Under the pieces are notes generated by a model. It made no database searches, was not told the origin of the DNA, and was given only the letters and a program-made list of their open reading frames with translations. Shown here piece after piece: positions 1 to 64,000 of a stretch of 64,000 bases of DNA (the stretch's first letter is position 1; each line of letters opens with the position of its first letter). Source of the stretch: a virus; the IMG/VR virus record IMGVR_UViG_3300047089_000307, positions 32,001 through 96,000 of that record; one strand, 5' to 3'. The position numbers were made by a program, and so were the translations under genes.

Positions 1-21
1 CTGGCTGACGGTGGTCGGATC

Positions 22-747
22 ATGAGGGACCTGCTGGTCGCCGTGCCCAGCCGGGGACGCCCTGCGAGCATCGCCCGGCTTGCGCAGGCGATGAAGGACA
101 CCTGCACGGCGGACACCGTGCTGGCGGTCGGCCTGGACGACGACGACGAGGGCCAGTACCCGCGGCTGCCCGGCGTGGAGTACGAGGTGCGCTCCGGGCT
201 GCGCCGGGTCACCGCGTGGACCAATGAGCTGGCCGTCCCCCGGGCCGGGCAGTACCGGGCGGTCGGCTCCCTCGGCGATGACAACGTGCCGCGCACGCCC
301 GGCTGGGACACGGCCATCCTCAAGGCCCTGGAGAGCACGCCGTTCGCATTCGGCAACGACCTGTACCCGCGGGACCCCGGGTCGATGAGCTGCCACATCT
401 TCATGCGCAGTGAGGTGGTGCAGGCCCTCGGCTACGCGGGGGCGCCGACGATCTCGCACATGTACGTGGACGTGGGCTGGTTCGCCTGGGGCACTGCCTG
501 CGGGATCACGTACCTGGACGACGTGGTCATCGAGCACATGCACTACTCCGTGGGCAAGTCCGGCCCGGATGAGGTCTACGCCGCCTCCTACGCGCTGACG
601 AGCACGGACCTCCAGAACTGGCATGCCTACAGCCGCGGCGGCCAGCTGAACGCCGACATCGCGAAGCTGGGCGGGACGCCGTTCACCCCCGAGTCGCTGT
701 CCGAGTTCAACCGGAGCATCAACGTGCCGGACCAGTGGCCGGGATGA
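22..747 (+). CDS. glycosyltransferase, GT-A/GT2-like
   Basis: N-terminal LLVAVPSRGRP, GDDN DxD-like motif, HMYVD, VIEHMH. Confidence 0.75.
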   Translation: MRDLLVAVPSRGRPASIARLAQAMKDTCTADTVLAVGLDDDDEGQYPRLPGVEYEVRSGLRRVTAWTNELAVPRAGQYRAVGSLGDDNVPRTPGWDTAILKALESTPFAFGNDLYPRDPGSMSCHIFMRSEVVQALGYAGAPTISHMYVDVGWFAWGTACGITYLDDVVIEHMHYSVGKSGPDEVYAASYALTSTDLQNWHAYSRGGQLNADIAKLGGTPFTPESLSEFNRSINVPDQWPG

Positions 748-1373
748 CCCAGCCCCTGGTATCGGTGGTTACCCCCACGTGGCAGCGGCACGCGATGCTC
801 ATGGACCGCTGCGTCCCGGCCGTGCAGGCGCAGGACTATGACAGCGTTGAGCACGTCATCGTCAGCGACGGCCCGGACAGCACGCTGGCCATCGTGCTCG
901 GCATGCTGTGCGGCAAGAACGCCTGGGGCAACGTCGTCTACCGGGAACTGCCGGAGCATCCCGCCGGCGAGCACTGGGGCCATCATGCCCGGCTGGCCGG
1001 CCTGGAGGTGGCCCGCGGGCAGTACGTCACCTACTGCGATGACGATGACGCCCTCCGGCCCCGGCACTGCGCGCTGATGGCCGCGGCCCTGGACGCGGCC
1101 CCGGAGGCGGGCTTTGCCGTGAGCCGCATGACGTGCCACGGCGGCCCGCACGAGTCGGTGACCGGCTGGGGACCGCTGGCCTGCGGCAACGTGGGAACCC
1201 CGATGATCATGCACCGCCGGGAGATCCTGGCGCACGGGACCTGGGGGCCGGCGTCCTTCACCGAGGACTGGGACCTCGTGGAGCGCTGGCTGGACGCGGG
1301 AGTCAGCTACGTGAGCGTGGACGCGGAGACCAGCGATGCCTGGCCCTCCCTGTACAGGCAGGGGCAGCAATGA
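744..1373 (+). CDS. glycosyltransferase family 2
   Basis: PLVSVVTPTWQR, VIVSDG, YCDDDD, EDWDL; ATGA overlap with the upstream stop. Confidence 0.9.
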   Translation: MTQPLVSVVTPTWQRHAMLMDRCVPAVQAQDYDSVEHVIVSDGPDSTLAIVLGMLCGKNAWGNVVYRELPEHPAGEHWGHHARLAGLEVARGQYVTYCDDDDALRPRHCALMAAALDAAPEAGFAVSRMTCHGGPHESVTGWGPLACGNVGTPMIMHRREILAHGTWGPASFTEDWDLVERWLDAGVSYVSVDAETSDAWPSLYRQGQQ

Positions 1374-1699
1374 CGGACGGCCATGACCGGGAACGTCATG
1401 CTCCTGCGCCGCAGCAGCGGGTGAGGGACCTGGAGCGCCAGTACGACGTTGCCCGGGAGCACGAGGAGAGGTACCGCAACGCCCTGCTGTGGGTGCGCAC
1501 GGTTGCCGGCATGCACTACCTCGGCGGGGCCTTCGAGCCCGAGCACATGCGCGACCTGGCCAACCTCGCCGCTAACGCGCTGGACGGCACGGACCTGCCA
1601 GACTGCGAGGAAAGCTCGGCCAAGGCCCGGAAGAAGGCCAGCAAGTGGGCGGAGCGGTTCGGGCGGGAGCTGGCTGAACAGGAGCTGGCGGAAGACTGA
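1370..1699 (+). CDS. hypothetical phage protein
   Basis: ATGA-coupled ORF with GC-rich third codon positions. Confidence 0.6.
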   Translation: MTDGHDRERHAPAPQQRVRDLERQYDVAREHEERYRNALLWVRTVAGMHYLGGAFEPEHMRDLANLAANALDGTDLPDCEESSAKARKKASKWAERFGRELAEQELAED

Positions 1700-1700
1700 C

Positions 1701-2342
1701 ATGGGCATCATGAGCAAGAACGGCCTGGACGTGCGCAGTTACTACCATTGCTTCGCGGCCGGGGCCTGGGCCGACCCGGTACGGGATCACTTCGCCGCGA
1801 TGGGCCGCAGCGGCCTGGACGAGACGGCGATCACGGTTGGCCTCGTTGGACCGCCGCGGGACCGGGACAATGCCCGGCAGCGGATCGGCCTGCTGTGCCG
1901 CAACTGGTGCATTCCCGAGCCGGCGCAGTGGCGCGAGGCAGAGGAAGGATGGGAGCAGGTAACGCTCCAGGCCATCTACGACGACGTCCAGAAGATCCCC
2001 GGTGAGTACGCGGTCCTTTACGCGCACGCCAAGGGCGCCTACGGCGACACGGACACGAACCACGCCTGGCGCCGGTCGATGACCCGTCACGTCGTGCGCG
2101 GCTGGGAGGACTGCGTGACGCTCCTCGGCAGCCATGACATGGTCGGATGCCACTACGTCTCCAACGACCATTACCCGCAGGACCCGCCGTTCTTCGGAGG
2201 GAACTTCTGGTGGGCCCGGGCATCGTACCTGCGCCGGCTGCCCCCGCCGGAGAACGAGAACCGCTGGACCGCGGAGATCTGGGCGACGCAGGCGAACCCC
2301 CTGGTCCATGACTTGCGGCCAGGATGGCCTGACTACCAGTGA
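1701..2342 (+). CDS. glycosyltransferase-like phage protein
   Basis: YAHAKG...WRRSM...GGNFWWARASYLRRLP pattern recalled from phage glycan-related proteins; GT neighbourhood. Confidence 0.55.
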   Translation: MGIMSKNGLDVRSYYHCFAAGAWADPVRDHFAAMGRSGLDETAITVGLVGPPRDRDNARQRIGLLCRNWCIPEPAQWREAEEGWEQVTLQAIYDDVQKIPGEYAVLYAHAKGAYGDTDTNHAWRRSMTRHVVRGWEDCVTLLGSHDMVGCHYVSNDHYPQDPPFFGGNFWWARASYLRRLPPPENENRWTAEIWATQANPLVHDLRPGWPDYQ

Positions 2343-2343
2343 G

Positions 2344-3069
2344 GTGATCCCCGTCAAAGCTTTCATCATCTTCCGTGACCGGGTGACGTACGGTCGCCAG
2401 TGCCTTGCGGCGTTCCAGGCCGCGGGCCTTGAAACGACGATCGTTGACCACGGCAGTACCTGGCCGGGGGCAGTGGACTGGCTCAGGGAGCTGAAGAAGT
2501 CGGGCGTCCCGGTGGTTGACGAAGGCGGCGGCAACCCGCGGGACCTATGGCAGCGGGACTGGTTCCGCAGGGCGTGCGCCCGGGAGAAGTACGTCGTGAA
2601 TGACCCGGACGTCATACCGTCGCAGGAATGCCCGCCCGACTGGCCGCAGTACCTGTCGGAAGTCCTCGACAGGCACCCGAACTACCACAAGATCGGCCTC
2701 GGGCTGCGCATCGACCGCATCCCGGAGCACTACACGCAGCGCGATAACGTCATCGGCTGGGAAGCGCACTTCTGGGATCACGAGGTAGAGCACGGCGTGT
2801 ATCACGCGGACGTCGACACTACGCTGGCCGTGCACATCCCGATGATGGACATGGGCTGCCATTCCTTCAGCGCGATGCGCACGGGCTTCCCGTACGTTGC
2901 CGACCACGTGGCCTGGTACGAGGACTACCGGAACCTGAGCGAGGAGCTGGCGTACTACCACAGCCACGCGGAGGAGGGGATCTCCTGCTGGACGCCGCGG
3001 AAGGAAGCTCCGTGGGATGCCGGGGGAGCGATCCTGCCGGGGCGCGGCATGGCTACCGGGACTGACTGA
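2344..3069 (+). CDS. glycosyltransferase family 2-like
   Basis: FIIFRDR, IVDHGST, VVNDPDV (DxD), ADVDTTLA. Confidence 0.75.
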   Translation: MIPVKAFIIFRDRVTYGRQCLAAFQAAGLETTIVDHGSTWPGAVDWLRELKKSGVPVVDEGGGNPRDLWQRDWFRRACAREKYVVNDPDVIPSQECPPDWPQYLSEVLDRHPNYHKIGLGLRIDRIPEHYTQRDNVIGWEAHFWDHEVEHGVYHADVDTTLAVHIPMMDMGCHSFSAMRTGFPYVADHVAWYEDYRNLSEELAYYHSHAEEGISCWTPRKEAPWDAGGAILPGRGMATGTD

Positions 3070-3099
3070 GCTGCTGTCTCATGGAGTATCCTCACCGGC

Positions 3100-3210
3100 A
3101 TGAGTGACTGGGCTGGCAAGCCGAGCATGCGAAGCAAGGCCCGGCTGGTCATGGCCGCGGATGGCGCGAGCATCGAGGCGGCGATGGCCGCGCCCGGGGC
3201 GGGAAAGTGA
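3100..3210 (+). CDS. small hypothetical protein (36 aa), probably leaderless
   Basis: TATCCT-7 nt-ATG; stop overlaps the GTG start at 3207. Confidence 0.4.
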   Translation: MSDWAGKPSMRSKARLVMAADGASIEAAMAAPGAGK

Positions 3211-3419
3211 AGTCCCGCGTCACGCTGGAGCCGTCTGAGCTCAGTGAGGACGGACGGGTCATCGAAGCCTGGATCAGCGTCGAGCGCCTCGGTGACTGCG
3301 ACGATGACGCTACGGACCGGGACCTGTTCCTGTCCCCGGAGGAGATGCAGTTCCTGTACCAGGGGATGAGGCGCTACTACGAGGACGGCGTGTGGACGAC
3401 CGGGACGGTGGAGTGGTGA
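3207..3419 (+). CDS. hypothetical protein
   Basis: GTGA-coupled at both ends. Confidence 0.55.
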   Translation: MKSRVTLEPSELSEDGRVIEAWISVERLGDCDDDATDRDLFLSPEEMQFLYQGMRRYYEDGVWTTGTVEW

Positions 3420-3877
3420 GCGCCAAGTGGGACGAGCGGTACCTGAACCTGGCCACGCTGGTGTCGTACTGGAGCAAGGACCGCAGTACGAAGGTCGGCT
3501 GCGTGATCGTGGGCGAGGCCGGCCAGGTGCTCTCCACCGGGTACAACGGCTTCCCGCGCGGCATTGGCGACGATGTAGCGCAACGGCACGCTCGCCCGGC
3601 CAAGTACCTGTGGACCGAGCACGCTGAGCGGAATGCCGTCTATAACGCGGCCCGGACGGGCACGTCCCTGCTCGGGTCGTCGCTGTACCTGCCGTGGTTC
3701 CCCTGCGCGGACTGCGCCAGGGCCATCATCCAGTCGGGGATAGCCGTCCTCGTGGTTGTCGAGGTCAAGCGCGGCGACGCCCAGTGGGATGAGAGCATCG
3801 CGGTCAGCAAGGAGATGCTCGCGGAGGCCGGAGTCATTGTCCGCTGGCACGAGCCGGGGGTGAGCGCGAGCGCGTGA
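3416..3877 (+). CDS. dCMP (deoxycytidylate) deaminase
   Basis: SKDRSTKVGCVI, TGYNGFPRG, HAERNA, PCADC zinc motif. Confidence 0.92.
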   Translation: MSAKWDERYLNLATLVSYWSKDRSTKVGCVIVGEAGQVLSTGYNGFPRGIGDDVAQRHARPAKYLWTEHAERNAVYNAARTGTSLLGSSLYLPWFPCADCARAIIQSGIAVLVVVEVKRGDAQWDESIAVSKEMLAEAGVIVRWHEPGVSASA

Positions 3878-4041
3878 GCGAGATCTTCTTCCTGCTCGTG
3901 TGCCGGGAGTGCGGTAACCCGGGAAAGCCCTTGATCATGCCCTTCGGCTCGGCGGCCGACCGGGGGAAGTGGGCCTCGGAGCACACGAGGGCCACCGGGC
4001 ATGACCGCTGGTGGGTGCAGGACGAGGTGCGGGAATCATGA
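3874..4041 (+). CDS. small Zn-binding hypothetical protein
   Basis: MSEIFFLLVCRECG...EHTRATGH; GTGA-coupled. Confidence 0.5.
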   Translation: MSEIFFLLVCRECGNPGKPLIMPFGSAADRGKWASEHTRATGHDRWWVQDEVRES

Positions 4042-4430
4042 GCGGCTGCCAGCGGGAGGAGAGGCCAGTGCATGAGGTCAAGGTCACCGGCAACATCATG
4101 GCGGACGGCGTCGATATCTGGGTGACGATGAAGTTCGAGGGATCGCCGCGTCGTATCCTGCACTTCCGGGAGGGCCTTCCGGACTGGGACGAGGCGGACG
4201 GGACCGCGCAGCCCCCGACGATGACGCTGCCTGATGACGCGGGCCGGGCGCTGCTGGAGCAGCTGCTACGGCATTACGCCGGGTCGCAGGACCTGCACAC
4301 GGTCCGCGCTGACCTGGTGCACGAGCGCAAGCGCGTTGACAATCTCATCAGCGCGCTCACGCAGGCGCTGGCCGTGACCATTCAGCAGCGTATTACAGTG
4401 TCTTCTCGTGAGGATCTTCGCAGGCCATGA
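4038..4430 (+). CDS. hypothetical protein
   Basis: ATGA-coupled ORF; start uncertain. Confidence 0.5.
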   Translation: MSGCQREERPVHEVKVTGNIMADGVDIWVTMKFEGSPRRILHFREGLPDWDEADGTAQPPTMTLPDDAGRALLEQLLRHYAGSQDLHTVRADLVHERKRVDNLISALTQALAVTIQQRITVSSREDLRRP

Positions 4431-5481
4431 TGGTGGGTCAGGCTGCATGTACTACCGGATCAAGGTCCCCCTGGAGGAGCTGGCCCGGCACGGTCATGAG
4501 GTGACCTTCCGCTCCGGCGGGAATGAGGAGGGTAACCGGCCCATCACCCTGGCGGAGATGGCCGAGCATGACGTGGTGATCGGGCAGCGGTTCAATCACT
4601 ACGCGGGCATGGGCACCTGGCGCCGCGCCCGCGGGCCGTCCAGCCGGCTGGTCTACGAGATTGATGACGACGTCTTCTCCGTGACCCCGGTCAACTGGCA
4701 GGCGTACCACGTCTACAGCCAGCCGGAGGTCCGCGAGGCTGTCATGCACCAGGCCCAGGTATCGGACCTGGTGACCGTGACCACGGAGCACCTGGCCGCG
4801 GTGATGCGCGAGCACACCGGCAACGGCAACGTCCTGGCGCTGCCGAACTGCGTCCCCGGCTGGGTGCTGGACATGGAGCGCAGGCCCCGGCAGCGCCCGG
4901 CGATCGGCTGGGCGGGCGGCGCCAGCCACGGCAGCGACGTCGGGCTGCTCGTCAGCCCCGTGCGCCGGTTCCTGAAGCGGTTCCCCGGCTGGGACTTCCA
5001 GCTTGGCGGCACGGACTTCCGGGAGACCTTCGCCCGGGAGGGGTCGCCGCGCGGGAGGCTGCTGCACGCCCGGTGGGTGCCGGTCTGCGAGGACGCGCGG
5101 GGCTATTACGAGACCGCGGACTTCGACATCGGCCTGGCCCCGCTGGCGGGAACCCCGTTTGACCTGTCGAAGTCCTGCGTCAAGGTACTGGAGTACGCGG
5201 CCCGGGGCATTCCCTCGATCGCCAGTGACTGCGAGGTTTACCGGTCGTTCATCCGCCATGGCGAGAACGGCTTCCTGGTGAAGAGGGACCATGAGTGGCT
5301 GAAGTACGCATCCGAGCTGGCCAGCGACGGGGGCCTGCGGCTGGCGATGGGCCAGGCAGCGCGGGACACGGCGCGGGAGTGGACGATCGAGGCGAATTAC
5401 CACCTATGGGAGCAGGCGTACCGGAGCCTGTTTAAGGTCAAGTCTCTTAGCGTATTATGGCCTTCGTGCGCGAGCCAGTAG
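4408..5481 (+). CDS. glycosyltransferase, GT-B (GT4-like)
   Basis: YEIDDD, IGWAGGASH, DIGLAPL...KSCVKVLEYAARGIPSIAS, ENGFLV. Confidence 0.9.
   Translation: MRIFAGHDGGSGCMYYRIKVPLEELARHGHEVTFRSGGNEEGNRPITLAEMAEHDVVIGQRFNHYAGMGTWRRARGPSSRLVYEIDDDVFSVTPVNWQAYHVYSQPEVREAVMHQAQVSDLVTVTTEHLAAVMREHTGNGNVLALPNCVPGWVLDMERRPRQRPAIGWAGGASHGSDVGLLVSPVRRFLKRFPGWDFQLGGTDFRETFAREGSPRGRLLHARWVPVCEDARGYYETADFDIGLAPLAGTPFDLSKSCVKVLEYAARGIPSIASDCEVYRSFIRHGENGFLVKRDHEWLKYASELASDGGLRLAMGQAARDTAREWTIEANYHLWEQAYRSLFKVKSLSVLWPSCASQ
5441..5455 (-). promoter_or_regulatory. phage promoter/operator motif (ATACGCTAAGAGACT on - strand)
   Basis: 14/15 identical to 53515-53529; contains the TACGCT -10-like hexamer. Confidence 0.45.
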
Positions 5482-7241
5482 CCAGGCAGTACCGTTACCG
5501 GGCCTATCCCGATGAGGAGCAGGCTGACCTCCTGGACTTCTACGCAGCGGGCGCCCGCGCGTTCTGGAATAAGAACGTCGCGTGGCTGCGCGCCATGGAG
5601 GGAAGTGAGGGGCATGACGACCTTGGCGCTGGCCGCCAGCTGAGCGAGGCTTACGCTTACCTCGCCAGCGTGCCCGGCATCGCTGAGGCCCTGAAGAGCA
5701 GGAAGCATCCGGAGCATGAGCGCTGGACGGCCTTCCTGCGAAAGGCAGAAAGGCCGCGCCAGCCCGGCTGGCATGCGTGGACGCGGCATTACGGGGGTGC
5801 CAGGCTCCGCGGGCAGCTGAGCGGGAACTTCTCTGCCGCCGTGCACGCTGCGCGGGAGAGCGGGATGACGTTCTGGCACGGGGGCGAGCAGCACCCGGTC
5901 TCGGCGGTCCCGTCGAAGGTCCTGCACGGGGCGTGCGGGAGCAAGGGCCAGCTCAAGGCCGCCGTGGACGCTGTCATGAAGAAGCGCGCCGCTGGCAAGC
6001 GCGCAGAGCTGCCCCGCTGGCGTGCCCGGCATGAGAGCCAGAACCTGCGCTGGCAAGTCCAGGATGGTCCCCGGAACGCGACCCGGGAGTCCCTGGTGAC
6101 GGTAACGGGCACGCGGCACGCCACCGTGCCGCTGGTAACGACGCGCGGGCACGAGGGTAATAAGAGCCTGCGCATCCGCTATCATCGCGAGCTCCCCGCG
6201 GACGCCTCAGTGTCCTTCATGCAGGTGACCTGGAATCCGGGGACCGGCTGCTACTTCGTGACGCTCACGCTGACGACCGCGCAGTACGAGGTTCCGGCCA
6301 CGACGGGCATGGCCGGCATCGACCGGGGCATCGTAAAGGCTGCTGTCACTTCGGACGGGGAGTACTACGATTCTCCGGGACTGAACCAGGGGCGCCGTCG
6401 CCGCGAGCTCCTGCTCCAGCAGTCCCTTGACTGGAAGCGCCGCGTGCTGCCGTGCAAGGGCCGGTGCGCGCACGAGCCAGGGCAGTGCTGGCGCACGTCA
6501 CTACGGTATGCACGGGTCGTGACGGCCCGGCAGCGGCTCCTGGACGCCCAGGAGGACCTCATCGATGACGGGGCGCACAAATTCTCCCGGGCTATCGCCC
6601 GCCGGTACGCGGTCGTCGTGCTTGAGGACCTGGCGAACCTGATGACGGCGTCCACGGCGAAGGGCACGGTAGCCGCCCCCGGCGTGAGCGTGCGCGCCGC
6701 CGCCGGACGCAACCGGGAGGTACGCGCGGCTAACTGGGGGCGCATTGAGCAGTACCTGGGGTATAAGGCAGGGCAGCTCCTCGGCGTCCCGGCGCCGTAT
6801 ACGTCGCGGACATGCCCGCGATGCGGGTATGTTAGCGTCATGAACCGGCCCTCCCAGGCGGAGTTCCGGTGCGGGTCCTGCGGACTCAGCGGCAACGCTG
6901 ACGTGATCGCGGCCGGCAATATCGTTAATGCAGGGAAAACCGCCCGCGCGCTGCGGGATAACGGGCAGGGATCGTCCTCCGGGATTAACCGGGGGCCTGG
7001 CGCTAGCCGGGAGCCTGCCAACACTCACAACTTTACAGTGGCCCCGGGCGAGCGCTGCGGTAGTGCGCCCGATCCCGGTCAGCGCTCGCAGGCAGGTGAG
7101 CAGCCAGGAATCGTTACCGAGCTCGACGGAACGGTGATCCCGGAGACGTGGGGCATCCCCGGTGCTCGCATCCGCGGGGGAAACCGCAGGTCACGACGGG
7201 CGAAAAAGCCGAGCGGTGGCAACACTGCCGGAGCCGGGTGA
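5457..7241 (+). CDS. CRISPR-associated TnpB/Cas12-like RNA-guided RuvC endonuclease (compact type V effector candidate)
   Basis: IS605 OrfB-type N-terminus YRYRAYPDEEQ..GARAFWN; RuvC-I GIDRG (D289), RuvC-II VVLEDL (E390), Zn ribbon CPRC..CGSC (C453/456/472/475), RuvC-III NADVIAAGNI (D482); abuts the CRISPR array. Confidence 0.92.
   Translation: MAFVREPVARQYRYRAYPDEEQADLLDFYAAGARAFWNKNVAWLRAMEGSEGHDDLGAGRQLSEAYAYLASVPGIAEALKSRKHPEHERWTAFLRKAERPRQPGWHAWTRHYGGARLRGQLSGNFSAAVHAARESGMTFWHGGEQHPVSAVPSKVLHGACGSKGQLKAAVDAVMKKRAAGKRAELPRWRARHESQNLRWQVQDGPRNATRESLVTVTGTRHATVPLVTTRGHEGNKSLRIRYHRELPADASVSFMQVTWNPGTGCYFVTLTLTTAQYEVPATTGMAGIDRGIVKAAVTSDGEYYDSPGLNQGRRRRELLLQQSLDWKRRVLPCKGRCAHEPGQCWRTSLRYARVVTARQRLLDAQEDLIDDGAHKFSRAIARRYAVVVLEDLANLMTASTAKGTVAAPGVSVRAAAGRNREVRAANWGRIEQYLGYKAGQLLGVPAPYTSRTCPRCGYVSVMNRPSQAEFRCGSCGLSGNADVIAAGNIVNAGKTARALRDNGQGSSSGINRGPGASREPANTHNFTVAPGERCGSAPDPGQRSQAGEQPGIVTELDGTVIPETWGIPGARIRGGNRRSRRAKKPSGGNTAGAG
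6930..7215 (+). ncRNA. putative omega-RNA/tracrRNA-like structured region overlapping the 3' end of the nuclease ORF
   Basis: Perfect 10-bp stem 7048-7057/7080-7089, further hairpins at ~7110-7135 and 7174-7187, CACTCAC (7022-7028) complementary to repeat GTGAGTG. Confidence 0.5.
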
Positions 7242-8039
7242 GTGAGGCGACACGCTCTTGCCGTGCAGCTGGTCAATCTGGCCCTGGTGGCAACACTGCC
7301 GGAGCCGGGTGAGTGAGGCGACTGGGCACCGGGCGAGGCGTTCTGCCCGGCGTTGCCGGTGGCAACACTGCCGGAGCCGGGTGAGTGAGGCGACTGGGCA
7401 CCGGGCGAGGCGTTCTGCCCGGCGTTGCCGGTGGCAACACTGCCGGAGCCGGGTGAGTGAGGCGACAGGTGGTGGGACGGGCTGCCCGGGTTGGTCAGCA
7501 TGGTGGCAACACTGCCGGAGCCGGGTGAGTGAGGCGACCAGCCCGCGCCGTCGCTCCGGAGAACCTTGTATTCGGTGGCAACACTGCCGGAGCCGGGTGA
7601 GTGAGGCGACAAGCAGCAGACGCCGCCGGTGAGCGTGTCCTCGGGCCGTGGCAACACTGCCGGAGCCGGGTGAGTGAGGCGACTCGGTGCGCCTGCGGCT
7701 ACGGGTGGCCGGCTTGATCGGTGGCAACACTGCCGGAGCCGGGTGAGTGAGGCGACGGCTTCCAGGCGTCGGCGAGCCGGACCACCTCGCGCGTGGCAAC
7801 ACTGCCGGAGCCGGGTGAGTGAGGCGACCGCGACTGCTGCAATGCGCTAGACAAGGCAGGTGGCAACACTGCCGGAGCCGGGTGAGTGAGGCGACAGTGC
7901 AGCGCTGATGTCAGCCTGCGCCCGCGACTTGGTGGCAACACTGCCGGAGCCGGGTGAGTGAGGCGACATCAGGACCGGCCTTACCGGTCGACGCCTCCCG
8001 GCGGTGGCAACACTGCCGGAGCCGGGTGAGTGAGGCGAC
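7216..8039 (+). CRISPR. CRISPR array: 12 identical 36-bp repeats GTGGCAACACTGCCGGAGCCGGGTGAGTGAGGCGAC, 11 spacers of 31-37 bp (spacers 2 and 3 identical)
   Basis: Repeats start at 7216, 7287, 7359, 7431, 7503, 7575, 7648, 7721, 7793, 7860, 7932, 8004. Confidence 0.98.
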
Positions 8040-8040
8040 T

Positions 8041-8065
8041 GCTGCGGTATCCTGGCCACCGCAGC
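8041..8065 (+). terminator. hairpin immediately after the last CRISPR repeat
   Basis: GCTGCGGT-9 nt-ACCGCAGC perfect 8-bp stem; no U-tract. Confidence 0.4.
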
Positions 8066-8080
8066 CGGGAGGAGCACGTG

Positions 8081-8290
8081 ATGACGCAGGTACCGCAGAC
8101 GGAGTCCCGCGGCGGCGACAAGCCGGACTGGGGCAAGGCCGTCGCCGGCGAGCCGCTGCCGCAGCTGGGCGAGGAGTACCCGGAGCCGGACAGCGGGCAG
8201 GCCCCGTTGCAGGACGGCCAGCCCTTGCGGCCAGAGGACAACCGGGGCGTTACGGAGCCTCCCGGCGGCAATGACCCGGAGTCGCAGTAG
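8081..8290 (+). CDS. small acidic hypothetical protein
   Basis: GGAGGAG SD upstream. Confidence 0.6.
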   Translation: MTQVPQTESRGGDKPDWGKAVAGEPLPQLGEEYPEPDSGQAPLQDGQPLRPEDNRGVTEPPGGNDPESQ

Positions 8291-8496
8291 TGGCGCACGG
8301 CGGCTTTCACGGCCAGGTGGGCCAGGGCGGCACCGGTCCGGACGAGGCGGTACCCGAGTGCCCGGTCTGCCACGCCTGCGGCGGCGGGGGCCACGGCGGC
8401 TTCTGCCCGAACCGGGACCAGCCTGACCCGGCGCGCTGGACGACCTTGCCGCCGGCCGGGTTCACCGCGGCGCCACCGCATGAAGGGAAGCCATGA
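8290..8496 (+). CDS. small Cys/His-rich hypothetical protein
   Basis: CPVCHACGGGGHGGFC; coupled to upstream stop. Confidence 0.5.
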   Translation: MAHGGFHGQVGQGGTGPDEAVPECPVCHACGGGGHGGFCPNRDQPDPARWTTLPPAGFTAAPPHEGKP

Positions 8497-8544
8497 GCGA
8501 CGAGACGGCAGCGACCGCACGCGAGCACCAGGAGGGGGCACCCA

Positions 8545-9108
8545 GTGAGTGACGCAGGCGAGCTGAGGTCCCTGATCGCGGACGTGATGAGGCTGGACCG
8601 CGAGTGGATGCGCAAGGCGACCGGGCGCGATGACCCGCGCAGCACCCCGTGGATGCCGTTCCCGCTGTTCGACTTCATCGCGCTGGTGGCCGAGGCGCTG
8701 CCGGAGTCGGCGGGAGACGCCCTCCTGGAGGTCGGCTGCGGCATCGGCACCCGGATGCGGGTCGCGCACGATCTCTACGGCCTGGACTGCCACGGCATCG
8801 ACCGTGTCCCCGAGTACGTCGCCCAGGCGACGGAGCTGCTCCCGGAGGGCATGCCCGGGGTCACCGCCGAGGTAGCGGACGCACTCGGCTGGGACGGGTA
8901 CGGCAAGTACGACCTCCTCTGGTTCAACCGGCCCTTCGCCGACCGCGTCCTCCAGCGCCAGCTTGAGGCGCAGGTCTGGAGCGACATGAAGCCCGGGGCC
9001 GTGGTGATCTGGGCCAACCTGGAGACGCCGCCGCCGCCTGCCTGGTGGCCGGTCCTGACGGAGACGAGCGTGCCCCGGGGCATCGTGCAGAAGCCGGTGG
9101 CGCCATGA
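8545..9108 (+). CDS. class I SAM-dependent methyltransferase
   Basis: LLEVGCGIG motif I, GID, VADA, YDLLWFNRPF, MKPGAV. Confidence 0.85.
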   Translation: MSDAGELRSLIADVMRLDREWMRKATGRDDPRSTPWMPFPLFDFIALVAEALPESAGDALLEVGCGIGTRMRVAHDLYGLDCHGIDRVPEYVAQATELLPEGMPGVTAEVADALGWDGYGKYDLLWFNRPFADRVLQRQLEAQVWSDMKPGAVVIWANLETPPPPAWWPVLTETSVPRGIVQKPVAP

Positions 9109-9404
9109 CCATGCCGCATCCCGGCGCCCGGCAGCTCGTTGACACCGGGAACCAGCTGCTCAGCAAGGCCCCCGTCACGCTGGACACCGGGTCGGTCGAG
9201 ACCCCCGAGGCGATACTCGGCGTGGTCACCTTCCGGACGGCCTCGGTCACGTTGACCGCCTTCCTGACGGCCGCGGAGCTGAAGGAGTGGTCCGGGCTGC
9301 TGGACGGCCTGGCGGACCAGCTGAGCGGCACCGGCCTGGTCAAGGCGTCCCCGCAGGACCTGAGCCTGCTCACTGCGCTGGCGCGCAAGAGGAAGCAGCC
9401 GTAA
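9105..9404 (+). CDS. hypothetical protein
   Basis: ATGA-coupled ORF. Confidence 0.55.
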   Translation: MTMPHPGARQLVDTGNQLLSKAPVTLDTGSVETPEAILGVVTFRTASVTLTAFLTAAELKEWSGLLDGLADQLSGTGLVKASPQDLSLLTALARKRKQP

Positions 9405-9582
9405 GGCCCGGGTCCTCCCGCTGGACTGGGAGCTGCGGGCTGCGGCGGGCTCGTGCGGAAAGCGGGGCTGTGACCTGCCCAGGACCAGCGGTAGCAGGCT
9501 AGACTAGCCCCAGCCGAGGTCTGAGGCTGCCCTGAAGCAGAGCCGGAAGCCGGGATGATCATCCTGGCTGGAGGCTCTCCGG

Positions 9583-9903
9583 GTGAATGTCCCCCTCCTG
9601 AAGGTCCCGTACGAGGACTGGCACTGCCCGAACTGCGGCATTGCCGAGCGCACGGCCGCACTGCCTCCGGGAGCGTCCCGGTTCCATGCCTGCCCCCGCC
9701 TGCACAATCTCACCGCGCCCCTGGTCCGCGCCGGGACGCGGTGCTCGGTCGTGGCCGAGGAGCGACAGGATTACGTCGGCCGTGAGGTCGTCCGCTACGG
9801 CGATGACGGCAAGGCGTACATGGCCGTGCGCACGGTTCGCGAGGACGGTGACGACCTGGTGGTTAACGCCCCGGTCGCGCAGGGCCGCATGGGGGACTGG
9901 TGA
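9583..9903 (+). CDS. hypothetical protein with CxxC..HxC motif
   Basis: WHCPNC..FHACP; codon bias. Confidence 0.6.
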   Translation: MNVPLLKVPYEDWHCPNCGIAERTAALPPGASRFHACPRLHNLTAPLVRAGTRCSVVAEERQDYVGREVVRYGDDGKAYMAVRTVREDGDDLVVNAPVAQGRMGDW

Positions 9904-10070
9904 GCCGCGAGGACGCTCCCCTGGACGGGGAGCAGCAGCCGGGAGAGGTTCCGGACGGCACGGTGCAGTTCCCCGTTCCGCAGGACATCCCCGCGTACAC
10001 CGTGCAGGCGGGCCTGGCCACCGCGCACGGTGCCTCCCCTGATTTCCAGGGCAACGGGGAAGAGGAATAA
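9900..10070 (+). CDS. small hypothetical protein
   Basis: GTGA-coupled; contains VQAGLATAHGASPD, one copy of the repeat found in 11828-15406. Confidence 0.45.
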   Translation: MSREDAPLDGEQQPGEVPDGTVQFPVPQDIPAYTVQAGLATAHGASPDFQGNGEEE

Positions 10071-10073
10071 GGC

Positions 10074-10589
10074 ATGGCCTGGACCGCATCCGCCATCTTC
10101 CAGCAGGCGATGCTCAACCCCATCGCCGGGCGCAGCTGGACTACTGCCGCGCCGACGACGTACTCCTCGCTGTCGGCCGACACGATCAACGTCTCCCTGT
10201 TCGGCACGCTGACCCCGGACAAGACTGCCGCCGTGGGCAGCACCGGGTACAACACGGGCGTCTGGGTCACCGGCTCCGAGATCACTGACGCGACCAACTG
10301 GGTGGCGGGCGGCCGGGCGCTGGGCTCCAAGGCGTTCGCGATCGACACCGGGTCGTCCTCGATCTGCTTCACCGCGGCGAACCTGGCCGGCGGCGGCACG
10401 GTCACGCTGACGGCATTCTTCGGCTGCTTCGTCTACGATTTCACGATCACGGCAGGCACGGTCGCCAAGCAGGGCCTCTGCTACAACTACTTCGGCGGCT
10501 CCCAGACGGTGACGGGCGGCACGTTCACCATCCTCTGGGCGACCCCGGTCGGCGCGGCCGTCACCGCCGTCTTCAACATCTCGGTGTAG
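10074..10589 (+). CDS. virion structural protein
   Basis: Thr/Gly/Ala-rich, beta-type composition; FGGSQTVTGGTFTI pattern recalled from phage structural proteins. Confidence 0.6.
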   Translation: MAWTASAIFQQAMLNPIAGRSWTTAAPTTYSSLSADTINVSLFGTLTPDKTAAVGSTGYNTGVWVTGSEITDATNWVAGGRALGSKAFAIDTGSSSICFTAANLAGGGTVTLTAFFGCFVYDFTITAGTVAKQGLCYNYFGGSQTVTGGTFTILWATPVGAAVTAVFNISV

Positions 10590-11161
10590 CCGGCGTGAGC
10601 ACGGTCCAGGTAGCTGAGCAGGCGGCGGGCACTCGCCACGTCGTCCTTCAGCAACCCGACCGCCCGGTTGCAGTTCACGCACAGCAGGCCGCGTACGCAC
10701 TTCCCGCAGGAGTCGGCACCTGGACAGCAAGCGTGATCGTGGTCGACGGCGAGCTTGTCTCTCCGGGGGCCGGGATTAAGGCAGATTGCGCATACCCCGT
10801 CCTGGGAGGCGAGCATTGCGTCGTAGGCGTCACGGGTCAGGCGATAGTGCGCCATGAGCCACCAGCTACGCTGCCGCGCCTGGCCGTCCGGCGTCTGGTT
10901 GTACTCCTGGCTGTAGCAGCGCACGCACTGGCCTGTCTTGTACGAGGCGCGTTTTCCGCATGCGCACCTGACCCACTCGTACTCAGGCCGTGGACTGCTG
11001 CGCGGGCGCATTTCTATCTCCGAGCGCAGCAGCGAATTACGGATAACTGCCCGGTTCACTCCCAGTTGCTCTGCGAGCTGCTTGAGCGTGAGCCGGTCAT
11101 CAACGTAAAGCTTGGCGATATCCGCGTCTTGCTCCGTAGAGAACTTTCGTTTGCGTCCCAT
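10487..11161 (-). CDS. endonuclease VII-family (His-Me finger) nuclease with N-terminal HTH
   Basis: YDAMLASQDGVCAIC..LAVDHDHACC..CVRGLLCVNCNRAVG; antisense to the structural operon. Confidence 0.88.
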   Translation of the reverse strand: MGRKRKFSTEQDADIAKLYVDDRLTLKQLAEQLGVNRAVIRNSLLRSEIEMRPRSSPRPEYEWVRCACGKRASYKTGQCVRCYSQEYNQTPDGQARQRSWWLMAHYRLTRDAYDAMLASQDGVCAICLNPGPRRDKLAVDHDHACCPGADSCGKCVRGLLCVNCNRAVGLLKDDVASARRLLSYLDRAHAGYTEMLKTAVTAAPTGVAQRMVNVPPVTVWEPPK

Positions 11162-11180
11162 GACGCAATGATATCAGGAG

Positions 11181-11771
11181 TTGAGTAAAGTTTCCGGATA
11201 TACCATGACTCAGCTGGAATTGCTTTACAATCTTCCGGCTGCGGTCACCAAGAACACCTACACCACGCAGGCGCCGATCTCGGCCATCGCGTCCACCTCG
11301 GTTCCCCGCGCCCTGATCCCGGCCGGCTACTTCAACGTGGTCGGCAAGTCCCTGCGGGTCAAGGCAGGCGGCACGATCACGTCGGTGGCGGGCACGGCCA
11401 CGTTCGTCTGGGCCTCGGGCCTGGACGCCACGGCAGGCACGATCGCCGGCACGGGCGGCGCGACCCTGTTCACGTCGCCGACGTACACTCCGGCGATCAC
11501 CACGATCTTCCCGTGGGACCTGGACATGGACCTCACCTGCCAGGCAGTCGGCAGCCTGGGTACCACGATCCAGTGCAACGGCTACCTGCGCGTGGCTGTC
11601 GTCGCCACGTCGGTGTTCTCCGCGGCCGGGCAGACGATGGCTTTCACCAACAACCTGACCGGCGTCAATAACGAGATCAGCCTGTTCCTGGAGCTGTTCG
11701 GCACCTGGAGCGTCTCCAACGCCGCCAATAGCACGACCCTCCAGGTCCTGAAGGTCTACGGCGAGAACTGA
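11181..11771 (+). CDS. probable virion structural protein
   Basis: Thr/Ala/Gly-rich; structural context; start uncertain (11181 or 11205). Confidence 0.55.
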   Translation: MSKVSGYTMTQLELLYNLPAAVTKNTYTTQAPISAIASTSVPRALIPAGYFNVVGKSLRVKAGGTITSVAGTATFVWASGLDATAGTIAGTGGATLFTSPTYTPAITTIFPWDLDMDLTCQAVGSLGTTIQCNGYLRVAVVATSVFSAAGQTMAFTNNLTGVNNEISLFLELFGTWSVSNAANSTTLQVLKVYGEN

Positions 11772-11827
11772 TCGGAGTGTAATTACGCGGACACATAGCG
11801 TGACCTGACCAGGAGGGAGGGCCGCGG

Positions 11828-14800
11828 GTGACCGCCACCTTTGACTCGGTCGGCCCGAGCTCCAGCGGCTTTACCTCCGCGGCGACGCCGTACTCGTGGT
11901 CCCATACGCTGGGCGCCGGCGCGACGCTGCTCATCGTGGGGCTGTCGTGCGGCACTGACGGCAACACGCTGACCGTCACCGCGGGCGGCGTGCCGATGAC
12001 CACTACCGCCGGGTCGACCGCCTGGAAGCGGCACACGAACGACGGCACCGCCGGGTTCGGGCAGATTTACGTGCTGCCCGCGCCGCCGACCGGCACGATC
12101 ACGATCGCGGTCTCGGGGGCGACGACCGGCGACCGGGTCAGCGGCGGATCGCTGGCGTTCGCGAGCACCCCCCTGGACTCCACGGCTTACGGCATCCCGG
12201 TTTCTGCCGCAGGGCAGTCCGCCTCCGCCACGGTGAACGTCACGACGACGGCGTCCTCCAGCCTGGTCGCCGCGTTCATGGCCTCCGGGCAGGGCGCCGG
12301 GGCCGTGAGCGGCACGTCTGCCAGCCGGTTCGTGGCCAACGGGGACACTAACTCCGGGGCCGGCAACGATGCCGGGCAGACCGCGCCGGGCACGGGCGGC
12401 AGCGTCGCCATGACGCGGGCGCTCACCTCTGACTTCTGGGCGATATTCGGCATCGAGGTGATGGCCGGGGCCGCTCCGCCAGGCGCCCCGCCAGCGCAGC
12501 CCGGCAGCCGGACGTGGCGCCGCAGCTTCCGCCGCAGTCAGTCCAGCGTCATCCAGGTCAGCCAGGATGTCGTGGCCACCGCCGGGCTGGCCACTGCCAC
12601 CGGGGCCGCGCCGGACGTGGCGTTTGCGACGACGACGCAGCCGGCGCCGGCGCAGCAGCTGGGCGGCGGGACGTGGAAGCGGCACTGGCGCAACCCGATG
12701 GTGCCGTGGTACCGCTTCCAGGAGCTGCCGTACATCACTGGCCTGGCGGGCGGGGGGCGCGGCTACTTCACCGACCAGTTCGGAAATCCCCGGCTGGTGT
12801 GGGGCGACGCCGTCTGGGCGCTGTGCGGCAACGCGGGCCGGTGGAACAGCGGCAACTGGCGGGCTGACTACGACACCTTCACCAGCAACCGCGCCGCGCA
12901 GGGCTTCACTGCCTTGTACGGCAAGCCGATGGGGACGCTCCAGTCCTCTAACATCGACAATAACGGCGGGACGTTCGACTCGCTGTTCCCCTTCCAGGGC
13001 GCGGCGCCGACTACGGGAACCGCCGGGGCCAACCCCAGCACCGGCCTGACCGAGGCGTACTGGCAGCGAATCGATTACTTCCTGGCCGTGTGCAAGGCCA
13101 AGGGCATCACGTTCTTCATGAACGCGGTGGGCTACGCCTCGGACTTCGTAGCAGGCGGTTCCGGGCCGCTGGCCAGCAAGAGCGCCGCGGAGTTCCAGGC
13201 GTACGGCGTCGCGCTCGGCAACCGGTACAAGAACCAGCCGAACATCGTCTGGATGGTCGCGGACGACTATTTCGGCGGATCTGACGACGCGCTGCTGGAC
13301 GGGTTCCTCACCGGGCTGCGCTCATCCGGGGACGCGCACGTCATCTCGATCGAGAACATGCCGGAGTCCACGAGCCGTAACACGCTGGACGCGTCTCCCT
13401 CGGTGGCGGCATGGGGCACCGCGAACGCCCAGTTCGACTTCACTTACTCCTATAACCAGGAGTACTACGGGGTCGAGCAGGCGTACAAGGAAGGCAGCCC
13501 TGTCCCGGTCATCCAGGGGGACGGGTACTTCTACCAGGGCAGCAACGCCTACGCGGGCGGCTCGGGGGCGTTCGCGTACGACCAGGCGTTCCGGCAGGCT
13601 GCCTGGTGGTCCCTGGCCGCCGGCGCCCGCGGCAAGGTCCACGGGTCGGAGTCCATCTGGCAGTACCAGTCCACTGCGCTGGCCAACTCGGCGACGGACT
13701 GGTTCTACGCGAACAACGCCCTGGTCATTCGCACGGTGGTCGAGGGCCTGACGGGGTGGCAGAACCTCTTCCCGGACCTCAGCAGCCAGCTGGTCACCGC
13801 AGGCCGGGGCACCAGGGCCAGCGCGTTCGCCTCCGGCGGCGGCGGCGGGCAGTACGAGGTGGCGTTCACCAGCAGCTACGTGGCCGCGTCGGCCACCCCG
13901 GATTACTCGCTGGCTTTGCTGTACCTGCCGCGGGCCACGACCATCACCGTCAATACCGCGCTGCTGGGACCGGGCTTCACCGCTAACTGGGTGGACCCGG
14001 TCAGCGGGGCGATGTCATCAGCAGGCACCGGGCCGGCGTTCAATTCCACGGCCAAGGGCAGCAACAGCCAGGGCGACCCGGACTGGGCGCTGGTGCTCCA
14101 GGGGCCGCCGGTCACGCCGTCCAGCGTGGTGCCCCCGCAGCCCGGCTCTGTCAGCTGGCGCAGGCAGTTCCGCAGGGTGCAGCAGCTCATGGCCAGCCCG
14201 GCGACCGGGGCCAGTCCTGACCTCCAGGTAACTGCCCAGCTGGCAACGGGCACGGGGTCCGCCCTTGCCCCCGGCGCCGGCCTTACCCCCCCGGTATCGT
14301 CCGGTGCCGGATCGGCAGGCGCCCCCGGCATCGGCCTGGCCGGCGGCTCCGCGGCCGGCAGCGGCGTGGCCCAGCCGCCGGGCGTGCAGCTGGCAACGGG
14401 CCTGGCCACGGGCGCCGGGTCAGCCGGGGCACCGGGCATCGGGCTGGCGGGGGGATCGGCTGCCAGTTCCGGCGTGGCCCAGTCGCCGGGCGTGCAGCTG
14501 GCAACAGGGCTGGCGACGGGCACAGGCTCCGCCCCGGGACCTGGCGCCGGCCTGGCCGCGGCGCTCGCGCCCGGCAGCGGCGCCGCGGGAGCGCCGGGCG
14601 TGCAGCTGACCCCCGGTGCGGCCTCCGGCACGGGCAGCAGCCAGCCCCCGCAGCCGCAGTTCGTGATGAGCGCCGGCCTCAGCCAGGGCACCGGGACGGC
14701 GCTCGCGCCCGGCATCGGCCTGACGGGCGGGCCGGCTGCCGGCAGCGGCGTGGCCCAGTCGCCGGGTGACGAGCTTACCCCGGGCCTTGCCGGGAGCTCT

Positions 14801-15406
14801 GCCGCAGCGGGCGCGGCCGGGACGGGCCTGACCCCGGGCCTGGCCAGCGGCACGGGCACGGCCTTCGGCCCCGGGACCTCAGTCGGCGGGAACCTTCAGG
14901 TCAGCGCGGGCCTGGCAGCGGGCACGGGCACGGCCCTGGCGCCGGGCACTGGCCTGGCAGGCGGCTCCGCGGGCGGCAGCGGCGCTGCGGCATCCCCTGG
15001 CGTGCAGCTGACGCCGGCCCTGGCCGGCGGTACGGGCAGCGGGCAGGGAGCCTCTTCTGCCTCGGCCGCCGGCGCCGCGACCGCCACCGGGACGGGCGCT
15101 GCCCAGCCTCCGGCAGGCGGCAATGCAACGGGCGCCGGCCTCGCGACCGGGGCCGGGGCGGCGCAGGCCGGCGCCAGGGCGCTAACCCCGGCCCCGGCCG
15201 TTGCCCTGGCGGCAGCGCAGCCGCCGTCCCTGTCAGTTACCGCTACCGCCCAGGCGGCCCTGGCGCCGGGCCAGGCGCTGAACGCCACTGCGCAGGGACA
15301 GGCCGCGGTCATCAAGGGCTACAGCACGGGCACGGCAGTCACGCAGCCATCGCAGGGATCAGCGGGCGTGAGCGCGACCGCGACGTCTCAGGGCGGGGTT
15401 ACGTAA
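11828..15406 (+). CDS. large virion-associated protein with DUF4038/apiosidase-like glycoside hydrolase domain and C-terminal Gly/Ala repeats
   Basis: GNPRLVWGDAVW, YWQRIDY, LGNRYKNQPNIVWMVADDY, RQAAWWSLAAGA, WVDPVSG..DWALVL; repeats like AGLATGTGSALAPG. Confidence 0.7.
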   Translation: MTATFDSVGPSSSGFTSAATPYSWSHTLGAGATLLIVGLSCGTDGNTLTVTAGGVPMTTTAGSTAWKRHTNDGTAGFGQIYVLPAPPTGTITIAVSGATTGDRVSGGSLAFASTPLDSTAYGIPVSAAGQSASATVNVTTTASSSLVAAFMASGQGAGAVSGTSASRFVANGDTNSGAGNDAGQTAPGTGGSVAMTRALTSDFWAIFGIEVMAGAAPPGAPPAQPGSRTWRRSFRRSQSSVIQVSQDVVATAGLATATGAAPDVAFATTTQPAPAQQLGGGTWKRHWRNPMVPWYRFQELPYITGLAGGGRGYFTDQFGNPRLVWGDAVWALCGNAGRWNSGNWRADYDTFTSNRAAQGFTALYGKPMGTLQSSNIDNNGGTFDSLFPFQGAAPTTGTAGANPSTGLTEAYWQRIDYFLAVCKAKGITFFMNAVGYASDFVAGGSGPLASKSAAEFQAYGVALGNRYKNQPNIVWMVADDYFGGSDDALLDGFLTGLRSSGDAHVISIENMPESTSRNTLDASPSVAAWGTANAQFDFTYSYNQEYYGVEQAYKEGSPVPVIQGDGYFYQGSNAYAGGSGAFAYDQAFRQAAWWSLAAGARGKVHGSESIWQYQSTALANSATDWFYANNALVIRTVVEGLTGWQNLFPDLSSQLVTAGRGTRASAFASGGGGGQYEVAFTSSYVAASATPDYSLALLYLPRATTITVNTALLGPGFTANWVDPVSGAMSSAGTGPAFNSTAKGSNSQGDPDWALVLQGPPVTPSSVVPPQPGSVSWRRQFRRVQQLMASPATGASPDLQVTAQLATGTGSALAPGAGLTPPVSSGAGSAGAPGIGLAGGSAAGSGVAQPPGVQLATGLATGAGSAGAPGIGLAGGSAASSGVAQSPGVQLATGLATGTGSAPGPGAGLAAALAPGSGAAGAPGVQLTPGAASGTGSSQPPQPQFVMSAGLSQGTGTALAPGIGLTGGPAAGSGVAQSPGDELTPGLAGSSAAAGAAGTGLTPGLASGTGTAFGPGTSVGGNLQVSAGLAAGTGTALAPGTGLAGGSAGGSGAAASPGVQLTPALAGGTGSGQGASSASAAGAATATGTGAAQPPAGGNATGAGLATGAGAAQAGARALTPAPAVALAAAQPPSLSVTATAQAALAPGQALNATAQGQAAVIKGYSTGTAVTQPSQGSAGVSATATSQGGVT

Positions 15407-15598
15407 ATGAGTGCCATCTGCAAGAAGACATCCTCGGGCGTGGACGGCCGGAGTTTTCATGTTGACCACGATCACGTCACAGGCGCAGTGCGCGGGCTGC
15501 TATGTCAGACTTGCAATGTCGGACTTGGAGCACTGCATGATGACGTGAACTTGCTGCGCGCTGCTCTCGCTTACCTGGAAGGGAGCGTGATGTCATGA
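15407..15598 (+). pseudogene. truncated endonuclease VII remnant
   Basis: [30 protein letters not shown]; N-terminal part missing. Confidence 0.7.
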
Positions 15599-16534
15599 CC
15601 GCCACGGTCTTCTTTTGACTCCGTTAACGAGATCGCGCTGCTCAGCAACACGTTCCTGAACAGCTCGCAGGCCGCGGCCGACCCCACGGCCGTCAGCTGC
15701 ACCGTCTCGGACCCGTCCGGGACCTCGGTCACGCACACGTTCGGCGGCGCGTCCCCCGCGGATATCGTCAAGGTAGCCACGGGCAAGTACACGCTGTCGG
15801 TGGCGTGCGCGCCGGCCATCGCGGGCGTGGACGGGCTGTGGCAGTTCGAGTGGGCCGGCACCGGGGCGGTCAGCGACGTCCAGCCGGGAACCTGGCGGGT
15901 GCTGCCGGCCAGCGTCGCCACCTGGTACATCGGGCTGGAGGAGTTCAAGGACCGGCTGGGCATCGCCGACGATAGCGATGACTCCCAGGCGCAGATCGCC
16001 ATCCAGACTGTCTGCGGGTGGGTCAACCAGTGGACCGGCCAGCACTTCAACCGGATCACCGAGGCACGCACGTTCGTGCCGCACGACATCTGCAAGGTCA
16101 ACATCGACCCGCTGGTGTCGGTCACCACGTTCCTGGTCGACCGCGACGGCAACGGCGTCTTCGGCGAGACCTGGACGCTGAACACCGACTACCAGCTGCG
16201 CATCGGGCCGGATTCCTACAACCTGAACGCGACCGGCATCCTGCGGCCGTACCGGCAGGCCGTCACCGTGCAGTCCGGTAAGCTCTTCCCGTTCATCTAC
16301 CCGTTCTCCCACCAGGACCGGGTGCAGGTCACCGGTACCTGGGGCTGGTTCGCGGTCCCCGCGGAGGTTGCCCAGGCGACGTTCATCCTCGCCGCGGACC
16401 TGTTCAAGATGAAGGATGCCCCGTTCGGCGTGGCGGGCGTCAGCGACTACGGCATTACCCGCATTCAGGCCAATCCCTGGCTCATCGAGCTGCTGCGGCC
16501 GTACAAGAACACAAAGCGGGCGGTCGGCGTATGA
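15595..16534 (+). CDS. head-tail connector/adaptor (gp6-like) with N-terminal beta domain; apparent +1 frameshift at TTC TTT TGA C (15610-15619)
   Basis: [43 protein letters not shown]; coding frame continues upstream to 15617. Confidence 0.75.
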
Positions 16535-16793
16535 TTCCCTCCTTCAAGGACGCGACTGCCGTACTCCGTCAGACCCTAACGGGGAAGGAAGAGCACGGTC
16601 ATGCTCATGAGGCGCCAACGTGGCTGCGCGTGCAGTTGCCGCGCTTGCGCGAATGGAGGCTGCTCGATGTGCCTTAACGGGCCCGCGCACTGACATGAGG
16701 CCGCCCGCAAGCTCGCGCCCTGTCCTGACGACGGCGAACTGCCCCGCGCTCGTGCCCGTGACGAACGTCAGGGCGGGCGGGAGGAGGTAAGCC

Positions 16794-17459
16794 GTGGCCA
16801 GGGCGCCGAAGGTCAAGAAGAAGTCCGCTGCCCAGGCTGCCGCGGGGAAGAAATTCGCGGCCGGCGGCCGGGCGGCCATGGCGTCCAAGCGCGCCGCTTA
16901 CGCCAAGAGCCACCATGGCGCGAAGCTGCCCCCGTCCAAGGCGCAGACGCAGGCGTCGATGAAGTGGGCGTCGGCCGGCCGCGCGGCCCAGGCGGCTAAG
17001 AAGCAGGGCAAGAAGCCGCCTGCCAAGGCAGCGGCCACCGCGCCGCCCGGCACCCGGCCTTCGCTGCCCGGCTGGTCGATGGGCTGCAACGACGCCGGGC
17101 CGACGTGCGCCTCGGCGGCCGTGGCCAACCACCTGCTCGCGAGCACGGGCCTGGAGATGACCGAGCAGGAGATAGCGCTGCTGCACATGCTGGCAGGCGG
17201 CGACGACGGCGCGGACATCCCGTCCGTGCTGGAGGTCCTGCTCGCGCGGCCCGCGCTGGTAGCCGGGGCCCGCGGCGGCCTCGCGCGGTTCTTCCAGGCT
17301 GACGAGCAGGTCATCGTCCCGGGCCTGGTCGTCGTGACCGACCTCGGGCACGCCCGGCACGCGGTGCTGTCCCACCCCGGCGGCATGGTGAGCTGGGGTG
17401 GCATCCGGCCCTGGGAGGGCAGCCCCCTGGAGGCGTGGGCGATCGAGTGGGCCGCCTGA
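16794..17459 (+). CDS. protein with basic Lys/Ala-rich N-terminus and papain-like C-terminal domain
   Basis: GGAGG SD; CASAAVANH..DDGADI..HAVL..VSWG. Confidence 0.5.
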   Translation: MARAPKVKKKSAAQAAAGKKFAAGGRAAMASKRAAYAKSHHGAKLPPSKAQTQASMKWASAGRAAQAAKKQGKKPPAKAAATAPPGTRPSLPGWSMGCNDAGPTCASAAVANHLLASTGLEMTEQEIALLHMLAGGDDGADIPSVLEVLLARPALVAGARGGLARFFQADEQVIVPGLVVVTDLGHARHAVLSHPGGMVSWGGIRPWEGSPLEAWAIEWAA

Positions 17460-17533
17460 ATGCATAATGAAGCGCGTTTATCGCCCGATAAAGACAGCAG
17501 GCTTTGCATCCGGGGCGGTATACGCTGTGCGCC

Positions 17534-17692
17534 ATGGCTGATGAGCCTCCCCGGGAAGACCCGATAACCGCCCTCCAGGTGAGCGCGGTGCAGCAGCATG
17601 AGATGTTCCTCGCCTGGCAGGTGGCGGGCTTCGATGCCGCCCAGGCCCTGGAGCTGCTGAAGGCCGTGATCATGGCCATGATCCTGAAGTAG
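17534..17692 (+). CDS. small hypothetical protein (leaderless)
   Basis: TACGCT-7 nt-ATG; HEMFLAWQVAGFDAAQALEL. Confidence 0.6.
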   Translation: MADEPPREDPITALQVSAVQQHEMFLAWQVAGFDAAQALELLKAVIMAMILK

Positions 17693-17711
17693 GCCATGGC
17701 ATACTTTGCCC

Positions 17712-18155
17712 ATGGCAGACCTCCCTCCCGACGCGGCGGCCGAGCTGCGCCTCCTGCGCGCGGAGGTGAGCGCGCTGCGCCCGCACGTGGCAGCGGCAGC
17801 GGCCGAGGTAGCGGCGCTGCGCGTGCACGTGGCAGCAGCGGCCGTGCCCCCGGCCGTCATGCGGCACGGCTGGCTGAGGCACGTGGTCAAGGACCTGGAG
17901 ACGGACCCGCACGTCCAGTACAAGGTCCACCTGTACGGTGCGATTTACTGGCTGGTGAACATCCCGGCCGTCGTCCTGCTTTACCTTTTCGCCCCGGGGC
18001 TGTGGCTGAAGCTGGGCATCTTCATCACGCTGCTCTACTCGATATACGCCAATTTTGCCACCGACTACGGAGGAATGTCCGCGGCGATGGCGTCCTTCGG
18101 GCAGTCCCCGCTGCCGGAGTTGCCTGTTCAAGAGCATGTCGACGCGCCTGACTAG
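17712..18155 (+). CDS. membrane protein
   Basis: Two hydrophobic segments after a short coiled repeat. Confidence 0.6.
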   Translation: MADLPPDAAAELRLLRAEVSALRPHVAAAAAEVAALRVHVAAAAVPPAVMRHGWLRHVVKDLETDPHVQYKVHLYGAIYWLVNIPAVVLLYLFAPGLWLKLGIFITLLYSIYANFATDYGGMSAAMASFGQSPLPELPVQEHVDAPD

Positions 18156-18177
18156 TAGCTAGCGTACTCTAGATCCT

Positions 18178-18744
18178 ATGCAAAATTTGCTACTGACGTG
18201 GCCGGAAGCGGCGCGGTTTCCGCTCGCGATGCCCGTGGGAAAGCGTGTAGTAGCGGTGGCCGAGTCTGATGTCCGGCGGTTCATGGGCATGACGGAGGCT
18301 GACGGGAGGTGCCTGCGGTTTACCCGCTGGAAGGACCCGAGGACGGCTTACGGGATGTTCGGGCTGAAGTGCCAGGCGACGGTCCTCGCGCACCGGTTCG
18401 CCTACACGGTCTGGCGCGGGCCGATTCCGGCCAGGCTCACGATCGATCACCTGTGCCATAACGAGGCGGCACAGGCGGGCATGTGTGACGGCGGTCCCTG
18501 TGCTCACCGCGCTTGCGTCTGGCCGTGGAGCCTCCACCCGACTACGCTCTCCCTGAATAAGGCGGCCAGCCCGACGCGCAGCAGGGGCGGAGGCGAGAAT
18601 CACCGCAACGCCCGCAAGACGCACTGCGACAACGGCCATGAGTTCACGCCGGAGAATACGTACGAATGGCGGGGACAGCGGCATTGCCGGGCCTGCCGGG
18701 CAACGGACGCCAGGAACTTCCGGGAGAAAGGCAGTCACGCATGA
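18178..18744 (+). CDS. HNH endonuclease
   Basis: AHRFAY..GPIP..TIDHLC..C..; KTHCDNGHEFTPENTY..CRAC. Confidence 0.85.
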   Translation: MQNLLLTWPEAARFPLAMPVGKRVVAVAESDVRRFMGMTEADGRCLRFTRWKDPRTAYGMFGLKCQATVLAHRFAYTVWRGPIPARLTIDHLCHNEAAQAGMCDGGPCAHRACVWPWSLHPTTLSLNKAASPTRSRGGGENHRNARKTHCDNGHEFTPENTYEWRGQRHCRACRATDARNFREKGSHA

Positions 18745-18926
18745 GCACGTTCGTGCTGTCCGAGCTGAGTCACGGCGGCGCCTACCGGACGAACTGGCAC
18801 TGCCAGCCGCCGGACCCCGGGGTGCTGTTCCGGGTGACCCGCGAGGAATGGTCCGTCAGCAGGAATGGCCTGGACGTCCGGGACGTCTACGAGATCGAGG
18901 TCCTGGACGGGGAGGTCCGGGCCTGA
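18741..18926 (+). CDS. hypothetical protein
   Basis: ATGA-coupled. Confidence 0.45.
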   Translation: MSTFVLSELSHGGAYRTNWHCQPPDPGVLFRVTREEWSVSRNGLDVRDVYEIEVLDGEVRA

Positions 18927-19008
18927 CTTCGCGGTGATACGGGATTAGACTGACCCCTGATGCTGCGGCCTCCGGGAGCCAGCCGGGAACTGATCCCTGG
19001 AGCCAGCC

Positions 19009-19434
19009 ATCGCCGACCTCGCCGCCATCCGCACCGCGCTGGCGAACCGGATCACCGCCGGGACCGGCCTGCGGACGCTGCCCGAGGCGCGAGACCAGGT
19101 CAGCCCCCCGGTTGCCGTCATCCTGCCCGCCCCGGGGGTGATCCAGTACGGGAACACCGTGGACGGGGCGTTCACCGTCAACCTCGTCGTGCTGCTGCTC
19201 ATCAGCGACGCCGCGCCGACTGAGAAGGTCCAGCGGGCCCTGGACGCCTACCTCGGGATCGGCGCGCACGACGCCGTCCCGTCCAGCATCGCCGGGGCCA
19301 TCCAGGACGACCCGACGCTCGGCGGCACCGTGCACTTCGCGCTGGCCGTCTCCGCGAGCGGGTACGGCCGCGTCGACTACGCCGCGGTCACCTACTTCGG
19401 CGCCCGGGTAGCCGTGCAGGCGGGAGCTATCTGA
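19009..19434 (+). CDS. tail terminator/completion protein (apparent start ATC at 19009)
   Basis: ADLAAIRTALANRI..LDAYL..SIAGAIQDDPTLGG..YFGA; GGAG SD precedes ATC. Confidence 0.7.
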   Translation: MADLAAIRTALANRITAGTGLRTLPEARDQVSPPVAVILPAPGVIQYGNTVDGAFTVNLVVLLLISDAAPTEKVQRALDAYLGIGAHDAVPSSIAGAIQDDPTLGGTVHFALAVSASGYGRVDYAAVTYFGARVAVQAGAI

Positions 19435-19763
19435 TGAGCCAGTCCTGGCAATTCCAGCCGGGGACTGACACCTTCGGCAACCGGTACCTTCCGCTGACGA
19501 CCGGCCAGGTCTTCACGGGCCAGGCACGCCCGGCGGCCGACGCCTTCCCTGCGCAGCTGACCCCCGGCGAGTACGTCATTCCCGCCGGCGCTCTCCAGCA
19601 CGCTTACAGCCGGCTGGGGTGGACGGCGACCACGACCACGGCGCAGGCGGCCTGGGCGATCCGGTACATCGCGGATGCCTACGGGAACCGGGACGAGGTC
19701 ATGTCCGCGCGGGGCGTCACCTGGCGCGTGAGGCCGCTGACCCTGGAGGAGATGCTCGCGTAA
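19434..19763 (+). CDS. hypothetical protein with tape-measure-like motifs
   Basis: QLTPGEYVIPA and AQAAWAIRYIADAYG. Confidence 0.5.
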   Translation: MSQSWQFQPGTDTFGNRYLPLTTGQVFTGQARPAADAFPAQLTPGEYVIPAGALQHAYSRLGWTATTTTAQAAWAIRYIADAYGNRDEVMSARGVTWRVRPLTLEEMLA

Positions 19764-19857
19764 GACAATACTCGGAACGTTCACGACTTTCGCAAAGAGT
19801 AAAAATGTACCTGCAACGGAAAGCGCGGGATGCCCGCGTGAAGGAGGTGCTTTTAAA

Positions 19858-20934
19858 ATGAGAGTTCTTATTGTGCATCCGGGGCCCGATTTTCTCCGTC
19901 GCTGACGTCTACCGCGGTTGGGCTGATGGCCTTCGAGAGATGGGCTGTGACGTCGCCATGTTCAATACGAACGATCGATTATCCGGCTCTATTTTTATTC
20001 CCGTGCGCTGATCGACACGGAGCAGAAGGACGAGACCGGCCACCCGATCGTCCGGCAGGCGATGACGCAGCTGGAGGCGGTGCGCGCCAGCATGCAGGGC
20101 CTCTCCCATGCGTGCCTGTCTTACTGGCCCGACGTGATCTTGTTCGTCAGCGGGTTCTTCGTCACCGCGGACATCTTTCACCTGCTGCGACTGCGCCGGT
20201 TTAAGATCGTGCTGCTCATGACGGAATCGCCGTACCAGGACAACGAGCAGCTAGAGCGGGCGCCATTCGCGGACATCAACCTGCTGAACGACCCCACGAA
20301 CATCAGCGCGTACTCCGAGCTCGGCCCGGCTCACTACGTCCCGCACGCCTACCGGCCGGAGCTGCACCACCCGCGGAAGGGCCCGCTGAACCCGGACCTG
20401 GCGGCGGACCTGACGTTCATCGGCACCGCGTTCAAGTCCCGGGTGGAGTTCTTCGAGGCCATGGCCGCCCACCCGTCGTTTGCCGGGACCGACTTCCTGC
20501 TCGGCGGCTCGTACTGGACCGAGGAGACGGACGAGGGCTCGGTGCTGCGCAAGTACCTGTCCCAGGCATGCCAGTGCGTGGACAACACCGAGACGGCCGA
20601 GCTGTACCGGCACGCGAGCTGCGGCATCAACCTGTATCGCCGGGAGTCCGAGGACGACCACCAGGGCGAGGGCTGGGCAATGGGCCCGCGCGAGGTGGAG
20701 CTGGCGGCATCCGGGCTGTTCTTCCTGCGCGACCCGCGGCCGGAGACCGACGAGGTGCTGCCCATGCTGCCGTCCTTTTCCTCCCCGGGGGACGCCGCTG
20801 AGAAGCTGCGCTGGTGGCTGTCCAGGCCAGAATTGAGGAGCAAGGCCGCGCGGGAGGCCCGGCTGGCGGTCGCAGACCGGACTTTCGCAAGCAACGCCAA
20901 AAAGCTGCTCGGCTGGATTGGGGAGCTGCCGTGA
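19858..20934 (+). CDS. glycosyltransferase (CgeB/Glyco_trans_1_2-like), 5' part broken by two compensating frameshifts
   Basis: MRVLIVHPGPDF/SVADVYRGW..; TESPYQD, DLTFIGT, INLYRRE, MGPREVELAASG; AGGAGG SD before 19858. Confidence 0.7.
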
Positions 20935-21206
20935 GCGACCCTGGCGATGAGTGGACGATGATCTGCCCGCCCGGCTGGATGGACGAGGCGCTGGAGCTGG
21001 CCGCCACCCTCCCGGAGAACGTGCGCGAGGTCGCGGAGTCTGTGCTGGCCCTGGGCAAGTTCCTGCTGATCAACGACACGCAGGTCGCGCGGGTACTATC
21101 AGAGCCGATCCGGTTCGAGTTCAGCTATGAGCCGTTGCCGCGCTGGGGCATGCAGCCGCTCGTCACGCCGCCGCCGCTGAGCCCGGTCCTGCTCAGCGGC
21201 ACCTGA
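20931..21206 (+). CDS. hypothetical protein
   Basis: GTGA-coupled. Confidence 0.45.
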   Translation: MSDPGDEWTMICPPGWMDEALELAATLPENVREVAESVLALGKFLLINDTQVARVLSEPIRFEFSYEPLPRWGMQPLVTPPPLSPVLLSGT

Positions 21207-21220
21207 GGAAGAGGCTTGCC

Positions 21221-21505
21221 ATGGGATATGACGGGAAGTACGGCAAGATCGCCACGGAGCACGGCAGCATCCCCGGCGATGAGCCGGTCATCGTCTTCCG
21301 CGCCCGTGACGCGCTGGCGTGCCCGCTGCTCAGCGCGTACTACGACCTGTGCGAGAAGAAGGGCAGTCCTGAGTTCCACCTCGCCCTGATCGAGCAGGCG
21401 TACAAGACTTTCGCCGACTGGCAGGAAGCGCACCCGGATCAGGTCCGCACGCCGGATAGCGCCGCGCACCGTGAGCGGCTGGAGGCAGGAAGAAGCGGCT
21501 CGTGA
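21221..21505 (+). CDS. conserved-type phage hypothetical protein
   Basis: DGKYG..DEPVIVFRARD pattern. Confidence 0.65.
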   Translation: MGYDGKYGKIATEHGSIPGDEPVIVFRARDALACPLLSAYYDLCEKKGSPEFHLALIEQAYKTFADWQEAHPDQVRTPDSAAHRERLEAGRSGS

Positions 21506-21607
21506 AGCTGGACGCCGGGCTGTGCCTGATCACCGCCTGCCTGAGCGCCGGAGTGCTCATCCTGGTCCTTGCGCTGTACGGCTGACGTCAAAGGAAAGGA
21601 ACCTCCC

Positions 21608-22561
21608 ATGGACCTCAAGCTCGGCCGCCGCCCCGCTGACCCGTCCCGCCCGCGCATCCGGCTGGCCCGGTCGCTGACCGGCGTCGTCCCGGCGCATCCC
21701 GCTGCCGCGGACTACCTGGCCCGGCTGAGCGGCTGGCAGATGCTCGGCAACGACACGTACGGGGATTGCGTGAGCGTGACCGCGGCTAACCTGCGGCGCC
21801 TCACCACAGCCGTCCTGTCCACTGAGTACTACTGGACGCTGCCTCAGGTGGAGGCTTTTTATACGACGCAGAACCCGGGCTTCCCGCGGCAAGACGACGG
21901 GATGGATATCCAGACTGCCCTCGGCGACCTGGTCAGGTCGGGCGGCCCGGATGGGGTGAAGGCGCTCGGCTTCGCCTCGGTGGACCACACCAGCCCGGAT
22001 GAGGTCAAGGCGGCCATCGCGATCTTCGGCGCGGTCTGGACGGGCATCGTCGTGCAGGACGCGCAGATGAGCCAGTTCGACGCCCGCCAGCCCTGGGACT
22101 ACGTCTCCGGCTCCCCCGACGCGGGGGGCCACTCCGTGCTCGTCGGCGGCTACGGCGCCGGCGGTACCGGTCAGCTCGGCGGGGATGAGAAGCTCATCAC
22201 CTGGGCGCAGGAGACGTCGTTCACCGACCGGTACTGGAGCCGTGAGGTGGAAGAGTGCTGGGTGGTCATCTGGCCTGAGCACCTGGGCAGCAAGGCGTTC
22301 CAGGAAGGCGTGGACCTGGCCCAGTTCGCCGCGGACTACACGGCGCTGACCGGCAAGCCGTTCCCGGTCCCCGTTCCCCCGCCGCCAGCCCCGGTGCCTG
22401 CTCCCCCGCCAGTTCCCGTGCCCGTGCCGCCCGCGCCTTCCGACGCAGCGGACCAGCAGCTGTGGGGGGCCACGTGGGCCTGGGCAGGCGAGCGCCACGC
22501 GGGCGGGAACAAGAAGGCCGCGCAGGCCGTGACTGCGTGGGCGCGGGCGAAAGGGCTGTGA
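21608..22561 (+). CDS. papain-like (C1-type) cysteine peptidase with Pro-rich linker; possible lysin
   Basis: KLGRRPAD, MLGNDTYGDCVSV, GGHSVLVGGY, ITWA; PVPPPPAP linker. Confidence 0.65.
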   Translation: MDLKLGRRPADPSRPRIRLARSLTGVVPAHPAAADYLARLSGWQMLGNDTYGDCVSVTAANLRRLTTAVLSTEYYWTLPQVEAFYTTQNPGFPRQDDGMDIQTALGDLVRSGGPDGVKALGFASVDHTSPDEVKAAIAIFGAVWTGIVVQDAQMSQFDARQPWDYVSGSPDAGGHSVLVGGYGAGGTGQLGGDEKLITWAQETSFTDRYWSREVEECWVVIWPEHLGSKAFQEGVDLAQFAADYTALTGKPFPVPVPPPPAPVPAPPPVPVPVPPAPSDAADQQLWGATWAWAGERHAGGNKKAAQAVTAWARAKGL

Positions 22562-22572
22562 GCAGGTAAAAC

Positions 22573-24033
22573 TCAGAATTTTACCGGGTAGAGCGCGGCT
22601 ATGAGAGAAGCCATGTCCTGCCGGTAGGACTGGAATGGCGTGATCGTCGCCTGGCCGGTGTCCTCGTCGTACTCATAAGCGCCGGACATGAAGATCACCG
22701 GGCTGGGCATGACCTCGCCGCCGTAGGACGGGTCGGTGACGACCACCTGGTAGACCAGCCCGGCCTGGTCGCTGCCGAGGTCAGCCGGGGTCCCCGCAGT
22801 GTTCATCACCTGGCCCGGCCCCACGGTGAACGGCTGGGCGAAGCTGGCCCGGACGTAGCGGGTGAGGATGTTCTGGCCGATCGCCGCTGCTGCTGACGCC
22901 TTCAGCACCCCGGCCGAGCTGATGTCCAGGTAGTACTCCATGGGCCCGTGCCTGGCCACGGAGTTGCCGTTCACCACGTGAGAGATCGCGAACGTGGCGG
23001 GAACGGCCTTCTTGGTCGCGGTGGCCGCGATGTCCGCGGTGGCCTGGTAGCGCAGGAACAGCACGTTGATGTCGGCGGCAATGGTGCGCGCAATGGGCGT
23101 GCTGGAGACCAGGAGGCGGTCCGGCGCCTGCGTCGGGTTCCCGTTGAGGTCCTGCTTGAACGGGAACACCCTCAGCTTCCACGGCCCGGCCGGCGGCGCG
23201 GAGGCGGTTCCCGGCGAGACCATCCACAGCAGGCCGCCCCCGGTGATGAGCAGGTTCAGGTGCGCGGTGACCGTTTCCGACGCGCTGTCCTGCTGCTGGC
23301 CCAGGAAGATGCCGGCCGGCTTGCCGATGCCCGGGTTCGCCCAGCGCATTCCGCGGAAGATGGCCTGGTTCACCGCGTCGTCAGCGTTCCAGGTCGTGTA
23401 GAGCGCGGCGAAGTCGCTGCCGTACGTCCCGGCCCCGTGCGCGGTGACCGTCCAGCCGTCCCCGGTCGCCGCGGGCTCGTTCAGCTTGCCCTCCCAGACG
23501 CAGGACGCGCCGCGCCAGACCTGGATGACGCGCCCGGGGTTCAGCGCGTCCGTGCGCAGTTCCGGGGGCGTGCGCAGCAGCAGGCTCAGGTTCTCCGGGC
23601 CGCCGGGGCAGGTGTAGCTGCGGGTCATGTTCGTCACGTGCCCGATGGCGCCGAGCCAGCGCGGGCTCTTCGGCGCCGGGACTGACTGCGCATTGTCGGT
23701 GCTCACCGGGGCGGCCAGCGGGGACGGGGTGAAGAAGACGTACCAGTTCTGCGTCCCGGTGACCGGCAGCGTGCCGACCACCGTGAAGACCGTGGGCTCC
23801 TTGAGGCTCCCGCTGGCGTACAGCCGGAACTTATCCCCGGTGAACGCCGGCGCCACGGGGGTGAGCGTGCTGTTCGTGGGCGCGATGAAGAAGTCATACC
23901 CGCCGAATGCGCCGTACTGCGCCTGCGCCTGGCCGCCCGGGGCCTTGCCCCCGCCGGACAAGATGACGGACCAGAACTGCCCCGGCGGCTCAAAAGTGAC
24001 AGCCTGGCTGTAGTTAACCTGCTCAAGTGCCAC
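22573..24033 (-). CDS. minor tail protein
   Basis: Last gene of the tail operon; RGASCVWEG pattern. Confidence 0.6.
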   Translation of the reverse strand: MALEQVNYSQAVTFEPPGQFWSVILSGGGKAPGGQAQAQYGAFGGYDFFIAPTNSTLTPVAPAFTGDKFRLYASGSLKEPTVFTVVGTLPVTGTQNWYVFFTPSPLAAPVSTDNAQSVPAPKSPRWLGAIGHVTNMTRSYTCPGGPENLSLLLRTPPELRTDALNPGRVIQVWRGASCVWEGKLNEPAATGDGWTVTAHGAGTYGSDFAALYTTWNADDAVNQAIFRGMRWANPGIGKPAGIFLGQQQDSASETVTAHLNLLITGGGLLWMVSPGTASAPPAGPWKLRVFPFKQDLNGNPTQAPDRLLVSSTPIARTIAADINVLFLRYQATADIAATATKKAVPATFAISHVVNGNSVARHGPMEYYLDISSAGVLKASAAAAIGQNILTRYVRASFAQPFTVGPGQVMNTAGTPADLGSDQAGLVYQVVVTDPSYGGEVMPSPVIFMSGAYEYDEDTGQATITPFQSYRQDMASLIAALYPVKF

Positions 24034-24068
24034 TCATCATCACCTCTCCGGCGTTGCCCATCGCGTGC

Positions 24069-24323
24069 TCACGGGATATCGCTGGCGGCTACCGCAGCCC
24101 GCACGAGGCAGTCCTTCGCCTCCACGAGCTTGTGCAGCCCGCGCGTCAGCTCCGGGTCGTCGGCGCTGATCATGCCGAGCAGGGCCTGCGCCAGGGTCGC
24201 GACGGCCAGGGACACGTCGCGCGGCGGCCCGGCCGGCAGCTGCCCGTAGTCGAACCACCGGGTGACGTCCTGCACCGCGCGGTGGCGGCCCGTGGCGTCA
24301 ACGGCGTGCGGGATGCCCATCAC
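24069..24323 (-). CDS. phage hypothetical protein
   Basis: FDYGQLP..LTRGLHKLVEAKDCLVRA pattern. Confidence 0.65.
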   Translation of the reverse strand: MMGIPHAVDATGRHRAVQDVTRWFDYGQLPAGPPRDVSLAVATLAQALLGMISADDPELTRGLHKLVEAKDCLVRAAVAASDIP

Positions 24324-24613
24324 TGCGCGCCTATAACCTGGGTGGAGCTATTCACGAATGAGTACGGCAGAACGTAAGCGCCGCCGGGGGCCAGGCCGTG
24401 GTAGATGTTGCCGAGGGCATTCAGGTCCGCGGCCATCGACCGCATCAGCGCCAGGTCCCCGGTGGTAACGCCGATGCCGGTCATGTCGCCGTCAGACTGG
24501 GCGGACAGCCAGGCGTAGAAGTTCTGCGCGCTGATGACGGAATCCCGTACGGCTACCGCCCGCTGGGTGGCGGCGCTGGCGATCAGCCCGGGATTGGCGA
24601 TGGCGGTGAACAT
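24320..24613 (-). CDS. hypothetical tail-region protein
   Basis: SD present; coupled to downstream gene. Confidence 0.55.
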   Translation of the reverse strand: MFTAIANPGLIASAATQRAVAVRDSVISAQNFYAWLSAQSDGDMTGIGVTTGDLALMRSMAADLNALGNIYHGLAPGGAYVLPYSFVNSSTQVIGAQ

Positions 24614-24626
24614 GAGGCTCCCCTGG

Positions 24627-26426
24627 TCAGTTGTCGAGTGCGAGGAAGAAGTCGAGGACCAGGACGCCGGAGGTCGTGGCGCCGTTGATCACCTGGACGG
24701 TGCCGGCTGAGGCGATCCGGAAGAAGATGCCCGAGCTGGCGCCCGTGGCCGTGTGGAAGCCAGCCGCATGGTCCTGGGTGGAGGCGGGCCGGTACCCGGC
24801 GGGCAGGGTGAACGCGGTGGACGGGAACCCGCCGGTAACCCCGGACGGGTCGAGTACCCCCAGGACCCAGACGGCACTGAACGGCATGCGCTTGTACTGA
24901 ATGGTGGTGCTGGCCCAGTTGTTGGACAGTCCCGGCGTGTGCCAGGTCTCCACGTTGGCCGGGCTGGACCCCGGCTGGAAGGCGGTGACGTCCCCGGTGA
25001 ACCCGGCGGCGAAGTCATTGCCGGCGTCGTCAGTGGCCGCCGCGGGCATCATCCCGGCCAGGGCCACGCCGGGCGTGACGTAGGTGATGGTGACGGTGCC
25101 GTCGCCGCCGTCGCCGCCGTGCACCTGCGCTGCCCCGGTGTGCCCGATGACGGTCAGCACGGGCGCGCCCGCCTGCCCGGCGCCGGCGAAGGACCCGTAA
25201 TAGTCGGTGTCGAAGGCCGGGACGGTGCCCAGGACCAGCGCCTTGGCCGTCCCGGCCTTCAGCGGGCCGGCCAGCGTGTCGCTGACGTCCTGGACGTGGG
25301 CGGCGCTCATCGGGACGGGGTACGTCTGCCCGGCGCTCACCCCGGTCACGCCGTCGAAGCTGGCGGGCATCGCGGTGGCGGCGCTGTAGCCCAGCTGCAC
25401 GGTCAGCCCGGTGCTGTTCCAGGACGTCAGGTTGGTCATCGTCAGCCGGACGGTGTCGACGGTCACTGCCGCCAGGTCCGCGGCCACCGATGACGGCAGG
25501 ATCATCAGTGACGTCATGGTGCCCAGGAAGTCCCCGCCGCCGGATTGCTGGCCGCCCTGGAACATCGTGTTGCCGATGGCGGCGTACCGGTTATCCGCGT
25601 TCCCGCCGAGGGCGTCGCTGCCGTAGTAGGTGCCGGAGAACGTAGGGCTGTAGGTGAAGACGACCTGCCCCGCCGCGGTAGCCGCGCCCACCCCGCCGCC
25701 GCCCGCGCCGGGGGTGCCGCCGTCTGTGCCGGTAGCGGCGGAGTTGCCGCCCGCGCCGCCGGCCACGCCGCCGCCAGGGCCTGCGCCGCCGCCGGCCGCG
25801 CCGGTCCCGCTGACGGACTTCGCGCCTGAGCCGCCGGCGTTGCCGGAGCCGCCGGAGCCGCCGCCGCCGCAGCCGCCCGTTGACTGGGTGCCGTCCCCGC
25901 CGCCGCTGCCGCCGGAGTGCGCGATCGTCTGCGCGGCGTTCAGGGCAGCGTGCGCGCCGCCGTTCAGCCCGTCCGATCCGCCGCCGGCGCCCGCGTAGAC
26001 GCCCGGCCCCCCGGTGATCCCGTTGACGTCGAAGTAGCTGGGATTGCCGTCGTCCCCGAAGCCCTGGTTATTGATGGAGCCGTCACCGCCGTCACCGACG
26101 ACGTAGGCGTAAACGGTGCCCGGGACCACCGGGTAAGACGGTTCCTGGGAGTAGGCCCCGCCGCCGCCCCCGCCGCCGCCGTGCGTGGAGTTGCCGCCGC
26201 CCGCGCCGCCGCCCGCCCCCCAGGCTTCGATCTTCGCCGACGTGACCCCGGCCGGGCAGGTCCAGGAGTACTTGCCCGCCGTGGACTGGGTGACGACGGT
26301 CGCCGTGGGCGTGTACGCGGTGACCGGCTCGCCCTGGCTGGCTACCAGCGCAGCCAGCCGGGCCTCGGTGAGCTGCGCCTTGGCTGTCGTCTTCGGCAGC
26401 AGTTGCGGGTCGTTCGGGCCGGCCAT
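24627..26426 (-). CDS. Gly-rich minor tail/tail fibre protein
   Basis: WTCPAGVT..EAWGAGGG glycine-rich domain; FTLPAGYRP near C-terminus. Confidence 0.8.
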   Translation of the reverse strand: MAGPNDPQLLPKTTAKAQLTEARLAALVASQGEPVTAYTPTATVVTQSTAGKYSWTCPAGVTSAKIEAWGAGGGAGGGNSTHGGGGGGGGAYSQEPSYPVVPGTVYAYVVGDGGDGSINNQGFGDDGNPSYFDVNGITGGPGVYAGAGGGSDGLNGGAHAALNAAQTIAHSGGSGGGDGTQSTGGCGGGGSGGSGNAGGSGAKSVSGTGAAGGGAGPGGGVAGGAGGNSAATGTDGGTPGAGGGGVGAATAAGQVVFTYSPTFSGTYYGSDALGGNADNRYAAIGNTMFQGGQQSGGGDFLGTMTSLMILPSSVAADLAAVTVDTVRLTMTNLTSWNSTGLTVQLGYSAATAMPASFDGVTGVSAGQTYPVPMSAAHVQDVSDTLAGPLKAGTAKALVLGTVPAFDTDYYGSFAGAGQAGAPVLTVIGHTGAAQVHGGDGGDGTVTITYVTPGVALAGMMPAAATDDAGNDFAAGFTGDVTAFQPGSSPANVETWHTPGLSNNWASTTIQYKRMPFSAVWVLGVLDPSGVTGGFPSTAFTLPAGYRPASTQDHAAGFHTATGASSGIFFRIASAGTVQVINGATTSGVLVLDFFLALDN

Positions 26427-26502
26427 CAGGCGTCACCGCGCTCGATGACGCAGTGCCTGCCATGACCCCAGAGGACTGGTAGGCTCCGTGAGATAGACAT
26501 TT

Positions 26503-29500
26503 TCACACAAGCCTCTCCAAGAACCACCTGTTGAGGAAGGAGACGGCGAGGTCCGGGGCGCCGTCAACCGTGTAGGCCAGGAACAGGTTGTCGCCCGGCT
26601 GGATGTAGAAAGGCGACCCGGAGACCAGTACGTTGTCCAGCACGCTGACCGCCTGGGAGCGGTCCAGGTCCGAGCCGAGGACGAGGCCCAGGTCCCGCTC
26701 GATGGTCGGCTCGTCAATGTAGAAGTTGGCGTAGTCAGTGCCGGGCGGGACGTTGATGATCACCGTGCTGCCCTGGGCGTCCAGGAACAGCACGTCCAGG
26801 AACTGGTCATTGTTGTCGGTGTCAGTGATCGAGACGGTGAAGAAGCCCGAGGTGTTGGACGGGTCCAGTCCCTTGACCGGCAGCGTCAGCTCGCCCATGA
26901 CCACGATGCCGTTGACGATGTCGGTGGACGGGGTGAAGGTCCGCGACACCGACAGCGGGAAGTTATGGCCGCCCAGGTACTCGAACTGGTTGACGGTCAC
27001 CGTGACCGTCCGCGCCGAGGACGGGCTGTCCCAGGCATAAGCCACTAGCACGACGGTGTACGTGCCGTTGAACAGCGCGTTAACGCCGGAGACCAGCGAT
27101 GGCACGGTGTACTGGGTGCCGGAGGGCGGGTCTGCGGTGTTGCTGACCGGCACGCACGGGTTCAGCTCCGGCGGGGAATCGGCGCCGGGCCGGTGCGCGA
27201 CCAGCGTCCGGAACTGGGCCAGCGGCGGGGACCAGGTCAAGACGATGTTGCCGTTGCCGCCCTGGCCGCCTGCCTGGGCGGTGCCCGTCGTGACCGCTCC
27301 GCCGCCGCCGCCTCCAGGCGGGGAGGCGCCGTCGCCGACGTCCACGGCTGCCGTGCCGCCATTGGCTCCCTTGCCTCCCCCGGCCACTGCTGCCGCGCCC
27401 GTGCCGCCGGAGGCGCCCGCAGTGCCGGCATTGCCGACTGAGGCGCTGCCGCCGGAGCCGCCGCCGCCGCCGCCGTTCGTGCCGCCGAGGCCGCCGGCGC
27501 CGCCGTTGCTGTGCGTCGTGTTGGCGCTGCCGGTACCGCCCGTGCCGCCGGTCGCGGTGTTCAGCGCCACCGACTGGCCGCCGTGCGCGGTGACCACCGT
27601 GACGGTGGTCGCCGCGGAGCCGAAGGTCGTGCTGGCACCGCTGACCGGCGTGCCGGCGTTGACGGTGTAGGTGAGCCTGACCTGGCCGGCGCCTCCGGCG
27701 GCCCCGGGGTTATTGCCCAGGTTGGTGTACCCGCCGCCCCCTCCGCCGCCCGGGGCTGCCCCTGCGGCCGGGAAGCCGGGGTTGCTGGCGCCCGCGCCGC
27801 CCGCGCCGCCGCCCGTGACGGCCACGGCCCCGGCGCCGCCCGTGTTGCCGGCCCCGTTGCTGCCCGTGTTGCCGGCCGCTGCCGTGCCGCCGCCGCCGCC
27901 TCCGCCGCCGCCGCCGTACGAGGGTGACGTGCCGCCCGTGCCGCCGTTGTGGTGCGTGGTGTTCGCGCTGCCGGAGCCGCCCGCGCCGCCGGAGGAGGTT
28001 CCGGCCGGGCTGGCGGGCTTGCCCGGGTGCGCGAGCACCGTCACGGAGTCACCGGGGAAGGTGGTGGACGTGCCGCCGGCGCCGGGCGTCACGCCTGCCT
28101 GCCCGCCGAGGCCGACCTTGAAGCTGTAGGTCTTGCCCGGGGTGACGGCCAGCGCAGGCTCGGCCGCGTACTCGCCGCCGCCGGCCCCGCCGCCGCCGGT
28201 CGTGCCCGCGCCGCCGCCCGCCCAGCACTCGGCCAGGATCGCGGTGACGTTGGCGGGGCACGTCCAGCTGCCACTCCCCGGGGAGGTGAAGGTGAGGACC
28301 TGCTGGCTGGCGCCGGTCGTGCCTGCCGTGCCGCAGGAGTACGGGACGGGCGTCCCCTCAGTCACCGTCAGGGCCGGCTCGGCCGCGTACTCGCCGCCGC
28401 CGCCGCCGCCGCCCTGCCCGGACGTCGAGCGCGACCCGCCCGCGCCGCCCGCGCCGATGCACTCCGCCTTGACGGACGTCACGCCGGGCGGCGGCCACCA
28501 CACGCCGGAGCCGGACAGCTCAAGGGACAGCGGGTCGGCCTGCGGAAGCTGGAACTGGCAGGAGACGGGGGTCCGCGCGGTGCCCGGCACGCCCATCACG
28601 TTGTAGACGACGCCGCGCTGGGAGGCGGGGGCGGCCAGGGACGGCGGGTTGGCGACCACGTCGTCAAGCCAGGCGTTCATCCGGACGAAGGCCGTCTTGC
28701 CCTGGCCTGCCCAGTTGGACAGCGTCAGTGAGTACGAGGCGACGGATGCGTAGTTGAAGCTGGCGTTGCCTTGCGGGACCGGCGCGGTGACGCGGGTCCA
28801 TTTCGGCACGAGCGCCTTGCTGTTGTACGGCAGGCCATTGAATGTCCGGTGGAAGGTCAGCTTGTGGCCGCCGTTATCGGTCAGCGTCCAGCGGAAGGTC
28901 ACGTTGGACTTGAATCCCGAGTGGGGCTTGCCGAACAGCGGGACGTAGTATGCCTGGCCGAACCATACCGACAGCACCGGCAGGCCGGTGATATTCAGGG
29001 ACAGGCCGCTCTTGGAGTAGGTCACCGGGACGTAATTCGCGTTCGGCGGGGTGTACCGGGCGGAGTGCGGGCCGACCACGAACTGGGTGGTCTGCGTCCA
29101 GCCGGTGCCGGACACGGTGCCGAACGCGTCCAGCGTCACCGGGGCCGGCGGCGCGGCGATGCCGTTGAGGATCGGGCTGGAGAAGGCCACGTCCGTCAGC
29201 TGGTCCGGTGCGCTGCGGCCGTAGGGCAGCGCCTGGAAGGTCAGCGTGATGACGGCCATCGGCAACGGCTGGTTCGGCAGGAAGCCGTAGGAGAACACGG
29301 TGGGCAGCGCGCGGAAGCAGTCGAAGACCTGGGTCAGGCCCGTGGAGGAGGGCGTCCAGGTCAGCGTCCAGGAAGGCTGGTCCACCGCCTGGATCAGGTA
29401 CTCCTTGGCAGCCGACAGCGTTGCCTGGTCCGGTGCGGTGATCCTGACCGGCAGCGTGATCGTGCGGTTGGACGCCCGGGTGCCGAACGGCCGCTCGCCG

Positions 29501-29721
29501 TCCAGCAGCAGGGTCTGCACCTGGCTGACGGTCGGCTGCGGGGCGCCCAGGTCCCAGGTCATCCCCGGGCTCGCGGCGGAGCCCGGGGACGACGGGGCGA
29601 ACAGCCGGAAAACGGCCCCGGTGCCGGCCGCGTTCACCAGGGCGGGAATGTCCGACTGCACGCCGGATGCCCCGCCGAGGACCTCGATCAGGTCCGCGAT
29701 GATGAGCGAGTCGCTAGCCAC
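26503..29721 (-). CDS. minor tail protein (distal-tail-like N-terminus plus Gly-rich domains)
   Basis: NRTITLPVRI..LTFQALPYGRS; two ECxGAGG/GGGEYAAEP glycine-rich units; follows the tape measure. Confidence 0.8.
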   Translation of the reverse strand: MASDSLIIADLIEVLGGASGVQSDIPALVNAAGTGAVFRLFAPSSPGSAASPGMTWDLGAPQPTVSQVQTLLLDGERPFGTRASNRTITLPVRITAPDQATLSAAKEYLIQAVDQPSWTLTWTPSSTGLTQVFDCFRALPTVFSYGFLPNQPLPMAVITLTFQALPYGRSAPDQLTDVAFSSPILNGIAAPPAPVTLDAFGTVSGTGWTQTTQFVVGPHSARYTPPNANYVPVTYSKSGLSLNITGLPVLSVWFGQAYYVPLFGKPHSGFKSNVTFRWTLTDNGGHKLTFHRTFNGLPYNSKALVPKWTRVTAPVPQGNASFNYASVASYSLTLSNWAGQGKTAFVRMNAWLDDVVANPPSLAAPASQRGVVYNVMGVPGTARTPVSCQFQLPQADPLSLELSGSGVWWPPPGVTSVKAECIGAGGAGGSRSTSGQGGGGGGGEYAAEPALTVTEGTPVPYSCGTAGTTGASQQVLTFTSPGSGSWTCPANVTAILAECWAGGGAGTTGGGGAGGGEYAAEPALAVTPGKTYSFKVGLGGQAGVTPGAGGTSTTFPGDSVTVLAHPGKPASPAGTSSGGAGGSGSANTTHHNGGTGGTSPSYGGGGGGGGGGTAAAGNTGSNGAGNTGGAGAVAVTGGGAGGAGASNPGFPAAGAAPGGGGGGGYTNLGNNPGAAGGAGQVRLTYTVNAGTPVSGASTTFGSAATTVTVVTAHGGQSVALNTATGGTGGTGSANTTHSNGGAGGLGGTNGGGGGGSGGSASVGNAGTAGASGGTGAAAVAGGGKGANGGTAAVDVGDGASPPGGGGGGAVTTGTAQAGGQGGNGNIVLTWSPPLAQFRTLVAHRPGADSPPELNPCVPVSNTADPPSGTQYTVPSLVSGVNALFNGTYTVVLVAYAWDSPSSARTVTVTVNQFEYLGGHNFPLSVSRTFTPSTDIVNGIVVMGELTLPVKGLDPSNTSGFFTVSITDTDNNDQFLDVLFLDAQGSTVIINVPPGTDYANFYIDEPTIERDLGLVLGSDLDRSQAVSVLDNVLVSGSPFYIQPGDNLFLAYTVDGAPDLAVSFLNRWFLERLV

Positions 29722-32700
29722 CGTAGTACCCCCTGCCGGCGCCGCGGGCTGCGGCCACGCCGATCCCGTGCGCGAACTGCTGGCCCTGCGCCCCGGTGAC
29801 CCGGGTGTTCTCCTGGACCGCGTGGATCATCTGCCGCAGCAGCATGTTGGTCTCGTGCAGGGAGCCGGGGCCCTGCGCCGGGCTGACCATCTCCGCCTTG
29901 CCCGAGGTGTTGACGCCCACGCCCCACGGGGGCAGGATGCCGCCCTTGTCATAGGTTGAGCCGACCAGGCCGCCGGAACGGTAGCCGTGCCCGTGCCCGA
30001 TCACGCCCGCCATCGCCGCCCCGCCGTAGCGCGCGGAAGCGTAGTGGATAGCTGCGTATATTTGTGCCATCGGATTTTCTGATACCGTGCCTCCGCCAAA
30101 ATTCACCAGCGGCGGGGTGTTAACATAGGGCCCTGCGTAAGCATGGAAGGTCCCAGGTATGAGTTGGAGGAGCCCAACGGACGGATGACCCGCCTGAGCG
30201 TTACTGTCCGTGAGGTTCACGGCGTTCAAATTTCCGCCAGATTCTGTTTGAATCTGAGAAAGCCAGTTGGAAACCAGGGACAGCGGCAGGCCCATCGAGC
30301 TCAGGACGGCGGAGATGTCGGCGGCGTAGTTGCCGGAGCCGGGCCCGAGGAACACCCCGCCGCCGGCCGCTGCCGCTGCTGCCGCTGCGGCCTGGGTGGC
30401 CTTGATGGCCGCGTTCGCGAAGGCCACGGCCGAGTTCTGGCCGAACAGCGCCTCGGAGTTGCTGAACCCGGTGATGCCCTTGGTCACCTGGGTGTCCACG
30501 AAGCCGGCCAGGCCGCCGGCCGCGTACCTGCGCGCGGTGACGCCGCCGAGCCACGGCGACTGGGTGGGCGTGGCGGTGAACCCGGGGATACGGCCGCGCA
30601 GGTGGTCGACCAGGCCGGCGCTCACCATGTTCGCCGGCACGACGAGCTCGCCCTTGCTCAGGAACGCCGCCACGTCATCCGCGGTGGGCGTTGACCCCCG
30701 GTTGATGAACAGCCCCTTGGCCGGGGTGAGCACGTGCCCGCCGCCAGGCCCCGAGGCGCCGCTGATCCGGCCGGTCGTGGTGTTCAGCGTCCGGGTGGCG
30801 ACGCCGGTCCCGCTGATGGTGATGTTGCCCTTGCCCTGCATCTGGAGCACGATGTCGATCGCCTTGCTCAGCGGGATGTGCAGGATCTTGGAAATCATCG
30901 CGGCGATTTCCCCGGTCGTGTCGTGGGCGGCGCGGCCGGCGTTGATGATGGACTGGACCAGCGCGTCCTGCTGCGGCTTGGCCTTGGCGGCGTCGCCGCC
31001 GGACTGGGCGAGGGCGGTGCCGTAATCGGTGGCTGCCTTCTGCACGCCGTCATAGGCCAGGATCGCGTTATTAATGTCGCCGATCAGCTCGTTGGCGAGG
31101 AACTGGCCCTGGGACTGCATCGCCCCGGTCAGCAGCGCCTCCTGCGTGGTCGCCTCGTCGGTGATCTTCTTCAGGTCCTTGGTGGCCGAGCCGGTGTTCT
31201 GGAGCCACTTGTTCAGTTCCTTGAACGCCGCCGGGCCGGTGTACCCGGCCGTCCGGGCGATCTTGGTCAGCTTGTCCAGCAGGGCCTGGTCGCCCTTGGC
31301 GTGCGCGAGCAGCGGGGTAATCGACTTCTTGACGCTCACGGTGAGCGCGTCGTTCTGGTTAGCGGCTGCGCCCAGCCACTTGGTCAGCTCCTTGAGGGAG
31401 ACCGGGCCGGTGTAGTTGGCTTCCTGCGCCAGCGCGACCAGCTGGGCGGTGGCCTCGGTGGACCCGCTGGCGTACCGCAGCAGCGGCGCGATGGCGTCCT
31501 TGACGGCCTGGCTGAACGCGGCGGTGCCGCCGATCGCGGTGCGCAGGGAGCCGAGCATCCGGTCGGTGTTGGTGACCTGCTGGGTGAACGCCTGGTTGAG
31601 GTCCAGGCTGGCCTGGGACAGCCCGTCCATCGAGGCGCCGGTCAGCGTGCCGGTTAGCGTCAGCTGGCCCAGCTTGTTCTTCAGCGTCTCGCCGCTGCCG
31701 CCGGCCTTGGCGAAATTCGCGTTCAGGTTGACGATGCCCAGCGCCACCGTGTCGAACGTCCCCTGGGTGCTGGTGACGTCGCCGATGAAGGTGTTCCATG
31801 CCTGGTTCAGCTTCTGGGTGGCCTGGTACTGGTCGGTCTCGGTGCGGCCCAGGACCTCCAGGTTGTTCTCCAGCGATCCGGTGACCCCCGTCATGGCCCG
31901 GATCGCGTTGATCGTCCCGTCGATCTCCGCGGTGTCGATGGCCCACGCCTGGCCCTGGTCCTTGGTGACCTGCGCGGTGGTGATGCCGGCGGCGTTCAGG
32001 ATGCCCAGGGCGGCGGCGGAGCTGCCGTAGGCCCGGATCAGCGGCTGAAGCCGGGACTGCTCGGTATCGCGCTGGCCCTGGAGGGTCGTCAGCGCCGCCT
32101 GGAGGTCCTTCACCTTGGCCGTCTGCTCGGCTATGGCGTCCCGGGCGCCCAGCACGGTCGGGACGTAGTTCTTCCCGGAGGCGACGTACTGGGTGGTCTG
32201 GCTGTTCACGGCGGCCTGGTCGATGGCGAGCTGCTTCTGGGCCGCGGACAGGTCCACGGCTGCGGCGGCTGCCGCGCGGGCGTTCGCCGCCAGGGACTGG
32301 GTGATGGGGGCGGCGTCCGCCAGGGCGACGATGTCAGAGGCGAGGTTCCTCGTGGCGCTGGAGCTGTGGTTCAGCCAGAGGACCAGGGCGGTCAGCCCGG
32401 CTATCGCCAGCCCGACCCAGGCCACGGGCGAGACCCGGGACAGCAGGGCGCCGGCCGCCGCGGCAATTCCCTCGGCGGCGGCCATCCGCTGGAACATCAC
32501 GGCCGCGAAGGCTGCCCGCGCCCCCGCGTTGACCAGGGCGCCGGTCAGCGGGACGAGGACCCTGGCGTACAGGGCCGTTCCCAGCGTGACCGCCAGGCCG
32601 ATGTAGATGAACGCCCCGTGGATGGCCAGGCCCCAGCGCAGCACCGGCTCGATCATCGCGGTGAAGTTCTCCAGCAGCCGGGTGACGACCACGCCGAAGG

Positions 32701-34180
32701 CCAGCAGCTTCTGGGCGTAGTCCGGCACCACGTTCAGGATGTTGCCGATGGCGCCGAACACGTTGCCGAAGGAGTTGCCGAGGCCGAGCAGGCTGTCGGA
32801 GGCGTTCTTGGTGAAGACGTCAAAGGCTTTGCCGTTTGACAGCGCCACGGTGATCCGGGCGGCCAGGTAGTCAACGACCGGCCCCGTCTTCGCCACGATC
32901 TTCTGGAAGTCATTGGTGCGGCTGCTCATGACCGTCAGGGCGTCGCCGAAGATCTGGTACACCTGGGGCCGGACGGCGTTGTGCAGCTTCTCCATGGTGC
33001 CGGTCAGCGGGAACATGGACTGGTTGGTGGCGTCTGCCGCGGTGTGCAGCGCCTGCATGCGGATGAAGATCTCCTTCGCCGCATCGGAGCCGGCGATGCC
33101 GAACGCGGTGGCTGCGATGGCAGCGCCGCCCCAGACGGCGATCAGCTCGACCAGGATGTCGGCGGCCAGGTGCATGACGGTGACGTGCGTGGCCCAGGCG
33201 GGCAGGATTCCCTGGAGCAGGCCGCCGAACAGGGTGACCTTCGCGCCCAGCACGGCGAAGATGCCGCCGAGCCAGCCTCCGGTGACGCCGAAGGCCCGCA
33301 TGCCGTTGTTTCCCTGGACGATCAGCGGCGGCACCTTGCCCAGGGCGATGCCGAGCAGGTTCTGGGCCACGGTGACCTGCGTCGTGGCCGCCGCTGCGCT
33401 GGCCGCCGCCGCCGCGGCCTTCTGGAAGGCGCCCTCCAGGCCGAGCAGCGCCGAGTTTGCGGCGGCCAGGCCCGCCACGTCCACGTTCATCCGGATGTCA
33501 TGCGCCTGCGCGGTCAGGGCATCGATCTCTGCCCTGACCTGCGTGATGGCCGCGGTGACGGCGGAGGTGTCCGCCAGGACCCGGGCCGTCACCGGATGAG
33601 ACTTCAGTACCCGCAGCTTTGCCTCGACGGCGTCGAGCTTGGTCAGCGTGGCCGCCAGCTGCACGTCATCGATCACGCCGCCGAGGTTGATGATCTTGTC
33701 GAAGCCATTCAGGGTCTTCTCCAGGTTCTTCGCCTGAAGCTCCAGGGCCGCGATCTGGGCGATGGCCTGCTTGGTGTCCGCGTCGATCTGCAAGTGCGAG
33801 GACTTCTGCACCAGGGCGGCCAGCTTCGCCCGGAGGGCGGCGACCTGCGCGTCAATCCTGGTGGTGTCCGCGCTCAGCGTGAGGCCGGTGACCGTCTTGG
33901 CCAGGGCGAGCAGCCTGGCCTGCAACCCGCTGATGACGGCCTGGGCCTGCTTGTCGTCAGCCCCGATGGGGATCGTGACGAGCTGCCTGGACAGCGCGTC
34001 CATCCGGGTTTTCATGTTCGCGACCGAGGCCGCCAGCCCGCCGGAGTCCGCGGTGAACTTGACGCTGACCTCAGGCTTGATCCCGGCCAGCGCCGCCTTG
34101 ATCTGAGCGTCCAGCTTCACGCGGAAGCCGGTGGCATCGGGGCCCACCGTTACGAAGGCATCCCCTAGCTGGCGGGCCAT
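29714..34180 (-). CDS. tape measure protein with C-terminal lytic transglycosylase (SLT) domain
   Basis: 1488 aa, Ala-rich helical; LGDAFVTV start; QIQTESGGNLNAVNLTDSNA..SVGLLQ..HYASARYG. Confidence 0.92.
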   Translation of the reverse strand: MARQLGDAFVTVGPDATGFRVKLDAQIKAALAGIKPEVSVKFTADSGGLAASVANMKTRMDALSRQLVTIPIGADDKQAQAVISGLQARLLALAKTVTGLTLSADTTRIDAQVAALRAKLAALVQKSSHLQIDADTKQAIAQIAALELQAKNLEKTLNGFDKIINLGGVIDDVQLAATLTKLDAVEAKLRVLKSHPVTARVLADTSAVTAAITQVRAEIDALTAQAHDIRMNVDVAGLAAANSALLGLEGAFQKAAAAAASAAAATTQVTVAQNLLGIALGKVPPLIVQGNNGMRAFGVTGGWLGGIFAVLGAKVTLFGGLLQGILPAWATHVTVMHLAADILVELIAVWGGAAIAATAFGIAGSDAAKEIFIRMQALHTAADATNQSMFPLTGTMEKLHNAVRPQVYQIFGDALTVMSSRTNDFQKIVAKTGPVVDYLAARITVALSNGKAFDVFTKNASDSLLGLGNSFGNVFGAIGNILNVVPDYAQKLLAFGVVVTRLLENFTAMIEPVLRWGLAIHGAFIYIGLAVTLGTALYARVLVPLTGALVNAGARAAFAAVMFQRMAAAEGIAAAAGALLSRVSPVAWVGLAIAGLTALVLWLNHSSSATRNLASDIVALADAAPITQSLAANARAAAAAAVDLSAAQKQLAIDQAAVNSQTTQYVASGKNYVPTVLGARDAIAEQTAKVKDLQAALTTLQGQRDTEQSRLQPLIRAYGSSAAALGILNAAGITTAQVTKDQGQAWAIDTAEIDGTINAIRAMTGVTGSLENNLEVLGRTETDQYQATQKLNQAWNTFIGDVTSTQGTFDTVALGIVNLNANFAKAGGSGETLKNKLGQLTLTGTLTGASMDGLSQASLDLNQAFTQQVTNTDRMLGSLRTAIGGTAAFSQAVKDAIAPLLRYASGSTEATAQLVALAQEANYTGPVSLKELTKWLGAAANQNDALTVSVKKSITPLLAHAKGDQALLDKLTKIARTAGYTGPAAFKELNKWLQNTGSATKDLKKITDEATTQEALLTGAMQSQGQFLANELIGDINNAILAYDGVQKAATDYGTALAQSGGDAAKAKPQQDALVQSIINAGRAAHDTTGEIAAMISKILHIPLSKAIDIVLQMQGKGNITISGTGVATRTLNTTTGRISGASGPGGGHVLTPAKGLFINRGSTPTADDVAAFLSKGELVVPANMVSAGLVDHLRGRIPGFTATPTQSPWLGGVTARRYAAGGLAGFVDTQVTKGITGFSNSEALFGQNSAVAFANAAIKATQAAAAAAAAAGGGVFLGPGSGNYAADISAVLSSMGLPLSLVSNWLSQIQTESGGNLNAVNLTDSNAQAGHPSVGLLQLIPGTFHAYAGPYVNTPPLVNFGGGTVSENPMAQIYAAIHYASARYGGAAMAGVIGHGHGYRSGGLVGSTYDKGGILPPWGVGVNTSGKAEMVSPAQGPGSLHETNMLLRQMIHAVQENTRVTGAQGQQFAHGIGVAAARGAGRGYYGG

Positions 34181-34181
34181 G

Positions 34182-34541
34182 TCAGAAAGTCCCCTCCAGC
34201 GACCACAGGCCGGTGGTCAGGAAAGGCTCCTTCACCCGGTCAACCCGGGGGTCCTCCAGGAAGAAGGCGGGGTCGCCGGGGGCGTTGGCGCTGGCCCAGA
34301 AGAAGCCGGCGGACGTGTGCCCGCGGGCCGTGTGGATGGCCGCCTTGGTGAACCCGGGCGGGCGGGCGTTGCTGCGCGAGCTCCAGGCCGGCGTGGCGCG
34401 CACGGGCACGACGGCGCGGGCGACGATCGCGGCCTGGCCGGCCAGGTCCTGGATGAACAGGCCGACCGGGCCGTCTTCGTCGTTCACGTACGCGTGGATG
34501 GCGGCATCATCAAGACGGACGTCGCTCACTGCTTCATCCAC
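34182..34541 (-). CDS. neck/tail completion protein (HK97 gp10-like)
   Basis: ARAVVPVR..PFLTTGL pattern; tail context. Confidence 0.55.
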   Translation of the reverse strand: MDEAVSDVRLDDAAIHAYVNDEDGPVGLFIQDLAGQAAIVARAVVPVRATPAWSSRSNARPPGFTKAAIHTARGHTSAGFFWASANAPGDPAFFLEDPRVDRVKEPFLTTGLWSLEGTF

Positions 34542-35466
34542 TCCCCCGGGATCTCCTCGTCCCGGCTCCCCAGCGGGGCCGCAACGGGGGCGTCGGGATC
34601 ATCGAAGGCCATGCCCTGGGCTTCCTGCCAGGCGCGCAGCGCGGCCAGCGCGCTAGCCTCCGGGCTGACTCGCATGCCGATGTCCTCCTCGAACTTCTCC
34701 AGCGCCGCCGCGTCCATCCCCGCCGCGAGAGTGACGAAGGCGACGTTGAGCAGCTGGCGCGGGGTCAGCGCCTCGATCCCCTTCCCCGTGCCGTTCTTGA
34801 GGAGCTCCCCGTCGAGGCGCGCCGCGTTCGCCGCTGACCAGGCGAGGAGCCAGCGGGCGGCGGCGTAGGGCGGCCGGATACCAGCTCCAGGACCTTGGCC
34901 ACGACGTCGAGCAGGGCCTCCGCGTCGGCCTTGGTGATCATGGCGTGCTCTTCGAAGGCGTTCCAGTCACCGCGGACGTAGGACGCGCAGGACCGGTCGT
35001 TGCCGGCCTCGCAGTCCGCGCACTCCCCGCAGCCAGGCTCGCCCGCGTAGATGCAGTCCCGCAGCAGCGAGTACATGGCCGACATTGCCCGCGGGTCGCT
35101 GGTGTCCACGTCGGCGGCCGAGGAGAACTTCAGCAGCGGCATGAGCCCGATCCGGTCCGCGATCCGGAACGACTTGCCGAGCAGCTCGACCTGGTCACCC
35201 GCGTCGGCGACGACGCCGGCCTTGACCTCGTCCTGGCTGGCGTCCCGGTTCGCCTGCCGGGCCGCCGTGCCCTGGATGACGGCCAGGTCGCGGTCCGTCT
35301 TCGCCGGGATGTCCGGGCCGGTGCCGTCCTCGTCACGGTCGTCCGGCTCATACCGGGGGATGACCTCCCGGGTCGCCCTGGCCCTGGCCGCGGCGCGCGG
35401 CGGCGGGAGGGGGGCAGCCGGGGCGTCGTCCCAGTCGATCGTGTAGTCAGCCTCTGCGTCCGGCAT
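34526..35466 (-). CDS. tail assembly chaperone (0-frame product 34765-35466; -1 frameshift extension to 34526)
   Basis: 0 frame ends SGRPT..SSPG; -1 frame reads PYAAARWLLAW..LDGELL..LLNVAF. Confidence 0.7.
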
Positions 35467-35469
35467 CGC

Positions 35470-35805
35470 TCACGCCTCCCCGAGCTGCGCGGTCAGGCGG
35501 GCGATCTGCTCGCGGGCCCAGGTCTCGCCGTCACGCGTCTCGTTCTCGGTCGCCGCCAGGACCCGGTCCTCCAGGTCCGGCGCGTCGTTGCCCTGGTGGT
35601 GGCGCATTGCGTTCACGATCGTGCCGACCAGGTTGTAGCGCTTGGTCCGGTGCGTGAACAGGGTCATGTAGAGCAGGCGGCGCGTCTCGTCCAGGTCCTC
35701 GGCATTCGAGGGCCGGGCGGAGCGGGTGCCGTCCTGGGCGACGTCCTGGTCGCGTGCCGTGAGGTTGTCCTGCATTTCCCGGACTGCCTCGTCTTCCGTA
35801 GCCAT
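35470..35805 (-). CDS. hypothetical protein
   Basis: ORF between major tail protein and chaperone. Confidence 0.55.
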   Translation of the reverse strand: MATEDEAVREMQDNLTARDQDVAQDGTRSARPSNAEDLDETRRLLYMTLFTHRTKRYNLVGTIVNAMRHHQGNDAPDLEDRVLAATENETRDGETWAREQIARLTAQLGEA

Positions 35806-35928
35806 TCGTTCCGTCCCGTATCAGGTAGAAGGGCGCATACTCTTGAAGACCGGGTTGTGGTGACCCTGGGCGGAAGGCGCGCGTGCGGCAGGGTGACCTC
35901 GCACGCGCGCCTTTCCCGTGCCCGGGGA

Positions 35929-36363
35929 TTAGGTGCCGGCGATGCCCGTGGTCGGGTACCGGGAGATCCTGGTCGCGGCATTCCAGGTGGACTTCAGCGA
36001 CACGGCCGCGGTCACGCCGCCGGCGAGAGAGTAGTCCGGGAGGATCTGGCCGAAGAAATACTGGCCAGGGGCCGCGCCCTGCACGCCCAGCGTGCTCGGG
36101 TACAGGTAGAAGTTGCGCGGCAGGCCGTCCGTGGCGGCAACGTACGTCTGCGCCGTGGCCGTGTCATAGAAACCGCTGAAGTCGCCGGAGGCGTCAGGCA
36201 GGCCAGCCACCCAGATCAGGTTCTGGTCGCCCATGGTGGTGACGTCGACCTTGTTGACGACGAAGTTGATCGACCAGTCCGACAGGAAGGCCATCGGGGC
36301 GGCCAGGTCGGCCGGGTTCACGCCGATGTAGGCGATCCCGTTGCGACCATGGATACGACTCAC
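35929..36363 (-). CDS. major tail (tube) protein
   Basis: RIHGRNG..WSINF..VDVTTMGD..VAGLPDASGDFSGFYD. Confidence 0.85.
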   Translation of the reverse strand: MSRIHGRNGIAYIGVNPADLAAPMAFLSDWSINFVVNKVDVTTMGDQNLIWVAGLPDASGDFSGFYDTATAQTYVAATDGLPRNFYLYPSTLGVQGAAPGQYFFGQILPDYSLAGGVTAAVSLKSTWNAATRISRYPTTGIAGT

Positions 36364-36456
36364 AGTAGCTGACTCCTCACGAACTGTGTGGGGAGCCGGC
36401 TCCGGGCATGGCCGCGGCTTTATGCTGGCAGCAGCGTATACCAGCTAGTTTGGTAA

Positions 36457-36753
36457 GTGTCGCATGAGGAGCGATGGCTCCCTGTTCCGGGATACCAGGG
36501 CTGGTACGAGGTCAGCGACCTGGGGAACGTCTACGCGATGGCGCGGCCTTTCACGCGCGGTGGCTTGCTGAGGGCGCAGCTGAATTCCGCGGGATACCGC
36601 ACCGTGCGGCTGAGCAAGTACGGCCGCGTCCGGACGGTTACCGTAGGGCGGCTGGTGCTGGCGGCATTCCGCGGGCCAGGAGGGGAAATGCGCGCCCGGC
36701 ACGGCCCGGGGGGCAGGCAGGATGACTCGCTGGGGAACCTGGAATGGGGATAA
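36457..36753 (+). CDS. NUMOD4/HNH endonuclease
   Basis: ERWLPVPGYQGWYEVSDLGNV (NUMOD4); RLVLAAFRGP..RH..NLEWG. Confidence 0.85.
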   Translation: MSHEERWLPVPGYQGWYEVSDLGNVYAMARPFTRGGLLRAQLNSAGYRTVRLSKYGRVRTVTVGRLVLAAFRGPGGEMRARHGPGGRQDDSLGNLEWG

Positions 36754-36776
36754 GACCGGGTGATACGCTAATCCGC

Positions 36777-36956
36777 ATGAGAGAGCAGCCTGCAAGCGGT
36801 TACCGGCGAGCGCTGTCCTGGCACTGCGACCCGCCGCCACGGGGCACGCCCTTCGTGGTGGTCGCCGAGGGCTGGACGATCGCCGGCGGCATGGAGATCC
36901 GGGACATTCATGCGATTGAGGCCCTGTACCCAGAGGAACCGGACGAAGGACAATAA
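36777..36956 (+). CDS. small hypothetical protein (leaderless)
   Basis: TGaTACGCT-7 nt-ATG. Confidence 0.45.
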   Translation: MREQPASGYRRALSWHCDPPPRGTPFVVVAEGWTIAGGMEIRDIHAIEALYPEEPDEGQ

Positions 36957-36992
36957 AAAAGGCCCCGCCTCGTGAAGAGGCGGGGCCTTTTT
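36956..36992. terminator. bidirectional intrinsic terminator
   Basis: AAAAAGGCCCCGCCTC-GTGAA-GAGGCGGGGCCTTTTT between convergent genes. Confidence 0.9.
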
Positions 36993-37004
36993 ACTTTCCT
37001 TTCC

Positions 37005-37217
37005 TCAGGAGGCTGCCTTGCCCGCCGCTTCCTGCGCTTCCGGCGGGATCGCCAGGCTGTAGCAACTGGCGAAGTAGAACGTCACGGGACCGCTGAGCGG
37101 CCGGTGCAGCTCGATCGTCGGCGGCGGGACAAGCCCGTCAGGGTGCTGGACGTTCAGCCACGCCTTGCCGTCCTGCGTAACGTACGTCGTTACCGGCTGG
37201 CTCACGGGGCTCACCAT
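37005..37217 (-). CDS. hypothetical protein
   Basis: ORF upstream of the terminator. Confidence 0.45.
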   Translation of the reverse strand: MVSPVSQPVTTYVTQDGKAWLNVQHPDGLVPPPTIELHRPLSGPVTFYFASCYSLAIPPEAQEAAGKAAS

Positions 37218-37513
37218 GAATTAACCTGAGTGTTGCCGTTGCCGAACTGGACACCGCGCGCCCCGGTACCGGCGTCCGCCTCCGGCGCCTTAGCGCACCT
37301 CGTAACGGAGATGGCCCCGTCCGCGCTGACAGTGATCGTTTGATCACTGCCCAGGTGCGCGCCGCCCGCGTTCACGGTAATTTTCTTGCCGCCGGCCATG
37401 GTGACCGTGACCGACTGCGGGACTTCCGCTTCCGGGCCGACCGTGAAAACCCTGGCGTCTCCTCCCGTGGTGATAGTGACGCTCTCGATCCGGGCGTCCT
37501 GCTGGCCAGTCAT
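37211..37513 (-). CDS. hypothetical protein
   Basis: Coupled ORF; GARGVQFGNGNTQVN end. Confidence 0.5.
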   Translation of the reverse strand: MTGQQDARIESVTITTGGDARVFTVGPEAEVPQSVTVTMAGGKKITVNAGGAHLGSDQTITVSADGAISVTRCAKAPEADAGTGARGVQFGNGNTQVNSW

Positions 37514-38445
37514 CACTTGCCCGCCGGGATCGTGTTCGGCGCGCCAACGTAGATCGTGCACGTCTTGCACTGGTCCGCCAGGTCTTGCAGGCCCAGGAAG
37601 TACTGCGCGTACGGCCCGTACAGCTTCTGGGCTGCGGCCAGCCGGGCGGCGTTGACGCTCAGCGCCTGCTCCGCCGCGATCTGCTGGTTGTACAGCTGCT
37701 GGACGGCCGGGTCGGTCGGCGTCACGTTGTCGACGGTCACTAGCATCGGGACGCAGTTCGTCACCGTGCTGGCATCGCCGCAGAAGTAGGGAGCCTTTGT
37801 CCCTGCTGCCACGTCTAGCTCAGCATTCAGGTCTTGCGCGATCTTCGCGCCCAGTGCCGGCCAGGAAACCGGGTCGGTCCACAGTGACGGCCCGAACTGG
37901 CCGATGACGTCATTGGTGGCCCGGTCAACGGCCGGCCCCATGTTCTCGGCCAGCATGGCGTTCCAGCCGGGAGTGGAGGAGTGCGGGTTCAGCGCCACGC
38001 TGGCGTCCGTCTGGTCCGAGCTCTCCGCGCAGCCGTACTTGAGGCAGAACGCGAGGAAGGCCGGCATCACCTTGTCTACCTGGGTAGGCGTAAAGTACAC
38101 CGAGGTCCAGACGTGCACGGGCATGCCAGGAGTGCCGTCCTTTCCGGCGCCTGTCCGTACCGACATCGGGTTGTTACGGTCGCCGCCGGACGGTGAGGTC
38201 CGGTAGTTCCGGGCGTCGCACGGGTAGTACCAGGCCGTGTTGTCGTTGCCGATATTCACGTACTGCCCCGGGTGCGCGATGGCCACCACGTTCTGCGTCC
38301 CGCTGGCGTAGCCGTGACCGGTGACGATCGCGCACTGGGAGATGGCGGGCTGGGCGTGCGTGCACGATGCCAGCGCCGCCAGGCCGGCCGCTACGGCCGT
38401 TGCGCTCACCAGGATCGTCCCGGCAAGCCTCCTGCTGATCCTCAA
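37513..38445 (-). CDS. lipoprotein, SPFH/band-7-like
   Basis: Signal peptide with LASC lipobox; C-terminal Q/A-rich coil. Confidence 0.55.
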   Translation of the reverse strand: MRISRRLAGTILVSATAVAAGLAALASCTHAQPAISQCAIVTGHGYASGTQNVVAIAHPGQYVNIGNDNTAWYYPCDARNYRTSPSGGDRNNPMSVRTGAGKDGTPGMPVHVWTSVYFTPTQVDKVMPAFLAFCLKYGCAESSDQTDASVALNPHSSTPGWNAMLAENMGPAVDRATNDVIGQFGPSLWTDPVSWPALGAKIAQDLNAELDVAAGTKAPYFCGDASTVTNCVPMLVTVDNVTPTDPAVQQLYNQQIAAEQALSVNAARLAAAQKLYGPYAQYFLGLQDLADQCKTCTIYVGAPNTIPAGK

Positions 38446-38711
38446 CTGATTTCCCTTTCTTGCAGTAGCCTGCCGAGCGCCTCATACGCGGGCAGGGCCA
38501 GCTCCCTGGTGCTTCCTGATGCCAGGGAGTCACTGATTGCCGTGGCGAGCGCGTCCTGCGCCAGCTTCAGGGAACGGCGCTGCGCATGGACGGCGCACCG
38601 TTCCCGCTGGTAGCCGCGGATCTTCCGGGTCGCCCAGAAGCCGAGGGCCCCCATCCACACGGTCGCGACCAGCAGCGACGGCAGCGTCACGCTGACAAAG
38701 AACCGGATCAT
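38442..38711 (-). CDS. small membrane protein
   Basis: N-terminal hydrophobic segment. Confidence 0.5.
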   Translation of the reverse strand: MIRFFVSVTLPSLLVATVWMGALGFWATRKIRGYQRERCAVHAQRRSLKLAQDALATAISDSLASGSTRELALPAYEALGRLLQEREIS

Positions 38712-38968
38712 TGCGTTCCCAGGTAGCCCTCGATCACGGCCAGCTCCCGGCGGAGATCCAGGGCCAGCACGCGGGCACGGGCCTGGTCGGCGGCCAGTTC
38801 CCCTTCCGTCTTGCGACCGTAGCCGCTCAGCTTCACGTCCGCCCACCGCCATCTCCCGGGCGGGCAGGGCACGCTGAGGTCATCTGCCGCCCTGATCCGG
38901 TTCCGCAGCGACCAGCAGTGATCGCGCAGGACCTTCCGCGCCTCCTCCGGCAGGGTCGTCAGCCCCAT
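38708..38968 (-). CDS. hypothetical protein
   Basis: Coupled ORF. Confidence 0.45.
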   Translation of the reverse strand: MGLTTLPEEARKVLRDHCWSLRNRIRAADDLSVPCPPGRWRWADVKLSGYGRKTEGELAADQARARVLALDLRRELAVIEGYLGTQ

Positions 38969-39831
38969 GCGGCGCACCCGCCATCGCATTCATTGCACCC
39001 GGCCACGGCCACGGCCACCGGGTGGGCTGCCGCGTTCACGAGCGGGAACTCGAATATGCGCCGGGAATCGATGTCGGCGGAGCAGCTGACCTCGCCGTCC
39101 TGGGCGCAGCCGGCGTTCACGAGCACCCGTCCGCCGTTCTCCCAGCAGTCCTGGTCGTTGACGCCGTCCTCGCAGCCGGCCGCGCGCACGCGCTGCTCCG
39201 TGCACTCGCTGAGGGCCGCGTCGTCGGCTTCCTCGCAGCCAGCCGCGCGGACGGCCCGGCCATTGCCGCTCTCCCAGCAGTCGCCGCGATCGTCGGCGTT
39301 GTCACAGCCCGCGCTCACGACCCGGGCACGGGCCGCCCGCTTGTTATCGTCTTCGGCCCAGCAGACGTAGTCGTCGCAGCCGGCCCCGGTCAGCCACGGC
39401 TCGCTCTCGCTGACGCTCACCCGGGTCACGGCGGGCTGCGAGAGTGCCTGCATGCGGTCCCACGCCTGCTCGCCCTCCGGGACGTGCGCGTGGAAGGGGG
39501 CGGTCCAGCGCTCTGCATCCGGGTCCCACGTCCGCAGGAACTCCCGGTCCTCGTGCCCGGTGAGCTCGTGCCGGATGAATCCCAGCAGCCGGAACAGCAG
39601 CGCTTCCGTGCTCTCGTAGTCGCTGGCGCTCACCCGGATGAGGGCGCGCTCGGTGAGCGGGACGCGGTACTCCCCGCCCCGGGTGATGAAGCTGGAGTCG
39701 ACGGTCTCGATCTCGATGCCCACGTGCACCCGGTCGCCGTCACCCGGCGCCGGCGCGGCGCTGATCCTCCATCCCGGGCGGAAGATCGTCCTGCGCAGGA
39801 CGCCGACCGCCTCGTGCTGGCTAATGCTCAT
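38959..39831 (-). CDS. hypothetical protein with six C-terminal AGC..C repeats
   Basis: AGCDDYVCW, AGCDNADDRGDCW, AGCEEADDAALSEC, AGCEDGVNDQDCW, AGCAQDGEVSC, AGCNECDGGC. Confidence 0.65.
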   Translation of the reverse strand: MSISQHEAVGVLRRTIFRPGWRISAAPAPGDGDRVHVGIEIETVDSSFITRGGEYRVPLTERALIRVSASDYESTEALLFRLLGFIRHELTGHEDREFLRTWDPDAERWTAPFHAHVPEGEQAWDRMQALSQPAVTRVSVSESEPWLTGAGCDDYVCWAEDDNKRAARARVVSAGCDNADDRGDCWESGNGRAVRAAGCEEADDAALSECTEQRVRAAGCEDGVNDQDCWENGGRVLVNAGCAQDGEVSCSADIDSRRIFEFPLVNAAAHPVAVAVAGCNECDGGCAAWG

Positions 39832-39881
39832 TCCTTGTCATCCTTCCTTGACGATGACCTGCTTGGCCGCGCGCTCGCTCA

Positions 39882-40133
39882 TTACCAGGTCACCGTGCAG
39901 TCGGGCTGGTAGCAGACGTGCGACCCGGGATGGCTCGCGCCCTTCTTGCCGCGCTCGCCCATGACGATGAGATCGCAGCGGTGCGTGAGGTGCGGCTGGC
40001 CGCCGGTTTCCTCGTGCGTTGAGCCGCACTTCTTGTTCCCGGCGTCGCGGCCCTGGTAGGCGCCCAGCCCGGCAAGGCACCCGATCGCGTGCTTCTTGAT
40101 CGTGCCCCCGCACTGGTCACAGGGTGCTGCCAT
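39882..40133 (-). CDS. small Cys/His-rich protein
   Basis: CDQC..H..C; further C/H residues. Confidence 0.5.
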   Translation of the reverse strand: MAAPCDQCGGTIKKHAIGCLAGLGAYQGRDAGNKKCGSTHEETGGQPHLTHRCDLIVMGERGKKGASHPGSHVCYQPDCTVTW

Positions 40134-40356
40134 TTTCCTGCCTTTCCAGGCTCATGTTCGACATGCTGAGGACATGGAACCCGGCCCTCTCCCGGCCCTT
40201 TCCGTGGCCCTGCTCCCGCATGGCTGCATAGAACCTCGTGAGCGCGTTGGGAACTGACGTGGCCTGGATGGTCATGTGGCTTAGCACGGTGGGATCATCT
40301 CCGGCCAGGTGCAGCCAGGTAACACGGAACTCATGCTGGGGCATCTTCGGGTTCAC
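40117..40356 (-). CDS. hypothetical protein
   Basis: ORF with SD. Confidence 0.45.
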   Translation of the reverse strand: MNPKMPQHEFRVTWLHLAGDDPTVLSHMTIQATSVPNALTRFYAAMREQGHGKGRERAGFHVLSMSNMSLERQENGSTL

Positions 40357-40603
40357 TGTCTCCCCTTACCTGCCACGGGCCGCCTTCCGTCTCCGGAGGG
40401 CGGCCCGGCTGGATCAGCTGTCGGCGGCGTCGTCCCAGTCGCCGGGCCCGGTGCCCTCAGCGTCCTCCAGGCTGGCGATCATCCGGCGGAAGGCCAGGAT
40501 CGCCGACAGCGCGGCAGCCCCGGCAGAGGCCAGGATGAGCCCGAGTTCGATCTTCCTCATTTTCTTTCCCTTTTCTCTTTCTTTTGCGGTGGATGGCAGT
40601 GAG

Positions 40604-40669
40604 CGGAAAGGAGCGGACTCGAACCGCTTGCCCGGGGATATTCATCCCGGTATGCGCCTGCGCCTTTCC
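40604..40669 (-). tRNA. tRNA-like element lacking a D-stem
   Basis: GGAAAGG/CCTTTCC acceptor stem; AGCGG-TTCGAGT-CCGCT T-arm; CCGGG/CCCGG stem with 9-nt loop ATGAATATC; no encoded CCA. Confidence 0.6.
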
Positions 40670-40766
40670 TGGGCGTCCCCGCCGTATCACCCTTCCGTGC
40701 GCCCGTCGATGAAATGCCTCCTGTGCGCACCCGAGGCAGGGATGCTGTTGTAACCGGGGAGAAAGG

Positions 40767-41018
40767 TTAAGCCCCAGCCGGCGGGGAGCCTGCCTCCAGT
40801 TCTACCCTGCCGGAGTCCGGTGGGCCGCCTCGCTCAGCAGGGGGAGCCTCCCAGGCTTCGACCGCGCGCACGGCGATCTCCAGTCCCTCGGCTATGCCCA
40901 GCTCCCGGTTCCTGGCCTTGATCGTCCGGGCGCCCAGGGCCGTCTCGCGGTGCCCGGCGGCCAGGTTGCCCAGGTGCGTGCAGAAGCCGGCCTTGTCCGC
41001 GATGATTACCTGCTTCAC
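40767..41018 (-). CDS. hypothetical protein
   Basis: ORF with SD. Confidence 0.45.
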   Translation of the reverse strand: MKQVIIADKAGFCTHLGNLAAGHRETALGARTIKARNRELGIAEGLEIAVRAVEAWEAPPAERGGPPDSGRVELEAGSPPAGA

Positions 41019-41090
41019 GTGCCCTTCCTCTCCCGCCCCGCCGGCCGGGTCACTCCGGTCAGCGGGGCGGAGCCTTTGGTTACGGCGTGC

Positions 41091-41537
41091 TCACCCGTAA
41101 TCCTTGTAGTCCACCGGGCCCTCGGGGGTCCAGAACCGGAACGTCCCGTGGTGCGGGCCGGCCAGCACGATCGTCGCGAGCTTGCCCGTCACCTGCGTGA
41201 TGGTGTGCGCCTGGCTGCGGCGCAGCAGGTACGGCCGCCACGGACGGTGGTGGCGGGTGACCGGCGGCCGGGACATGTCGCGAGTGTCCCAGACCTTCTC
41301 CGTGTACCCGCCGCTGACCGCGACGGAAATAAAGGACCGCGCGTGGTCGTGCGGGTCACGCCCGCTGTCCGGTCCGAAGATCCGCGTTACCAGCAGGGTG
41401 AGCGCCGGGACGGTGAGCAGCCGCCAGCGGTCGATGAACACGTCATCGCCGACGCTCACCTGGTAGTGCCGGACGCCTGCCCAGCGCGGGGTGCGCGGGG
41501 CGGTCGCGGTCGTGCGGTCTGGCGCTTCAGTGCTCAA
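41091..41537 (-). CDS. cupin-like phage protein
   Basis: PDSGRDPHDH..GGYTE..HTIT. Confidence 0.6.
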   Translation of the reverse strand: MSTEAPDRTTATAPRTPRWAGVRHYQVSVGDDVFIDRWRLLTVPALTLLVTRIFGPDSGRDPHDHARSFISVAVSGGYTEKVWDTRDMSRPPVTRHHRPWRPYLLRRSQAHTITQVTGKLATIVLAGPHHGTFRFWTPEGPVDYKDYG

Positions 41538-41736
41538 GGCTCTCAGGCTCCTTCCTTTCCTCCAGGTCTTCTGCCTCAGCGGCGAGTCCTCCGTCAGTCG
41601 CGCCGGCCAGCGCGAGCGTCGCGTGGACTTGCGCCCTGGTCAGCACACGCGGCGTGATCACATGGCCGCCATGGCTGGCAGTTGCGTACTCAGCGAGCAG
41701 CCGCTCGGCTTCGCGGTAATGCCAGGCCGCGTTCAT
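41527..41736 (-). CDS. hypothetical protein
   Basis: HYREAERLL..AQVHATLALA actinophage-type pattern. Confidence 0.55.
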   Translation of the reverse strand: MNAAWHYREAERLLAEYATASHGGHVITPRVLTRAQVHATLALAGATDGGLAAEAEDLEERKEPESLEH

Positions 41737-42899
41737 GCCAGCGCCGCCTCGCGGGCCAGCTTCGCGGCCTTTGCCTTCAGCGGCTCGGACTTGAGCAGGT
41801 TGCGGTTCAGCTTGCTCTCCCAGGTCCGGGAGGTCCGGGCGTGGTCCAGGTACTCGCCGGCTGCCTGCACCAGGCCGTACGCGGTGCCGCCGATCCCGGC
41901 GCCCTCCACGGTCGGCCCGTTCAGGAAGCCGAGCACCGCGGCGCGGGCCTCCTCGATGTTGGCCATGACCCGGTCGGAGATGATGCCGTCCGGGGGCGCG
42001 GGAATGAATTCCTTCAGCCACATCTGCTGCTGAGCCGGGGTGACCTTGATCCCGAGCAGGTCGCTCATGGCCGTGACGTACTCCGCGTTCTCCTGCCGGG
42101 CGAACTGGAGTGCCCCGCGGGCTTCCTCCAGCCGGTCCCGCCAGTTGCCGCGGTGGCTGAACGAGAACACCGCGCCGGTCCGCTTGCCCTCCGCCTCGGC
42201 CGCGCCGAAGGTGTTCCCGCAGACGATGCGGACCTCGGTCAGCCGGGCGCAGCAGCTCGCGTTACCGGTGTGGTCACTGGTCACTCCCAGGTACGGGAAG
42301 CTGTAGGACGCGTCGATGCGCCCGCCAGCCTGCACCTGGTGCGGCTCGTCCAGCCGGGCGAGCATCCAGACCTTCTTGCCGCCGGACAGGCTGCCGCCGG
42401 TCTCCAGCTTCACCGTGCCCGGCTCAGTCCCGAGGATCGCGTCGATGATCTCACCGAACGCGCTGTTGGGCACGATGTGGTAGCTGTCGCGCTGGTAGGA
42501 GAGCGTGGCCCCGGTGTCGCTGCGGGCGATCCGGCTCCACTTCTCCTGGGCGGCGTCGCTGACGATCGTGCCGGTGAAGGAGCCGAACTGCACGGCGCCG
42601 ATGACCCCGGCGGCCTTGTCCGGGTTCCGGAAGGAAGCCTCCCACAGCCGGGTGAGCTGCGCCGCCGTCTCGGCCGTGGGCTGGCCGTTCTCACGGAGCA
42701 GGATCTCCATGGCGTGCTGGCGGAACTGGTCGGGGGACAGGAGGATATCGGCCGGCACCGGGTGCGCGACCGGGTCCCAGTCCAGGCCCGCGAGGACGCG
42801 GGCCTCCTGGAAGCTCTGCGGGTAGTCATCGAGCACTTCGCCCTGGCGATGCCATGGCATCTCTCGTACACTAAACATCTTTTCGACGTCTGCTGGCAC
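41733..42899 (-). CDS. DUF932 family phage/plasmid protein
   Basis: MFSVREMPWH, ETGGSLSGGKKVW, VRIVCGNT, GTAYGLVQA. Confidence 0.85.
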   Translation of the reverse strand: MPADVEKMFSVREMPWHRQGEVLDDYPQSFQEARVLAGLDWDPVAHPVPADILLSPDQFRQHAMEILLRENGQPTAETAAQLTRLWEASFRNPDKAAGVIGAVQFGSFTGTIVSDAAQEKWSRIARSDTGATLSYQRDSYHIVPNSAFGEIIDAILGTEPGTVKLETGGSLSGGKKVWMLARLDEPHQVQAGGRIDASYSFPYLGVTSDHTGNASCCARLTEVRIVCGNTFGAAEAEGKRTGAVFSFSHRGNWRDRLEEARGALQFARQENAEYVTAMSDLLGIKVTPAQQQMWLKEFIPAPPDGIISDRVMANIEEARAAVLGFLNGPTVEGAGIGGTAYGLVQAAGEYLDHARTSRTWESKLNRNLLKSEPLKAKAAKLAREAALA

Positions 42900-42949
42900 T
42901 ACTGCCCTTTCTTCCGTGCCGTCTCATGCCGGGCTGGCGTGAGCGGCCT

Positions 42950-43045
42950 CTAAGCTACGCTTAGCGTATCATAGAGTATAACAAGAGGCGCTGGATGTTT
43001 ATTCCTAAAGGTCAAAGGTATCTTTTCGAACAAACGTTCTATAAT
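42950..43045. promoter_or_regulatory. AT-rich divergent promoter region
   Basis: TGaTACGCT extended -10 on - strand; lies between divergent gene blocks. Confidence 0.55.
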
Positions 43046-43135
43046 GGCAATTCGCGTCCGCAGCGAGAATCTTGCCCTGACGCACGCGCTGGCTCCTGTT
43101 ACGATACCCGCAGATACTCCCCAGGAGGAGAAGCC

Positions 43136-43465
43136 ATGGAAATCCCGAGGCTCGCCAGCCCGGCCACGAACCCCAACGGCTACCTGGCCGCGGTCGGCGC
43201 GGTGCTCGCCGCCGTGGTCATGATCTACAACGCCGTCAATCACCGCGGCCCGGTTGACGCCACCGTGATCGTCTCCGGCGCCGGCGCGCTCCTCGCGCTG
43301 CTCAGCCGTCAGTACGTCACCCCGGTCAGCGACCCGCGCGACGGCAACGGGAACTCCCTCGCGGCGGTGCCCGCTCCCCTGGCACCGGTTCTCAGGACGG
43401 CAGCCGGCTTGAAGAGCACCAGTGACCTGCATGCTGCTGAGGACACGCCGCCGGGCCAGCCATGA
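43136..43465 (+). CDS. holin-like membrane protein
   Basis: Two TM segments then RQYVTPV; AGGAGG SD. Confidence 0.55.
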   Translation: MEIPRLASPATNPNGYLAAVGAVLAAVVMIYNAVNHRGPVDATVIVSGAGALLALLSRQYVTPVSDPRDGNGNSLAAVPAPLAPVLRTAAGLKSTSDLHAAEDTPPGQP

Positions 43466-44355
43466 GCGATCTCGCCGGGGACGCCCCGGGCACGATCATC
43501 GTCGCCGGGGACTGGCACGGCAATACGCCCTGGGCGCTGCACGTCATCGGCGTGGCAGCGCGGCTGCTGGAGGGCGAGGAGCAGCCGGTAATCCTTCATT
43601 TGGGCGACTTCGGTATCTGGCCTGGCCCCGCGGGACAGCGGTACGTGCACGAGGTCAGGCGAGCCTGCCGGGAGAAGGGCGTGACGCTGTGGTTCATTGA
43701 CGGCAACCACGAGGATTTCACCCGGCTGCACCGGTTTGACATCCGCGAGGGGACCGCTGAGCCGGCGCCCGGCATGTGGTGGCTACCGCGCAACACCCGC
43801 TGGACCTGGCACGGCCGTACGTGGCACGCACTGGGCGGCGCGGTGAGCGTGGACCGGGCGATCCGGCACGAGGGCATCAGCTGGTGGCCGCAGGAGGAGA
43901 TCACGAGGTCGCAGGCGCGCGAGGCCATCGCGGCCGGCCCGGCGGACGTCCTTGTCACCCATGACTGTCCCGCAGGCGTGCGGCACTCATTCGGGCCGCC
44001 GCCGTCCTTCTGGGATGACCGCGACCTGGCGCGCAGTGACGCGCACCGCGAGCGGCTCCAGGACGTGGTCAGTGCCGTGCAGCCGCGGTGGATCATGCAC
44101 GGGCACCTGCACCGGGCCTACCAGCGCAACTGCGACTTCGGCTACGGCCCGGTAGAAGTCACCGGCCTGGACTGCGATGGCAGTGACGGAAACTACGCCG
44201 TGCTAGATGTGCGCACCATGGCATGGGAGCGGTTACGGCCCTGCTGCCCCGGCCCTTACGGCAGTCCCGCTTCCCCGGCTGCGCTCTTTTCAGTTACGTT
44301 CAGTGACAGAAAATCACCGAAGGTGGATTCCGTTACCGTTGCGCCAGGCGCATGA
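43462..44355 (+). CDS. metallophosphoesterase (calcineurin-like)
   Basis: GDWHG, LGDFG, DGNHED, THDCP, HGHLH. Confidence 0.9.
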   Translation: MSDLAGDAPGTIIVAGDWHGNTPWALHVIGVAARLLEGEEQPVILHLGDFGIWPGPAGQRYVHEVRRACREKGVTLWFIDGNHEDFTRLHRFDIREGTAEPAPGMWWLPRNTRWTWHGRTWHALGGAVSVDRAIRHEGISWWPQEEITRSQAREAIAAGPADVLVTHDCPAGVRHSFGPPPSFWDDRDLARSDAHRERLQDVVSAVQPRWIMHGHLHRAYQRNCDFGYGPVEVTGLDCDGSDGNYAVLDVRTMAWERLRPCCPGPYGSPASPAALFSVTFSDRKSPKVDSVTVAPGA

Positions 44356-44383
44356 TCAGGGAAGCACCGTCAAGGAGGGGCAG

Positions 44384-44911
44384 ATGACAATCAACGGACT
44401 CCTGCCAGGGGACGTCCTGGCTACCCGCACCCCTGGCGCGTGGCCGGACACGATGATCCGCCTGGGGTCAGCGCTGCTGGACAAGCCGAACCTGAGTAAC
44501 CACGTCGCCGTCGTGCACCACTGGGATGCCAGCGGGACGCTGTGGGTCATCGAGGGACGGCCCGGCGGGGTCGGCTGGCGGAACGCGAGCGACTACCTGT
44601 CCTCGCGGTGGACGCTGTCCAACGTCGCCCAGCCGAAGACGGACGCGCAGCGCAAGGTCATCACGGACGGCGCGGTGGCGATCCTCGGCATGCCGTACGA
44701 CTGGGCGGCCATCATCGGCGACGGCCTGGACGACCTGCACCTGTGGAGCCCCGTGCACGGCCAGGTCCAGGGGCACGCGGTGTGCTCCGCGGTGGCGGCG
44801 CTGCTGTACGACAAGGCGGCCCTGGCACGTCCCGCGGGAGATGAAAGGCGCATCCAGCCCGCGGACTGGGCAGAATTCGTGGTCACACAGGGCTGGGCGG
44901 TGGCGCGGTGA
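44384..44911 (+). CDS. permuted papain-like (YiiX/NlpC-type) amidase
   Basis: PGDVL..NHVAV..GMPYD..CSAVAA (His before Cys). Confidence 0.6.
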   Translation: MTINGLLPGDVLATRTPGAWPDTMIRLGSALLDKPNLSNHVAVVHHWDASGTLWVIEGRPGGVGWRNASDYLSSRWTLSNVAQPKTDAQRKVITDGAVAILGMPYDWAAIIGDGLDDLHLWSPVHGQVQGHAVCSAVAALLYDKAALARPAGDERRIQPADWAEFVVTQGWAVAR

Positions 44912-45096
44912 GGGTGCTCATCGACTGGGACGATCAGTACCCGGCGCTGTACCTGCGGTTCGGGGGCTACGGGACTGAAGGAGAGACGGAAGTGCCCGAT
45001 GACGTCGCTGAGCGATGGCGCGCAACGTGGGACGCGTGGTGGGAGCTGGCTGACGAGGTCCGCGCCTTCGAGGCGGAGCGGGGCGTGACTCAGTGA
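44908..45096 (+). CDS. hypothetical protein
   Basis: GTGA-coupled. Confidence 0.5.
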   Translation: MRVLIDWDDQYPALYLRFGGYGTEGETEVPDDVAERWRATWDAWWELADEVRAFEAERGVTQ

Positions 45097-45374
45097 GTCT
45101 GACCGATTCAGAGCTGGAGGAACAGGTCCGCAGGATGCGGTCGATCGGGATGTCCACCCGCAAGATCGCCGAGACGATCGGGGACGTCAGCCAGTCCACC
45201 GTCGTGCGGATGCTCCAGAAGATCAACTCCGGCCCGCAGCCGATCCTGCGCGATAAGCCCCCGCCTGGGCGGATGGTCACGACCGCATGGGTCACGATCG
45301 CGGTCGTCGCGGTGGTGATGGCGGTGGCGTTCATCGTGCTGACCGCTGCCGTGGCCACCATCGCCTGGAAGTAA
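45093..45374 (+). CDS. HTH protein with C-terminal TM helix
   Basis: GMSTRKIAETIGDVSQSTVVRML plus hydrophobic tail. Confidence 0.65.
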   Translation: MSLTDSELEEQVRRMRSIGMSTRKIAETIGDVSQSTVVRMLQKINSGPQPILRDKPPPGRMVTTAWVTIAVVAVVMAVAFIVLTAAVATIAWK

Positions 45375-45525
45375 CGAATCGATCACGGGTCAGGGCTGTG
45401 CGGCCCGGGCTCGTGATTCATTCGTGATTCACTCGCCGTTCTGCTTGTGCGCTTGCAGATGCACGTGCTTGGCTTCTGGATGTTTCGGAGTCTTTCCCCG
45501 TCTCAATCCAGGAGCGTGATGCGCC

Positions 45526-46365
45526 ATGAGGTGGCGCCGTTACCGGCCACAGCCCTCGGCAGAGGCAGGCACGATGCCGCTGCCGCGGGCAGCAGGTCCT
45601 GCTGACTGCACTACCCCGATGCCCGCGGTTCGCACATCGCGGTTCCTCACCCCGGCCCGCACGGGAATTGCGGCCCTGGCCGTCGCGGCCGTTACCGCCG
45701 GCACCGCGCTGGCGCTGGTAGCCCCGGCCAGCCCCGCGCTCGGCGCCGCCGACGCGCTTGCTGTCCCTGCCGCGGCTGCCATCCCGGTCACGTACGCGGA
45801 TACGGGCAGTCCTGCCCTAGACAAGGCGCAGCGGGCCGCGGCTACGGGCCTGGCCACCGCGAAGGCCGACGCCCTGGCCGTGCACCAGGCTCACCTGTCT
45901 CACACGACGCACCTGGCAGTACTCACGCGCCTGGCCGCGCAGAAGAAGGCCGCGGCAGCCGCCGCACGGCAGCTCCTCATCGAGCAGGCTGCCGCGAAGA
46001 AGGCGCACAGCGTCGCGCCTGTCGCGCACCACCAGCCCGCAGGCTCCTCCGGAGGGTCCTCCTCATCCGGGTCATCCGGCTGCTCTGACCCGTCCGGTCA
46101 CCTGACCGCCTCCCAGATGAGCATGCTCTGGCTGTGCGCCGGCGGCCCGTCCTGGGCGGTCAGCCACGCGCTGCGGATCGCCATGTGCGAGAGCGGCTGG
46201 AACACCTTCGCGCACAACCCCAGCGGCGCGACCGGCTTGTGGCAGATCCTCGGCCAGGTCACCGCCTTCGGGGGCAGCTTGCGCGACGCGCACGTCAACG
46301 CGCTCAACGCCGTGGCCAAGTTCCGGGCCAGCGGCGACACCTTCGCCCAGTGGGTGTGCCAGTGA
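45526..46365 (+). CDS. secreted lytic transglycosylase (SLT/Rpf-like)
   Basis: Signal/TM segment; IAMCESGWN..NPSGATGLWQI..QWVC. Confidence 0.8.
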   Translation: MRWRRYRPQPSAEAGTMPLPRAAGPADCTTPMPAVRTSRFLTPARTGIAALAVAAVTAGTALALVAPASPALGAADALAVPAAAAIPVTYADTGSPALDKAQRAAATGLATAKADALAVHQAHLSHTTHLAVLTRLAAQKKAAAAAARQLLIEQAAAKKAHSVAPVAHHQPAGSSGGSSSSGSSGCSDPSGHLTASQMSMLWLCAGGPSWAVSHALRIAMCESGWNTFAHNPSGATGLWQILGQVTAFGGSLRDAHVNALNAVAKFRASGDTFAQWVCQ

Positions 46366-46370
46366 CCGCC

Positions 46371-46787
46371 ATGACCGCCGTCATCTCCTCCCCGGTGACG
46401 GTCGCGTCCCTCGCGCTGATCGCCGGGATCATCGGGTGCTGCGGCGCCTGGCTGCTGGGCGGGGTCCTCGGTTACAAGCGGGGGTACTCACGCGGCGCGT
46501 TCGAGGCCAGCCTTGACGCGACCGTGAGCGCCATGCCAGCCGCCCGGCGCTCTGCGGAGTGGCGTCCCCCCGTCACGCCGGACGGCTGGGTGAGCCTCCC
46601 GCCCGTCAGGCAGCGGATCACCCCGGTCCAGGCCACCGCGCTGCTGCCCCGCGTCGCCGAGCCCTACCGGCAAGGCCCGGTGAACGTCACCGCGCCTCAG
46701 CCTGCTATCGGGCTGTCCGACGCCGAATGGCTCGATCAGATGGCCCGGCAGGCTGAGGAGTTCCGGGAGAAGATGTCATGCCCGTAA
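46371..46787 (+). CDS. membrane protein
   Basis: N-terminal TM. Confidence 0.5.
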   Translation: MTAVISSPVTVASLALIAGIIGCCGAWLLGGVLGYKRGYSRGAFEASLDATVSAMPAARRSAEWRPPVTPDGWVSLPPVRQRITPVQATALLPRVAEPYRQGPVNVTAPQPAIGLSDAEWLDQMARQAEEFREKMSCP

Positions 46788-47575
46788 TGGAGAGGAAGAC
46801 CTTGATCAAGCGCATCCTGGCTGTCCTGGCGATGTCCGCCGGGCTGGCCGTCCTCCCTGCCGCGCAGGCCCTGGCAGCGCCTTCAGCGCCAGCGGCCACC
46901 GCCGCGGCTGCCTCGCAGGCCACCGCGCTCCCCGAGCTGGCGGCCCCGGCGGGACTGCGCGCGGCGGTCGCCCCGCACCGGGCAGTCCTGCGCTGGAACG
47001 CCGTCCGCGGCGCCAGTGACTACGAGCTGCGCATCACCGGGCCATCCCGCTTCGACCGGGTGGTGCCCGATGGCCTGCGGCATGCCGGGGTCACTGTCGT
47101 GCTGGCACCGGGACGGTACTCTGCCGCGGTGCGCGCCGGGCGGTCAGTCCATGACGTGCACGGGCACTGGTCGGCGGCCCTGGGCTTCACCGTGCCCGGC
47201 TCGCACCCGGTGACGACCGGGTCATCCCTGGCGGCCCGCGCGCTGGCCTGGGCATTCGCTCAGGCGGGCAAGCCGTACGTATGGGGCGGCTCCGGCCCTG
47301 GCGGATTCGACTGCTCGGGCCTGGTGATGGCCGCTTACCTGCACGCGGACGGCATCTCCCTGCCGCACAACACGGTGGCGATGCTCGGCTCGGGCAAGCT
47401 CGCGCGCACGTACAGCCCGCAGCCGGGAGACGCGGCCTTCTACGGCACCGGCCACGTGGAGCTGTACGTCCGGTCAGGGGTGACGTGGGGCGCGCACCAC
47501 TCCGGCACGGTGATCGGCTTCACGTACTACGCCGGGAGCTCCTGGAGGCCCACCGCTTTTTACCGGGTCGTGTAG
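46778..47575 (+). CDS. secreted NlpC/P60 (C40) peptidase with Fn3-like domain
   Basis: GKPYVWGGSGPGGFDCSGLV..PGD..GHVELY. Confidence 0.92.
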   Translation: MPVMERKTLIKRILAVLAMSAGLAVLPAAQALAAPSAPAATAAAASQATALPELAAPAGLRAAVAPHRAVLRWNAVRGASDYELRITGPSRFDRVVPDGLRHAGVTVVLAPGRYSAAVRAGRSVHDVHGHWSAALGFTVPGSHPVTTGSSLAARALAWAFAQAGKPYVWGGSGPGGFDCSGLVMAAYLHADGISLPHNTVAMLGSGKLARTYSPQPGDAAFYGTGHVELYVRSGVTWGAHHSGTVIGFTYYAGSSWRPTAFYRVV

Positions 47576-47592
47576 CCCCCTCCCGGTAGACA

Positions 47593-47631
47593 GGAAGGCC
47601 CTCTGCCCTCCCCCCCAGCAGAGGGCCTTCC
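47593..47631 (+). terminator. hairpin, probable terminator
   Basis: GGAAGGCCCTCTG...CAGAGGGCCTTCC. Confidence 0.6.
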
Positions 47632-47707
47632 GCCTGCCCGGACGACCGCAACAGACTTTTATAAGGTACGCTGCCTCTCGCAGGCAATCACCTCTGAAAG
47701 GCAGCAA

Positions 47708-48424
47708 ATGACCTTGTCCGGAAAGCGCCTCGCGGCGGCAGCCGTTGCGGCCATCGCCCTCACGGGAACAGCCGCCGGAGCCGCGTACGCGGCAGGCGCC
47801 GCCACCGTCATCCAGCCGAAGGCCGTGTACGCCTGCGAGGGCAGCGGGCACGTCGCGGTGACGTTCCTGTCCACGCCGTCCGCAACCTGCCCGGCCGGAA
47901 CCACGTCCATCATCGTCGGCGCGCAGGGACCGAAGGGCAGCACGGGCGCGGCCGGCCCGCAAGGTGACGCCGGAGCGCAGGGACCGTCCGGGGTAGTAAG
48001 CGCGGGCGTCCACGATCTCGGCGCCGTCGCCAGCGTGCCGACAGGAGGCGGGTTCGTCGCCAACTCCACGGAAGTCGGCACGGTCAGCCTGCCCGCGGGC
48101 ACTTACCAGCTGAGCCTGGCCGCCAAGGCCACCCCGCCCTCCGGCGGCACCGGGGCAGTCGAGGAGTTTCCCCAGTTCTTCGTCTACGACCAGGTAAAGA
48201 ACAGCGGTTTCACCGGGGACCTGCTGAATGCCGGCGCCGGCGCGCTGGAGTCCGGGACGCACGCCACGATTGACAGCTACTTCAGCGGGTCCGGGCTATT
48301 CACGCTGAGCACGGCTACCACGCTGCACGTCTACGCATTCGGCTACGACTCCGATACTGGCGCGGGCAGTTATGTCCTGGACGACCTGGCAATTACGGCG
48401 ATCCAGGTCGTTCCCGCAGCCTGA
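47708..48424 (+). CDS. secreted protein with short collagen-like segment
   Basis: Signal peptide; GAQGPKGSTGAAGPQGDAGAQGPSG. Confidence 0.65.
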   Translation: MTLSGKRLAAAAVAAIALTGTAAGAAYAAGAATVIQPKAVYACEGSGHVAVTFLSTPSATCPAGTTSIIVGAQGPKGSTGAAGPQGDAGAQGPSGVVSAGVHDLGAVASVPTGGGFVANSTEVGTVSLPAGTYQLSLAAKATPPSGGTGAVEEFPQFFVYDQVKNSGFTGDLLNAGAGALESGTHATIDSYFSGSGLFTLSTATTLHVYAFGYDSDTGAGSYVLDDLAITAIQVVPAA

Positions 48425-48446
48425 GCGCGTACGCCGCCCCTGTGCC

Positions 48447-48490
48447 CGAAGGCCCCTCGCATGGCGACGTGCGAGGGGCCTTCGCCTTTT
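48447..48490. terminator. intrinsic terminator between convergent genes
   Basis: CGAAGGCCCCTCGCA...TGCGAGGGGCCTTCG followed by CCTTTT. Confidence 0.8.
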
Positions 48491-48900
48491 CAGTGACCGT
48501 TCTCGTCGCGGGATAGCTGCTGCTGATCGGTCAGCCCGGGGGTGAGGCGCCCGTCATGACGGGGATTAGGGTAATCGGAGTGCTTGCGGGCTCCCCTGCG
48601 CTGCTCGAACCAGATCATGACCGCCCGCCAGGCGACGATGCCGACGATTGCCGAGAGGAAGAAGGCCGCGACCCACTGGAGTACGTCGGAGGAGATCCCG
48701 AAGTCAAGGAACAGCCACGAGCCGAAGAGCGTGCCGGCGATGCACAGTTCCAGGATGACGATGTTGCGGCCCCACCAGGACTGCCACCAGGGCCAGTAGA
48801 CGGACGTGACCGGGACGAACAGCAGTGACGTGATGAACGCCGCGTTGATGAGCACGTGGTCGATGACCGTGAGAACGTGATCCTGTGGCAAACCCCTCAC
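48490..48900 (-). CDS. membrane protein (holin-like)
   Basis: Three TM segments; WWQSWWGRNI. Confidence 0.6.
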   Translation of the reverse strand: MRGLPQDHVLTVIDHVLINAAFITSLLFVPVTSVYWPWWQSWWGRNIVILELCIAGTLFGSWLFLDFGISSDVLQWVAAFFLSAIVGIVAWRAVMIWFEQRRGARKHSDYPNPRHDGRLTPGLTDQQQLSRDENGH

Positions 48901-49094
48901 CCTCCCCGGTGCCGGGCCGCCCGCGTGATGAGGACATCAAGCCGGGCTGACACGTGGTTGTCCTGCCGCATCTCGCTGAGCGGGACTACCACATTATGCC
49001 GTGCCGCACGCAGCCGGGCCTCTGCCGCCTCGCGGGCCTCTCGGGCCTCGCGGGCGTCATTGCTCTCGGTCCGCACCCAGAATCTCCACCTCAT
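48897..49094 (-). CDS. small hypothetical protein
   Basis: Coupled; AREAREAREA, RQDNHV. Confidence 0.55.
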   Translation of the reverse strand: MRWRFWVRTESNDAREAREAREAAEARLRAARHNVVVPLSEMRQDNHVSARLDVLITRAARHRGG

Positions 49095-49348
49095 GGGCCT
49101 GGCTGCTTCCCTGCCTCAACTGCGATGCGCTTCATCGCGGCAAAAAGCTCCTTGGCGGCGCCACCCTGGTCAAGTACCTGCTCGGCGACCTTCTGGTTGA
49201 GCTCGGCGGCGGCCTTCCAGTCATCACGCTGCTTGCGCATGTCGTCCAGCTCGCCCTTGCGGACAACCTGGCCTGAGATGAGAAGGCCAATGAAGACGAC
49301 GATCGCCCCGCCGTTCTCCAGCAGGGTGATGATGTCATGCGCTCCCAA
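49091..49348 (-). CDS. small membrane protein with coiled coil
   Basis: TM then GQVVRKGELDDMRKQRDDWK. Confidence 0.6.
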   Translation of the reverse strand: MGAHDIITLLENGGAIVVFIGLLISGQVVRKGELDDMRKQRDDWKAAAELNQKVAEQVLDQGGAAKELFAAMKRIAVEAGKQPGP

Positions 49349-49466
49349 CCCACTACCTCATCTGCCCTGACGCGGAATTCGTAGTCCAGGGAGATGCCGG
49401 CCGGAAGGCGCTCAGCTCCTTGCACGGGAGTTTACGCCGGGAGCCGTGCTTAAACGAGGACCAGCG

Positions 49467-49754
49467 TTACAGGAGGGCAGTCTCCAGGCGCGACGGCCCG
49501 CAGGAGGAAGGGCAGTAATGACCCGCCCGGTCGAAGGTGACGGCGCACCCGGCCGCGATGACGGCCTCCTCGCGGGTGGCGCTCAGGCCGCCGTTGAGCC
49601 GCTGGCCGTCCAGGTACAGGTGCCAGTACCAGCCGGCCTCGCCCATGTCGGTGATCCGGCGCTCATACTCCCCGCGGTGCCGCGCCTCCGTTCCCCGCCG
49701 CAGGGCGACAGCCAGCTCTGCGGGCAGGGAAGCGGCCGTCGCGTCCTCGCTCAC
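49467..49754 (-). CDS. hypothetical protein
   Basis: Coupled ORF. Confidence 0.4.
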   Translation of the reverse strand: MSEDATAASLPAELAVALRRGTEARHRGEYERRITDMGEAGWYWHLYLDGQRLNGGLSATREEAVIAAGCAVTFDRAGHYCPSSCGPSRLETALL

Positions 49755-50173
49755 GCCGGGCCGGCGCACCCGGGCTCGTGGCCGGAGAGCGCCTCGCACC
49801 GCGGGCAGGGAACGCGGAACACGGGCTCGCGGAACACGGGGATCACGCTCCCGGGGGGCAGGAGGTCCGCCGGCTCGCAGCCCAGCGCGTCGCACATCTG
49901 AGCGAGGGTGGCGGTCTTCGGCCTGCGGTGGCCGTTCTCGATCTTGGCGATGGCGTCCGGCGTGATGGTGTACTTGCCCTCACTCGGGCACAGTGCCTCG
50001 TGGCTGTACGGCCGGCCGCAATGCGAGCACGGGCCGTTGCTCATCGCCTCAGCCAGCTGCGCCCGGTTCATCAGCCTGCTCTGGCGCATGCGGACAAGGC
50101 GGGCGCGGTCAATGTCGATTCCCGCGCCCGGTCGCTTGATGGCAGTGGTCCCTGCCCTTCCGCTGCTGGTCAT
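49751..50173 (-). CDS. XRE-family HTH regulator with inserted Cys/His finger
   Basis: MNRAQLAEA..IAKIENGHRRPKTATLAQMCDALGCEPADL; leaderless TATCAT-6 nt-ATG. Confidence 0.8.
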   Translation of the reverse strand: MTSSGRAGTTAIKRPGAGIDIDRARLVRMRQSRLMNRAQLAEAMSNGPCSHCGRPYSHEALCPSEGKYTITPDAIAKIENGHRRPKTATLAQMCDALGCEPADLLPPGSVIPVFREPVFRVPCPRCEALSGHEPGCAGPA

Positions 50174-50190
50174 CCCGTCATGATACCCCT

Positions 50191-50445
50191 TCAGACTATT
50201 TTGAAGATCAGCAGCATCCCGGGTAACAGCGGCGGCCACCCTGCGGGGCGCAGCAGGTTGTACAGCTCCGTCAGCAGGCGCGGGTCAGTGCGCCAGTTGT
50301 GGTTCCCGTTAGAGAAGGCTTCCGGTGACGTGCACCGGCAGCAGCTCCCCATGGCGCCCAGGACCTCGCCGAGCGTCTGGGCGATCATGTCCGCCTCAAG
50401 CCGGGGGACCTTGATGGTGACCTCGGTCTGCTGGGTGACGTTCAC
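50191..50445 (-). CDS. hypothetical protein
   Basis: Coupled ORF. Confidence 0.4.
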   Translation of the reverse strand: MNVTQQTEVTIKVPRLEADMIAQTLGEVLGAMGSCCRCTSPEAFSNGNHNWRTDPRLLTELYNLLRPAGWPPLLPGMLLIFKIV

Positions 50446-50957
50446 GGTCGAGGTGCTTCTCCGGCTGGCAGGTCGTAGATGGTGACCGGGACGCCGCGCC
50501 GGCACAGGGACCACTCGATGACTGGCCGTACCTGGTCCCAGCGGCCCCCGCCCAGCCCGCAGCCGATCCGCGGCATGTGCACGGAGGCACCGGTCTTGCG
50601 GGCCTCCTCACCGACCGCCCGCAGCGCGCCGCCGAGCTCGGCGTACCGGACCGGCGGCAGCCCGTCGCCGGCGGGCGAGCTGGCAGTGCCCCGCTGCGCG
50701 ATCATGTTGGCCACCACCGTCTGGTCATCGACGCGGACCAGCTGCGTGTACCCGAGCTCGAAGTGCGGCCCCTCCCGCGCCCACAGCCGGTATTCCTCCT
50801 CCGGCTCCGGCCACCGCGCGGAGATGGCCATGACGAACCCGGAGCCCCAGGCGCCGATGTCGTTGCAGACGTGCGCGATGATGCGCTGCCCGTCCGCCTG
50901 CGGCATCGTGGCGTCCCCGGTGACGTACAGCAGCGGTGCCCGCTGGATGGTGATCAT
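50442..50957 (-). CDS. macrodomain protein (ADP-ribosyl hydrolase-like)
   Basis: YVTGDAT..IIAHVCNDIGAWGSGF..MPRIGCGLGGGRW. Confidence 0.88.
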   Translation of the reverse strand: MITIQRAPLLYVTGDATMPQADGQRIIAHVCNDIGAWGSGFVMAISARWPEPEEEYRLWAREGPHFELGYTQLVRVDDQTVVANMIAQRGTASSPAGDGLPPVRYAELGGALRAVGEEARKTGASVHMPRIGCGLGGGRWDQVRPVIEWSLCRRGVPVTIYDLPAGEAPRP

Positions 50958-51166
50958 TAGCAGCTCCCGAACTTAAAGGACATGAACCCGGCCTCGTCTC
51001 CGGATGAGGGGGTGAGGAAACCCAGGGCCTTCAGCCGCTGCACGTCCTCAGGCGTCACCAGCGCCGGGTCAATGTTCACCCACAGCACGTCGTGCTCGCA
51101 GACGGTCGGGCTCTCCGGATTGCCGTACTTGCGGAAGATGACCAGTGCCGCGATCAGGTCATCCAT
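50957..51166 (-). CDS. hypothetical protein
   Basis: MDDLIAALVIFRKY..CEHD; SD. Confidence 0.6.
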   Translation of the reverse strand: MDDLIAALVIFRKYGNPESPTVCEHDVLWVNIDPALVTPEDVQRLKALGFLTPSSGDEAGFMSFKFGSC

Positions 51167-51392
51167 GACTCTCCTCCTGCTCTCGCCTGCGTGCCTGCCT
51201 GGCCTCCCGGCCCGAGGGGCAGCCCTGCCATGGCGCTGCCTCAACCTCGCAGACGGTGCGCCCGGCATCCAGGAGGGACTGCACGGCCATCTCATTCGTT
51301 ATCCCGTGACCTTTGACCTCACCGGGCAGCGGACTGACGACGAACCAGGACGGCTCCTCGGGATCACTCCCGTGACTGATCTGCACTTTCAC
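51159..51392 (-). CDS. hypothetical protein
   Basis: Coupled ORF. Confidence 0.4.
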   Translation of the reverse strand: MKVQISHGSDPEEPSWFVVSPLPGEVKGHGITNEMAVQSLLDAGRTVCEVEAAPWQGCPSGREARQARRREQEESHG

Positions 51393-51759
51393 TTGCTTCC
51401 TCTCTCGTGTGCGCGGCCACGAAGGTGGCGTAGCGCAGGACGAGCCCGCGGTCCCTCTCCCCCAGCCTCGCGAAGATCCGGAGGAGCTCTTCCCGGGCAT
51501 GCTCGGCCACGGCGGCCTCCTCACCGAGCAGGTAGCCGGCGCTGACCTGGTAGATGCTCGCCAGCCGGCGCAGCTCCAGCCCGGTAACCTTGCGCTTGCC
51601 GTTCTCGATGGCGGAGACGACGGACCTGACGTACCCGAGCCGGGCCGCCACCTCGTCCTGGGACAGCCTCGCGGCGGCCCGGCTACCGCGCAGCCTGGCG
51701 GCCAGTGCCCGCTCGTCCTGCCGCTGGCCGGCCGCGGCGCGCAGCTCGGGCAGGCTCAC
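51364..51759 (-). CDS. XRE-family HTH regulator
   Basis: LSQDEVAARLGYVRSVVSAIENGKRKV. Confidence 0.88.
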   Translation of the reverse strand: MSLPELRAAAGQRQDERALAARLRGSRAAARLSQDEVAARLGYVRSVVSAIENGKRKVTGLELRRLASIYQVSAGYLLGEEAAVAEHAREELLRIFARLGERDRGLVLRYATFVAAHTREEASESADQSRE

Positions 51760-51934
51760 TGGGGGACCTCCGTCCCCAGGCCCTCAGCGCTGAAGCGCAG
51801 TACCCGGCCGTCATTCACGACGACGACCATGGACCCGTCATCCAGCTGGCACATGATCCCGCTGGCCTCCTCCAGGTACATGCCCTTGGTCGTCCACGCG
51901 TCACCGGTTGTCTTGTGCAGGCCGAGGTACACCC

Positions 51935-52981
51935 TCACTGGGTGACCTCCCCGGGCGGGACGCACGCGAGCATGCCCTTGAGGGTCGCGAAGACCCGGGC
52001 CTCGGGGTACATGAGGCCGAGCAGCTCCATGATGACGCCCAGCCAGGCGTCTGCGCGCTGGCGGGATTCCGCTATCTCCCGCTCGCGGTCCCCGGCCCCC
52101 TCGGCGGACAGCTCCGGGACCGCGGGCTCATACGGCGAGAGCTGCTGCCACGAGCCGTAGTACGGTCCCGGGACCGGGTCCGGGGTGGCGGCGACGTCGA
52201 TGGTGAACGCCGGCACCAGGGCGATGATCCGGCCCTTCTGCGCGCGGAATCCCTTGGAGCCGATCACCACCCGGCCGGTGCCCTCCATGATGCCGAACAC
52301 CGGGAGCTTGTCGTGCCAGGTCTGGTCGGCCATCTTCCAGTAGCCCCAGAAGCCGCAGCCGCACGAGCCCTTGCGCACGGGGTCGTACTCGACCGGCGGC
52401 TCGTGATCCTGGAAGTTCTTGCACCGGGCCTCCACGATGCCAGGCGGCCAGGCGAACCCGGTGACGCCGGTCAGCAGCGGGGGCTCGCTGCCCGGATGCC
52501 ACAGGGCCTCGGTGCAGGGCCGCTGGTCGGTGGCCATGATGGTGTGCAGCAGGGAGTCGAACGGCAGCTTCCACTGCCTCAGCCCGTGCACGCTGCCGAT
52601 GGCGAGCTCGTAATCGTCGCTGCCCTTGGCCCTGGCCCCGTCGAACCCCGTGACGCCGCCGTTCCCCAGCCGGGAGCCCTGCGCGGGGAAGCCGAAGAGG
52701 CTCGCGAGCGACGCTGAGGACGCGGTCGTCCCGGAGAAGGTCCCGCTGGCCTTCCTGATCGTGATGCTCACGCACTCCGTGCACAGGCAGTGCCCCGGCC
52801 CCGGGGTCGTGCCGCATGAGCCTGTGCACGTGCAGGCCGGGTTCTTCCGGCCGGGACAGGCAGCCTGGGTCATGCCCGTCTTTCCCTTTCTCGGCGTGCG
52901 CGTCACCCAGTGCAGGGCCGTCCCCCAGACGAGGATGAAGACCGCGAACTGGATGATGCGCATGATGGTCGTCACTGTCAC
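51935..52981 (-). CDS. Cys-rich phage hypothetical protein
   Basis: EARC..HEPP..CGCGFWG..GFRA pattern; start uncertain (52873 possible). Confidence 0.6.
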   Translation of the reverse strand: MTVTTIMRIIQFAVFILVWGTALHWVTRTPRKGKTGMTQAACPGRKNPACTCTGSCGTTPGPGHCLCTECVSITIRKASGTFSGTTASSASLASLFGFPAQGSRLGNGGVTGFDGARAKGSDDYELAIGSVHGLRQWKLPFDSLLHTIMATDQRPCTEALWHPGSEPPLLTGVTGFAWPPGIVEARCKNFQDHEPPVEYDPVRKGSCGCGFWGYWKMADQTWHDKLPVFGIMEGTGRVVIGSKGFRAQKGRIIALVPAFTIDVAATPDPVPGPYYGSWQQLSPYEPAVPELSAEGAGDREREIAESRQRADAWLGVIMELLGLMYPEARVFATLKGMLACVPPGEVTQ

Positions 52982-53514
52982 GCCGGAACTTCCTCCGGCA
53001 CCCGCACTGGCTCAATGACAGGCTCTGGCGTGATCTCAGGTACCGGCTCGGTGGCCGGCATCGGCTCCAGGATGCGCCGCTTCAGTGGCTCGTCAGTCCC
53101 GATGTCTCCCATGCTCTCTTCCTCCTTTCCTGTCATCATGCCGCCCGGGGCGGCTGGCGGAGCAGCAGGACGACGTCAGCCATCATTGTGAAAGAGGTAC
53201 AGCACTGACGTGCACCCCATGCAGATATGGCTGAACTCGCCCGGCTTCAGGCTCGCGGCAGGCTCGGACCCGATCGCGCCGTGGCGGCGGTGCCACCACA
53301 GCCACAGGCGCTCGCTCAGCCGCCGCCAGCGCTCAGCCATCGGCTGCCGGGTCCTCCTCGTCCGTCACTGACGTGCGCGAGTGCGGGTCCGGGACGATGC
53401 GACCGTGCTTGAGGATGTGCCTGGCCCAGCGGTCGTGCCGCACCAGCTGGCCGCAGTCGGAGCAGATATGGCTGCGCACCCCTGTCACCTGCCCTTCCGT
53501 GCCTCGGATGTACT

Positions 53515-53532
53515 AGTCTCTTAGAGTATCAC
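53515..53532 (-). promoter_or_regulatory. leftward promoter, extended -10 (TGaTACTCT)
   Basis: At the switch between - and + gene blocks; near-identical to 5441-5455. Confidence 0.5.
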
Positions 53533-53788
53533 ATTCGCCGGGAAAGCCGCCTGGCCTGCTAGTAGCATAGACTCCTGGAGACTCTTACACAGTCCGGGAG
53601 ATGCTGATGATCTGTCCCGCGTGCCGGGAGCGCAAGCACGGTGACTGCCCCGAGCTGGCTCGCCAGAAGGCCCTGAACGGCATTGCCGTCCTGGGGTCAC
53701 AGTGGTGCGAGTGCCAGCACAAGGGCGCTGACCTCCAGTCGCCATCCATGCTCCAGCCGGTGTCCTCCAGCGATGATGAGGGCGGGGC

Positions 53789-54121
53789 GTGAGCGGCGAG
53801 CCCAGGCCGCGCCTGTCGGTGACGGTCACGCCCGGCAGCCGCCTGGAGGACCTGATGGCGCGCTACGACATGCTGAAGGCCGAGTACGAGGAGGCCAAGG
53901 CGAGGTGGGAGGAGCTGACGGGCGCGATCAAGGCCGAGGGGACCGCCGCGAGCCCTGGCGTCACGGCGATGACGCTGGCGGGCCCCCCGGGAATGCCGGC
54001 GCTCAGCCTCACGTACGTCGAGTCCTGGCGGCTGGACAGCAAGCGGCTCAAGGAAGAGGACCCGCGCAAGTACGTGCAGTACGCGAAGAAGAGCGCGCAC
54101 TGGGAGCTGCGCGCACTATGA
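53789..54121 (+). CDS. hypothetical protein
   Basis: RLDSKRLKEEDP pattern of phage recombination-region proteins. Confidence 0.6.
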   Translation: MSGEPRPRLSVTVTPGSRLEDLMARYDMLKAEYEEAKARWEELTGAIKAEGTAASPGVTAMTLAGPPGMPALSLTYVESWRLDSKRLKEEDPRKYVQYAKKSAHWELRAL

Positions 54122-54148
54122 AGGACCTCACCGGTCAGGGACCCAGTC

Positions 54149-54448
54149 GTGGGTAACCGGGCGAAGGACGACCTGGAGCCGTGCGGGACCCCGGCCGCGT
54201 ACAAGCGCCATCAGCGGCACGGTGAGGACGTGACCCTGTGCCCGCCCTGCCGCCAGGCCGAGAGCGTGCGCTGCAAGGGGAACGGCTCCGCGCAGCGACG
54301 GCAGGAGCGCATGGGCCCCGTCTGGCGGGAGCGCTACGCGGCCGGCCGCGCCGCCGGGCTGTCCAGCCGGGACGCGCACTCGTACTCGCGCAATAGCGCC
54401 TGGAGCGACCCTCAGGAGTGGAAGGACAGCCGCGATGACGCCCGGTGA
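54149..54448 (+). CDS. Zn-finger hypothetical protein
   Basis: CGTPAAYKRH..CPPC. Confidence 0.55.
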   Translation: MGNRAKDDLEPCGTPAAYKRHQRHGEDVTLCPPCRQAESVRCKGNGSAQRRQERMGPVWRERYAAGRAAGLSSRDAHSYSRNSAWSDPQEWKDSRDDAR

Positions 54449-54770
54449 GCTGGCTGCCGTGAAGGCAGTTGACGAGTGGATCGACGCCGGCGCCTCCGCG
54501 GAGTACCAGGCGCAGCCGCTGGCCCTGCAATGGCTGCGGGTCGGCAAGCTGGCGGAAGAGGAAGGCGAGTCCATCGCGGAGCTGATCTCCGCCACCGGGG
54601 GGAATCCCCGCAAGCCGCATGACCCCGCGGCGCTGGACCGGCTGCTGAAGGAGCTGGCCGACCGGGCGTGGACTGCCATCCTGGCCATTCAGCACTGCAC
54701 GAAGGACACCGCGCGCACGGACGAGGTGCTGGGCGAGGTCCTGGCCAAGATCCGGTCCCGGGTGCCGTGA
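54435..54770 (+). CDS. MazG-like nucleotide pyrophosphohydrolase
   Basis: KLAEEEGE..GGNPRK..KELAD. Confidence 0.75.
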   Translation: MTPGELAAVKAVDEWIDAGASAEYQAQPLALQWLRVGKLAEEEGESIAELISATGGNPRKPHDPAALDRLLKELADRAWTAILAIQHCTKDTARTDEVLGEVLAKIRSRVP

Positions 54771-55032
54771 CGTCGCCGCCGCCGATGCCCCCGAAGTCCA
54801 GCGACGCCTACCTGTGGTGGTCGCTGGGGTCCCTTGACGAGGCCCGGTCCCGGGATGAGTCCCTGTCCCCGCAGGCGAGGGAGCTTCGCGAGGTCCTGGA
54901 GGCACTGGCCCGCGGCCGGCACGGAAGGCAGCCCGTCCTGGCCCGGGACCTCGTTATCACGCTGGCCAACATGTACGCCCCCGATGCCCTGCGGCGCAGG
55001 CACCGGTCATGACCCTCCTGAAAGGAACGACC

Positions 55033-55323
55033 ATGCAGGTGATGATGCCTGTCGGCTGGCGCAAGTCCAGTCACAGCAACCCGAACGGAGCGTGCGTGGA
55101 AGCCGCCAGCTGGCGTAAGTCCGCCAGGTCCAACAGCCAGGGAGCGTGCGTGGAGGCGGCAGCCTACCGCAAGAGCACGCACAGCAATTCGAGTGGCCGC
55201 GGAGAGGCCGGGGGCTGCCCTGGCATCGTCGGCGTCCGGGACAGCAAGCCTGGTGCGGCCAGCCTGGTGCTGGAATTCAGCCCCGGTGCCTGGGCCGCGT
55301 TCACGACCAGGCTGAAGGGATAA
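55033..55323 (+). CDS. DUF397 protein with three tandem RKS motifs
   Basis: WRKSSHS..CVE, WRKSARS..CVE, YRKSTHS; VRDSK..W.AF. Confidence 0.88.
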   Translation: MQVMMPVGWRKSSHSNPNGACVEAASWRKSARSNSQGACVEAAAYRKSTHSNSSGRGEAGGCPGIVGVRDSKPGAASLVLEFSPGAWAAFTTRLKG

Positions 55324-55327
55324 TGCC

Positions 55328-55546
55328 ATGCTGAGCGTTGCCTGCGATGAGTGCGGCCACCTGATTACCGGCGTAGTTCACGCGCGGGGCACCATGCGCG
55401 TCCGGGACGGCGAGCTGCGCCTTGCCTCGGCTACGATGCACTACCACTGGCCGTGCCTGCTGGCCTGGGGCACCCGGACAGCGGTCCAGGAGAAGATCAC
55501 GGTTCCCATGTCCGCTGCCCGCTTACCTGGCAGGAGCTGCTCATGA
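55328..55546 (+). CDS. small Zn-binding protein
   Basis: CDECG..HWPC. Confidence 0.5.
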   Translation: MLSVACDECGHLITGVVHARGTMRVRDGELRLASATMHYHWPCLLAWGTRTAVQEKITVPMSAARLPGRSCS

Positions 55547-56358
55547 CGATCACCCCCGCCGAGTTCATGTCCGCCGCCCCCCGGGGGATGGAGGGAAACT
55601 CGGAATGGAGCAGCCGTTACGCCCGGGAGCTGCGGGGGGTCATCACCCGGCAGGCAACGCTGGCGCCCCGGTCCCAGCAGGTGCACCTCGGTCCCTCCGA
55701 GATCGGGGTCGAGTGCGATAAGCAGGTAGTCGGCAAGCTGGCGGGCATCACGCCGACCAACCACGTCAATGACCCGTGGCCATCGATCGTCGGCACGGCA
55801 GTGCACGCCTGGCTAGCTGCCGCCTTCCACGATGAGAACGTTCGTGAGCACGTCATCCGCTGGGCGGCGGAAGTCAAGGTCACTCCCCATCCGGACCACC
55901 CCGGGACTGCCGACTTGTACGACGCCTGGGAGCAGGCCGTCGTTGACCACAAGGTGCTCGGCGCAACGTCGCTGGCCAAGGTCAAGTCGCCGGCCGGGCC
56001 GTCGAGGAAGTACCGGGTCCAGCTGATCTTGTACGGTGCCGGGTTCCGTGCGCTCGGACTGCCCGTGCGGCGCGTGGTCCTGGCAGCGTATCCCCGGACG
56101 GCATCGACCCTGGACGGGATGTACGTCTGGGATCACGTGCTCACGCCCGAGGACGACGCGCTGGTAGTCAGCGTGCTGGAGCGCACGGCGACGCGAAAGC
56201 TAGTCGCGGCCGAGGTGATGGCCGGGCGGATGAGCCTGAATCAGGTTCCCATGACGCCTGACGACACAGAATGCTATTTCTGCTTCCTGTACCGGCCGCA
56301 GAGCTCCTACGATGGCGGCCCCGGCTGCCCGGGAACGATCACGAGAGGGCGAGGCTGA
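55543..56358 (+). CDS. Cas4-like PD-(D/E)XK exonuclease
   Basis: GPSEIGVEC, GTAVH, GTADL..VDHK, QL..YG, CYFC..CP. Confidence 0.8.
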   Translation: MTITPAEFMSAAPRGMEGNSEWSSRYARELRGVITRQATLAPRSQQVHLGPSEIGVECDKQVVGKLAGITPTNHVNDPWPSIVGTAVHAWLAAAFHDENVREHVIRWAAEVKVTPHPDHPGTADLYDAWEQAVVDHKVLGATSLAKVKSPAGPSRKYRVQLILYGAGFRALGLPVRRVVLAAYPRTASTLDGMYVWDHVLTPEDDALVVSVLERTATRKLVAAEVMAGRMSLNQVPMTPDDTECYFCFLYRPQSSYDGGPGCPGTITRGRG

Positions 56359-56786
56359 CCGGGACCTGCGCGAAGATCCGCTACCGCACGCTGCTGGACG
56401 CCCGGATAGCCCTGGCCCTCATGCCGGACGTGCGCGGGAACGGTACCGGGAAGCCCGGCTTGCAGCAGCGCGCTTACCGCTGCCCCGCATGCCGCGGGTA
56501 CCACCTGACCTCGCTGCCGAAGCGCGGGAAGCGCCGGTAACTTCCCGCTCCCATGCTCTCTCCCTGGTTACTGACCGTGAATGGCCTTGCGTGGCGCTGT
56601 CCGGCCCGCTGTGGCCATGAAGTCCTTGAGGTATGTAACCGTATCACCCGGTCTGAGTTCGGCCGCTCCGCGCTGCCCCGCGGATTTTCGCAGGTCAGGC
56701 ATGCCCCGGAAAACTGGCGTGCTGGCCAGCTGAATTCCCCGGCACGCGGCGGGCAGCCTCACTGCTGAGCGCCTCATCATGGGAGC

Positions 56787-57107
56787 ATGAACGACGAGAC
56801 GCTCCGGCGGCTGCTCCACGAGATGGAGTACCGCCTTACCGGGAAAATAGGAGAGATCATGGCATCGCAGGATGACATCAACGCAGCGGTAGCGCAGATC
56901 CAGGCCACCATGGCCGACGTCAGCGCTCAGGTGACCCAGCTCGGCGCGGACGCGCAGGCGATCAAGGACGCCATCGCCGCTCTGCCCGCCGGCGTCGACA
57001 CCACGGCGCTGAACGATGCCGTGACGCGGCTCGCGGGCACGCAGGCCGCCCTCGACACGGCAGTCAGCACCGTGACCGCGGCCGTGCCGCCCGCGCCTGC
57101 GGCCTGA
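56787..57107 (+). CDS. coiled-coil hypothetical protein
   Basis: Ala-rich heptads; CATCAT-6 nt-ATG. Confidence 0.55.
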   Translation: MNDETLRRLLHEMEYRLTGKIGEIMASQDDINAAVAQIQATMADVSAQVTQLGADAQAIKDAIAALPAGVDTTALNDAVTRLAGTQAALDTAVSTVTAAVPPAPAA

Positions 57108-57187
57108 TCCGGCCATTCCGGGCCTTCGCGTGCACGTGCACGAGCTATCATGACAGCTCGGGGAACGTCAGCGAAGGAAGTATCTTC

Positions 57188-57409
57188 ATGGATACATGGC
57201 GCAAGAGCACGTACAGCGCGACAGGCAACTGCGTAGAAGCAGGCACCTGGCGCAAGGCCAGCTACAGCGTGCACAACGGCGGCTGCGTCGGCGCCGGGAC
57301 CGGGCCCGGCGTAGTCGGCGTCCGCGACACCCAGCTCGGCCAGGACAGCCCGGTCCTGGAGGTCAGCCCGGCCGCGTGGGCACGGTTCACCGGCAGCCTG
57401 AAGGGCTAG
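57188..57409 (+). CDS. DUF397 protein (two tandem motifs)
   Basis: WRKSTYS..NCVE, WRKASYS..CV, VRDT..W.RF. Confidence 0.88.
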   Translation: MDTWRKSTYSATGNCVEAGTWRKASYSVHNGGCVGAGTGPGVVGVRDTQLGQDSPVLEVSPAAWARFTGSLKG

Positions 57410-57473
57410 GCCCGCCCGGGACAAGGGGACAGCCCCGGCCATGAGACCGGGGCTGCCTGGTCGTAGCTCTTCA

Positions 57474-57611
57474 TCAGTGCGGGGTCTTCTCGTCGCGGCG
57501 CTGCGTGCGCGCCGGGTTGTTACGGGTCCTGCGGTGCTGGGCGGCGTACTTCGCGCACTTGTCCTTGTTCCGCCCGATCTTGCGGCCCTTGCTGGTCTTG
57601 CTTGCTGCCAT
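57474..57611 (-). CDS. small basic protein
   Basis: MAASKTSKGRKIGRNKDKCAKY..; SD upstream. Confidence 0.55.
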   Translation of the reverse strand: MAASKTSKGRKIGRNKDKCAKYAAQHRRTRNNPARTQRRDEKTPH

Positions 57612-58165
57612 GGGGTGATCTCACCCCCTCTCATGCTCGCCTTACGGCCTGGGCATGAGATGCTGCTCGCTCCTCACGGGCGGGCTCCTTTCCGTTAGCG
57701 CCGGGGCAGCAGGACGCGCTGCGCCACGGCGTCAGGGTAGCTGCGCCGGATGCGCGGCTTACCGCGCTCGGCCTGGCTCCACGTTACCGAGACATTCCCG
57801 TCGCGCACGAGGCTGACGGTCCCGGTGGTCTCCTTGCTGAACAGCAGGCTCACCTGCTGCCCCGCCTTGAGCGTCATGATGTTCCTTCCCGGTCTTCGCG
57901 GGCGTCGGCGTGCCCGTGGTCGTAACCCCGGTAATAGGCATCTTCCAGGCTCGTGCGCAGCAGCAGCTTCTTCCACGGTGACCACGGCCGCAGTCCTTTC
58001 GCCACGTGGTCCAGCCATTCCCGGACAGCACTGCCCCGGTCTGCGTGGCCGCCTTCGTCCTTCACCGCGGTCTCCTACTTCGTGTTGCTGCCCGGCCGGT
58101 GCATGCGCATCTGGCCGCCGCCCTCCTGCTTACCGGGATTGGCCCTGGTGTCCGGGCCGTGCTCG

Positions 58166-58738
58166 TCAAACTTCGCCTGGCGCCGCTGGAGCCTCTTCAG
58201 CTGCTTGCGGCGCTTGATCCCGCCCAGTTTCGCTACCTCCTCCCGCGCTTTCCGCTACGGGGCCGTAGATGGCCCCGAGCCACCGGCTGACGGCGACCTG
58301 GTGACCCTCGCCCAGGGCATGGCGCCGGGCATCCTGGCACAGCGTGAGCCAGTCGCTCGACCAGCCCATGAGGTCCGGTGACGGCAGCTCACCGCACTCC
58401 CGGCAGGCCACCCGGACGCCAGTGGCTGTATGCCGCAGCGTGGCGCCATCCTGGTATGGCTCACCCCGCTCGCGAATCTCCGTGGCGAGGTCCCCGAACG
58501 GGGAGTCGTCCCGGTCATCACCGTTCGGTTGCGTTGGGTTTGCGGCGGCAGCCATGGCGCCGAGCGCGCCGAGGATGAGGCGGGCGGCCTGCTGGTCGCT
58601 GACGCGCGTCCAGCCGTGGCCGCGCAGGCGGTGCTCATGGTCGTAGCGCTGGGCGGCGTTGATGAGCCTGCCTAGTTCCTCCTCGGTCACCCGCCCTGCC
58701 TTACCTCGGTCATCTTGGCTTCGATTGCTGTCATGCAC
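58166..58738 (-). CDS. hypothetical protein(s)
   Basis: ORF with CREC motif; boundaries uncertain. Confidence 0.4.
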   Translation of the reverse strand: MHDSNRSQDDRGKAGRVTEEELGRLINAAQRYDHEHRLRGHGWTRVSDQQAARLILGALGAMAAAANPTQPNGDDRDDSPFGDLATEIRERGEPYQDGATLRHTATGVRVACRECGELPSPDLMGWSSDWLTLCQDARRHALGEGHQVAVSRWLGAIYGPVAESAGGGSETGRDQAPQAAEEAPAAPGEV

Positions 58739-59070
58739 TCCTCGCCGAGCGTGTCCTCGGTGCTGCTGGCAACGGCCCAGATCCAGCGCTCCAGGACGTT
58801 ACTGAACGTCTCGGGCGCTTTGAACCAGACGTTCTTCCCGTAGACCGCCTCCATGTACCGGCGTGCCTGCTCACGAGCCTTATCCACCTGGCTGCTCCTC
58901 TTGCTCACTGTCTTCCGCGTGCTCAGCATTCCCTCCTCTGGGTCTGTTGCAGTATATCACTTGTTTTCCTTCCCCCGTCCTGACGGCAGGAGTAGCGTAC
59001 GTACTCCGGGCACGCCGGGAGGCGCCCCGTCCCTGACAATGACACTGGCACTGGCAAGGACAAGGCACCC

Positions 59071-60150
59071 ATGACGTACCCGCAGCAGCCGTACTACCCT
59101 CCCCAGGCCCCGGCCCCGCAGCAGCCGTACTACCCTCCCCAGGCCCCGGCCCCGCAGCAGCCGTACTACCCTCCCCAGGGCCCGCCCTCGTACGCGCCCC
59201 CGCAGCAGCAGCAGCCGTACTACCAGCACCCTGCTGAGCCCCTTCCTCCTCCCGCTCCTGTGCCCACCGGAACGATCGATGAGTTCTACAACCAGCCCGT
59301 GGGGTCGGGCAAGTCGCTGACCTTTGACAAGAAGCCGGTCGGCTTCACGTACGCCGGCGTCGTCTCGCGCACCATCACCGGGGCTGACATCCAGGCGCAG
59401 ACCGACATGCGCGACCGGCGCATCATCCTCAAGCACCCGGACGGGCGCGTCAAGTACGTGATGGTCGTCCCGCTCCAGATGCAGCCCTCCGCAGAATTCC
59501 CTGACGGCCGCGCCGCCTGGTACGTCAAGGGCGCGGACCGCAGCGAGCTGGAGGCCGCGATGGAGCGGGCCGGCTGCAAGCCCGGCACTCCCCCGGAGAT
59601 GGGCGCGGTCGTCACCATCCGGTACATGGGCGAGCGCCCCATTCCCGGGCTGAACGCGCAGAAGATGAAGCAGGTCACCTACCAGCGGCCGAGCGGGAAC
59701 GGCCAGGCTCCCCCCGCCGCTGAGGTGCCGGCTCCTGCCCAGGCAAACGGGGCTGATCCTTACGCCCAGCCGCAGTTCACCGTCACCGGGCCGAACGGGG
59801 AGCAAACGTACGTTCCTCCCCAGTATGTGCAGCAGCAGCCGCAACAGTACGCGCAGGCTGCACCTCCCCAGCAGTACGCGCAGCCGGCATCGCCGCAGCA
59901 GTACGCGCAGCCGGCACCGCCGCAGCAGTACGCGCAGCCGGCACCGCCGCAGCAGTACGCACAGCCGGCCACCCCGGCGCAGGCACCCCAGCAGTACGCA
60001 CAGCCGGCCACCCCGGCGCAGGCACCCCAGCAGTACGCACAGCCGGCCACCCCGGCGCAGGCACCCCAGCAGGCTCCCGCCATGGGCCAGGTTCCCGACC
60101 TGGACTCCGACCAGCTGGCCCTGCTGGCCCGGCTGACCCAGCAGGGCTGA
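59071..60150 (+). CDS. ssDNA-binding-like protein with P/Q/Y tandem repeats
   Basis: Central OB-fold-like core (KSLTF..YAGVV..WYVKG..VTIRYMGE); N-terminal PQQPYYPPQAPA and C-terminal PQQYAQPA repeats. Confidence 0.55.
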   Translation: MTYPQQPYYPPQAPAPQQPYYPPQAPAPQQPYYPPQGPPSYAPPQQQQPYYQHPAEPLPPPAPVPTGTIDEFYNQPVGSGKSLTFDKKPVGFTYAGVVSRTITGADIQAQTDMRDRRIILKHPDGRVKYVMVVPLQMQPSAEFPDGRAAWYVKGADRSELEAAMERAGCKPGTPPEMGAVVTIRYMGERPIPGLNAQKMKQVTYQRPSGNGQAPPAAEVPAPAQANGADPYAQPQFTVTGPNGEQTYVPPQYVQQQPQQYAQAAPPQQYAQPASPQQYAQPAPPQQYAQPAPPQQYAQPATPAQAPQQYAQPATPAQAPQQYAQPATPAQAPQQAPAMGQVPDLDSDQLALLARLTQQG

Positions 60151-60272
60151 GCCGTGTGTGATTTCTGCGCAGTCGGCAGCCATAGCCGCTGCACGAATTC
60201 CTACACCGATGGGGACGGCGTAGCGCGCTGCTGCTGCGGAAACGAGAAGTAGGGCGCTCCGCGTCAACTACC

Positions 60273-60311
60273 GCCCCCGGTTCCTGCTGCGATCAGGAAC
60301 CGGGGGCTTTC
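60273..60311 (+). terminator. intrinsic terminator
   Basis: GCCCCCGGTTCCTG..CAGGAACCGGGGGC-TTT. Confidence 0.75.
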
Positions 60312-60365
60312 CCGTTTGCCGGGCCTGAGACCCTGAGATACTCAGGGCAGCGAAGGGAGGCCGTC

Positions 60366-60545
60366 ATGGGCCTGGAGCAGCGCGTGCGCGCGTACCGCAG
60401 GAGCGCGCGGGACAGCTTTTACCGCTGGCAGGCGGAATACGGGAACGCGCCCGGCGTCACCAGCTGGCGGATGCTGATCGCCAGGAAGTTCGGCATCTCC
60501 ATCGCGCAGGTGCACCGGATACTGGGCGAGGAGGAGAAGCGGTGA
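60366..60545 (+). CDS. small HTH protein
   Basis: IARKFGISIAQVHRIL; GGAGG SD. Confidence 0.55.
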   Translation: MGLEQRVRAYRRSARDSFYRWQAEYGNAPGVTSWRMLIARKFGISIAQVHRILGEEEKR

Positions 60546-60747
60546 CCAGCGGCATCCGGGCCGGGGACTTCGCGGTGACGGGGCAGCAGCCCGCGCCAGT
60601 CCCGGGCTACGACCCGGTAGAGATCCGGTGCACGCACTGCGGGACGTCCGCCATGCCCGCCGCGCGCGGGATCGCCGGGGACTGCCTCCTGCTCAGCGAC
60701 CTGCTGGACTGGGCAGGCGCGCACCAGTGCCCTCCGCCGAGCGTGAC

Positions 60748-62493
60748 GTGACCGCCGGCGTCTTCGGCGAGATCTCCGGCGACGGCGCCCACGTCGTCGT
60801 GATCGCCAGCGGGGACGACCACGAGGTGAAGCAGGCCGCCACGGCGATGCGCAAGATGACGCCGCTGTTCGAGGGCAGCAAGCCGCCGGGGGCGCTGATC
60901 GGGCCGCTGACCTGGGCCACGGTCTGCCAGCTGGGGCATACCTTCTCCGGCAACACCCTCGGCCGGTGGGTACCGGGCCCGCGGCTGACGGAGTGGATCA
61001 CCGCGGAGCTGCTGCGGCGGGCCGGCGCGGGCCAGGAGGAGCGGGAGCCGCTGAAGCTGCCGGAGGGCCTGGAGCCGAGGCCGTACCAGGACGAGGCCGC
61101 GCGGATGATCGGGACGGGAGGAAAATTCCTCTTGTTTGACGACCCCGGCACCGGCAAGACGGTCTCCGCCCTGCTCGGGCTGCTGGAGCGCCAGGCGCGC
61201 GGGCACGAGATCTTCCCGATGGTGGTGGTCGTGCCGTCCTGGGACGTCGGCGACGTGTGGGCGCGGCACGCCCAGGCGTGGGCGCCGGCCTGGCCGCAGC
61301 CGGTCATGTACGGCGGGAAGGACCGGCGGCTGGGCTGGGGCGGGCTGGCGATCACTACCTACGCCACCGCCCGGCTGGACGCCGCCGACGTCAAGGGGCC
61401 GCTGGCCCGGCTGAAGGCGAAGTCGGTCATCGCGGACGAGGTGCACTACGCCAAGAACCAGTCCAGTCTCCAGTCCCAGGCGCTGCGGCGCATCTCCCAG
61501 CACGCGGGGACCTTCCTCGGGCTGTCCGGGACGCCGATCACCCGGGACACCGGGGACATCCACCCCACGCTGTCGGCAATGGACCCGCTGAGCTGGCCGG
61601 ACCGCAAGCGCATGGTCAAGCGGTACTGCATGACGACGGACGGCGAGTACGAGGACAAGATCGAGGGCCTGAACCCCATGATGGAGCCGGAGTTCCGCGC
61701 CGTGCTGATGGGCCAGTACCGCCGGGTCGCCAAGGCGGACGTGCTGGACCAGCTGCCGCCGAAGGTCTACAGCGTGCGCCGGGTGGAAATGCCGCCGGAG
61801 TGGCGCAAGGCGTACGACGGCATGGCCGCGCAGATGCTCGCCGACCTGCCGGACGGCGAGGAGCTGGAGGTGATGAGCGTCCTGGCCCAGCTCACCCGGC
61901 TGAGCCAGCTGGCCAGCTCCGCCTGCGACGTCAAGGTCACCGTGGACTACGACCCGGAGACAGGCGAGGAGAAGAAGCACTACGAGGTCACGCTGAAGGC
62001 GCCGTCCTGGAAGGTGGACGCGCTGCTAGAGGTGCTGTCCGAGCGCAAGGGCCGGCAGGTCGTGGTGTTCAGCGTCTCCCGCCAGCTGGCCGACATCGCG
62101 GGCGCGGCCTGCCAGGAGGCCGGGTACCGGTGCGGCTACATCACCGGCAGCCAGTCCAAGAGCGCTCGCAAGGATGACATTGACGCCTTCCAGGCCGGGA
62201 AGCTGGACGTCATGATCGCCACCGCCGGCGCAGGGAGCCTGGGCATCACGCTGACCGCGGCGGGCACGGCGGTATTCCTCCAGCGCTCCTGGCAGCTGGA
62301 CCAGGCCATCCAGGCCGAGGACCGGCTGCACCGCATCGGGCAGGAGAACGACTGCGTGGAGATCATCGACATCATCGCGCTCGCCACGGTGGACGACCGG
62401 GTGCGCGAGCTGCTGCGGATCAAGGGCGGCCAGCTCAGCCAGCTCATCCGGGACCCCCGCATCGCGAGGGAACTGCTCGGCGGCTTGCGGTGA
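60748..62493 (+). CDS. SNF2-family DNA helicase
   Basis: RPYQ, DDPGTGKT, IADEVH, LSGTP, GITLTAA, QAEDRLHRIGQ. Confidence 0.93.
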   Translation: MTAGVFGEISGDGAHVVVIASGDDHEVKQAATAMRKMTPLFEGSKPPGALIGPLTWATVCQLGHTFSGNTLGRWVPGPRLTEWITAELLRRAGAGQEEREPLKLPEGLEPRPYQDEAARMIGTGGKFLLFDDPGTGKTVSALLGLLERQARGHEIFPMVVVVPSWDVGDVWARHAQAWAPAWPQPVMYGGKDRRLGWGGLAITTYATARLDAADVKGPLARLKAKSVIADEVHYAKNQSSLQSQALRRISQHAGTFLGLSGTPITRDTGDIHPTLSAMDPLSWPDRKRMVKRYCMTTDGEYEDKIEGLNPMMEPEFRAVLMGQYRRVAKADVLDQLPPKVYSVRRVEMPPEWRKAYDGMAAQMLADLPDGEELEVMSVLAQLTRLSQLASSACDVKVTVDYDPETGEEKKHYEVTLKAPSWKVDALLEVLSERKGRQVVVFSVSRQLADIAGAACQEAGYRCGYITGSQSKSARKDDIDAFQAGKLDVMIATAGAGSLGITLTAAGTAVFLQRSWQLDQAIQAEDRLHRIGQENDCVEIIDIIALATVDDRVRELLRIKGGQLSQLIRDPRIARELLGGLR

Positions 62494-62828
62494 GCCAGGA
62501 GGACAGGGAGCGGCTGATGTCCCGCAGCTTCTTCCGCGCGGACCACTTCGGGCGCTGCTGGCGGGAGACTGACTGGTCGCGCCCCCATGACTACGCCGCG
62601 CAGCTCACGTCCCGGGGATTCAAGGTCTACCTGTACCGCCTCGCGCCGGACGATCCGGGGTACGCGGCCTGGAAGGCATCACGGCTGAGCACCGCGAGAA
62701 TCTCGTGGCACGACGATGACCGGGACATGAGGGCCTGGACGGAGGGGCACGGCCGCAGTGATGATGACGCCATCGCCATGGCCTGCGGGCGCCTGACCCT
62801 GCACCGCGAGCGAAAGGCAGCCTCATGA
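62490..62828 (+). CDS. hypothetical protein
   Basis: GTGA-coupled. Confidence 0.5.
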   Translation: MSQEDRERLMSRSFFRADHFGRCWRETDWSRPHDYAAQLTSRGFKVYLYRLAPDDPGYAAWKASRLSTARISWHDDDRDMRAWTEGHGRSDDDAIAMACGRLTLHRERKAAS

Positions 62829-63601
62829 CCGCCCGGCGCTGGCCCGGCTGGCGAACGACCTGCACGGCGCCGGCCACGAGGTCTACGTGGTAACCCCCAC
62901 CACGTCGCCAGCACCGGGCGCAGCTGCTTCCAGGTCTCGTCACTGGTGAACAGCCCCAGGAACTCGCACACGTCCCGGACCTCCTGCGGCACGCACGGCA
63001 CGACGCGGGCCGCCGCTGCCTGGTAACCGGGGTACTGGGGGAGAAGATCCCTGGTGAACAGCTCCATCGCGTCAATGGCGTCCTGCCGCTTGTCCTTGTC
63101 ACCGGGACGGCTTTCCAGGGACCGGGTGACCTGCCGCCACGTCAGCGCCTCGCGGGGCAGCCGCTCGCCAGTCTCGGCATCCATGAGCTGGCCGTCGAAC
63201 GGGAAGATCCCGGTGCGCAGCAGCTCGTGCCGGGATTCCCCCATGTCGTCACGCAGCTGGTCGGCGCTGTAGTCGATGCTGTCGTCAGTCCTGGACCAGT
63301 CCGGGTGGCAGAGCGGGCGCACCACGATGACGCTGGCCCGGCCGTGGTCAGAGGTCTCGTAGTCGTAGGAAGCGCACTCGGCAACGTCGTGCTCCAGCCA
63401 GTTCGCCTCGTGCCGGATGGTCAGCCAGTCCATGGACGGGAACGGCTTGCCCTCACCGGGCCCGTACCGCTCGTCCAGCCACCGCAGGTACGCGTGGCCG
63501 CTGTGGCAGCGGCCCTCGGCGAACTTCCAGTTAACCCGCTCGTCTTCTGGCGTGACCCCGGTCAGGGCGTACCCAAGGTGCTTCTGGATGCGGATTCCCA
63601 T
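62627..63601 (-). CDS. hypothetical protein (natural end probably near 62896)
   Basis: Protein-like until LATWWG, then low-quality read-through. Confidence 0.55.
   Translation of the reverse strand: MGIRIQKHLGYALTGVTPEDERVNWKFAEGRCHSGHAYLRWLDERYGPGEGKPFPSMDWLTIRHEANWLEHDVAECASYDYETSDHGRASVIVVRPLCHPDWSRTDDSIDYSADQLRDDMGESRHELLRTGIFPFDGQLMDAETGERLPREALTWRQVTRSLESRPGDKDKRQDAIDAMELFTRDLLPQYPGYQAAAARVVPCVPQEVRDVCEFLGLFTSDETWKQLRPVLATWWGLPRRPRGRRRAGRSPAGPAPGGHEAAFRSRCRVRRPQAMAMASSSLRPCPSVQALMSRSSSCHEILAVLSRDAFQAAYPGSSGARRYR
62830..62895 (+). repeat. 66-bp imperfect direct repeat of 63711-63776
   Basis: 62/66 identity by eye. Confidence 0.85.
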
Positions 63602-63671
63602 CAGTGGCCCTTCCGGGAGGCAACGGCAAGAACAGCTACCTTTATCATACTGTAAAAGACGAGGAGTTCCT

Positions 63672-64000
63672 GTGACTGCATACGGCTTTGACCTGGACGG
63701 GACGCTCGATCGCCCGGCGCTGGCCCGGCTGGCGAATGACCTGCACGACGTCGGCCATGAGGTCTACGTGGTAACCGGCGGCCTGGGCGATACAGGCGAG
63801 TGGACGCTGCCGGCCCGTGAGCGCACGCTGGCCGCGCTCGGCGTGCGCTACACGGCGATCATGCGCTGCATTGACCCGGACATCCGGCAGCTGGGCCTCC
63901 TGAAAGGCGAGCAGTGCGCCCGGCTGGGCATCGCCGTCATGGTCGATGACGACCGGCTCTACCTGGACGGCGTCGCCGCCGCGGCCAGTGACGTCGTGCG
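63672..64000 (+). CDS. HAD-superfamily protein (partial, runs off the window)
   Basis: YGFDLDGTL, VVTG, K, MVDDD. Confidence 0.75.
   Translation, partial: MTAYGFDLDGTLDRPALARLANDLHDVGHEVYVVTGGLGDTGEWTLPARERTLAALGVRYTAIMRCIDPDIRQLGLLKGEQCARLGIAVMVDDDRLYLDGVAAAASDVV

What the first reader, a model, noticed from the sequence alone, without database searches (positions are those of the whole stretch)
5457..8039. Phage-encoded minimal type V system: TnpB-like nuclease whose ORF runs into a CRISPR array
Seen: a 594-aa ORF with TnpB architecture (OrfB N-terminus, intact D289/E390/D482 triad, CxxC..CxxC ribbon) is followed with no gap by 12 identical 36-bp repeats. Its stop codon (7239-7241) lies inside repeat 1. 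There is no tnpA, cas1 or cas2 in 64 kb, and both flanks are phage genes. Known: Cas12 lineages arose repeatedly from IS200/IS605 TnpB, and phages carry adaptation-less type V systems. Inference: this may be an independent TnpB-to-Cas12 recruitment in an actinophage, used against competing elements or host genes, and a candidate compact RNA-guided nuclease.
Basis: partly seen in the sequence, partly recalled or inferred. Interest (0 to 1): 0.92.

Follow-up and report, generated by a model that had tools for sequence, protein, structure and literature searches.

The report
Phage Cas12-like nuclease with captured leader
A soil actinobacterial phage carries a small transposon-derived nuclease gene whose last 170 bases are a copy of the host's type I-G CRISPR 'leader', followed by its own guide array, which suggests that the phage built a one-gene CRISPR weapon that borrows the host's machinery to collect new guides.

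Summary
Observation confirmed: 594-aa TnpB-like ORF (D289/E390/D482 intact) whose stop lies in the first of 12 identical 36-nt repeats. It belongs to a small, well-supported clade (about 20 proteins; every member with long context is in a phage). Six loci have intact arrays at the stop codon. The clade has a private Cys insert and C-terminal peptide, and is not nested in V-U4/Cas12n (AU p=2e-5). New result: the ORF's last ~170 nt are not a Cas12n-type tracrRNA. They match, in exact register (motifs at -132/-124, -52/-30, -5), leaders of actinobacterial type I-G arrays beside cas4g/1g-cas2 and csb2. Repeat and spacer lengths match I-G, but the repeats have lost the I-G processing hairpin and end GCGAC. 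Best model: a TnpB captured a host I-G leader and array. The phage borrows Cas4/1-Cas2 for spacers, and the TnpB uses the crRNAs against competing elements. No activity, target or PAM was shown; the tracrRNA is not located. One phage has leader plus array without the nuclease, so a host-Cascade mini-array remains a rival. The scan noted similar leader capture (type I-D) in other, unrelated systems. New variant of a known kind.

The parts
5457..7241 (+). TnpB-derived Cas12-like effector, 594 aa (start may be GTG 5466); WED/REC/RuvC/TNB fold
   Evidence: AF2 model mean pLDDT 72, best VIA-align match ISDra2 TnpB 8h1j Z 18.7, rmsd 6.1, 350 aligned
5604..5801 (+). REC-region insertion (about residues 50-115) peculiar to this member of the clade
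   Evidence: alignment A2; low to moderate pLDDT
6453..6509 (+). Clade-specific Cys insert in the RuvC/bridge region (C333, C337, H339, C344-W345), probable second zinc site (inferred)
   Evidence: 15 of 16 clade proteins, 0 of 165 other TnpB-like proteins (the pattern was drawn from the clade)
6924..7048 (+). Remnant of the TnpB omegaRNA 5' region after RuvC-III; candidate tracr/scaffold (unproven; missing in L010, L014, P0003)
   Evidence: stem-loops with CGC-containing loops in most homologues; GC3 falls in the last 100 codons
7049..7215 (+). Captured type I-G CRISPR leader inside the coding sequence: motif pairs GCTCGCA/CAGGTSA at 7084/7092 and 7164/7186, GAGC just before repeat 1
   Evidence: model R1 hits host I-G leaders, E 1.7e-13 to 1.8e-8; neighbours cas4g/cas1g, cas2, csb2; same register
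7134..7154 (+). Conserved C-terminal peptide (LIPxxWG type) encoded between the two leader motifs; conserved as protein
   Evidence: 14 of 16 clade proteins, 0 of 165 others; third codon positions vary; kept in members that lost the leader; pLDDT 81 at residues 551-560
7216..8039 (+). CRISPR array: 12 identical 36-nt repeats ending GGCGAC, 11 spacers (31-37 nt); transcribed on + with the leader end at the gene
   Evidence: polarity from distal repeat decay in L004, L014, L349
5431..5458 (+). AT-rich junction: possible TAnnnT promoter; TTTAA is a possible insertion site that replaced the upstream glycosyltransferase's own stop (weak)
   Evidence: homologous glycosyltransferases end 0-4 residues after this point; the sigma-70 scan found nothing

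Best explanation
A phage-encoded minimal type V system formed when a TnpB gene came to lie directly upstream of a copy of the host's type I-G leader and array, and its reading frame extended through the leader into repeat 1. (1) The leader works as DNA: it lets the host's Cas4/1-Cas2 add 35-38-nt spacers at the gene-proximal end, so the phage needs no cas1/cas2. Homology and register are shown; use is inferred. (2) One transcript carries gene and array. Repeats have drifted from the I-G form, losing the Csb2 hairpin, and keep a 3' GCGAC handle. The sequence change is shown; escape from host Cascade is inferred. (3) The TnpB binds handle plus spacer, probably with an omegaRNA-derived piece from its own ORF tail pairing to the handle, and cuts dsDNA next to a 5' motif using the intact RuvC (inferred from TnpB/Cas12n/TranC). 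(4) Likely targets are co-infecting phages or integrative elements (by analogy to Cas12r; no target found).
For: Intact arrays at or beside the stop in window, L004 (21+ repeats), L010 (6), L014 (13), L349 (6+) and P0003 (11-aa unit repeated 24 aa apart); a first repeat or its start at the contig end in L006, L007, L009, L350. No adjacent array at the other TnpB loci screened (281 loci in all), apart from two V-U4 proxies. Clade 100/95. Leader model hits 3 of 141 genomes strongly, each an I-G leader, with motifs at -130 to -132 (2 of 3) and -52/-30 from repeat 1, as in the phages. Host repeats are 36 nt ending ATTGCGGC and spacers 34-42 nt; phage repeats are 36 nt ending GCGAC (L014: ATTGCGAC), spacers mostly 35-38 nt. 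Members without the leader (L005, L008, L101, L291) have only short decayed GCGAC-ended units, as expected if the leader feeds the array and the handle is what the nuclease needs. Catalytic triad is at least 90% conserved. No cas1/2/4 or tnpA in three complete phages. Precedent: Cas12r of Thermus phages proposed to borrow host I-E adaptation (10.64898/2026.04.20.719267).
Against: No protospacer or PAM was found. No tracrRNA was securely located: there is no long anti-repeat, the omegaRNA-like element is absent in three members with intact arrays, and it is atypical in the window. Phage G407 has leader plus 16 repeats but no clade member, so the array can persist without this nuclease.
Confidence: 0.62

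Rival explanations
1. The array is a phage mini-array that uses the host type I-G Cascade/Cas3 for both acquisition and interference. The TnpB is a passenger that inserted upstream, or an accessory.
For: Leader and repeat lengths are of I-G origin. G407 carries leader plus array with only ordinary IS TnpBs elsewhere.
Against: Phage repeats lack the I-G hairpin position and the ATTGCGGC handle (7-12 of 36 identical to the window repeat). Gene and array stay fused across proteins only 30-48% identical. A peptide encoded inside the leader is conserved. GCGAC-ended units persist behind the gene after leader loss.
Confidence: 0.15
2. The ORF tail is mainly an RNA scaffold (tracrRNA), as in Cas12n. 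Its UCGCA motif pairs with the repeat's 3' UGCGA, and the leader was co-opted as RNA. This can hold together with the best explanation.
For: A stem at 7049-7054/7083-7089 is 94% paired, and its one-sided changes are G-U. Folding z is -2.4 to -4.3 in four of seven tails. Cas12n precedent (PMC12216341).
Against: No compensatory covariation above shuffles. Window z is only -0.6. The motif does not covary with the repeat end (G407 ends GAGAC). The same motifs occur in host I-G leaders. The model finds nothing at V-U4 loci.
Confidence: 0.2
3. It is a member of a type V branch already listed but not characterised (one of V-U6 to V-U45 of Altae-Tran 2023, or a TranC clade of Jin 2025), so only the leader mechanism is new.
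For: About 50 independent recruitments are catalogued (PMC10691335). Many TranC clades exist, some viral. IMG/VR-type data were mined.
Against: The TranC clades examined in 10.64898/2026.03.27.714800 lacked a Cas12n-like unstructured tail. LaTranC matches the clade profile only weakly (76 bits). The clade is rare: about 20 clusters among 1.8 billion proteins.
Confidence: 0.3
4. It is a divergent Cas12n (V-N/V-U4).
For: Best PADLOC hit Cas12u4, 122.9 bits. Best PDB sequence hit RdCas12n. Disordered tail, no cas1/2, actinobacterial.
Against: Ordinary TnpBs score 172-197 bits on the same model and true members 546-651. AU tests reject one clade with V-U4 (p=2.3e-5) and with V-U4 plus its nearest TnpBs (p=0.024). 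Repeats and tail are unrelated.
Confidence: 0.06

Closest known systems
Cas12n (type V-N / V-U4; RdCas12n PDB 9J09)
   Same: TnpB-sized, intact RuvC, actinobacterial, no cas1/2 here, disordered C-terminal tail of the ORF overlapping a non-coding element next to the array (PMC12216341)
   Different: Separate clade; tail is an I-G leader, not the Cas12n tracrRNA; different repeat; private Cys insert and C-terminal peptide; phage-borne
Cas12r (Thermus Lalka phages; 10.64898/2026.04.20.719267)
   Same: Phage TnpB-like nuclease of about 560 aa followed by an array, no adaptation genes, host type I adaptation proposed; active and RuvC-dependent
   Different: 29-nt I-E-like repeats, thermophile TnpB branch; borrowing was inferred there from repeat and spacer likeness, whereas here the whole host leader is found in register inside the ORF
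TranC intermediates (Jin 2025; CauTranC9 in a phage) and V-U6 to V-U45 (Altae-Tran 2023)
   Same: Independent TnpB-to-CRISPR transitions of 300-600 aa
   Different: Membership not testable here; split-omegaRNA tracr not shown for this clade
ISDra2 TnpB (IS200/IS605)
   Same: Best structural match (Z 18.7); domain order and catalytic triad
   Different: About 190 aa longer, no tnpA, multi-spacer array with leader
Type I-G (I-U) CRISPR arrays of Actinomycetes
   Same: Leader motifs and register, 36-nt repeat, 35-38-nt spacers, TGCG-C-like 3' end
   Different: No Cascade, Cas3 or Cas4/1 genes; repeat hairpin and handle altered

Membership tests
TnpB/Cas12 superfamily | WED-REC-RuvC-TNB architecture with D-E-D triad | tested here: met
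Type V CRISPR-Cas (generic) | RuvC effector stably linked to a CRISPR array across independent loci | tested here: met
Type V CRISPR-Cas (generic) | crRNA-guided, PAM-dependent DNA targeting | not testable with these tools
   no protospacer found; needs experiment
Cas12n (V-N/V-U4) | Falls in the V-U4 clade | tested here: not met
   AU p=2.3e-5 and 0.024 using proxies L261-L270 (L261: 651 bits on PDLC00933, E 6.5e-80 to RdCas12n); a deeper sister relation is not rejected, p=0.31
Cas12n (V-N/V-U4) | Disordered C-terminal tail | tested here: met
   pLDDT <50 at 506-550 and 564-594
Cas12n (V-N/V-U4) | tracrRNA overlapping the ORF | tested here: inconclusive
   tail is not homologous to V-U4 tails and matches I-G leaders; an omegaRNA-like remnant at 6924-7048 may serve
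Cas12n (V-N/V-U4) | A-rich PAM | not testable with these tools
   no targets
Cas12f / Cas12e / C2c8 / Cas12a (NCBIfam) | Reaches the curated cut-off | tested here: not met
   Cas12f2 47.6/450, C2c8 35/350, CasX 36.8/200
Cas12m / Cas12k | Inactivated or rearranged RuvC; Tn7 genes for V-K | tested here: not met
   triad intact; no Tns genes noticed in the ORF list (not searched by HMM)
IS200/IS605 or IS607 element | tnpA (Y1 or serine) in the element or genome | tested here: not met
   the window's record is incomplete
TranC / V-U6-U45 clades | Placement in a published clade | not testable with these tools
   sequences and supplements not held
Type I-G array | I-G leader motifs in register with repeat 1 | tested here: met
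Type I-G array | Repeat with Csb2 hairpin and ATTGCGGC-type handle | tested here: not met

The most novel reading that the evidence does not exclude
An undescribed, phage-restricted Cas12 subtype that arose by capturing a host type I-G leader-array and turning the leader into part of its own gene. The same 170 nt are then a Cas1-Cas2 landing site, protein-coding sequence with a conserved peptide, and possibly guide scaffold. The enzyme is active and is fed by host Cas4/1-Cas2 in trans.
Probability: 0.35. Interest if true: 0.85.

Novelty: new variant of a known kind. Interest (0 to 1): 0.72.

Why it matters
Two questions are open: how arrays arose beside TnpB (duplication of omegaRNA versus capture of an existing array; PMC10691335 leaves both open) and how type V systems without cas1/cas2 get spacers. 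Here a recognisable host I-G leader sits in exact register inside the nuclease gene. That is direct sequence evidence for capture, and it names the donor integrase, so both points can be tested with a known enzyme (I-G Cas4/1-Cas2, PMC10274657). The clade also shows intermediate states: leader lost with array decay, nuclease lost, solo repeats. It offers 480-590-aa candidate editors, though many compact Cas12s are already known.

Tried and rejected
Rfam: no match in the window or in host leaders. Exact repeat in IMG/VR: none. Spacer searches in phage and plasmid collections, 401 Actinomycetes genomes, own and related phages: only chance hits; spacer-8 hits were in unrelated genes. PADLOC Cas12u4 as a diagnostic: rejected, ordinary TnpBs score higher. 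Long anti-repeat: none. Covariation between a CGC-loop and repeat position -6 looked attractive but depends on register and is not at the homologous place in the window; not claimed. RNA structure of the tail: no compensatory signal. A strict leader pattern in 401 genomes gave chance-level hits; the profile search succeeded. Foldseek and VIA ranks do not separate TnpB from small Cas12s. Supplements of PMC10691335 and PMC12216341 and the 2022 Cell paper on virus-encoded systems were not held. No complex prediction was run.
Full report
Observation. The ORF at 5457-7241 encodes 594 aa with D289, E390, D482 and two CxxC pairs. Twelve identical 36-nt repeats start at 7216 and end at 8039, and the stop codon lies in repeat 1. 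Spacers are 31-37 nt, and spacers 2 and 3 are duplicates. Pfam and NCBIfam call the protein a TnpB-family nuclease, below every curated Cas12 cut-off. The window lies in an 88.6-kb linear IMG/VR record estimated 42% complete, with tape measure, tail and head-tail genes and two DUF397 genes. No cas1, cas2, cas4, Y1 tnpA or resolvase was found in it or in three complete phages carrying relatives. Identical sequence occurs in two other JGI assemblies, so the locus is unlikely to be an assembly artefact.

The family. A profile search of 1.8 billion proteins shows a clear top group of about 15 clusters above the TnpB background. With loci from IMG/VR and metagenomes this gives about 20 members, 29-41% identical to the window protein. 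They share a Cys-rich insert in the RuvC region (15 of 16, versus 0 of 165 other TnpB-like proteins) and a C-terminal LIPxxWG-type peptide (14 of 16, versus 0 of 165) whose third codon positions vary. Every member with long context is in a phage: 210, 101 and 130 kb circular records, plus phage-like neighbours for P0003 and P0023. Intact 36-nt arrays ending GCGAC begin at or next to the stop codon in L004, L010, L014 and L349, and in P0003 as read from its protein tail. L006, L007, L009 and L350 are cut in or just after repeat 1. L001, L005, L008, L101 and L291 have decayed arrays. Repeats decay at the far end, so the leader end is at the gene and the + strand is the crRNA strand. Among 281 TnpB-like loci screened, adjacent arrays occurred only in this family and in two V-U4 proxies. 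The window's phage shares its glycosylation and tail modules with G404 and G405, but the cassette sits at a different site in each, so it has moved between or within phages.

Not Cas12n. The best HMM and PDB hits are Cas12u4 and RdCas12n, and Cas12n is known to have a disordered tail with an ORF-overlapping tracrRNA (PMC12216341). But ordinary actinobacterial TnpBs outscore the window on that HMM, and top V-U4 loci score 546-651 bits (L261 matches RdCas12n at 6.5e-80). In a 54-protein tree the family is a clade (100/95). Forcing it together with V-U4 is rejected (p=2.3e-5), also when V-U4's nearest TnpBs are added (p=0.024). A deeper sister relation is not rejected (p=0.31). The model was LG+G4, the V-U4 rows are proxies, and the sister TnpB lineage is unresolved. 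The predicted structure is closest to ISDra2 TnpB (Z 18.7, rmsd 6.1, 350 aligned).

What the tail is. The last ~170 nt before repeat 1 hold two copies of a motif pair, GCTCGCA then CAGGTSA, read in different frames, at fixed distances. A pattern scan found the same element in front of a 16-repeat array in phage G407, with no ORF over it and no family member in that complete genome. So the element is conserved as nucleic acid. My first reading was a tracrRNA, but compensatory covariation was absent, and a profile of the element did not match V-U4 loci. The profile, run on 141 Actinomycetes genomes, gave three strong hits (E 1.7e-13, 3.0e-11, 1.8e-8), each directly before a long array. The neighbours are cas4g/cas1g plus cas2 (L361), a cas2-like gene (L362) and type I-G csb2 (L363); a weaker hit (L365) precedes two I-G-type repeats. 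The register is the same in hosts and phages: motifs at about -132/-124 and -52/-30, and GAGC at the junction. L361 comes from an unpublished genome (G009); L362 and L363 carry the claim without it. Host repeats are 36 nt, have a strong central hairpin and end ATTGCGGC. Phage repeats are 36 nt, end GCGAC (ATTGCGAC in L014) and have weaker or displaced hairpins. Spacer lengths agree. Members that lost the leader (L005, L008, L101, L291) are those whose arrays shrank to short GCGAC-ended units.

Mechanism. Shown: a TnpB clade fused to I-G-derived leaders and arrays, an intact active site, and no adaptation genes. Inferred: the host's Cas4/1-Cas2, which integrates at the leader-repeat junction in a PAM-oriented way (PMC10274657), supplies spacers. 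The repeats drifted away from Cascade use and towards a short 3' handle for the TnpB. An omegaRNA remnant just after RuvC-III (stem-loop with a CGC loop in most members) or the leader's own UCGC may pair with that handle. The enzyme then cuts dsDNA of competing phages or elements, as shown for Cas12r. I put this at 0.62. The main rival is a mini-array served by host Cascade with a passenger TnpB (0.15); G407 supports it, while repeat drift and long-term gene-array fusion argue against it. No protospacer, PAM or expression evidence was obtained.

Comparison and novelty. Independent TnpB-to-Cas12 transitions are common (about 50; PMC10691335), and phage examples exist (Cas12r, CauTranC9, Cas12p), so the class of event is known. 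I could not check the unnamed V-U and TranC branches. What I did not find described is a type I-G leader embedded in the coding sequence of a type V effector, with a conserved peptide written between its motifs; the literature search was limited. This scan has noted leader capture from type I-D in unrelated phage systems, unchecked by me. Verdict: new variant of a known kind, interest 0.72.

Noticed in passing
G406 (IMGVR_UViG_3300036820_000002) 31026, 38260, 111282, 128778; loci L314-L317: Four solitary copies of the phage's CRISPR repeat lie far from its array, without leader; at 38260 the repeat's ATG opens a small Cys-rich ORF. Downstream sequences have no match in the genome. Not seen in G000 or G404.
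   Followed up: partly
L345 (G407, IMGVR_UViG_3300027857_000001, about 34.5-36 kb): Orphan I-G-type leader plus 16-repeat array (repeats ending GAGAC) beside a tyrosine integrase and a tRNA-like att fragment, with three ordinary IS TnpBs elsewhere and no clade nuclease.
   Followed up: partly
L291 1900-2080, L101 2850-2914, L008 2545-2660, L005 5430-5820: Minimal arrays of about 10-nt GCGAC-ended handles with 20-47-nt periods behind intact nucleases; they may be decay or a reduced guide format.
   Followed up: partly
window 1-5481 and G000 upstream: Large cluster of glycosyltransferases, sugar epimerase and dCMP deaminase shared with phages G404 and G405; possibly DNA or virion glycosylation.
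   Followed up: no
window 10487-11161 (-) and 36457-36753 (+): Endonuclease VII-type and NUMOD4 homing-endonuclease-like genes inserted among structural genes.
   Followed up: no
window 22573-36363 (-) versus 15800-19434 (+): Tail genes (tape measure, Dit, major tail) lie on the strand opposite to the head-tail adaptor and tail terminator.
   Followed up: no
L262-L264: High-scoring V-U4 (PDLC00933) proteins with no array downstream: the model also covers array-less TnpBs.
   Followed up: partly
L017 2565-2973, L018 2554-2834: 66-nt-period repeat arrays a few kb from distant TnpB genes in viral contigs.
   Followed up: no

Follow-up and report, generated by a model that had tools for sequence, protein, structure and literature searches.

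The 3′ end of a phage-borne, TnpB-derived effector gene probably encodes a guide-RNA scaffold as well as a protein tail

The window (the whole stretch of viral DNA analyzed, 64,000 nucleotides) carries, in a neighbourhood of phage genes, an open reading frame for an RNA-guided nuclease-like protein followed by a 12-repeat CRISPR array (Table 1). Judged from its sequence, the effector derives from TnpB. In profile searches it scored 109.5 bits against NF040570 (guided_TnpB; cut-off 100) and also matched PF07282 (E = 5.5e-14). The RuvC D-E-D triad and a zinc-ribbon TNB domain are both present, residues D289, E390 and D482 being invariant across the family, and the closest folds are those of ISDra2 TnpB and Cas12f (top fold match, 8h1j). 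Among solved structures, the family profile matches RdCas12n best (9j09, 147 bits), with LaTranC lower (72 bits). Nonetheless, the protein sequence indicates that the effector is not a canonical Cas12n, because the V-U4 profile (PDLC00933) gives it 123 bits as opposed to at least 640 or so for true members. On this profile, family effectors span 123-151 bits (P0001, the window's protein, 123; P0015, 151; P0024, 128), as compared with 639-682 bits for six actinomycete loci presumed to be canonical Cas12n (L179-L184, with a CRISPR array behind five of the six) and 340-430 bits for plain TnpBs. Since the corresponding PADLOC model scores plain TnpBs above the window's effector, its top match, "Cas12u4", was rejected as proof of Cas12n membership. 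The same fate befell an AKGTxxxPGxNVxxKxGLNR insert, considered as a Cas12n synapomorphy and found to be common in plain TnpBs. Type V-U2 (C2c8) identity was dropped as well, NF038192 yielding only 35 bits against a cut-off of 350 and PADLOC Cas12u2 65 bits. Among GenBank phages, no close DNA relative of the locus was found and protein matches were only TnpB-level; among GTDB representative genomes, the best 80 of 442 relatives included no member of the family.

Table 1. Features of the effector gene, its 3′ end and the adjacent array (positions in the window)
Feature	Position	Strand	Remarks
TnpB-derived Cas12-like effector ORF (by sequence), 594 aa	5457..7241	+	stop codon 7239-7241 inside CRISPR repeat 1
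RuvC-III motif NADVIAAGNI, last catalytic block; tail starts behind it	6894..6923	+	D482 invariant
C-terminal coding tail, aa 495-594	6939..7241	+	low complexity, mostly predicted disordered, codon periodicity lost
Block I, putative anti-repeat	7014..7030	+	covariation; helix in MFE, cis and trans; local duplex -16.5 kcal/mol
Hairpin H2	7048..7089	+	base GCGAGCGCUG/CAGCGCUCGC conserved; upper stem also forms in other loci, with altered sequence
Motif A, GCGCTCGCA-G-GCAGGTGAG	7082..7100	+	rare codons GCA (9%) and GGT (5.5% of codon family)
Peptide VIPETWG, aa 560-566; family form (L/V)(I/V)PxxWG	7134..7154	+	protein-level conservation; third codon positions free to vary
Motif B, GCTCGCA ... CCGCAGGTCACG; encloses hairpin H5	7164..7195	+	rare codons GCT, AGG, TCA
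A-rich stretch and GCCGAGCG, directly 5′ of repeat 1	7202..7215	+	conserved across loci
CRISPR repeat 1	7216..7251	+	runs on from scaffold without gap; holds ORF stop (7239-7241)
CRISPR array, 12 identical 36-nt repeats, 11 spacers of 31-37 nt	7216..8039	+	spacers 2 and 3 identical

The repeat reads GTGGCAAC...GGCGAC. Spacer 4 is identical in 36 of 36 bases to part of a terminase gene on another viral contig; this sole protospacer found has CCTTC as its 5′ flank (5′-TTC). Exact matches were sought for four spacers, and the three others gave none. Eleven homologous loci were recovered, mostly on phage or phage-like contigs, and nine sequences enter the alignment used below. In most family loci the array abuts or overlaps the end of the ORF. 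Identical repeats number 12 to 14 or more in the arrays of the window's locus (W), L016 and L017. L002 has just two degenerate repeats, and in L006 the scaffold is retained with a single guide, the one repeat being cut down to its 3′-terminal 19 nt. A look-up of RNA data sets containing 6700-7500 listed none; in four DNA runs from soil or rhizosphere, contigs carry the coding tail without differences, their array being fragmented or collapsed.

Behind the RuvC-III motif the ORF runs on for about 100 low-complexity codons, as an earlier, sequence-only reading of this DNA had remarked. GC contents at the three codon positions are.68/.68/.72 in the tail and.68/.53/.84 in the core, indicating that codon periodicity is gone from the tail. 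In the AF2 model, pLDDT is approximately 30 at aa 506-549 and 40-55 at aa 566-594, as against 84 at aa 551-560. Tails of 53-111 aa occur in all family loci, the median in 146 TnpB relatives being 30 aa. The tail of P0004 contains one peptide recurring every 24 aa, from which it follows that this ORF reads through repeats of 72-nt period. The VIPETWG stretch (P562, W565 and G566 nearly invariant) evolves under selection on the protein and has to be translated in the right frame; every family locus has the peptide motif, and none of 148 TnpB tails has it. Part of the tail conservation is therefore not caused by RNA, and the tail would be dual-coding (protein plus RNA) rather than RNA only. The sequence-only reading had opposed amino acid conservation to structural conservation: the latter is found in the form of a helix and two hairpins, H2 and H5 (see below), and the former applies to VIPETWG. 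Constraint is also apparent at the nucleotide level. The fraction of identical codons at identical residues is about 0.61 in the tail versus 0.46 in the core, and motifs A and B use GCT, AGG, TCA, GCA and GGT, which represent 5-11% of their codon families in the phage.

The window is insufficient by itself, most signals being at chance level, and it is the homologous loci that decide. Folding of 6930-7252 alone gave an MFE z-score of -0.86, not beyond chance at 69% GC; the duplex energy between repeat and tail, in the window alone, was no better than with shuffled repeats; and a sliding scan for anti-repeats recovered only the array's own reverse strand. At this GC content, single-sequence thermodynamic tests (MFE z-score, duplex energy versus shuffles) do not discriminate.

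The sequence-only reading had proposed that GCCAACACTCAC (7017-7028) pairs with GTGAGTG-A-GGC in the 3′ part of the repeat, forming 7 plus 3 base-pairs. The pairing becomes 7 plus 4 through a U.G pair: UGCC (7016-7019) faces repeat positions 31-34 (GGCG), and CACUCAC (7022-7028) faces positions 23-29 (GUGAGUG). This is also the helix that covariation singles out. In an unguided MAFFT alignment, RNAalifold predicts a helix between block I and the 3′ part of the repeat. Of its cells, 84% are paired, versus 19-52% when the partner columns are slid; its covariation reaches 0.297 versus 0.134 +/- 0.031 in shuffles (0 of 500 attaining the observed value), with double changes at five of 10 pairs, all counts being drawn from nine sequences, some of them close relatives. 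When all 6-bp helices of the alignment were compared by covariation, this one came first. Both strands co-vary across four lineages: CACUCAC/GUGAGUG in the window is replaced by CGAUCAUC/GAUGAUCG in L013, by CAGUCAUCAG/CUGAUGGCCG in L011 and by CUCGC/GCGAG in L005, L008 and relatives. The comparison of homologous loci that the sequence-only reading had suggested thus places the helix above both the shuffle and the slide controls, with H2 and H5 conserved beside it. Folding and cofolding with the repeat, likewise suggested, return the helix in the window's MFE structure, both in the contiguous RNA (cis) and in the tail plus crRNA cofold (trans); across the alignment, single-sequence MFE structures hold it in four of nine loci and not in the other five. 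Strand assignment by wobble pairs was abandoned, G.U and A.C cells being equally frequent in the helices (8 versus 7 and 6 versus 5), so that the pairing pattern does not itself point to a + strand RNA. No clear block I is present in the clade of L014 and L017.

These data bear on the idea that the tail matters as protein only, serving as a disordered basic extension with a docking peptide. The crRNAs would then be self-sufficient by virtue of the complementarity between the 5′ and 3′ parts of the repeat, as in tracr-independent type V systems of the Cas12a/i/j kind, and block I would be repeat-like by descent. The conservation of VIPETWG and its confident model fit this idea, as do a basic RRSRR..KK stretch common to family tails, the 85% similarity of block I (GCCTGCCAACACT) to the 5′ end of the repeat (GCGTGGCAACACT), and the ability of the window's repeat, taken alone, to fold at -12.8 kcal/mol. 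However, the nine repeats together have a consensus fold of only -0.2 kcal/mol, that is, hardly any hairpin, and the family repeats lack the conserved, spacer-adjacent internal hairpin that is the hallmark of tracr-independent systems. The terminal self-helix of the repeat is 62% paired and its covariation barely exceeds the controls (0.108, against 0.070 for shuffles, 13 of 500 of which attain the observed value; one slid control matches its score). Moreover, a role as protein alone would not readily account for the fixation of rare codons in motifs A and B, nor for a non-conservative residue change, RRS to AWS in L017, that keeps the RNA pairing. Finally, L006 has lost the 5′ half of the repeat, yet retains block I and the 3′ part with the segment that pairs with it. 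We consider it unlikely that protein function alone explains the tail.

Other elements of the scaffold are conserved to varying degrees. The perfect 10-nt stem GCGAGCGCTG/CAGCGCTCGC (7048-7057/7080-7089, 100% complementary), pointed out at the start, belongs to hairpin H2, which is conserved and covaries across loci: it is 87% paired in the alignment, with two compensatory pairs, and forms in eight of 11 loci, being missing from L007 and degenerate in L002 and L006. Similarly, the GCGG-GGGAAA-CCGC hairpin noticed within motif B (H5, 7174-7187) is kept as a structure, having other arms in L017 (AGGC/GCCU) and in L002. None of the nine aligned loci departs from GCTCGCA or from the AGG core of CGCAGGTCA. 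CGAGC in the segment preceding repeat 1 is able to pair with GCUCG of motif B; a helix at 185-188/232-236 is 89% paired, without variation. Support for helices H3 and H4 is weak or they are invariant. Two further stems of the sequence-only reading found no support in the other loci. CCTGCC and GGCAGG (7014-7019/7091-7096) are present as described, but their pairing is not conserved elsewhere and competes with the anti-repeat helix; the stem at about 7110-7135 appears as a weak, local element of the window's MFE fold and is not conserved in other loci. An Rfam search of 6700-8200 matched no family, and the scaffold motifs, looked for in 145 TnpB loci, were absent from all of them. Thus, the proposal of a retained ancestral omega-RNA scaffold, split into tracr-like and crRNA parts, is upheld as regards the scaffold and its covarying anti-repeat, and finds no counterpart in those TnpB loci or in Rfam as regards ancestry.

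The segment at 7202-7215 may be a processing or leader element. Along these lines, conservation 5′ of repeat 1 might reflect a DNA-level CRISPR leader, with adaptation or promoter signals, rather than an RNA. The ORF-proximal end of the array does look like the leader end, degenerate repeats lying at the distal end in L007, L008 and L017; the window's duplicated spacer is near the proximal end, and an A-rich segment precedes repeat 1. A leader, however, leaves unexplained the compensatory changes between block I and the repeat and the hairpins that shift in sequence; furthermore, neither cas1 nor cas2 was found in the 88.6-kb record, and a promoter and terminator search of 5200-8400 returned nothing relevant and no promoter-like site. 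This makes the leader the least probable of the explanations considered.

Given the helix and its covariation, the constraint on nucleotides and the retention of H2 and H5 as structures, we regard it as likely, on these in silico grounds, that the gene's 3′ end (about 7004-7215) encodes a mostly disordered protein tail together with a tracrRNA or omega-RNA-like scaffold of about 210 nt. As to how this RNA would be transcribed, processed, used in trans and employed to cut DNA, we infer the following course. Gene and array would be co-transcribed from the + strand. The scaffold would open with the anti-repeat, UGCC-AA-CACUCAC (7016-7028), continue through H2, motif A, motif B with H5 and the A-rich/GCCGAGCG segment, and pass without gap into repeat 1 and spacer 1. 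The anti-repeat would pair with the spacer-proximal 3′ 11-17 nt of the repeat (GUGAGUG-A-GGCG-AC), closing the scaffold beside the guide, at the position of the pseudoknot or stem-1 contact in the guide RNAs of TnpB, Cas12f and Cas12n. Spacer 1 would be served in cis by a natural single-guide RNA, and for the remaining spacers, crRNAs cut from the array would pair with the same anti-repeat in trans. The RNP would then cut the DNA of competing phages beside a 5′ PAM.

One could also imagine that only the cis arrangement operates, the scaffold being the omega-RNA of the first spacer and the other units going unused by the nuclease, or relying on a different system or on host factors. No gap separates scaffold, repeat 1 and spacer 1, and the single guide of L006 and the two degenerate repeats of L002 would be in keeping with such a restriction. 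Yet the long arrays of identical repeats retained in W, L016 and L017 imply selection on every unit, the perfect match to another phage's terminase gene belongs to a spacer other than the first, and the cofold supports pairing in trans. A purely cis-acting scaffold is therefore quite improbable.

The layout that we favour, a gene tail that also encodes the guide-RNA scaffold, is already known from Cas12n and TnpB and is organised differently in this phage family. Cas12n (type V-N, formerly V-U4 or C2c9; preprint 10.64898/2026.03.27.714800, citing Chen et al. 2023) has its tracrRNA within an unstructured, dispensable C-terminal coding tail, and TnpB turns its own mRNA into omega-RNA by processing; in RdCas12n, the guide-proximal nt -4 to -2 form pairs with nt -168 to -170 (PMC12216341; bioRxiv 10.64898/2026.03.27.714800). 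The family resembles Cas12n in having a small TnpB-like effector with a disordered tail after RuvC-III, a predicted helper-RNA scaffold that overlies this tail and ends beside the array, and a scaffold 5′ part that pairs with guide-proximal repeat bases. The ORF 3′ end would thus encode an anti-repeat-bearing tracrRNA, as in Cas12n, to judge from the covarying helix. The GCAGGTCA motif just 5′ of the arrays is also found in canonical loci L179-L184. Besides the profile scores above, the differences are several. Family repeats are 36 nt long with a 72-nt period, canonical ones 28-29 nt with a 61-nt period. The family anti-repeat lies at the scaffold's 5′ end, some 190-200 nt before the array; the canonical one is about 50-60 nt upstream, at approximately +197 to +212 in a tail region of roughly 260 nt. 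Unlike in Cas12n, the family ORF stops inside repeat 1 and the loci sit on phage or phage-like contigs. The single protospacer found has a 5′-TTC flank, which may differ from the A-rich 5′ PAM (AAN) of Cas12n.

With TnpB the family shares the RuvC plus zinc-ribbon nuclease and a guide-RNA scaffold predicted to lie over the ORF 3′ end and to lead directly into the guide; L006, and only L006, has a single, omega-RNA-like guide. In contrast to TnpB of IS200/IS605/IS607 elements, the locus is in a phage genome and is without tnpA or transposon ends. The multi-spacer array, the long tail and the family's own scaffold motifs further set it apart from TnpB. A third comparison is with TranC, described as transposon-CRISPR intermediates (Jin et al. 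2025, Cell, via PMC13565253; 10.64898/2026.03.27.714800), of which a phage-borne example, CauTranC9, has been reported. There, as here, a TnpB-derived effector accompanies a CRISPR array, and tracrRNA and crRNA may be regarded as the two parts of a divided omega-RNA. The TranC clades, as described in the preprint (10.64898/2026.03.27.714800), are without the Cas12n-type unstructured tail that the family has. The architecture fits TranC, the clades being compared by description; on the family profile LaTranC falls below Cas12n and TnpB.

It is conceivable, although we would put it forward only tentatively and think it rather less likely to be right than wrong, that this lineage, carried by phages, evolved into a CRISPR effector separately from canonical Cas12n, splitting its omega-RNA elsewhere. 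In such a scenario, the cut would have fallen upstream of the last repeat-internal segment, so that the sole contact in trans would be that between the 5′ strand of the scaffold and the repeat end next to the guide. The first unit would remain an unsplit, natural single-guide RNA, and L006 (single guide), L002 (two degenerate repeats) and W, L016 and L017 (full arrays) would form a graded series. In one clade, that of L017, the anti-repeat would seem to have been transferred to an RNA of its own, capped by a terminator and lying 3′ of the array.

There is demand for miniature RNA-guided nucleases as genome-editing tools, and nothing about them is harder to annotate than the guide RNA. In this family, comparison of loci is enough to predict the helper RNA, which provides a design for a single-guide RNA: about 7004-7215 joined to the last 20 nt or so of the repeat. 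Low-complexity C-terminal extensions of array-adjacent TnpB-like genes should not be annotated as protein only. The family would add a phage-borne lineage whose gene tail codes for both protein and RNA, with the anti-repeat at the opposite end of the scaffold from that in canonical Cas12n, and with single-guide and array forms coexisting. It bears directly on a hypothesis in the literature that derives type V CRISPR from TnpB through splitting of the omega-RNA and, if the independent-origin reading were true, would be a living record of the TnpB-to-CRISPR transition inside phage genomes.

The stems and the proposed anti-repeat that the sequence-only reading had placed in the effector ORF tail were all found in the window at the positions given for them, in an 88.6-kb record (69% GC, completeness estimated at 42%) in the whole of which no cas1 or cas2 was detected. 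Judged from the window alone, these elements are not convincing. The 323-nt region folded no better than shuffled sequences (z = -0.86; minus strand, z = 0.01); likewise, repeat-tail pairing was not better than with shuffled repeats. Two features are conspicuous even so: codon periodicity is lost in the tail (GC at codon positions 1, 2 and 3 of.68,.68 and.72 vs.68,.53 and.84 in the core), and AlphaFold2 gives a pLDDT of about 30-55 for aa 506-549 and 566-594.

Features of the effector locus (window coordinates)
Feature	Position	Strand	Remarks
TnpB-like ORF, 594 aa	5457-7241	+	NF040570 guided_TnpB, 109.5 bits; PF07282 match
Tail (aa 495-594)	6939-7241		
Block I (proposed anti-repeat)	7014-7030		
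Hairpin H2	7048-7089		
First nucleotide motif	7084-7098		GCTCGCA-N-GCAGGT
VIPETWG (aa 560-566)	7134-7154		
Second nucleotide motif	7164-7193		GCTCGCA...CGCAGGTCA
Hairpin H5	7174-7187		
ORF stop codon	7239-7241		inside repeat 1
CRISPR array	7216-8039		12 identical 36-nt repeats (GTGGCAAC...GGCGAC)
Spacers 2 and 3	7323-7358, 7395-7430		
Spacer 4	7467-7502		

Word-based and exhaustive profile searches identified a small family, about a dozen clusters at 50% identity; the next scores down belong to generic TnpBs. Loci with DNA were L002, L005-L009 and L011-L017; L016 comes from a 210-kb and L017 from a 130-kb viral contig, L014 adjoins a primase-helicase gene, and a phage gp49-like gene occurs on the contig of family protein P0004. 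In nearly all loci an array of 36-nt repeats (~72-nt period) adjoins the ORF, whose stop codon falls within repeat 1, and all family repeats end 3′ in GCGAC. The P0004 ORF reads through two repeats, as the peptide RSTVLSVKKMR recurs in its tail 24 aa apart. L002 has two degenerate repeats. In L006 (2155-2190), an intact 577-aa effector has just the 3′ 19 nt of the repeat (GGCGGGCGTGAGGTGCGAC) after it, then one guide-like flank, with no further repeats within 1.2 kb downstream, an arrangement resembling an omega-RNA. The near-identical metagenome contigs L008 and L009 carry a frameshifted effector (a pseudogene, or else an error of assembly) and still have an array of 5-7 repeats, the distal ones degenerate. 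A soil-metagenome contig from run X9 (6700-8200 examined) joins 7212 straight to 8001, leaving one repeat in place of the array; the assembler may have collapsed the array, or the variant may genuinely lack one.

The proposed anti-repeat is supported by comparison among loci. For nine loci, the stretch that begins shortly before block I and closes with repeat 1 was aligned with MAFFT without guidance; in the RNAalifold prediction from this alignment, block I forms a helix with the 3′ portion of repeat 1. At these homologous positions the sequence differs among lineages while complementarity is kept.

Block I and its partner in the repeat
Locus	Block I	Repeat 3′ part
Window	UGCC-AA-CACUCAC	GUGAGUG-A-GGCG
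L013	CGCG-AA-CGAUCAUC	GAUGAUCG-A-CGCG
L011	CAGUCAUCAG	CUGAUGGCCG
L005, L008 and relatives	CGCG/CGUC-AA-CUCGC	GCGAG-G-UGCG

Over its 10 pairs, counted in the unguided alignment, this helix reaches 84% pairing; with the partner columns slid, the figure is 19-52%. It scores 0.297 for covariation, a value attained by 0/500 shuffles (0.134 +/- 0.031), five pairs show double changes, and it ranks first in an all-against-all scan of 6-bp helices. A DNA-level leader, one rival explanation of the conservation upstream of repeat 1, cannot explain these compensatory changes. The window helix (local duplex, -16.5 kcal/mol) lies within the unconstrained minimum free energy (MFE) structure of the contiguous RNA 7004-7271 and within that of the tail RNA cofolded with a separate repeat-spacer unit. 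Of the nine loci, four have this helix in their MFE structure. Self-sufficient crRNAs are disfavoured: the terminal helix that a repeat can form by itself shows 62% pairing, barely above controls, and nine repeats taken together yield hardly any consensus fold.

L017 belongs to a clade without a clear block I. About 85 nt downstream of its last repeat, on the same strand (L017:4748-4830), is a 10-nt exact repeat complement (TCATTCTCTG within GGAATCATTCTCTG), directly followed by a strong GC hairpin and a T-run terminator. This element may be a separate tracrRNA located after the array.

Several other parts of the proposed scaffold are also conserved. Of 11 loci, 8 have H2 (L007 lacks it, and in L002 and L006 it is degenerate); the base of the hairpin is conserved, and the upper stem varies in sequence yet pairs (e.g., CCGGUGAU/AUCACCGG in L011). 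H5 is retained with other arms in L017 (AGGC/GCCU), where the encoded RRS becomes AWS, a non-conservative change, and in L002 (CGGGU/AUCCG). Two further helices, H3 and H4, are either weak or do not vary. Proteins are just 30-45% identical across loci, yet two nucleotide motifs are fixed or nearly so: most loci share the first, and in the second GCTCGCA does not vary. Between them they use GCT, AGG, TCA, GCA and GGT, codons that account for 5-11% of their respective families in this phage. Where residues are identical, the codon is also identical at a rate of ~0.61 in the tail vs 0.46 in the core, and third codon positions of the tail are conserved as much as first and second ones.

One segment is conserved as protein. 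The peptide (L/V)(I/V)PxxWG, VIPETWG in the window, occurs in every family locus and in 0/148 TnpB tails, and is the only confidently modelled tail portion (pLDDT 84). Since the residues are conserved while the third position of their codons is free to vary (CTC/CTT/CTG, CCG/CCC, GGC/GGG/GGA), in-frame translation is needed at least this far. These patterns indicate that the tail is dual-coding, beyond a mere open frame over an RNA gene.

The closest folds are ISDra2 TnpB and Cas12f, and the family profile scores RdCas12n best (147 bits; TnpB 109, LaTranC 72). The family is not canonical Cas12n. With the V-U4 profile it scores 123-151 bits, whereas six actinomycete loci taken as canonical (L179-L184) score 639-682 and plain TnpBs 340-430. 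These six loci have arrays in five cases, with 28-29-nt repeats and a 61-nt period, in contrast to the 36-nt repeats and ~72-nt period of the family. Among the six loci, the anti-repeat co-varies with GGGA(G/A)CG and precedes the array by about 50-60 nt; that of the family lies 190-200 nt upstream, at the scaffold 5′ end, and pairs with the guide-proximal repeat end, where the pseudoknot contact of RdCas12n has been described. Both groups share a GCAGGTCA motif ahead of their arrays, a hint that the scaffolds have a common descent. In the actinomycete genomes, arrays begin ~10 nt past the motif (C)GCAGGTCA, which is conserved, and the repeats look type I-E-like; L183 is the locus without an array (1.5 kb covered). 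An AKGT...GLNR insert was rejected as a diagnostic mark, many TnpBs having the same insert.

Long arrays of identical repeats fit poorly with an omega-RNA acting only in cis, and so does the target of spacer 4, a spacer that matches in 36/36 bases a Terminase_3 (large terminase) gene on another viral contig (L176:11179-11214; IMGVR_UViG_3300035086_000030). The match looks like phage-against-phage targeting, and the CCTTC flanking this one protospacer 5′ gives a lone hint of a TTC PAM. Spacers 2 and 3 share one sequence, a repeat-spacer unit being duplicated near the ORF-proximal array end.

Covariation, folding and cofolding, and nucleotide constraint thus lend in silico support to the interpretation that the ORF tail would carry a helper RNA, a scaffold for the guide. 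Such an arrangement matches a principle already published, that of the Cas12n tracrRNA carried in an unstructured C-terminal coding tail (PMC12216341; bioRxiv 10.64898/2026.03.27.714800).
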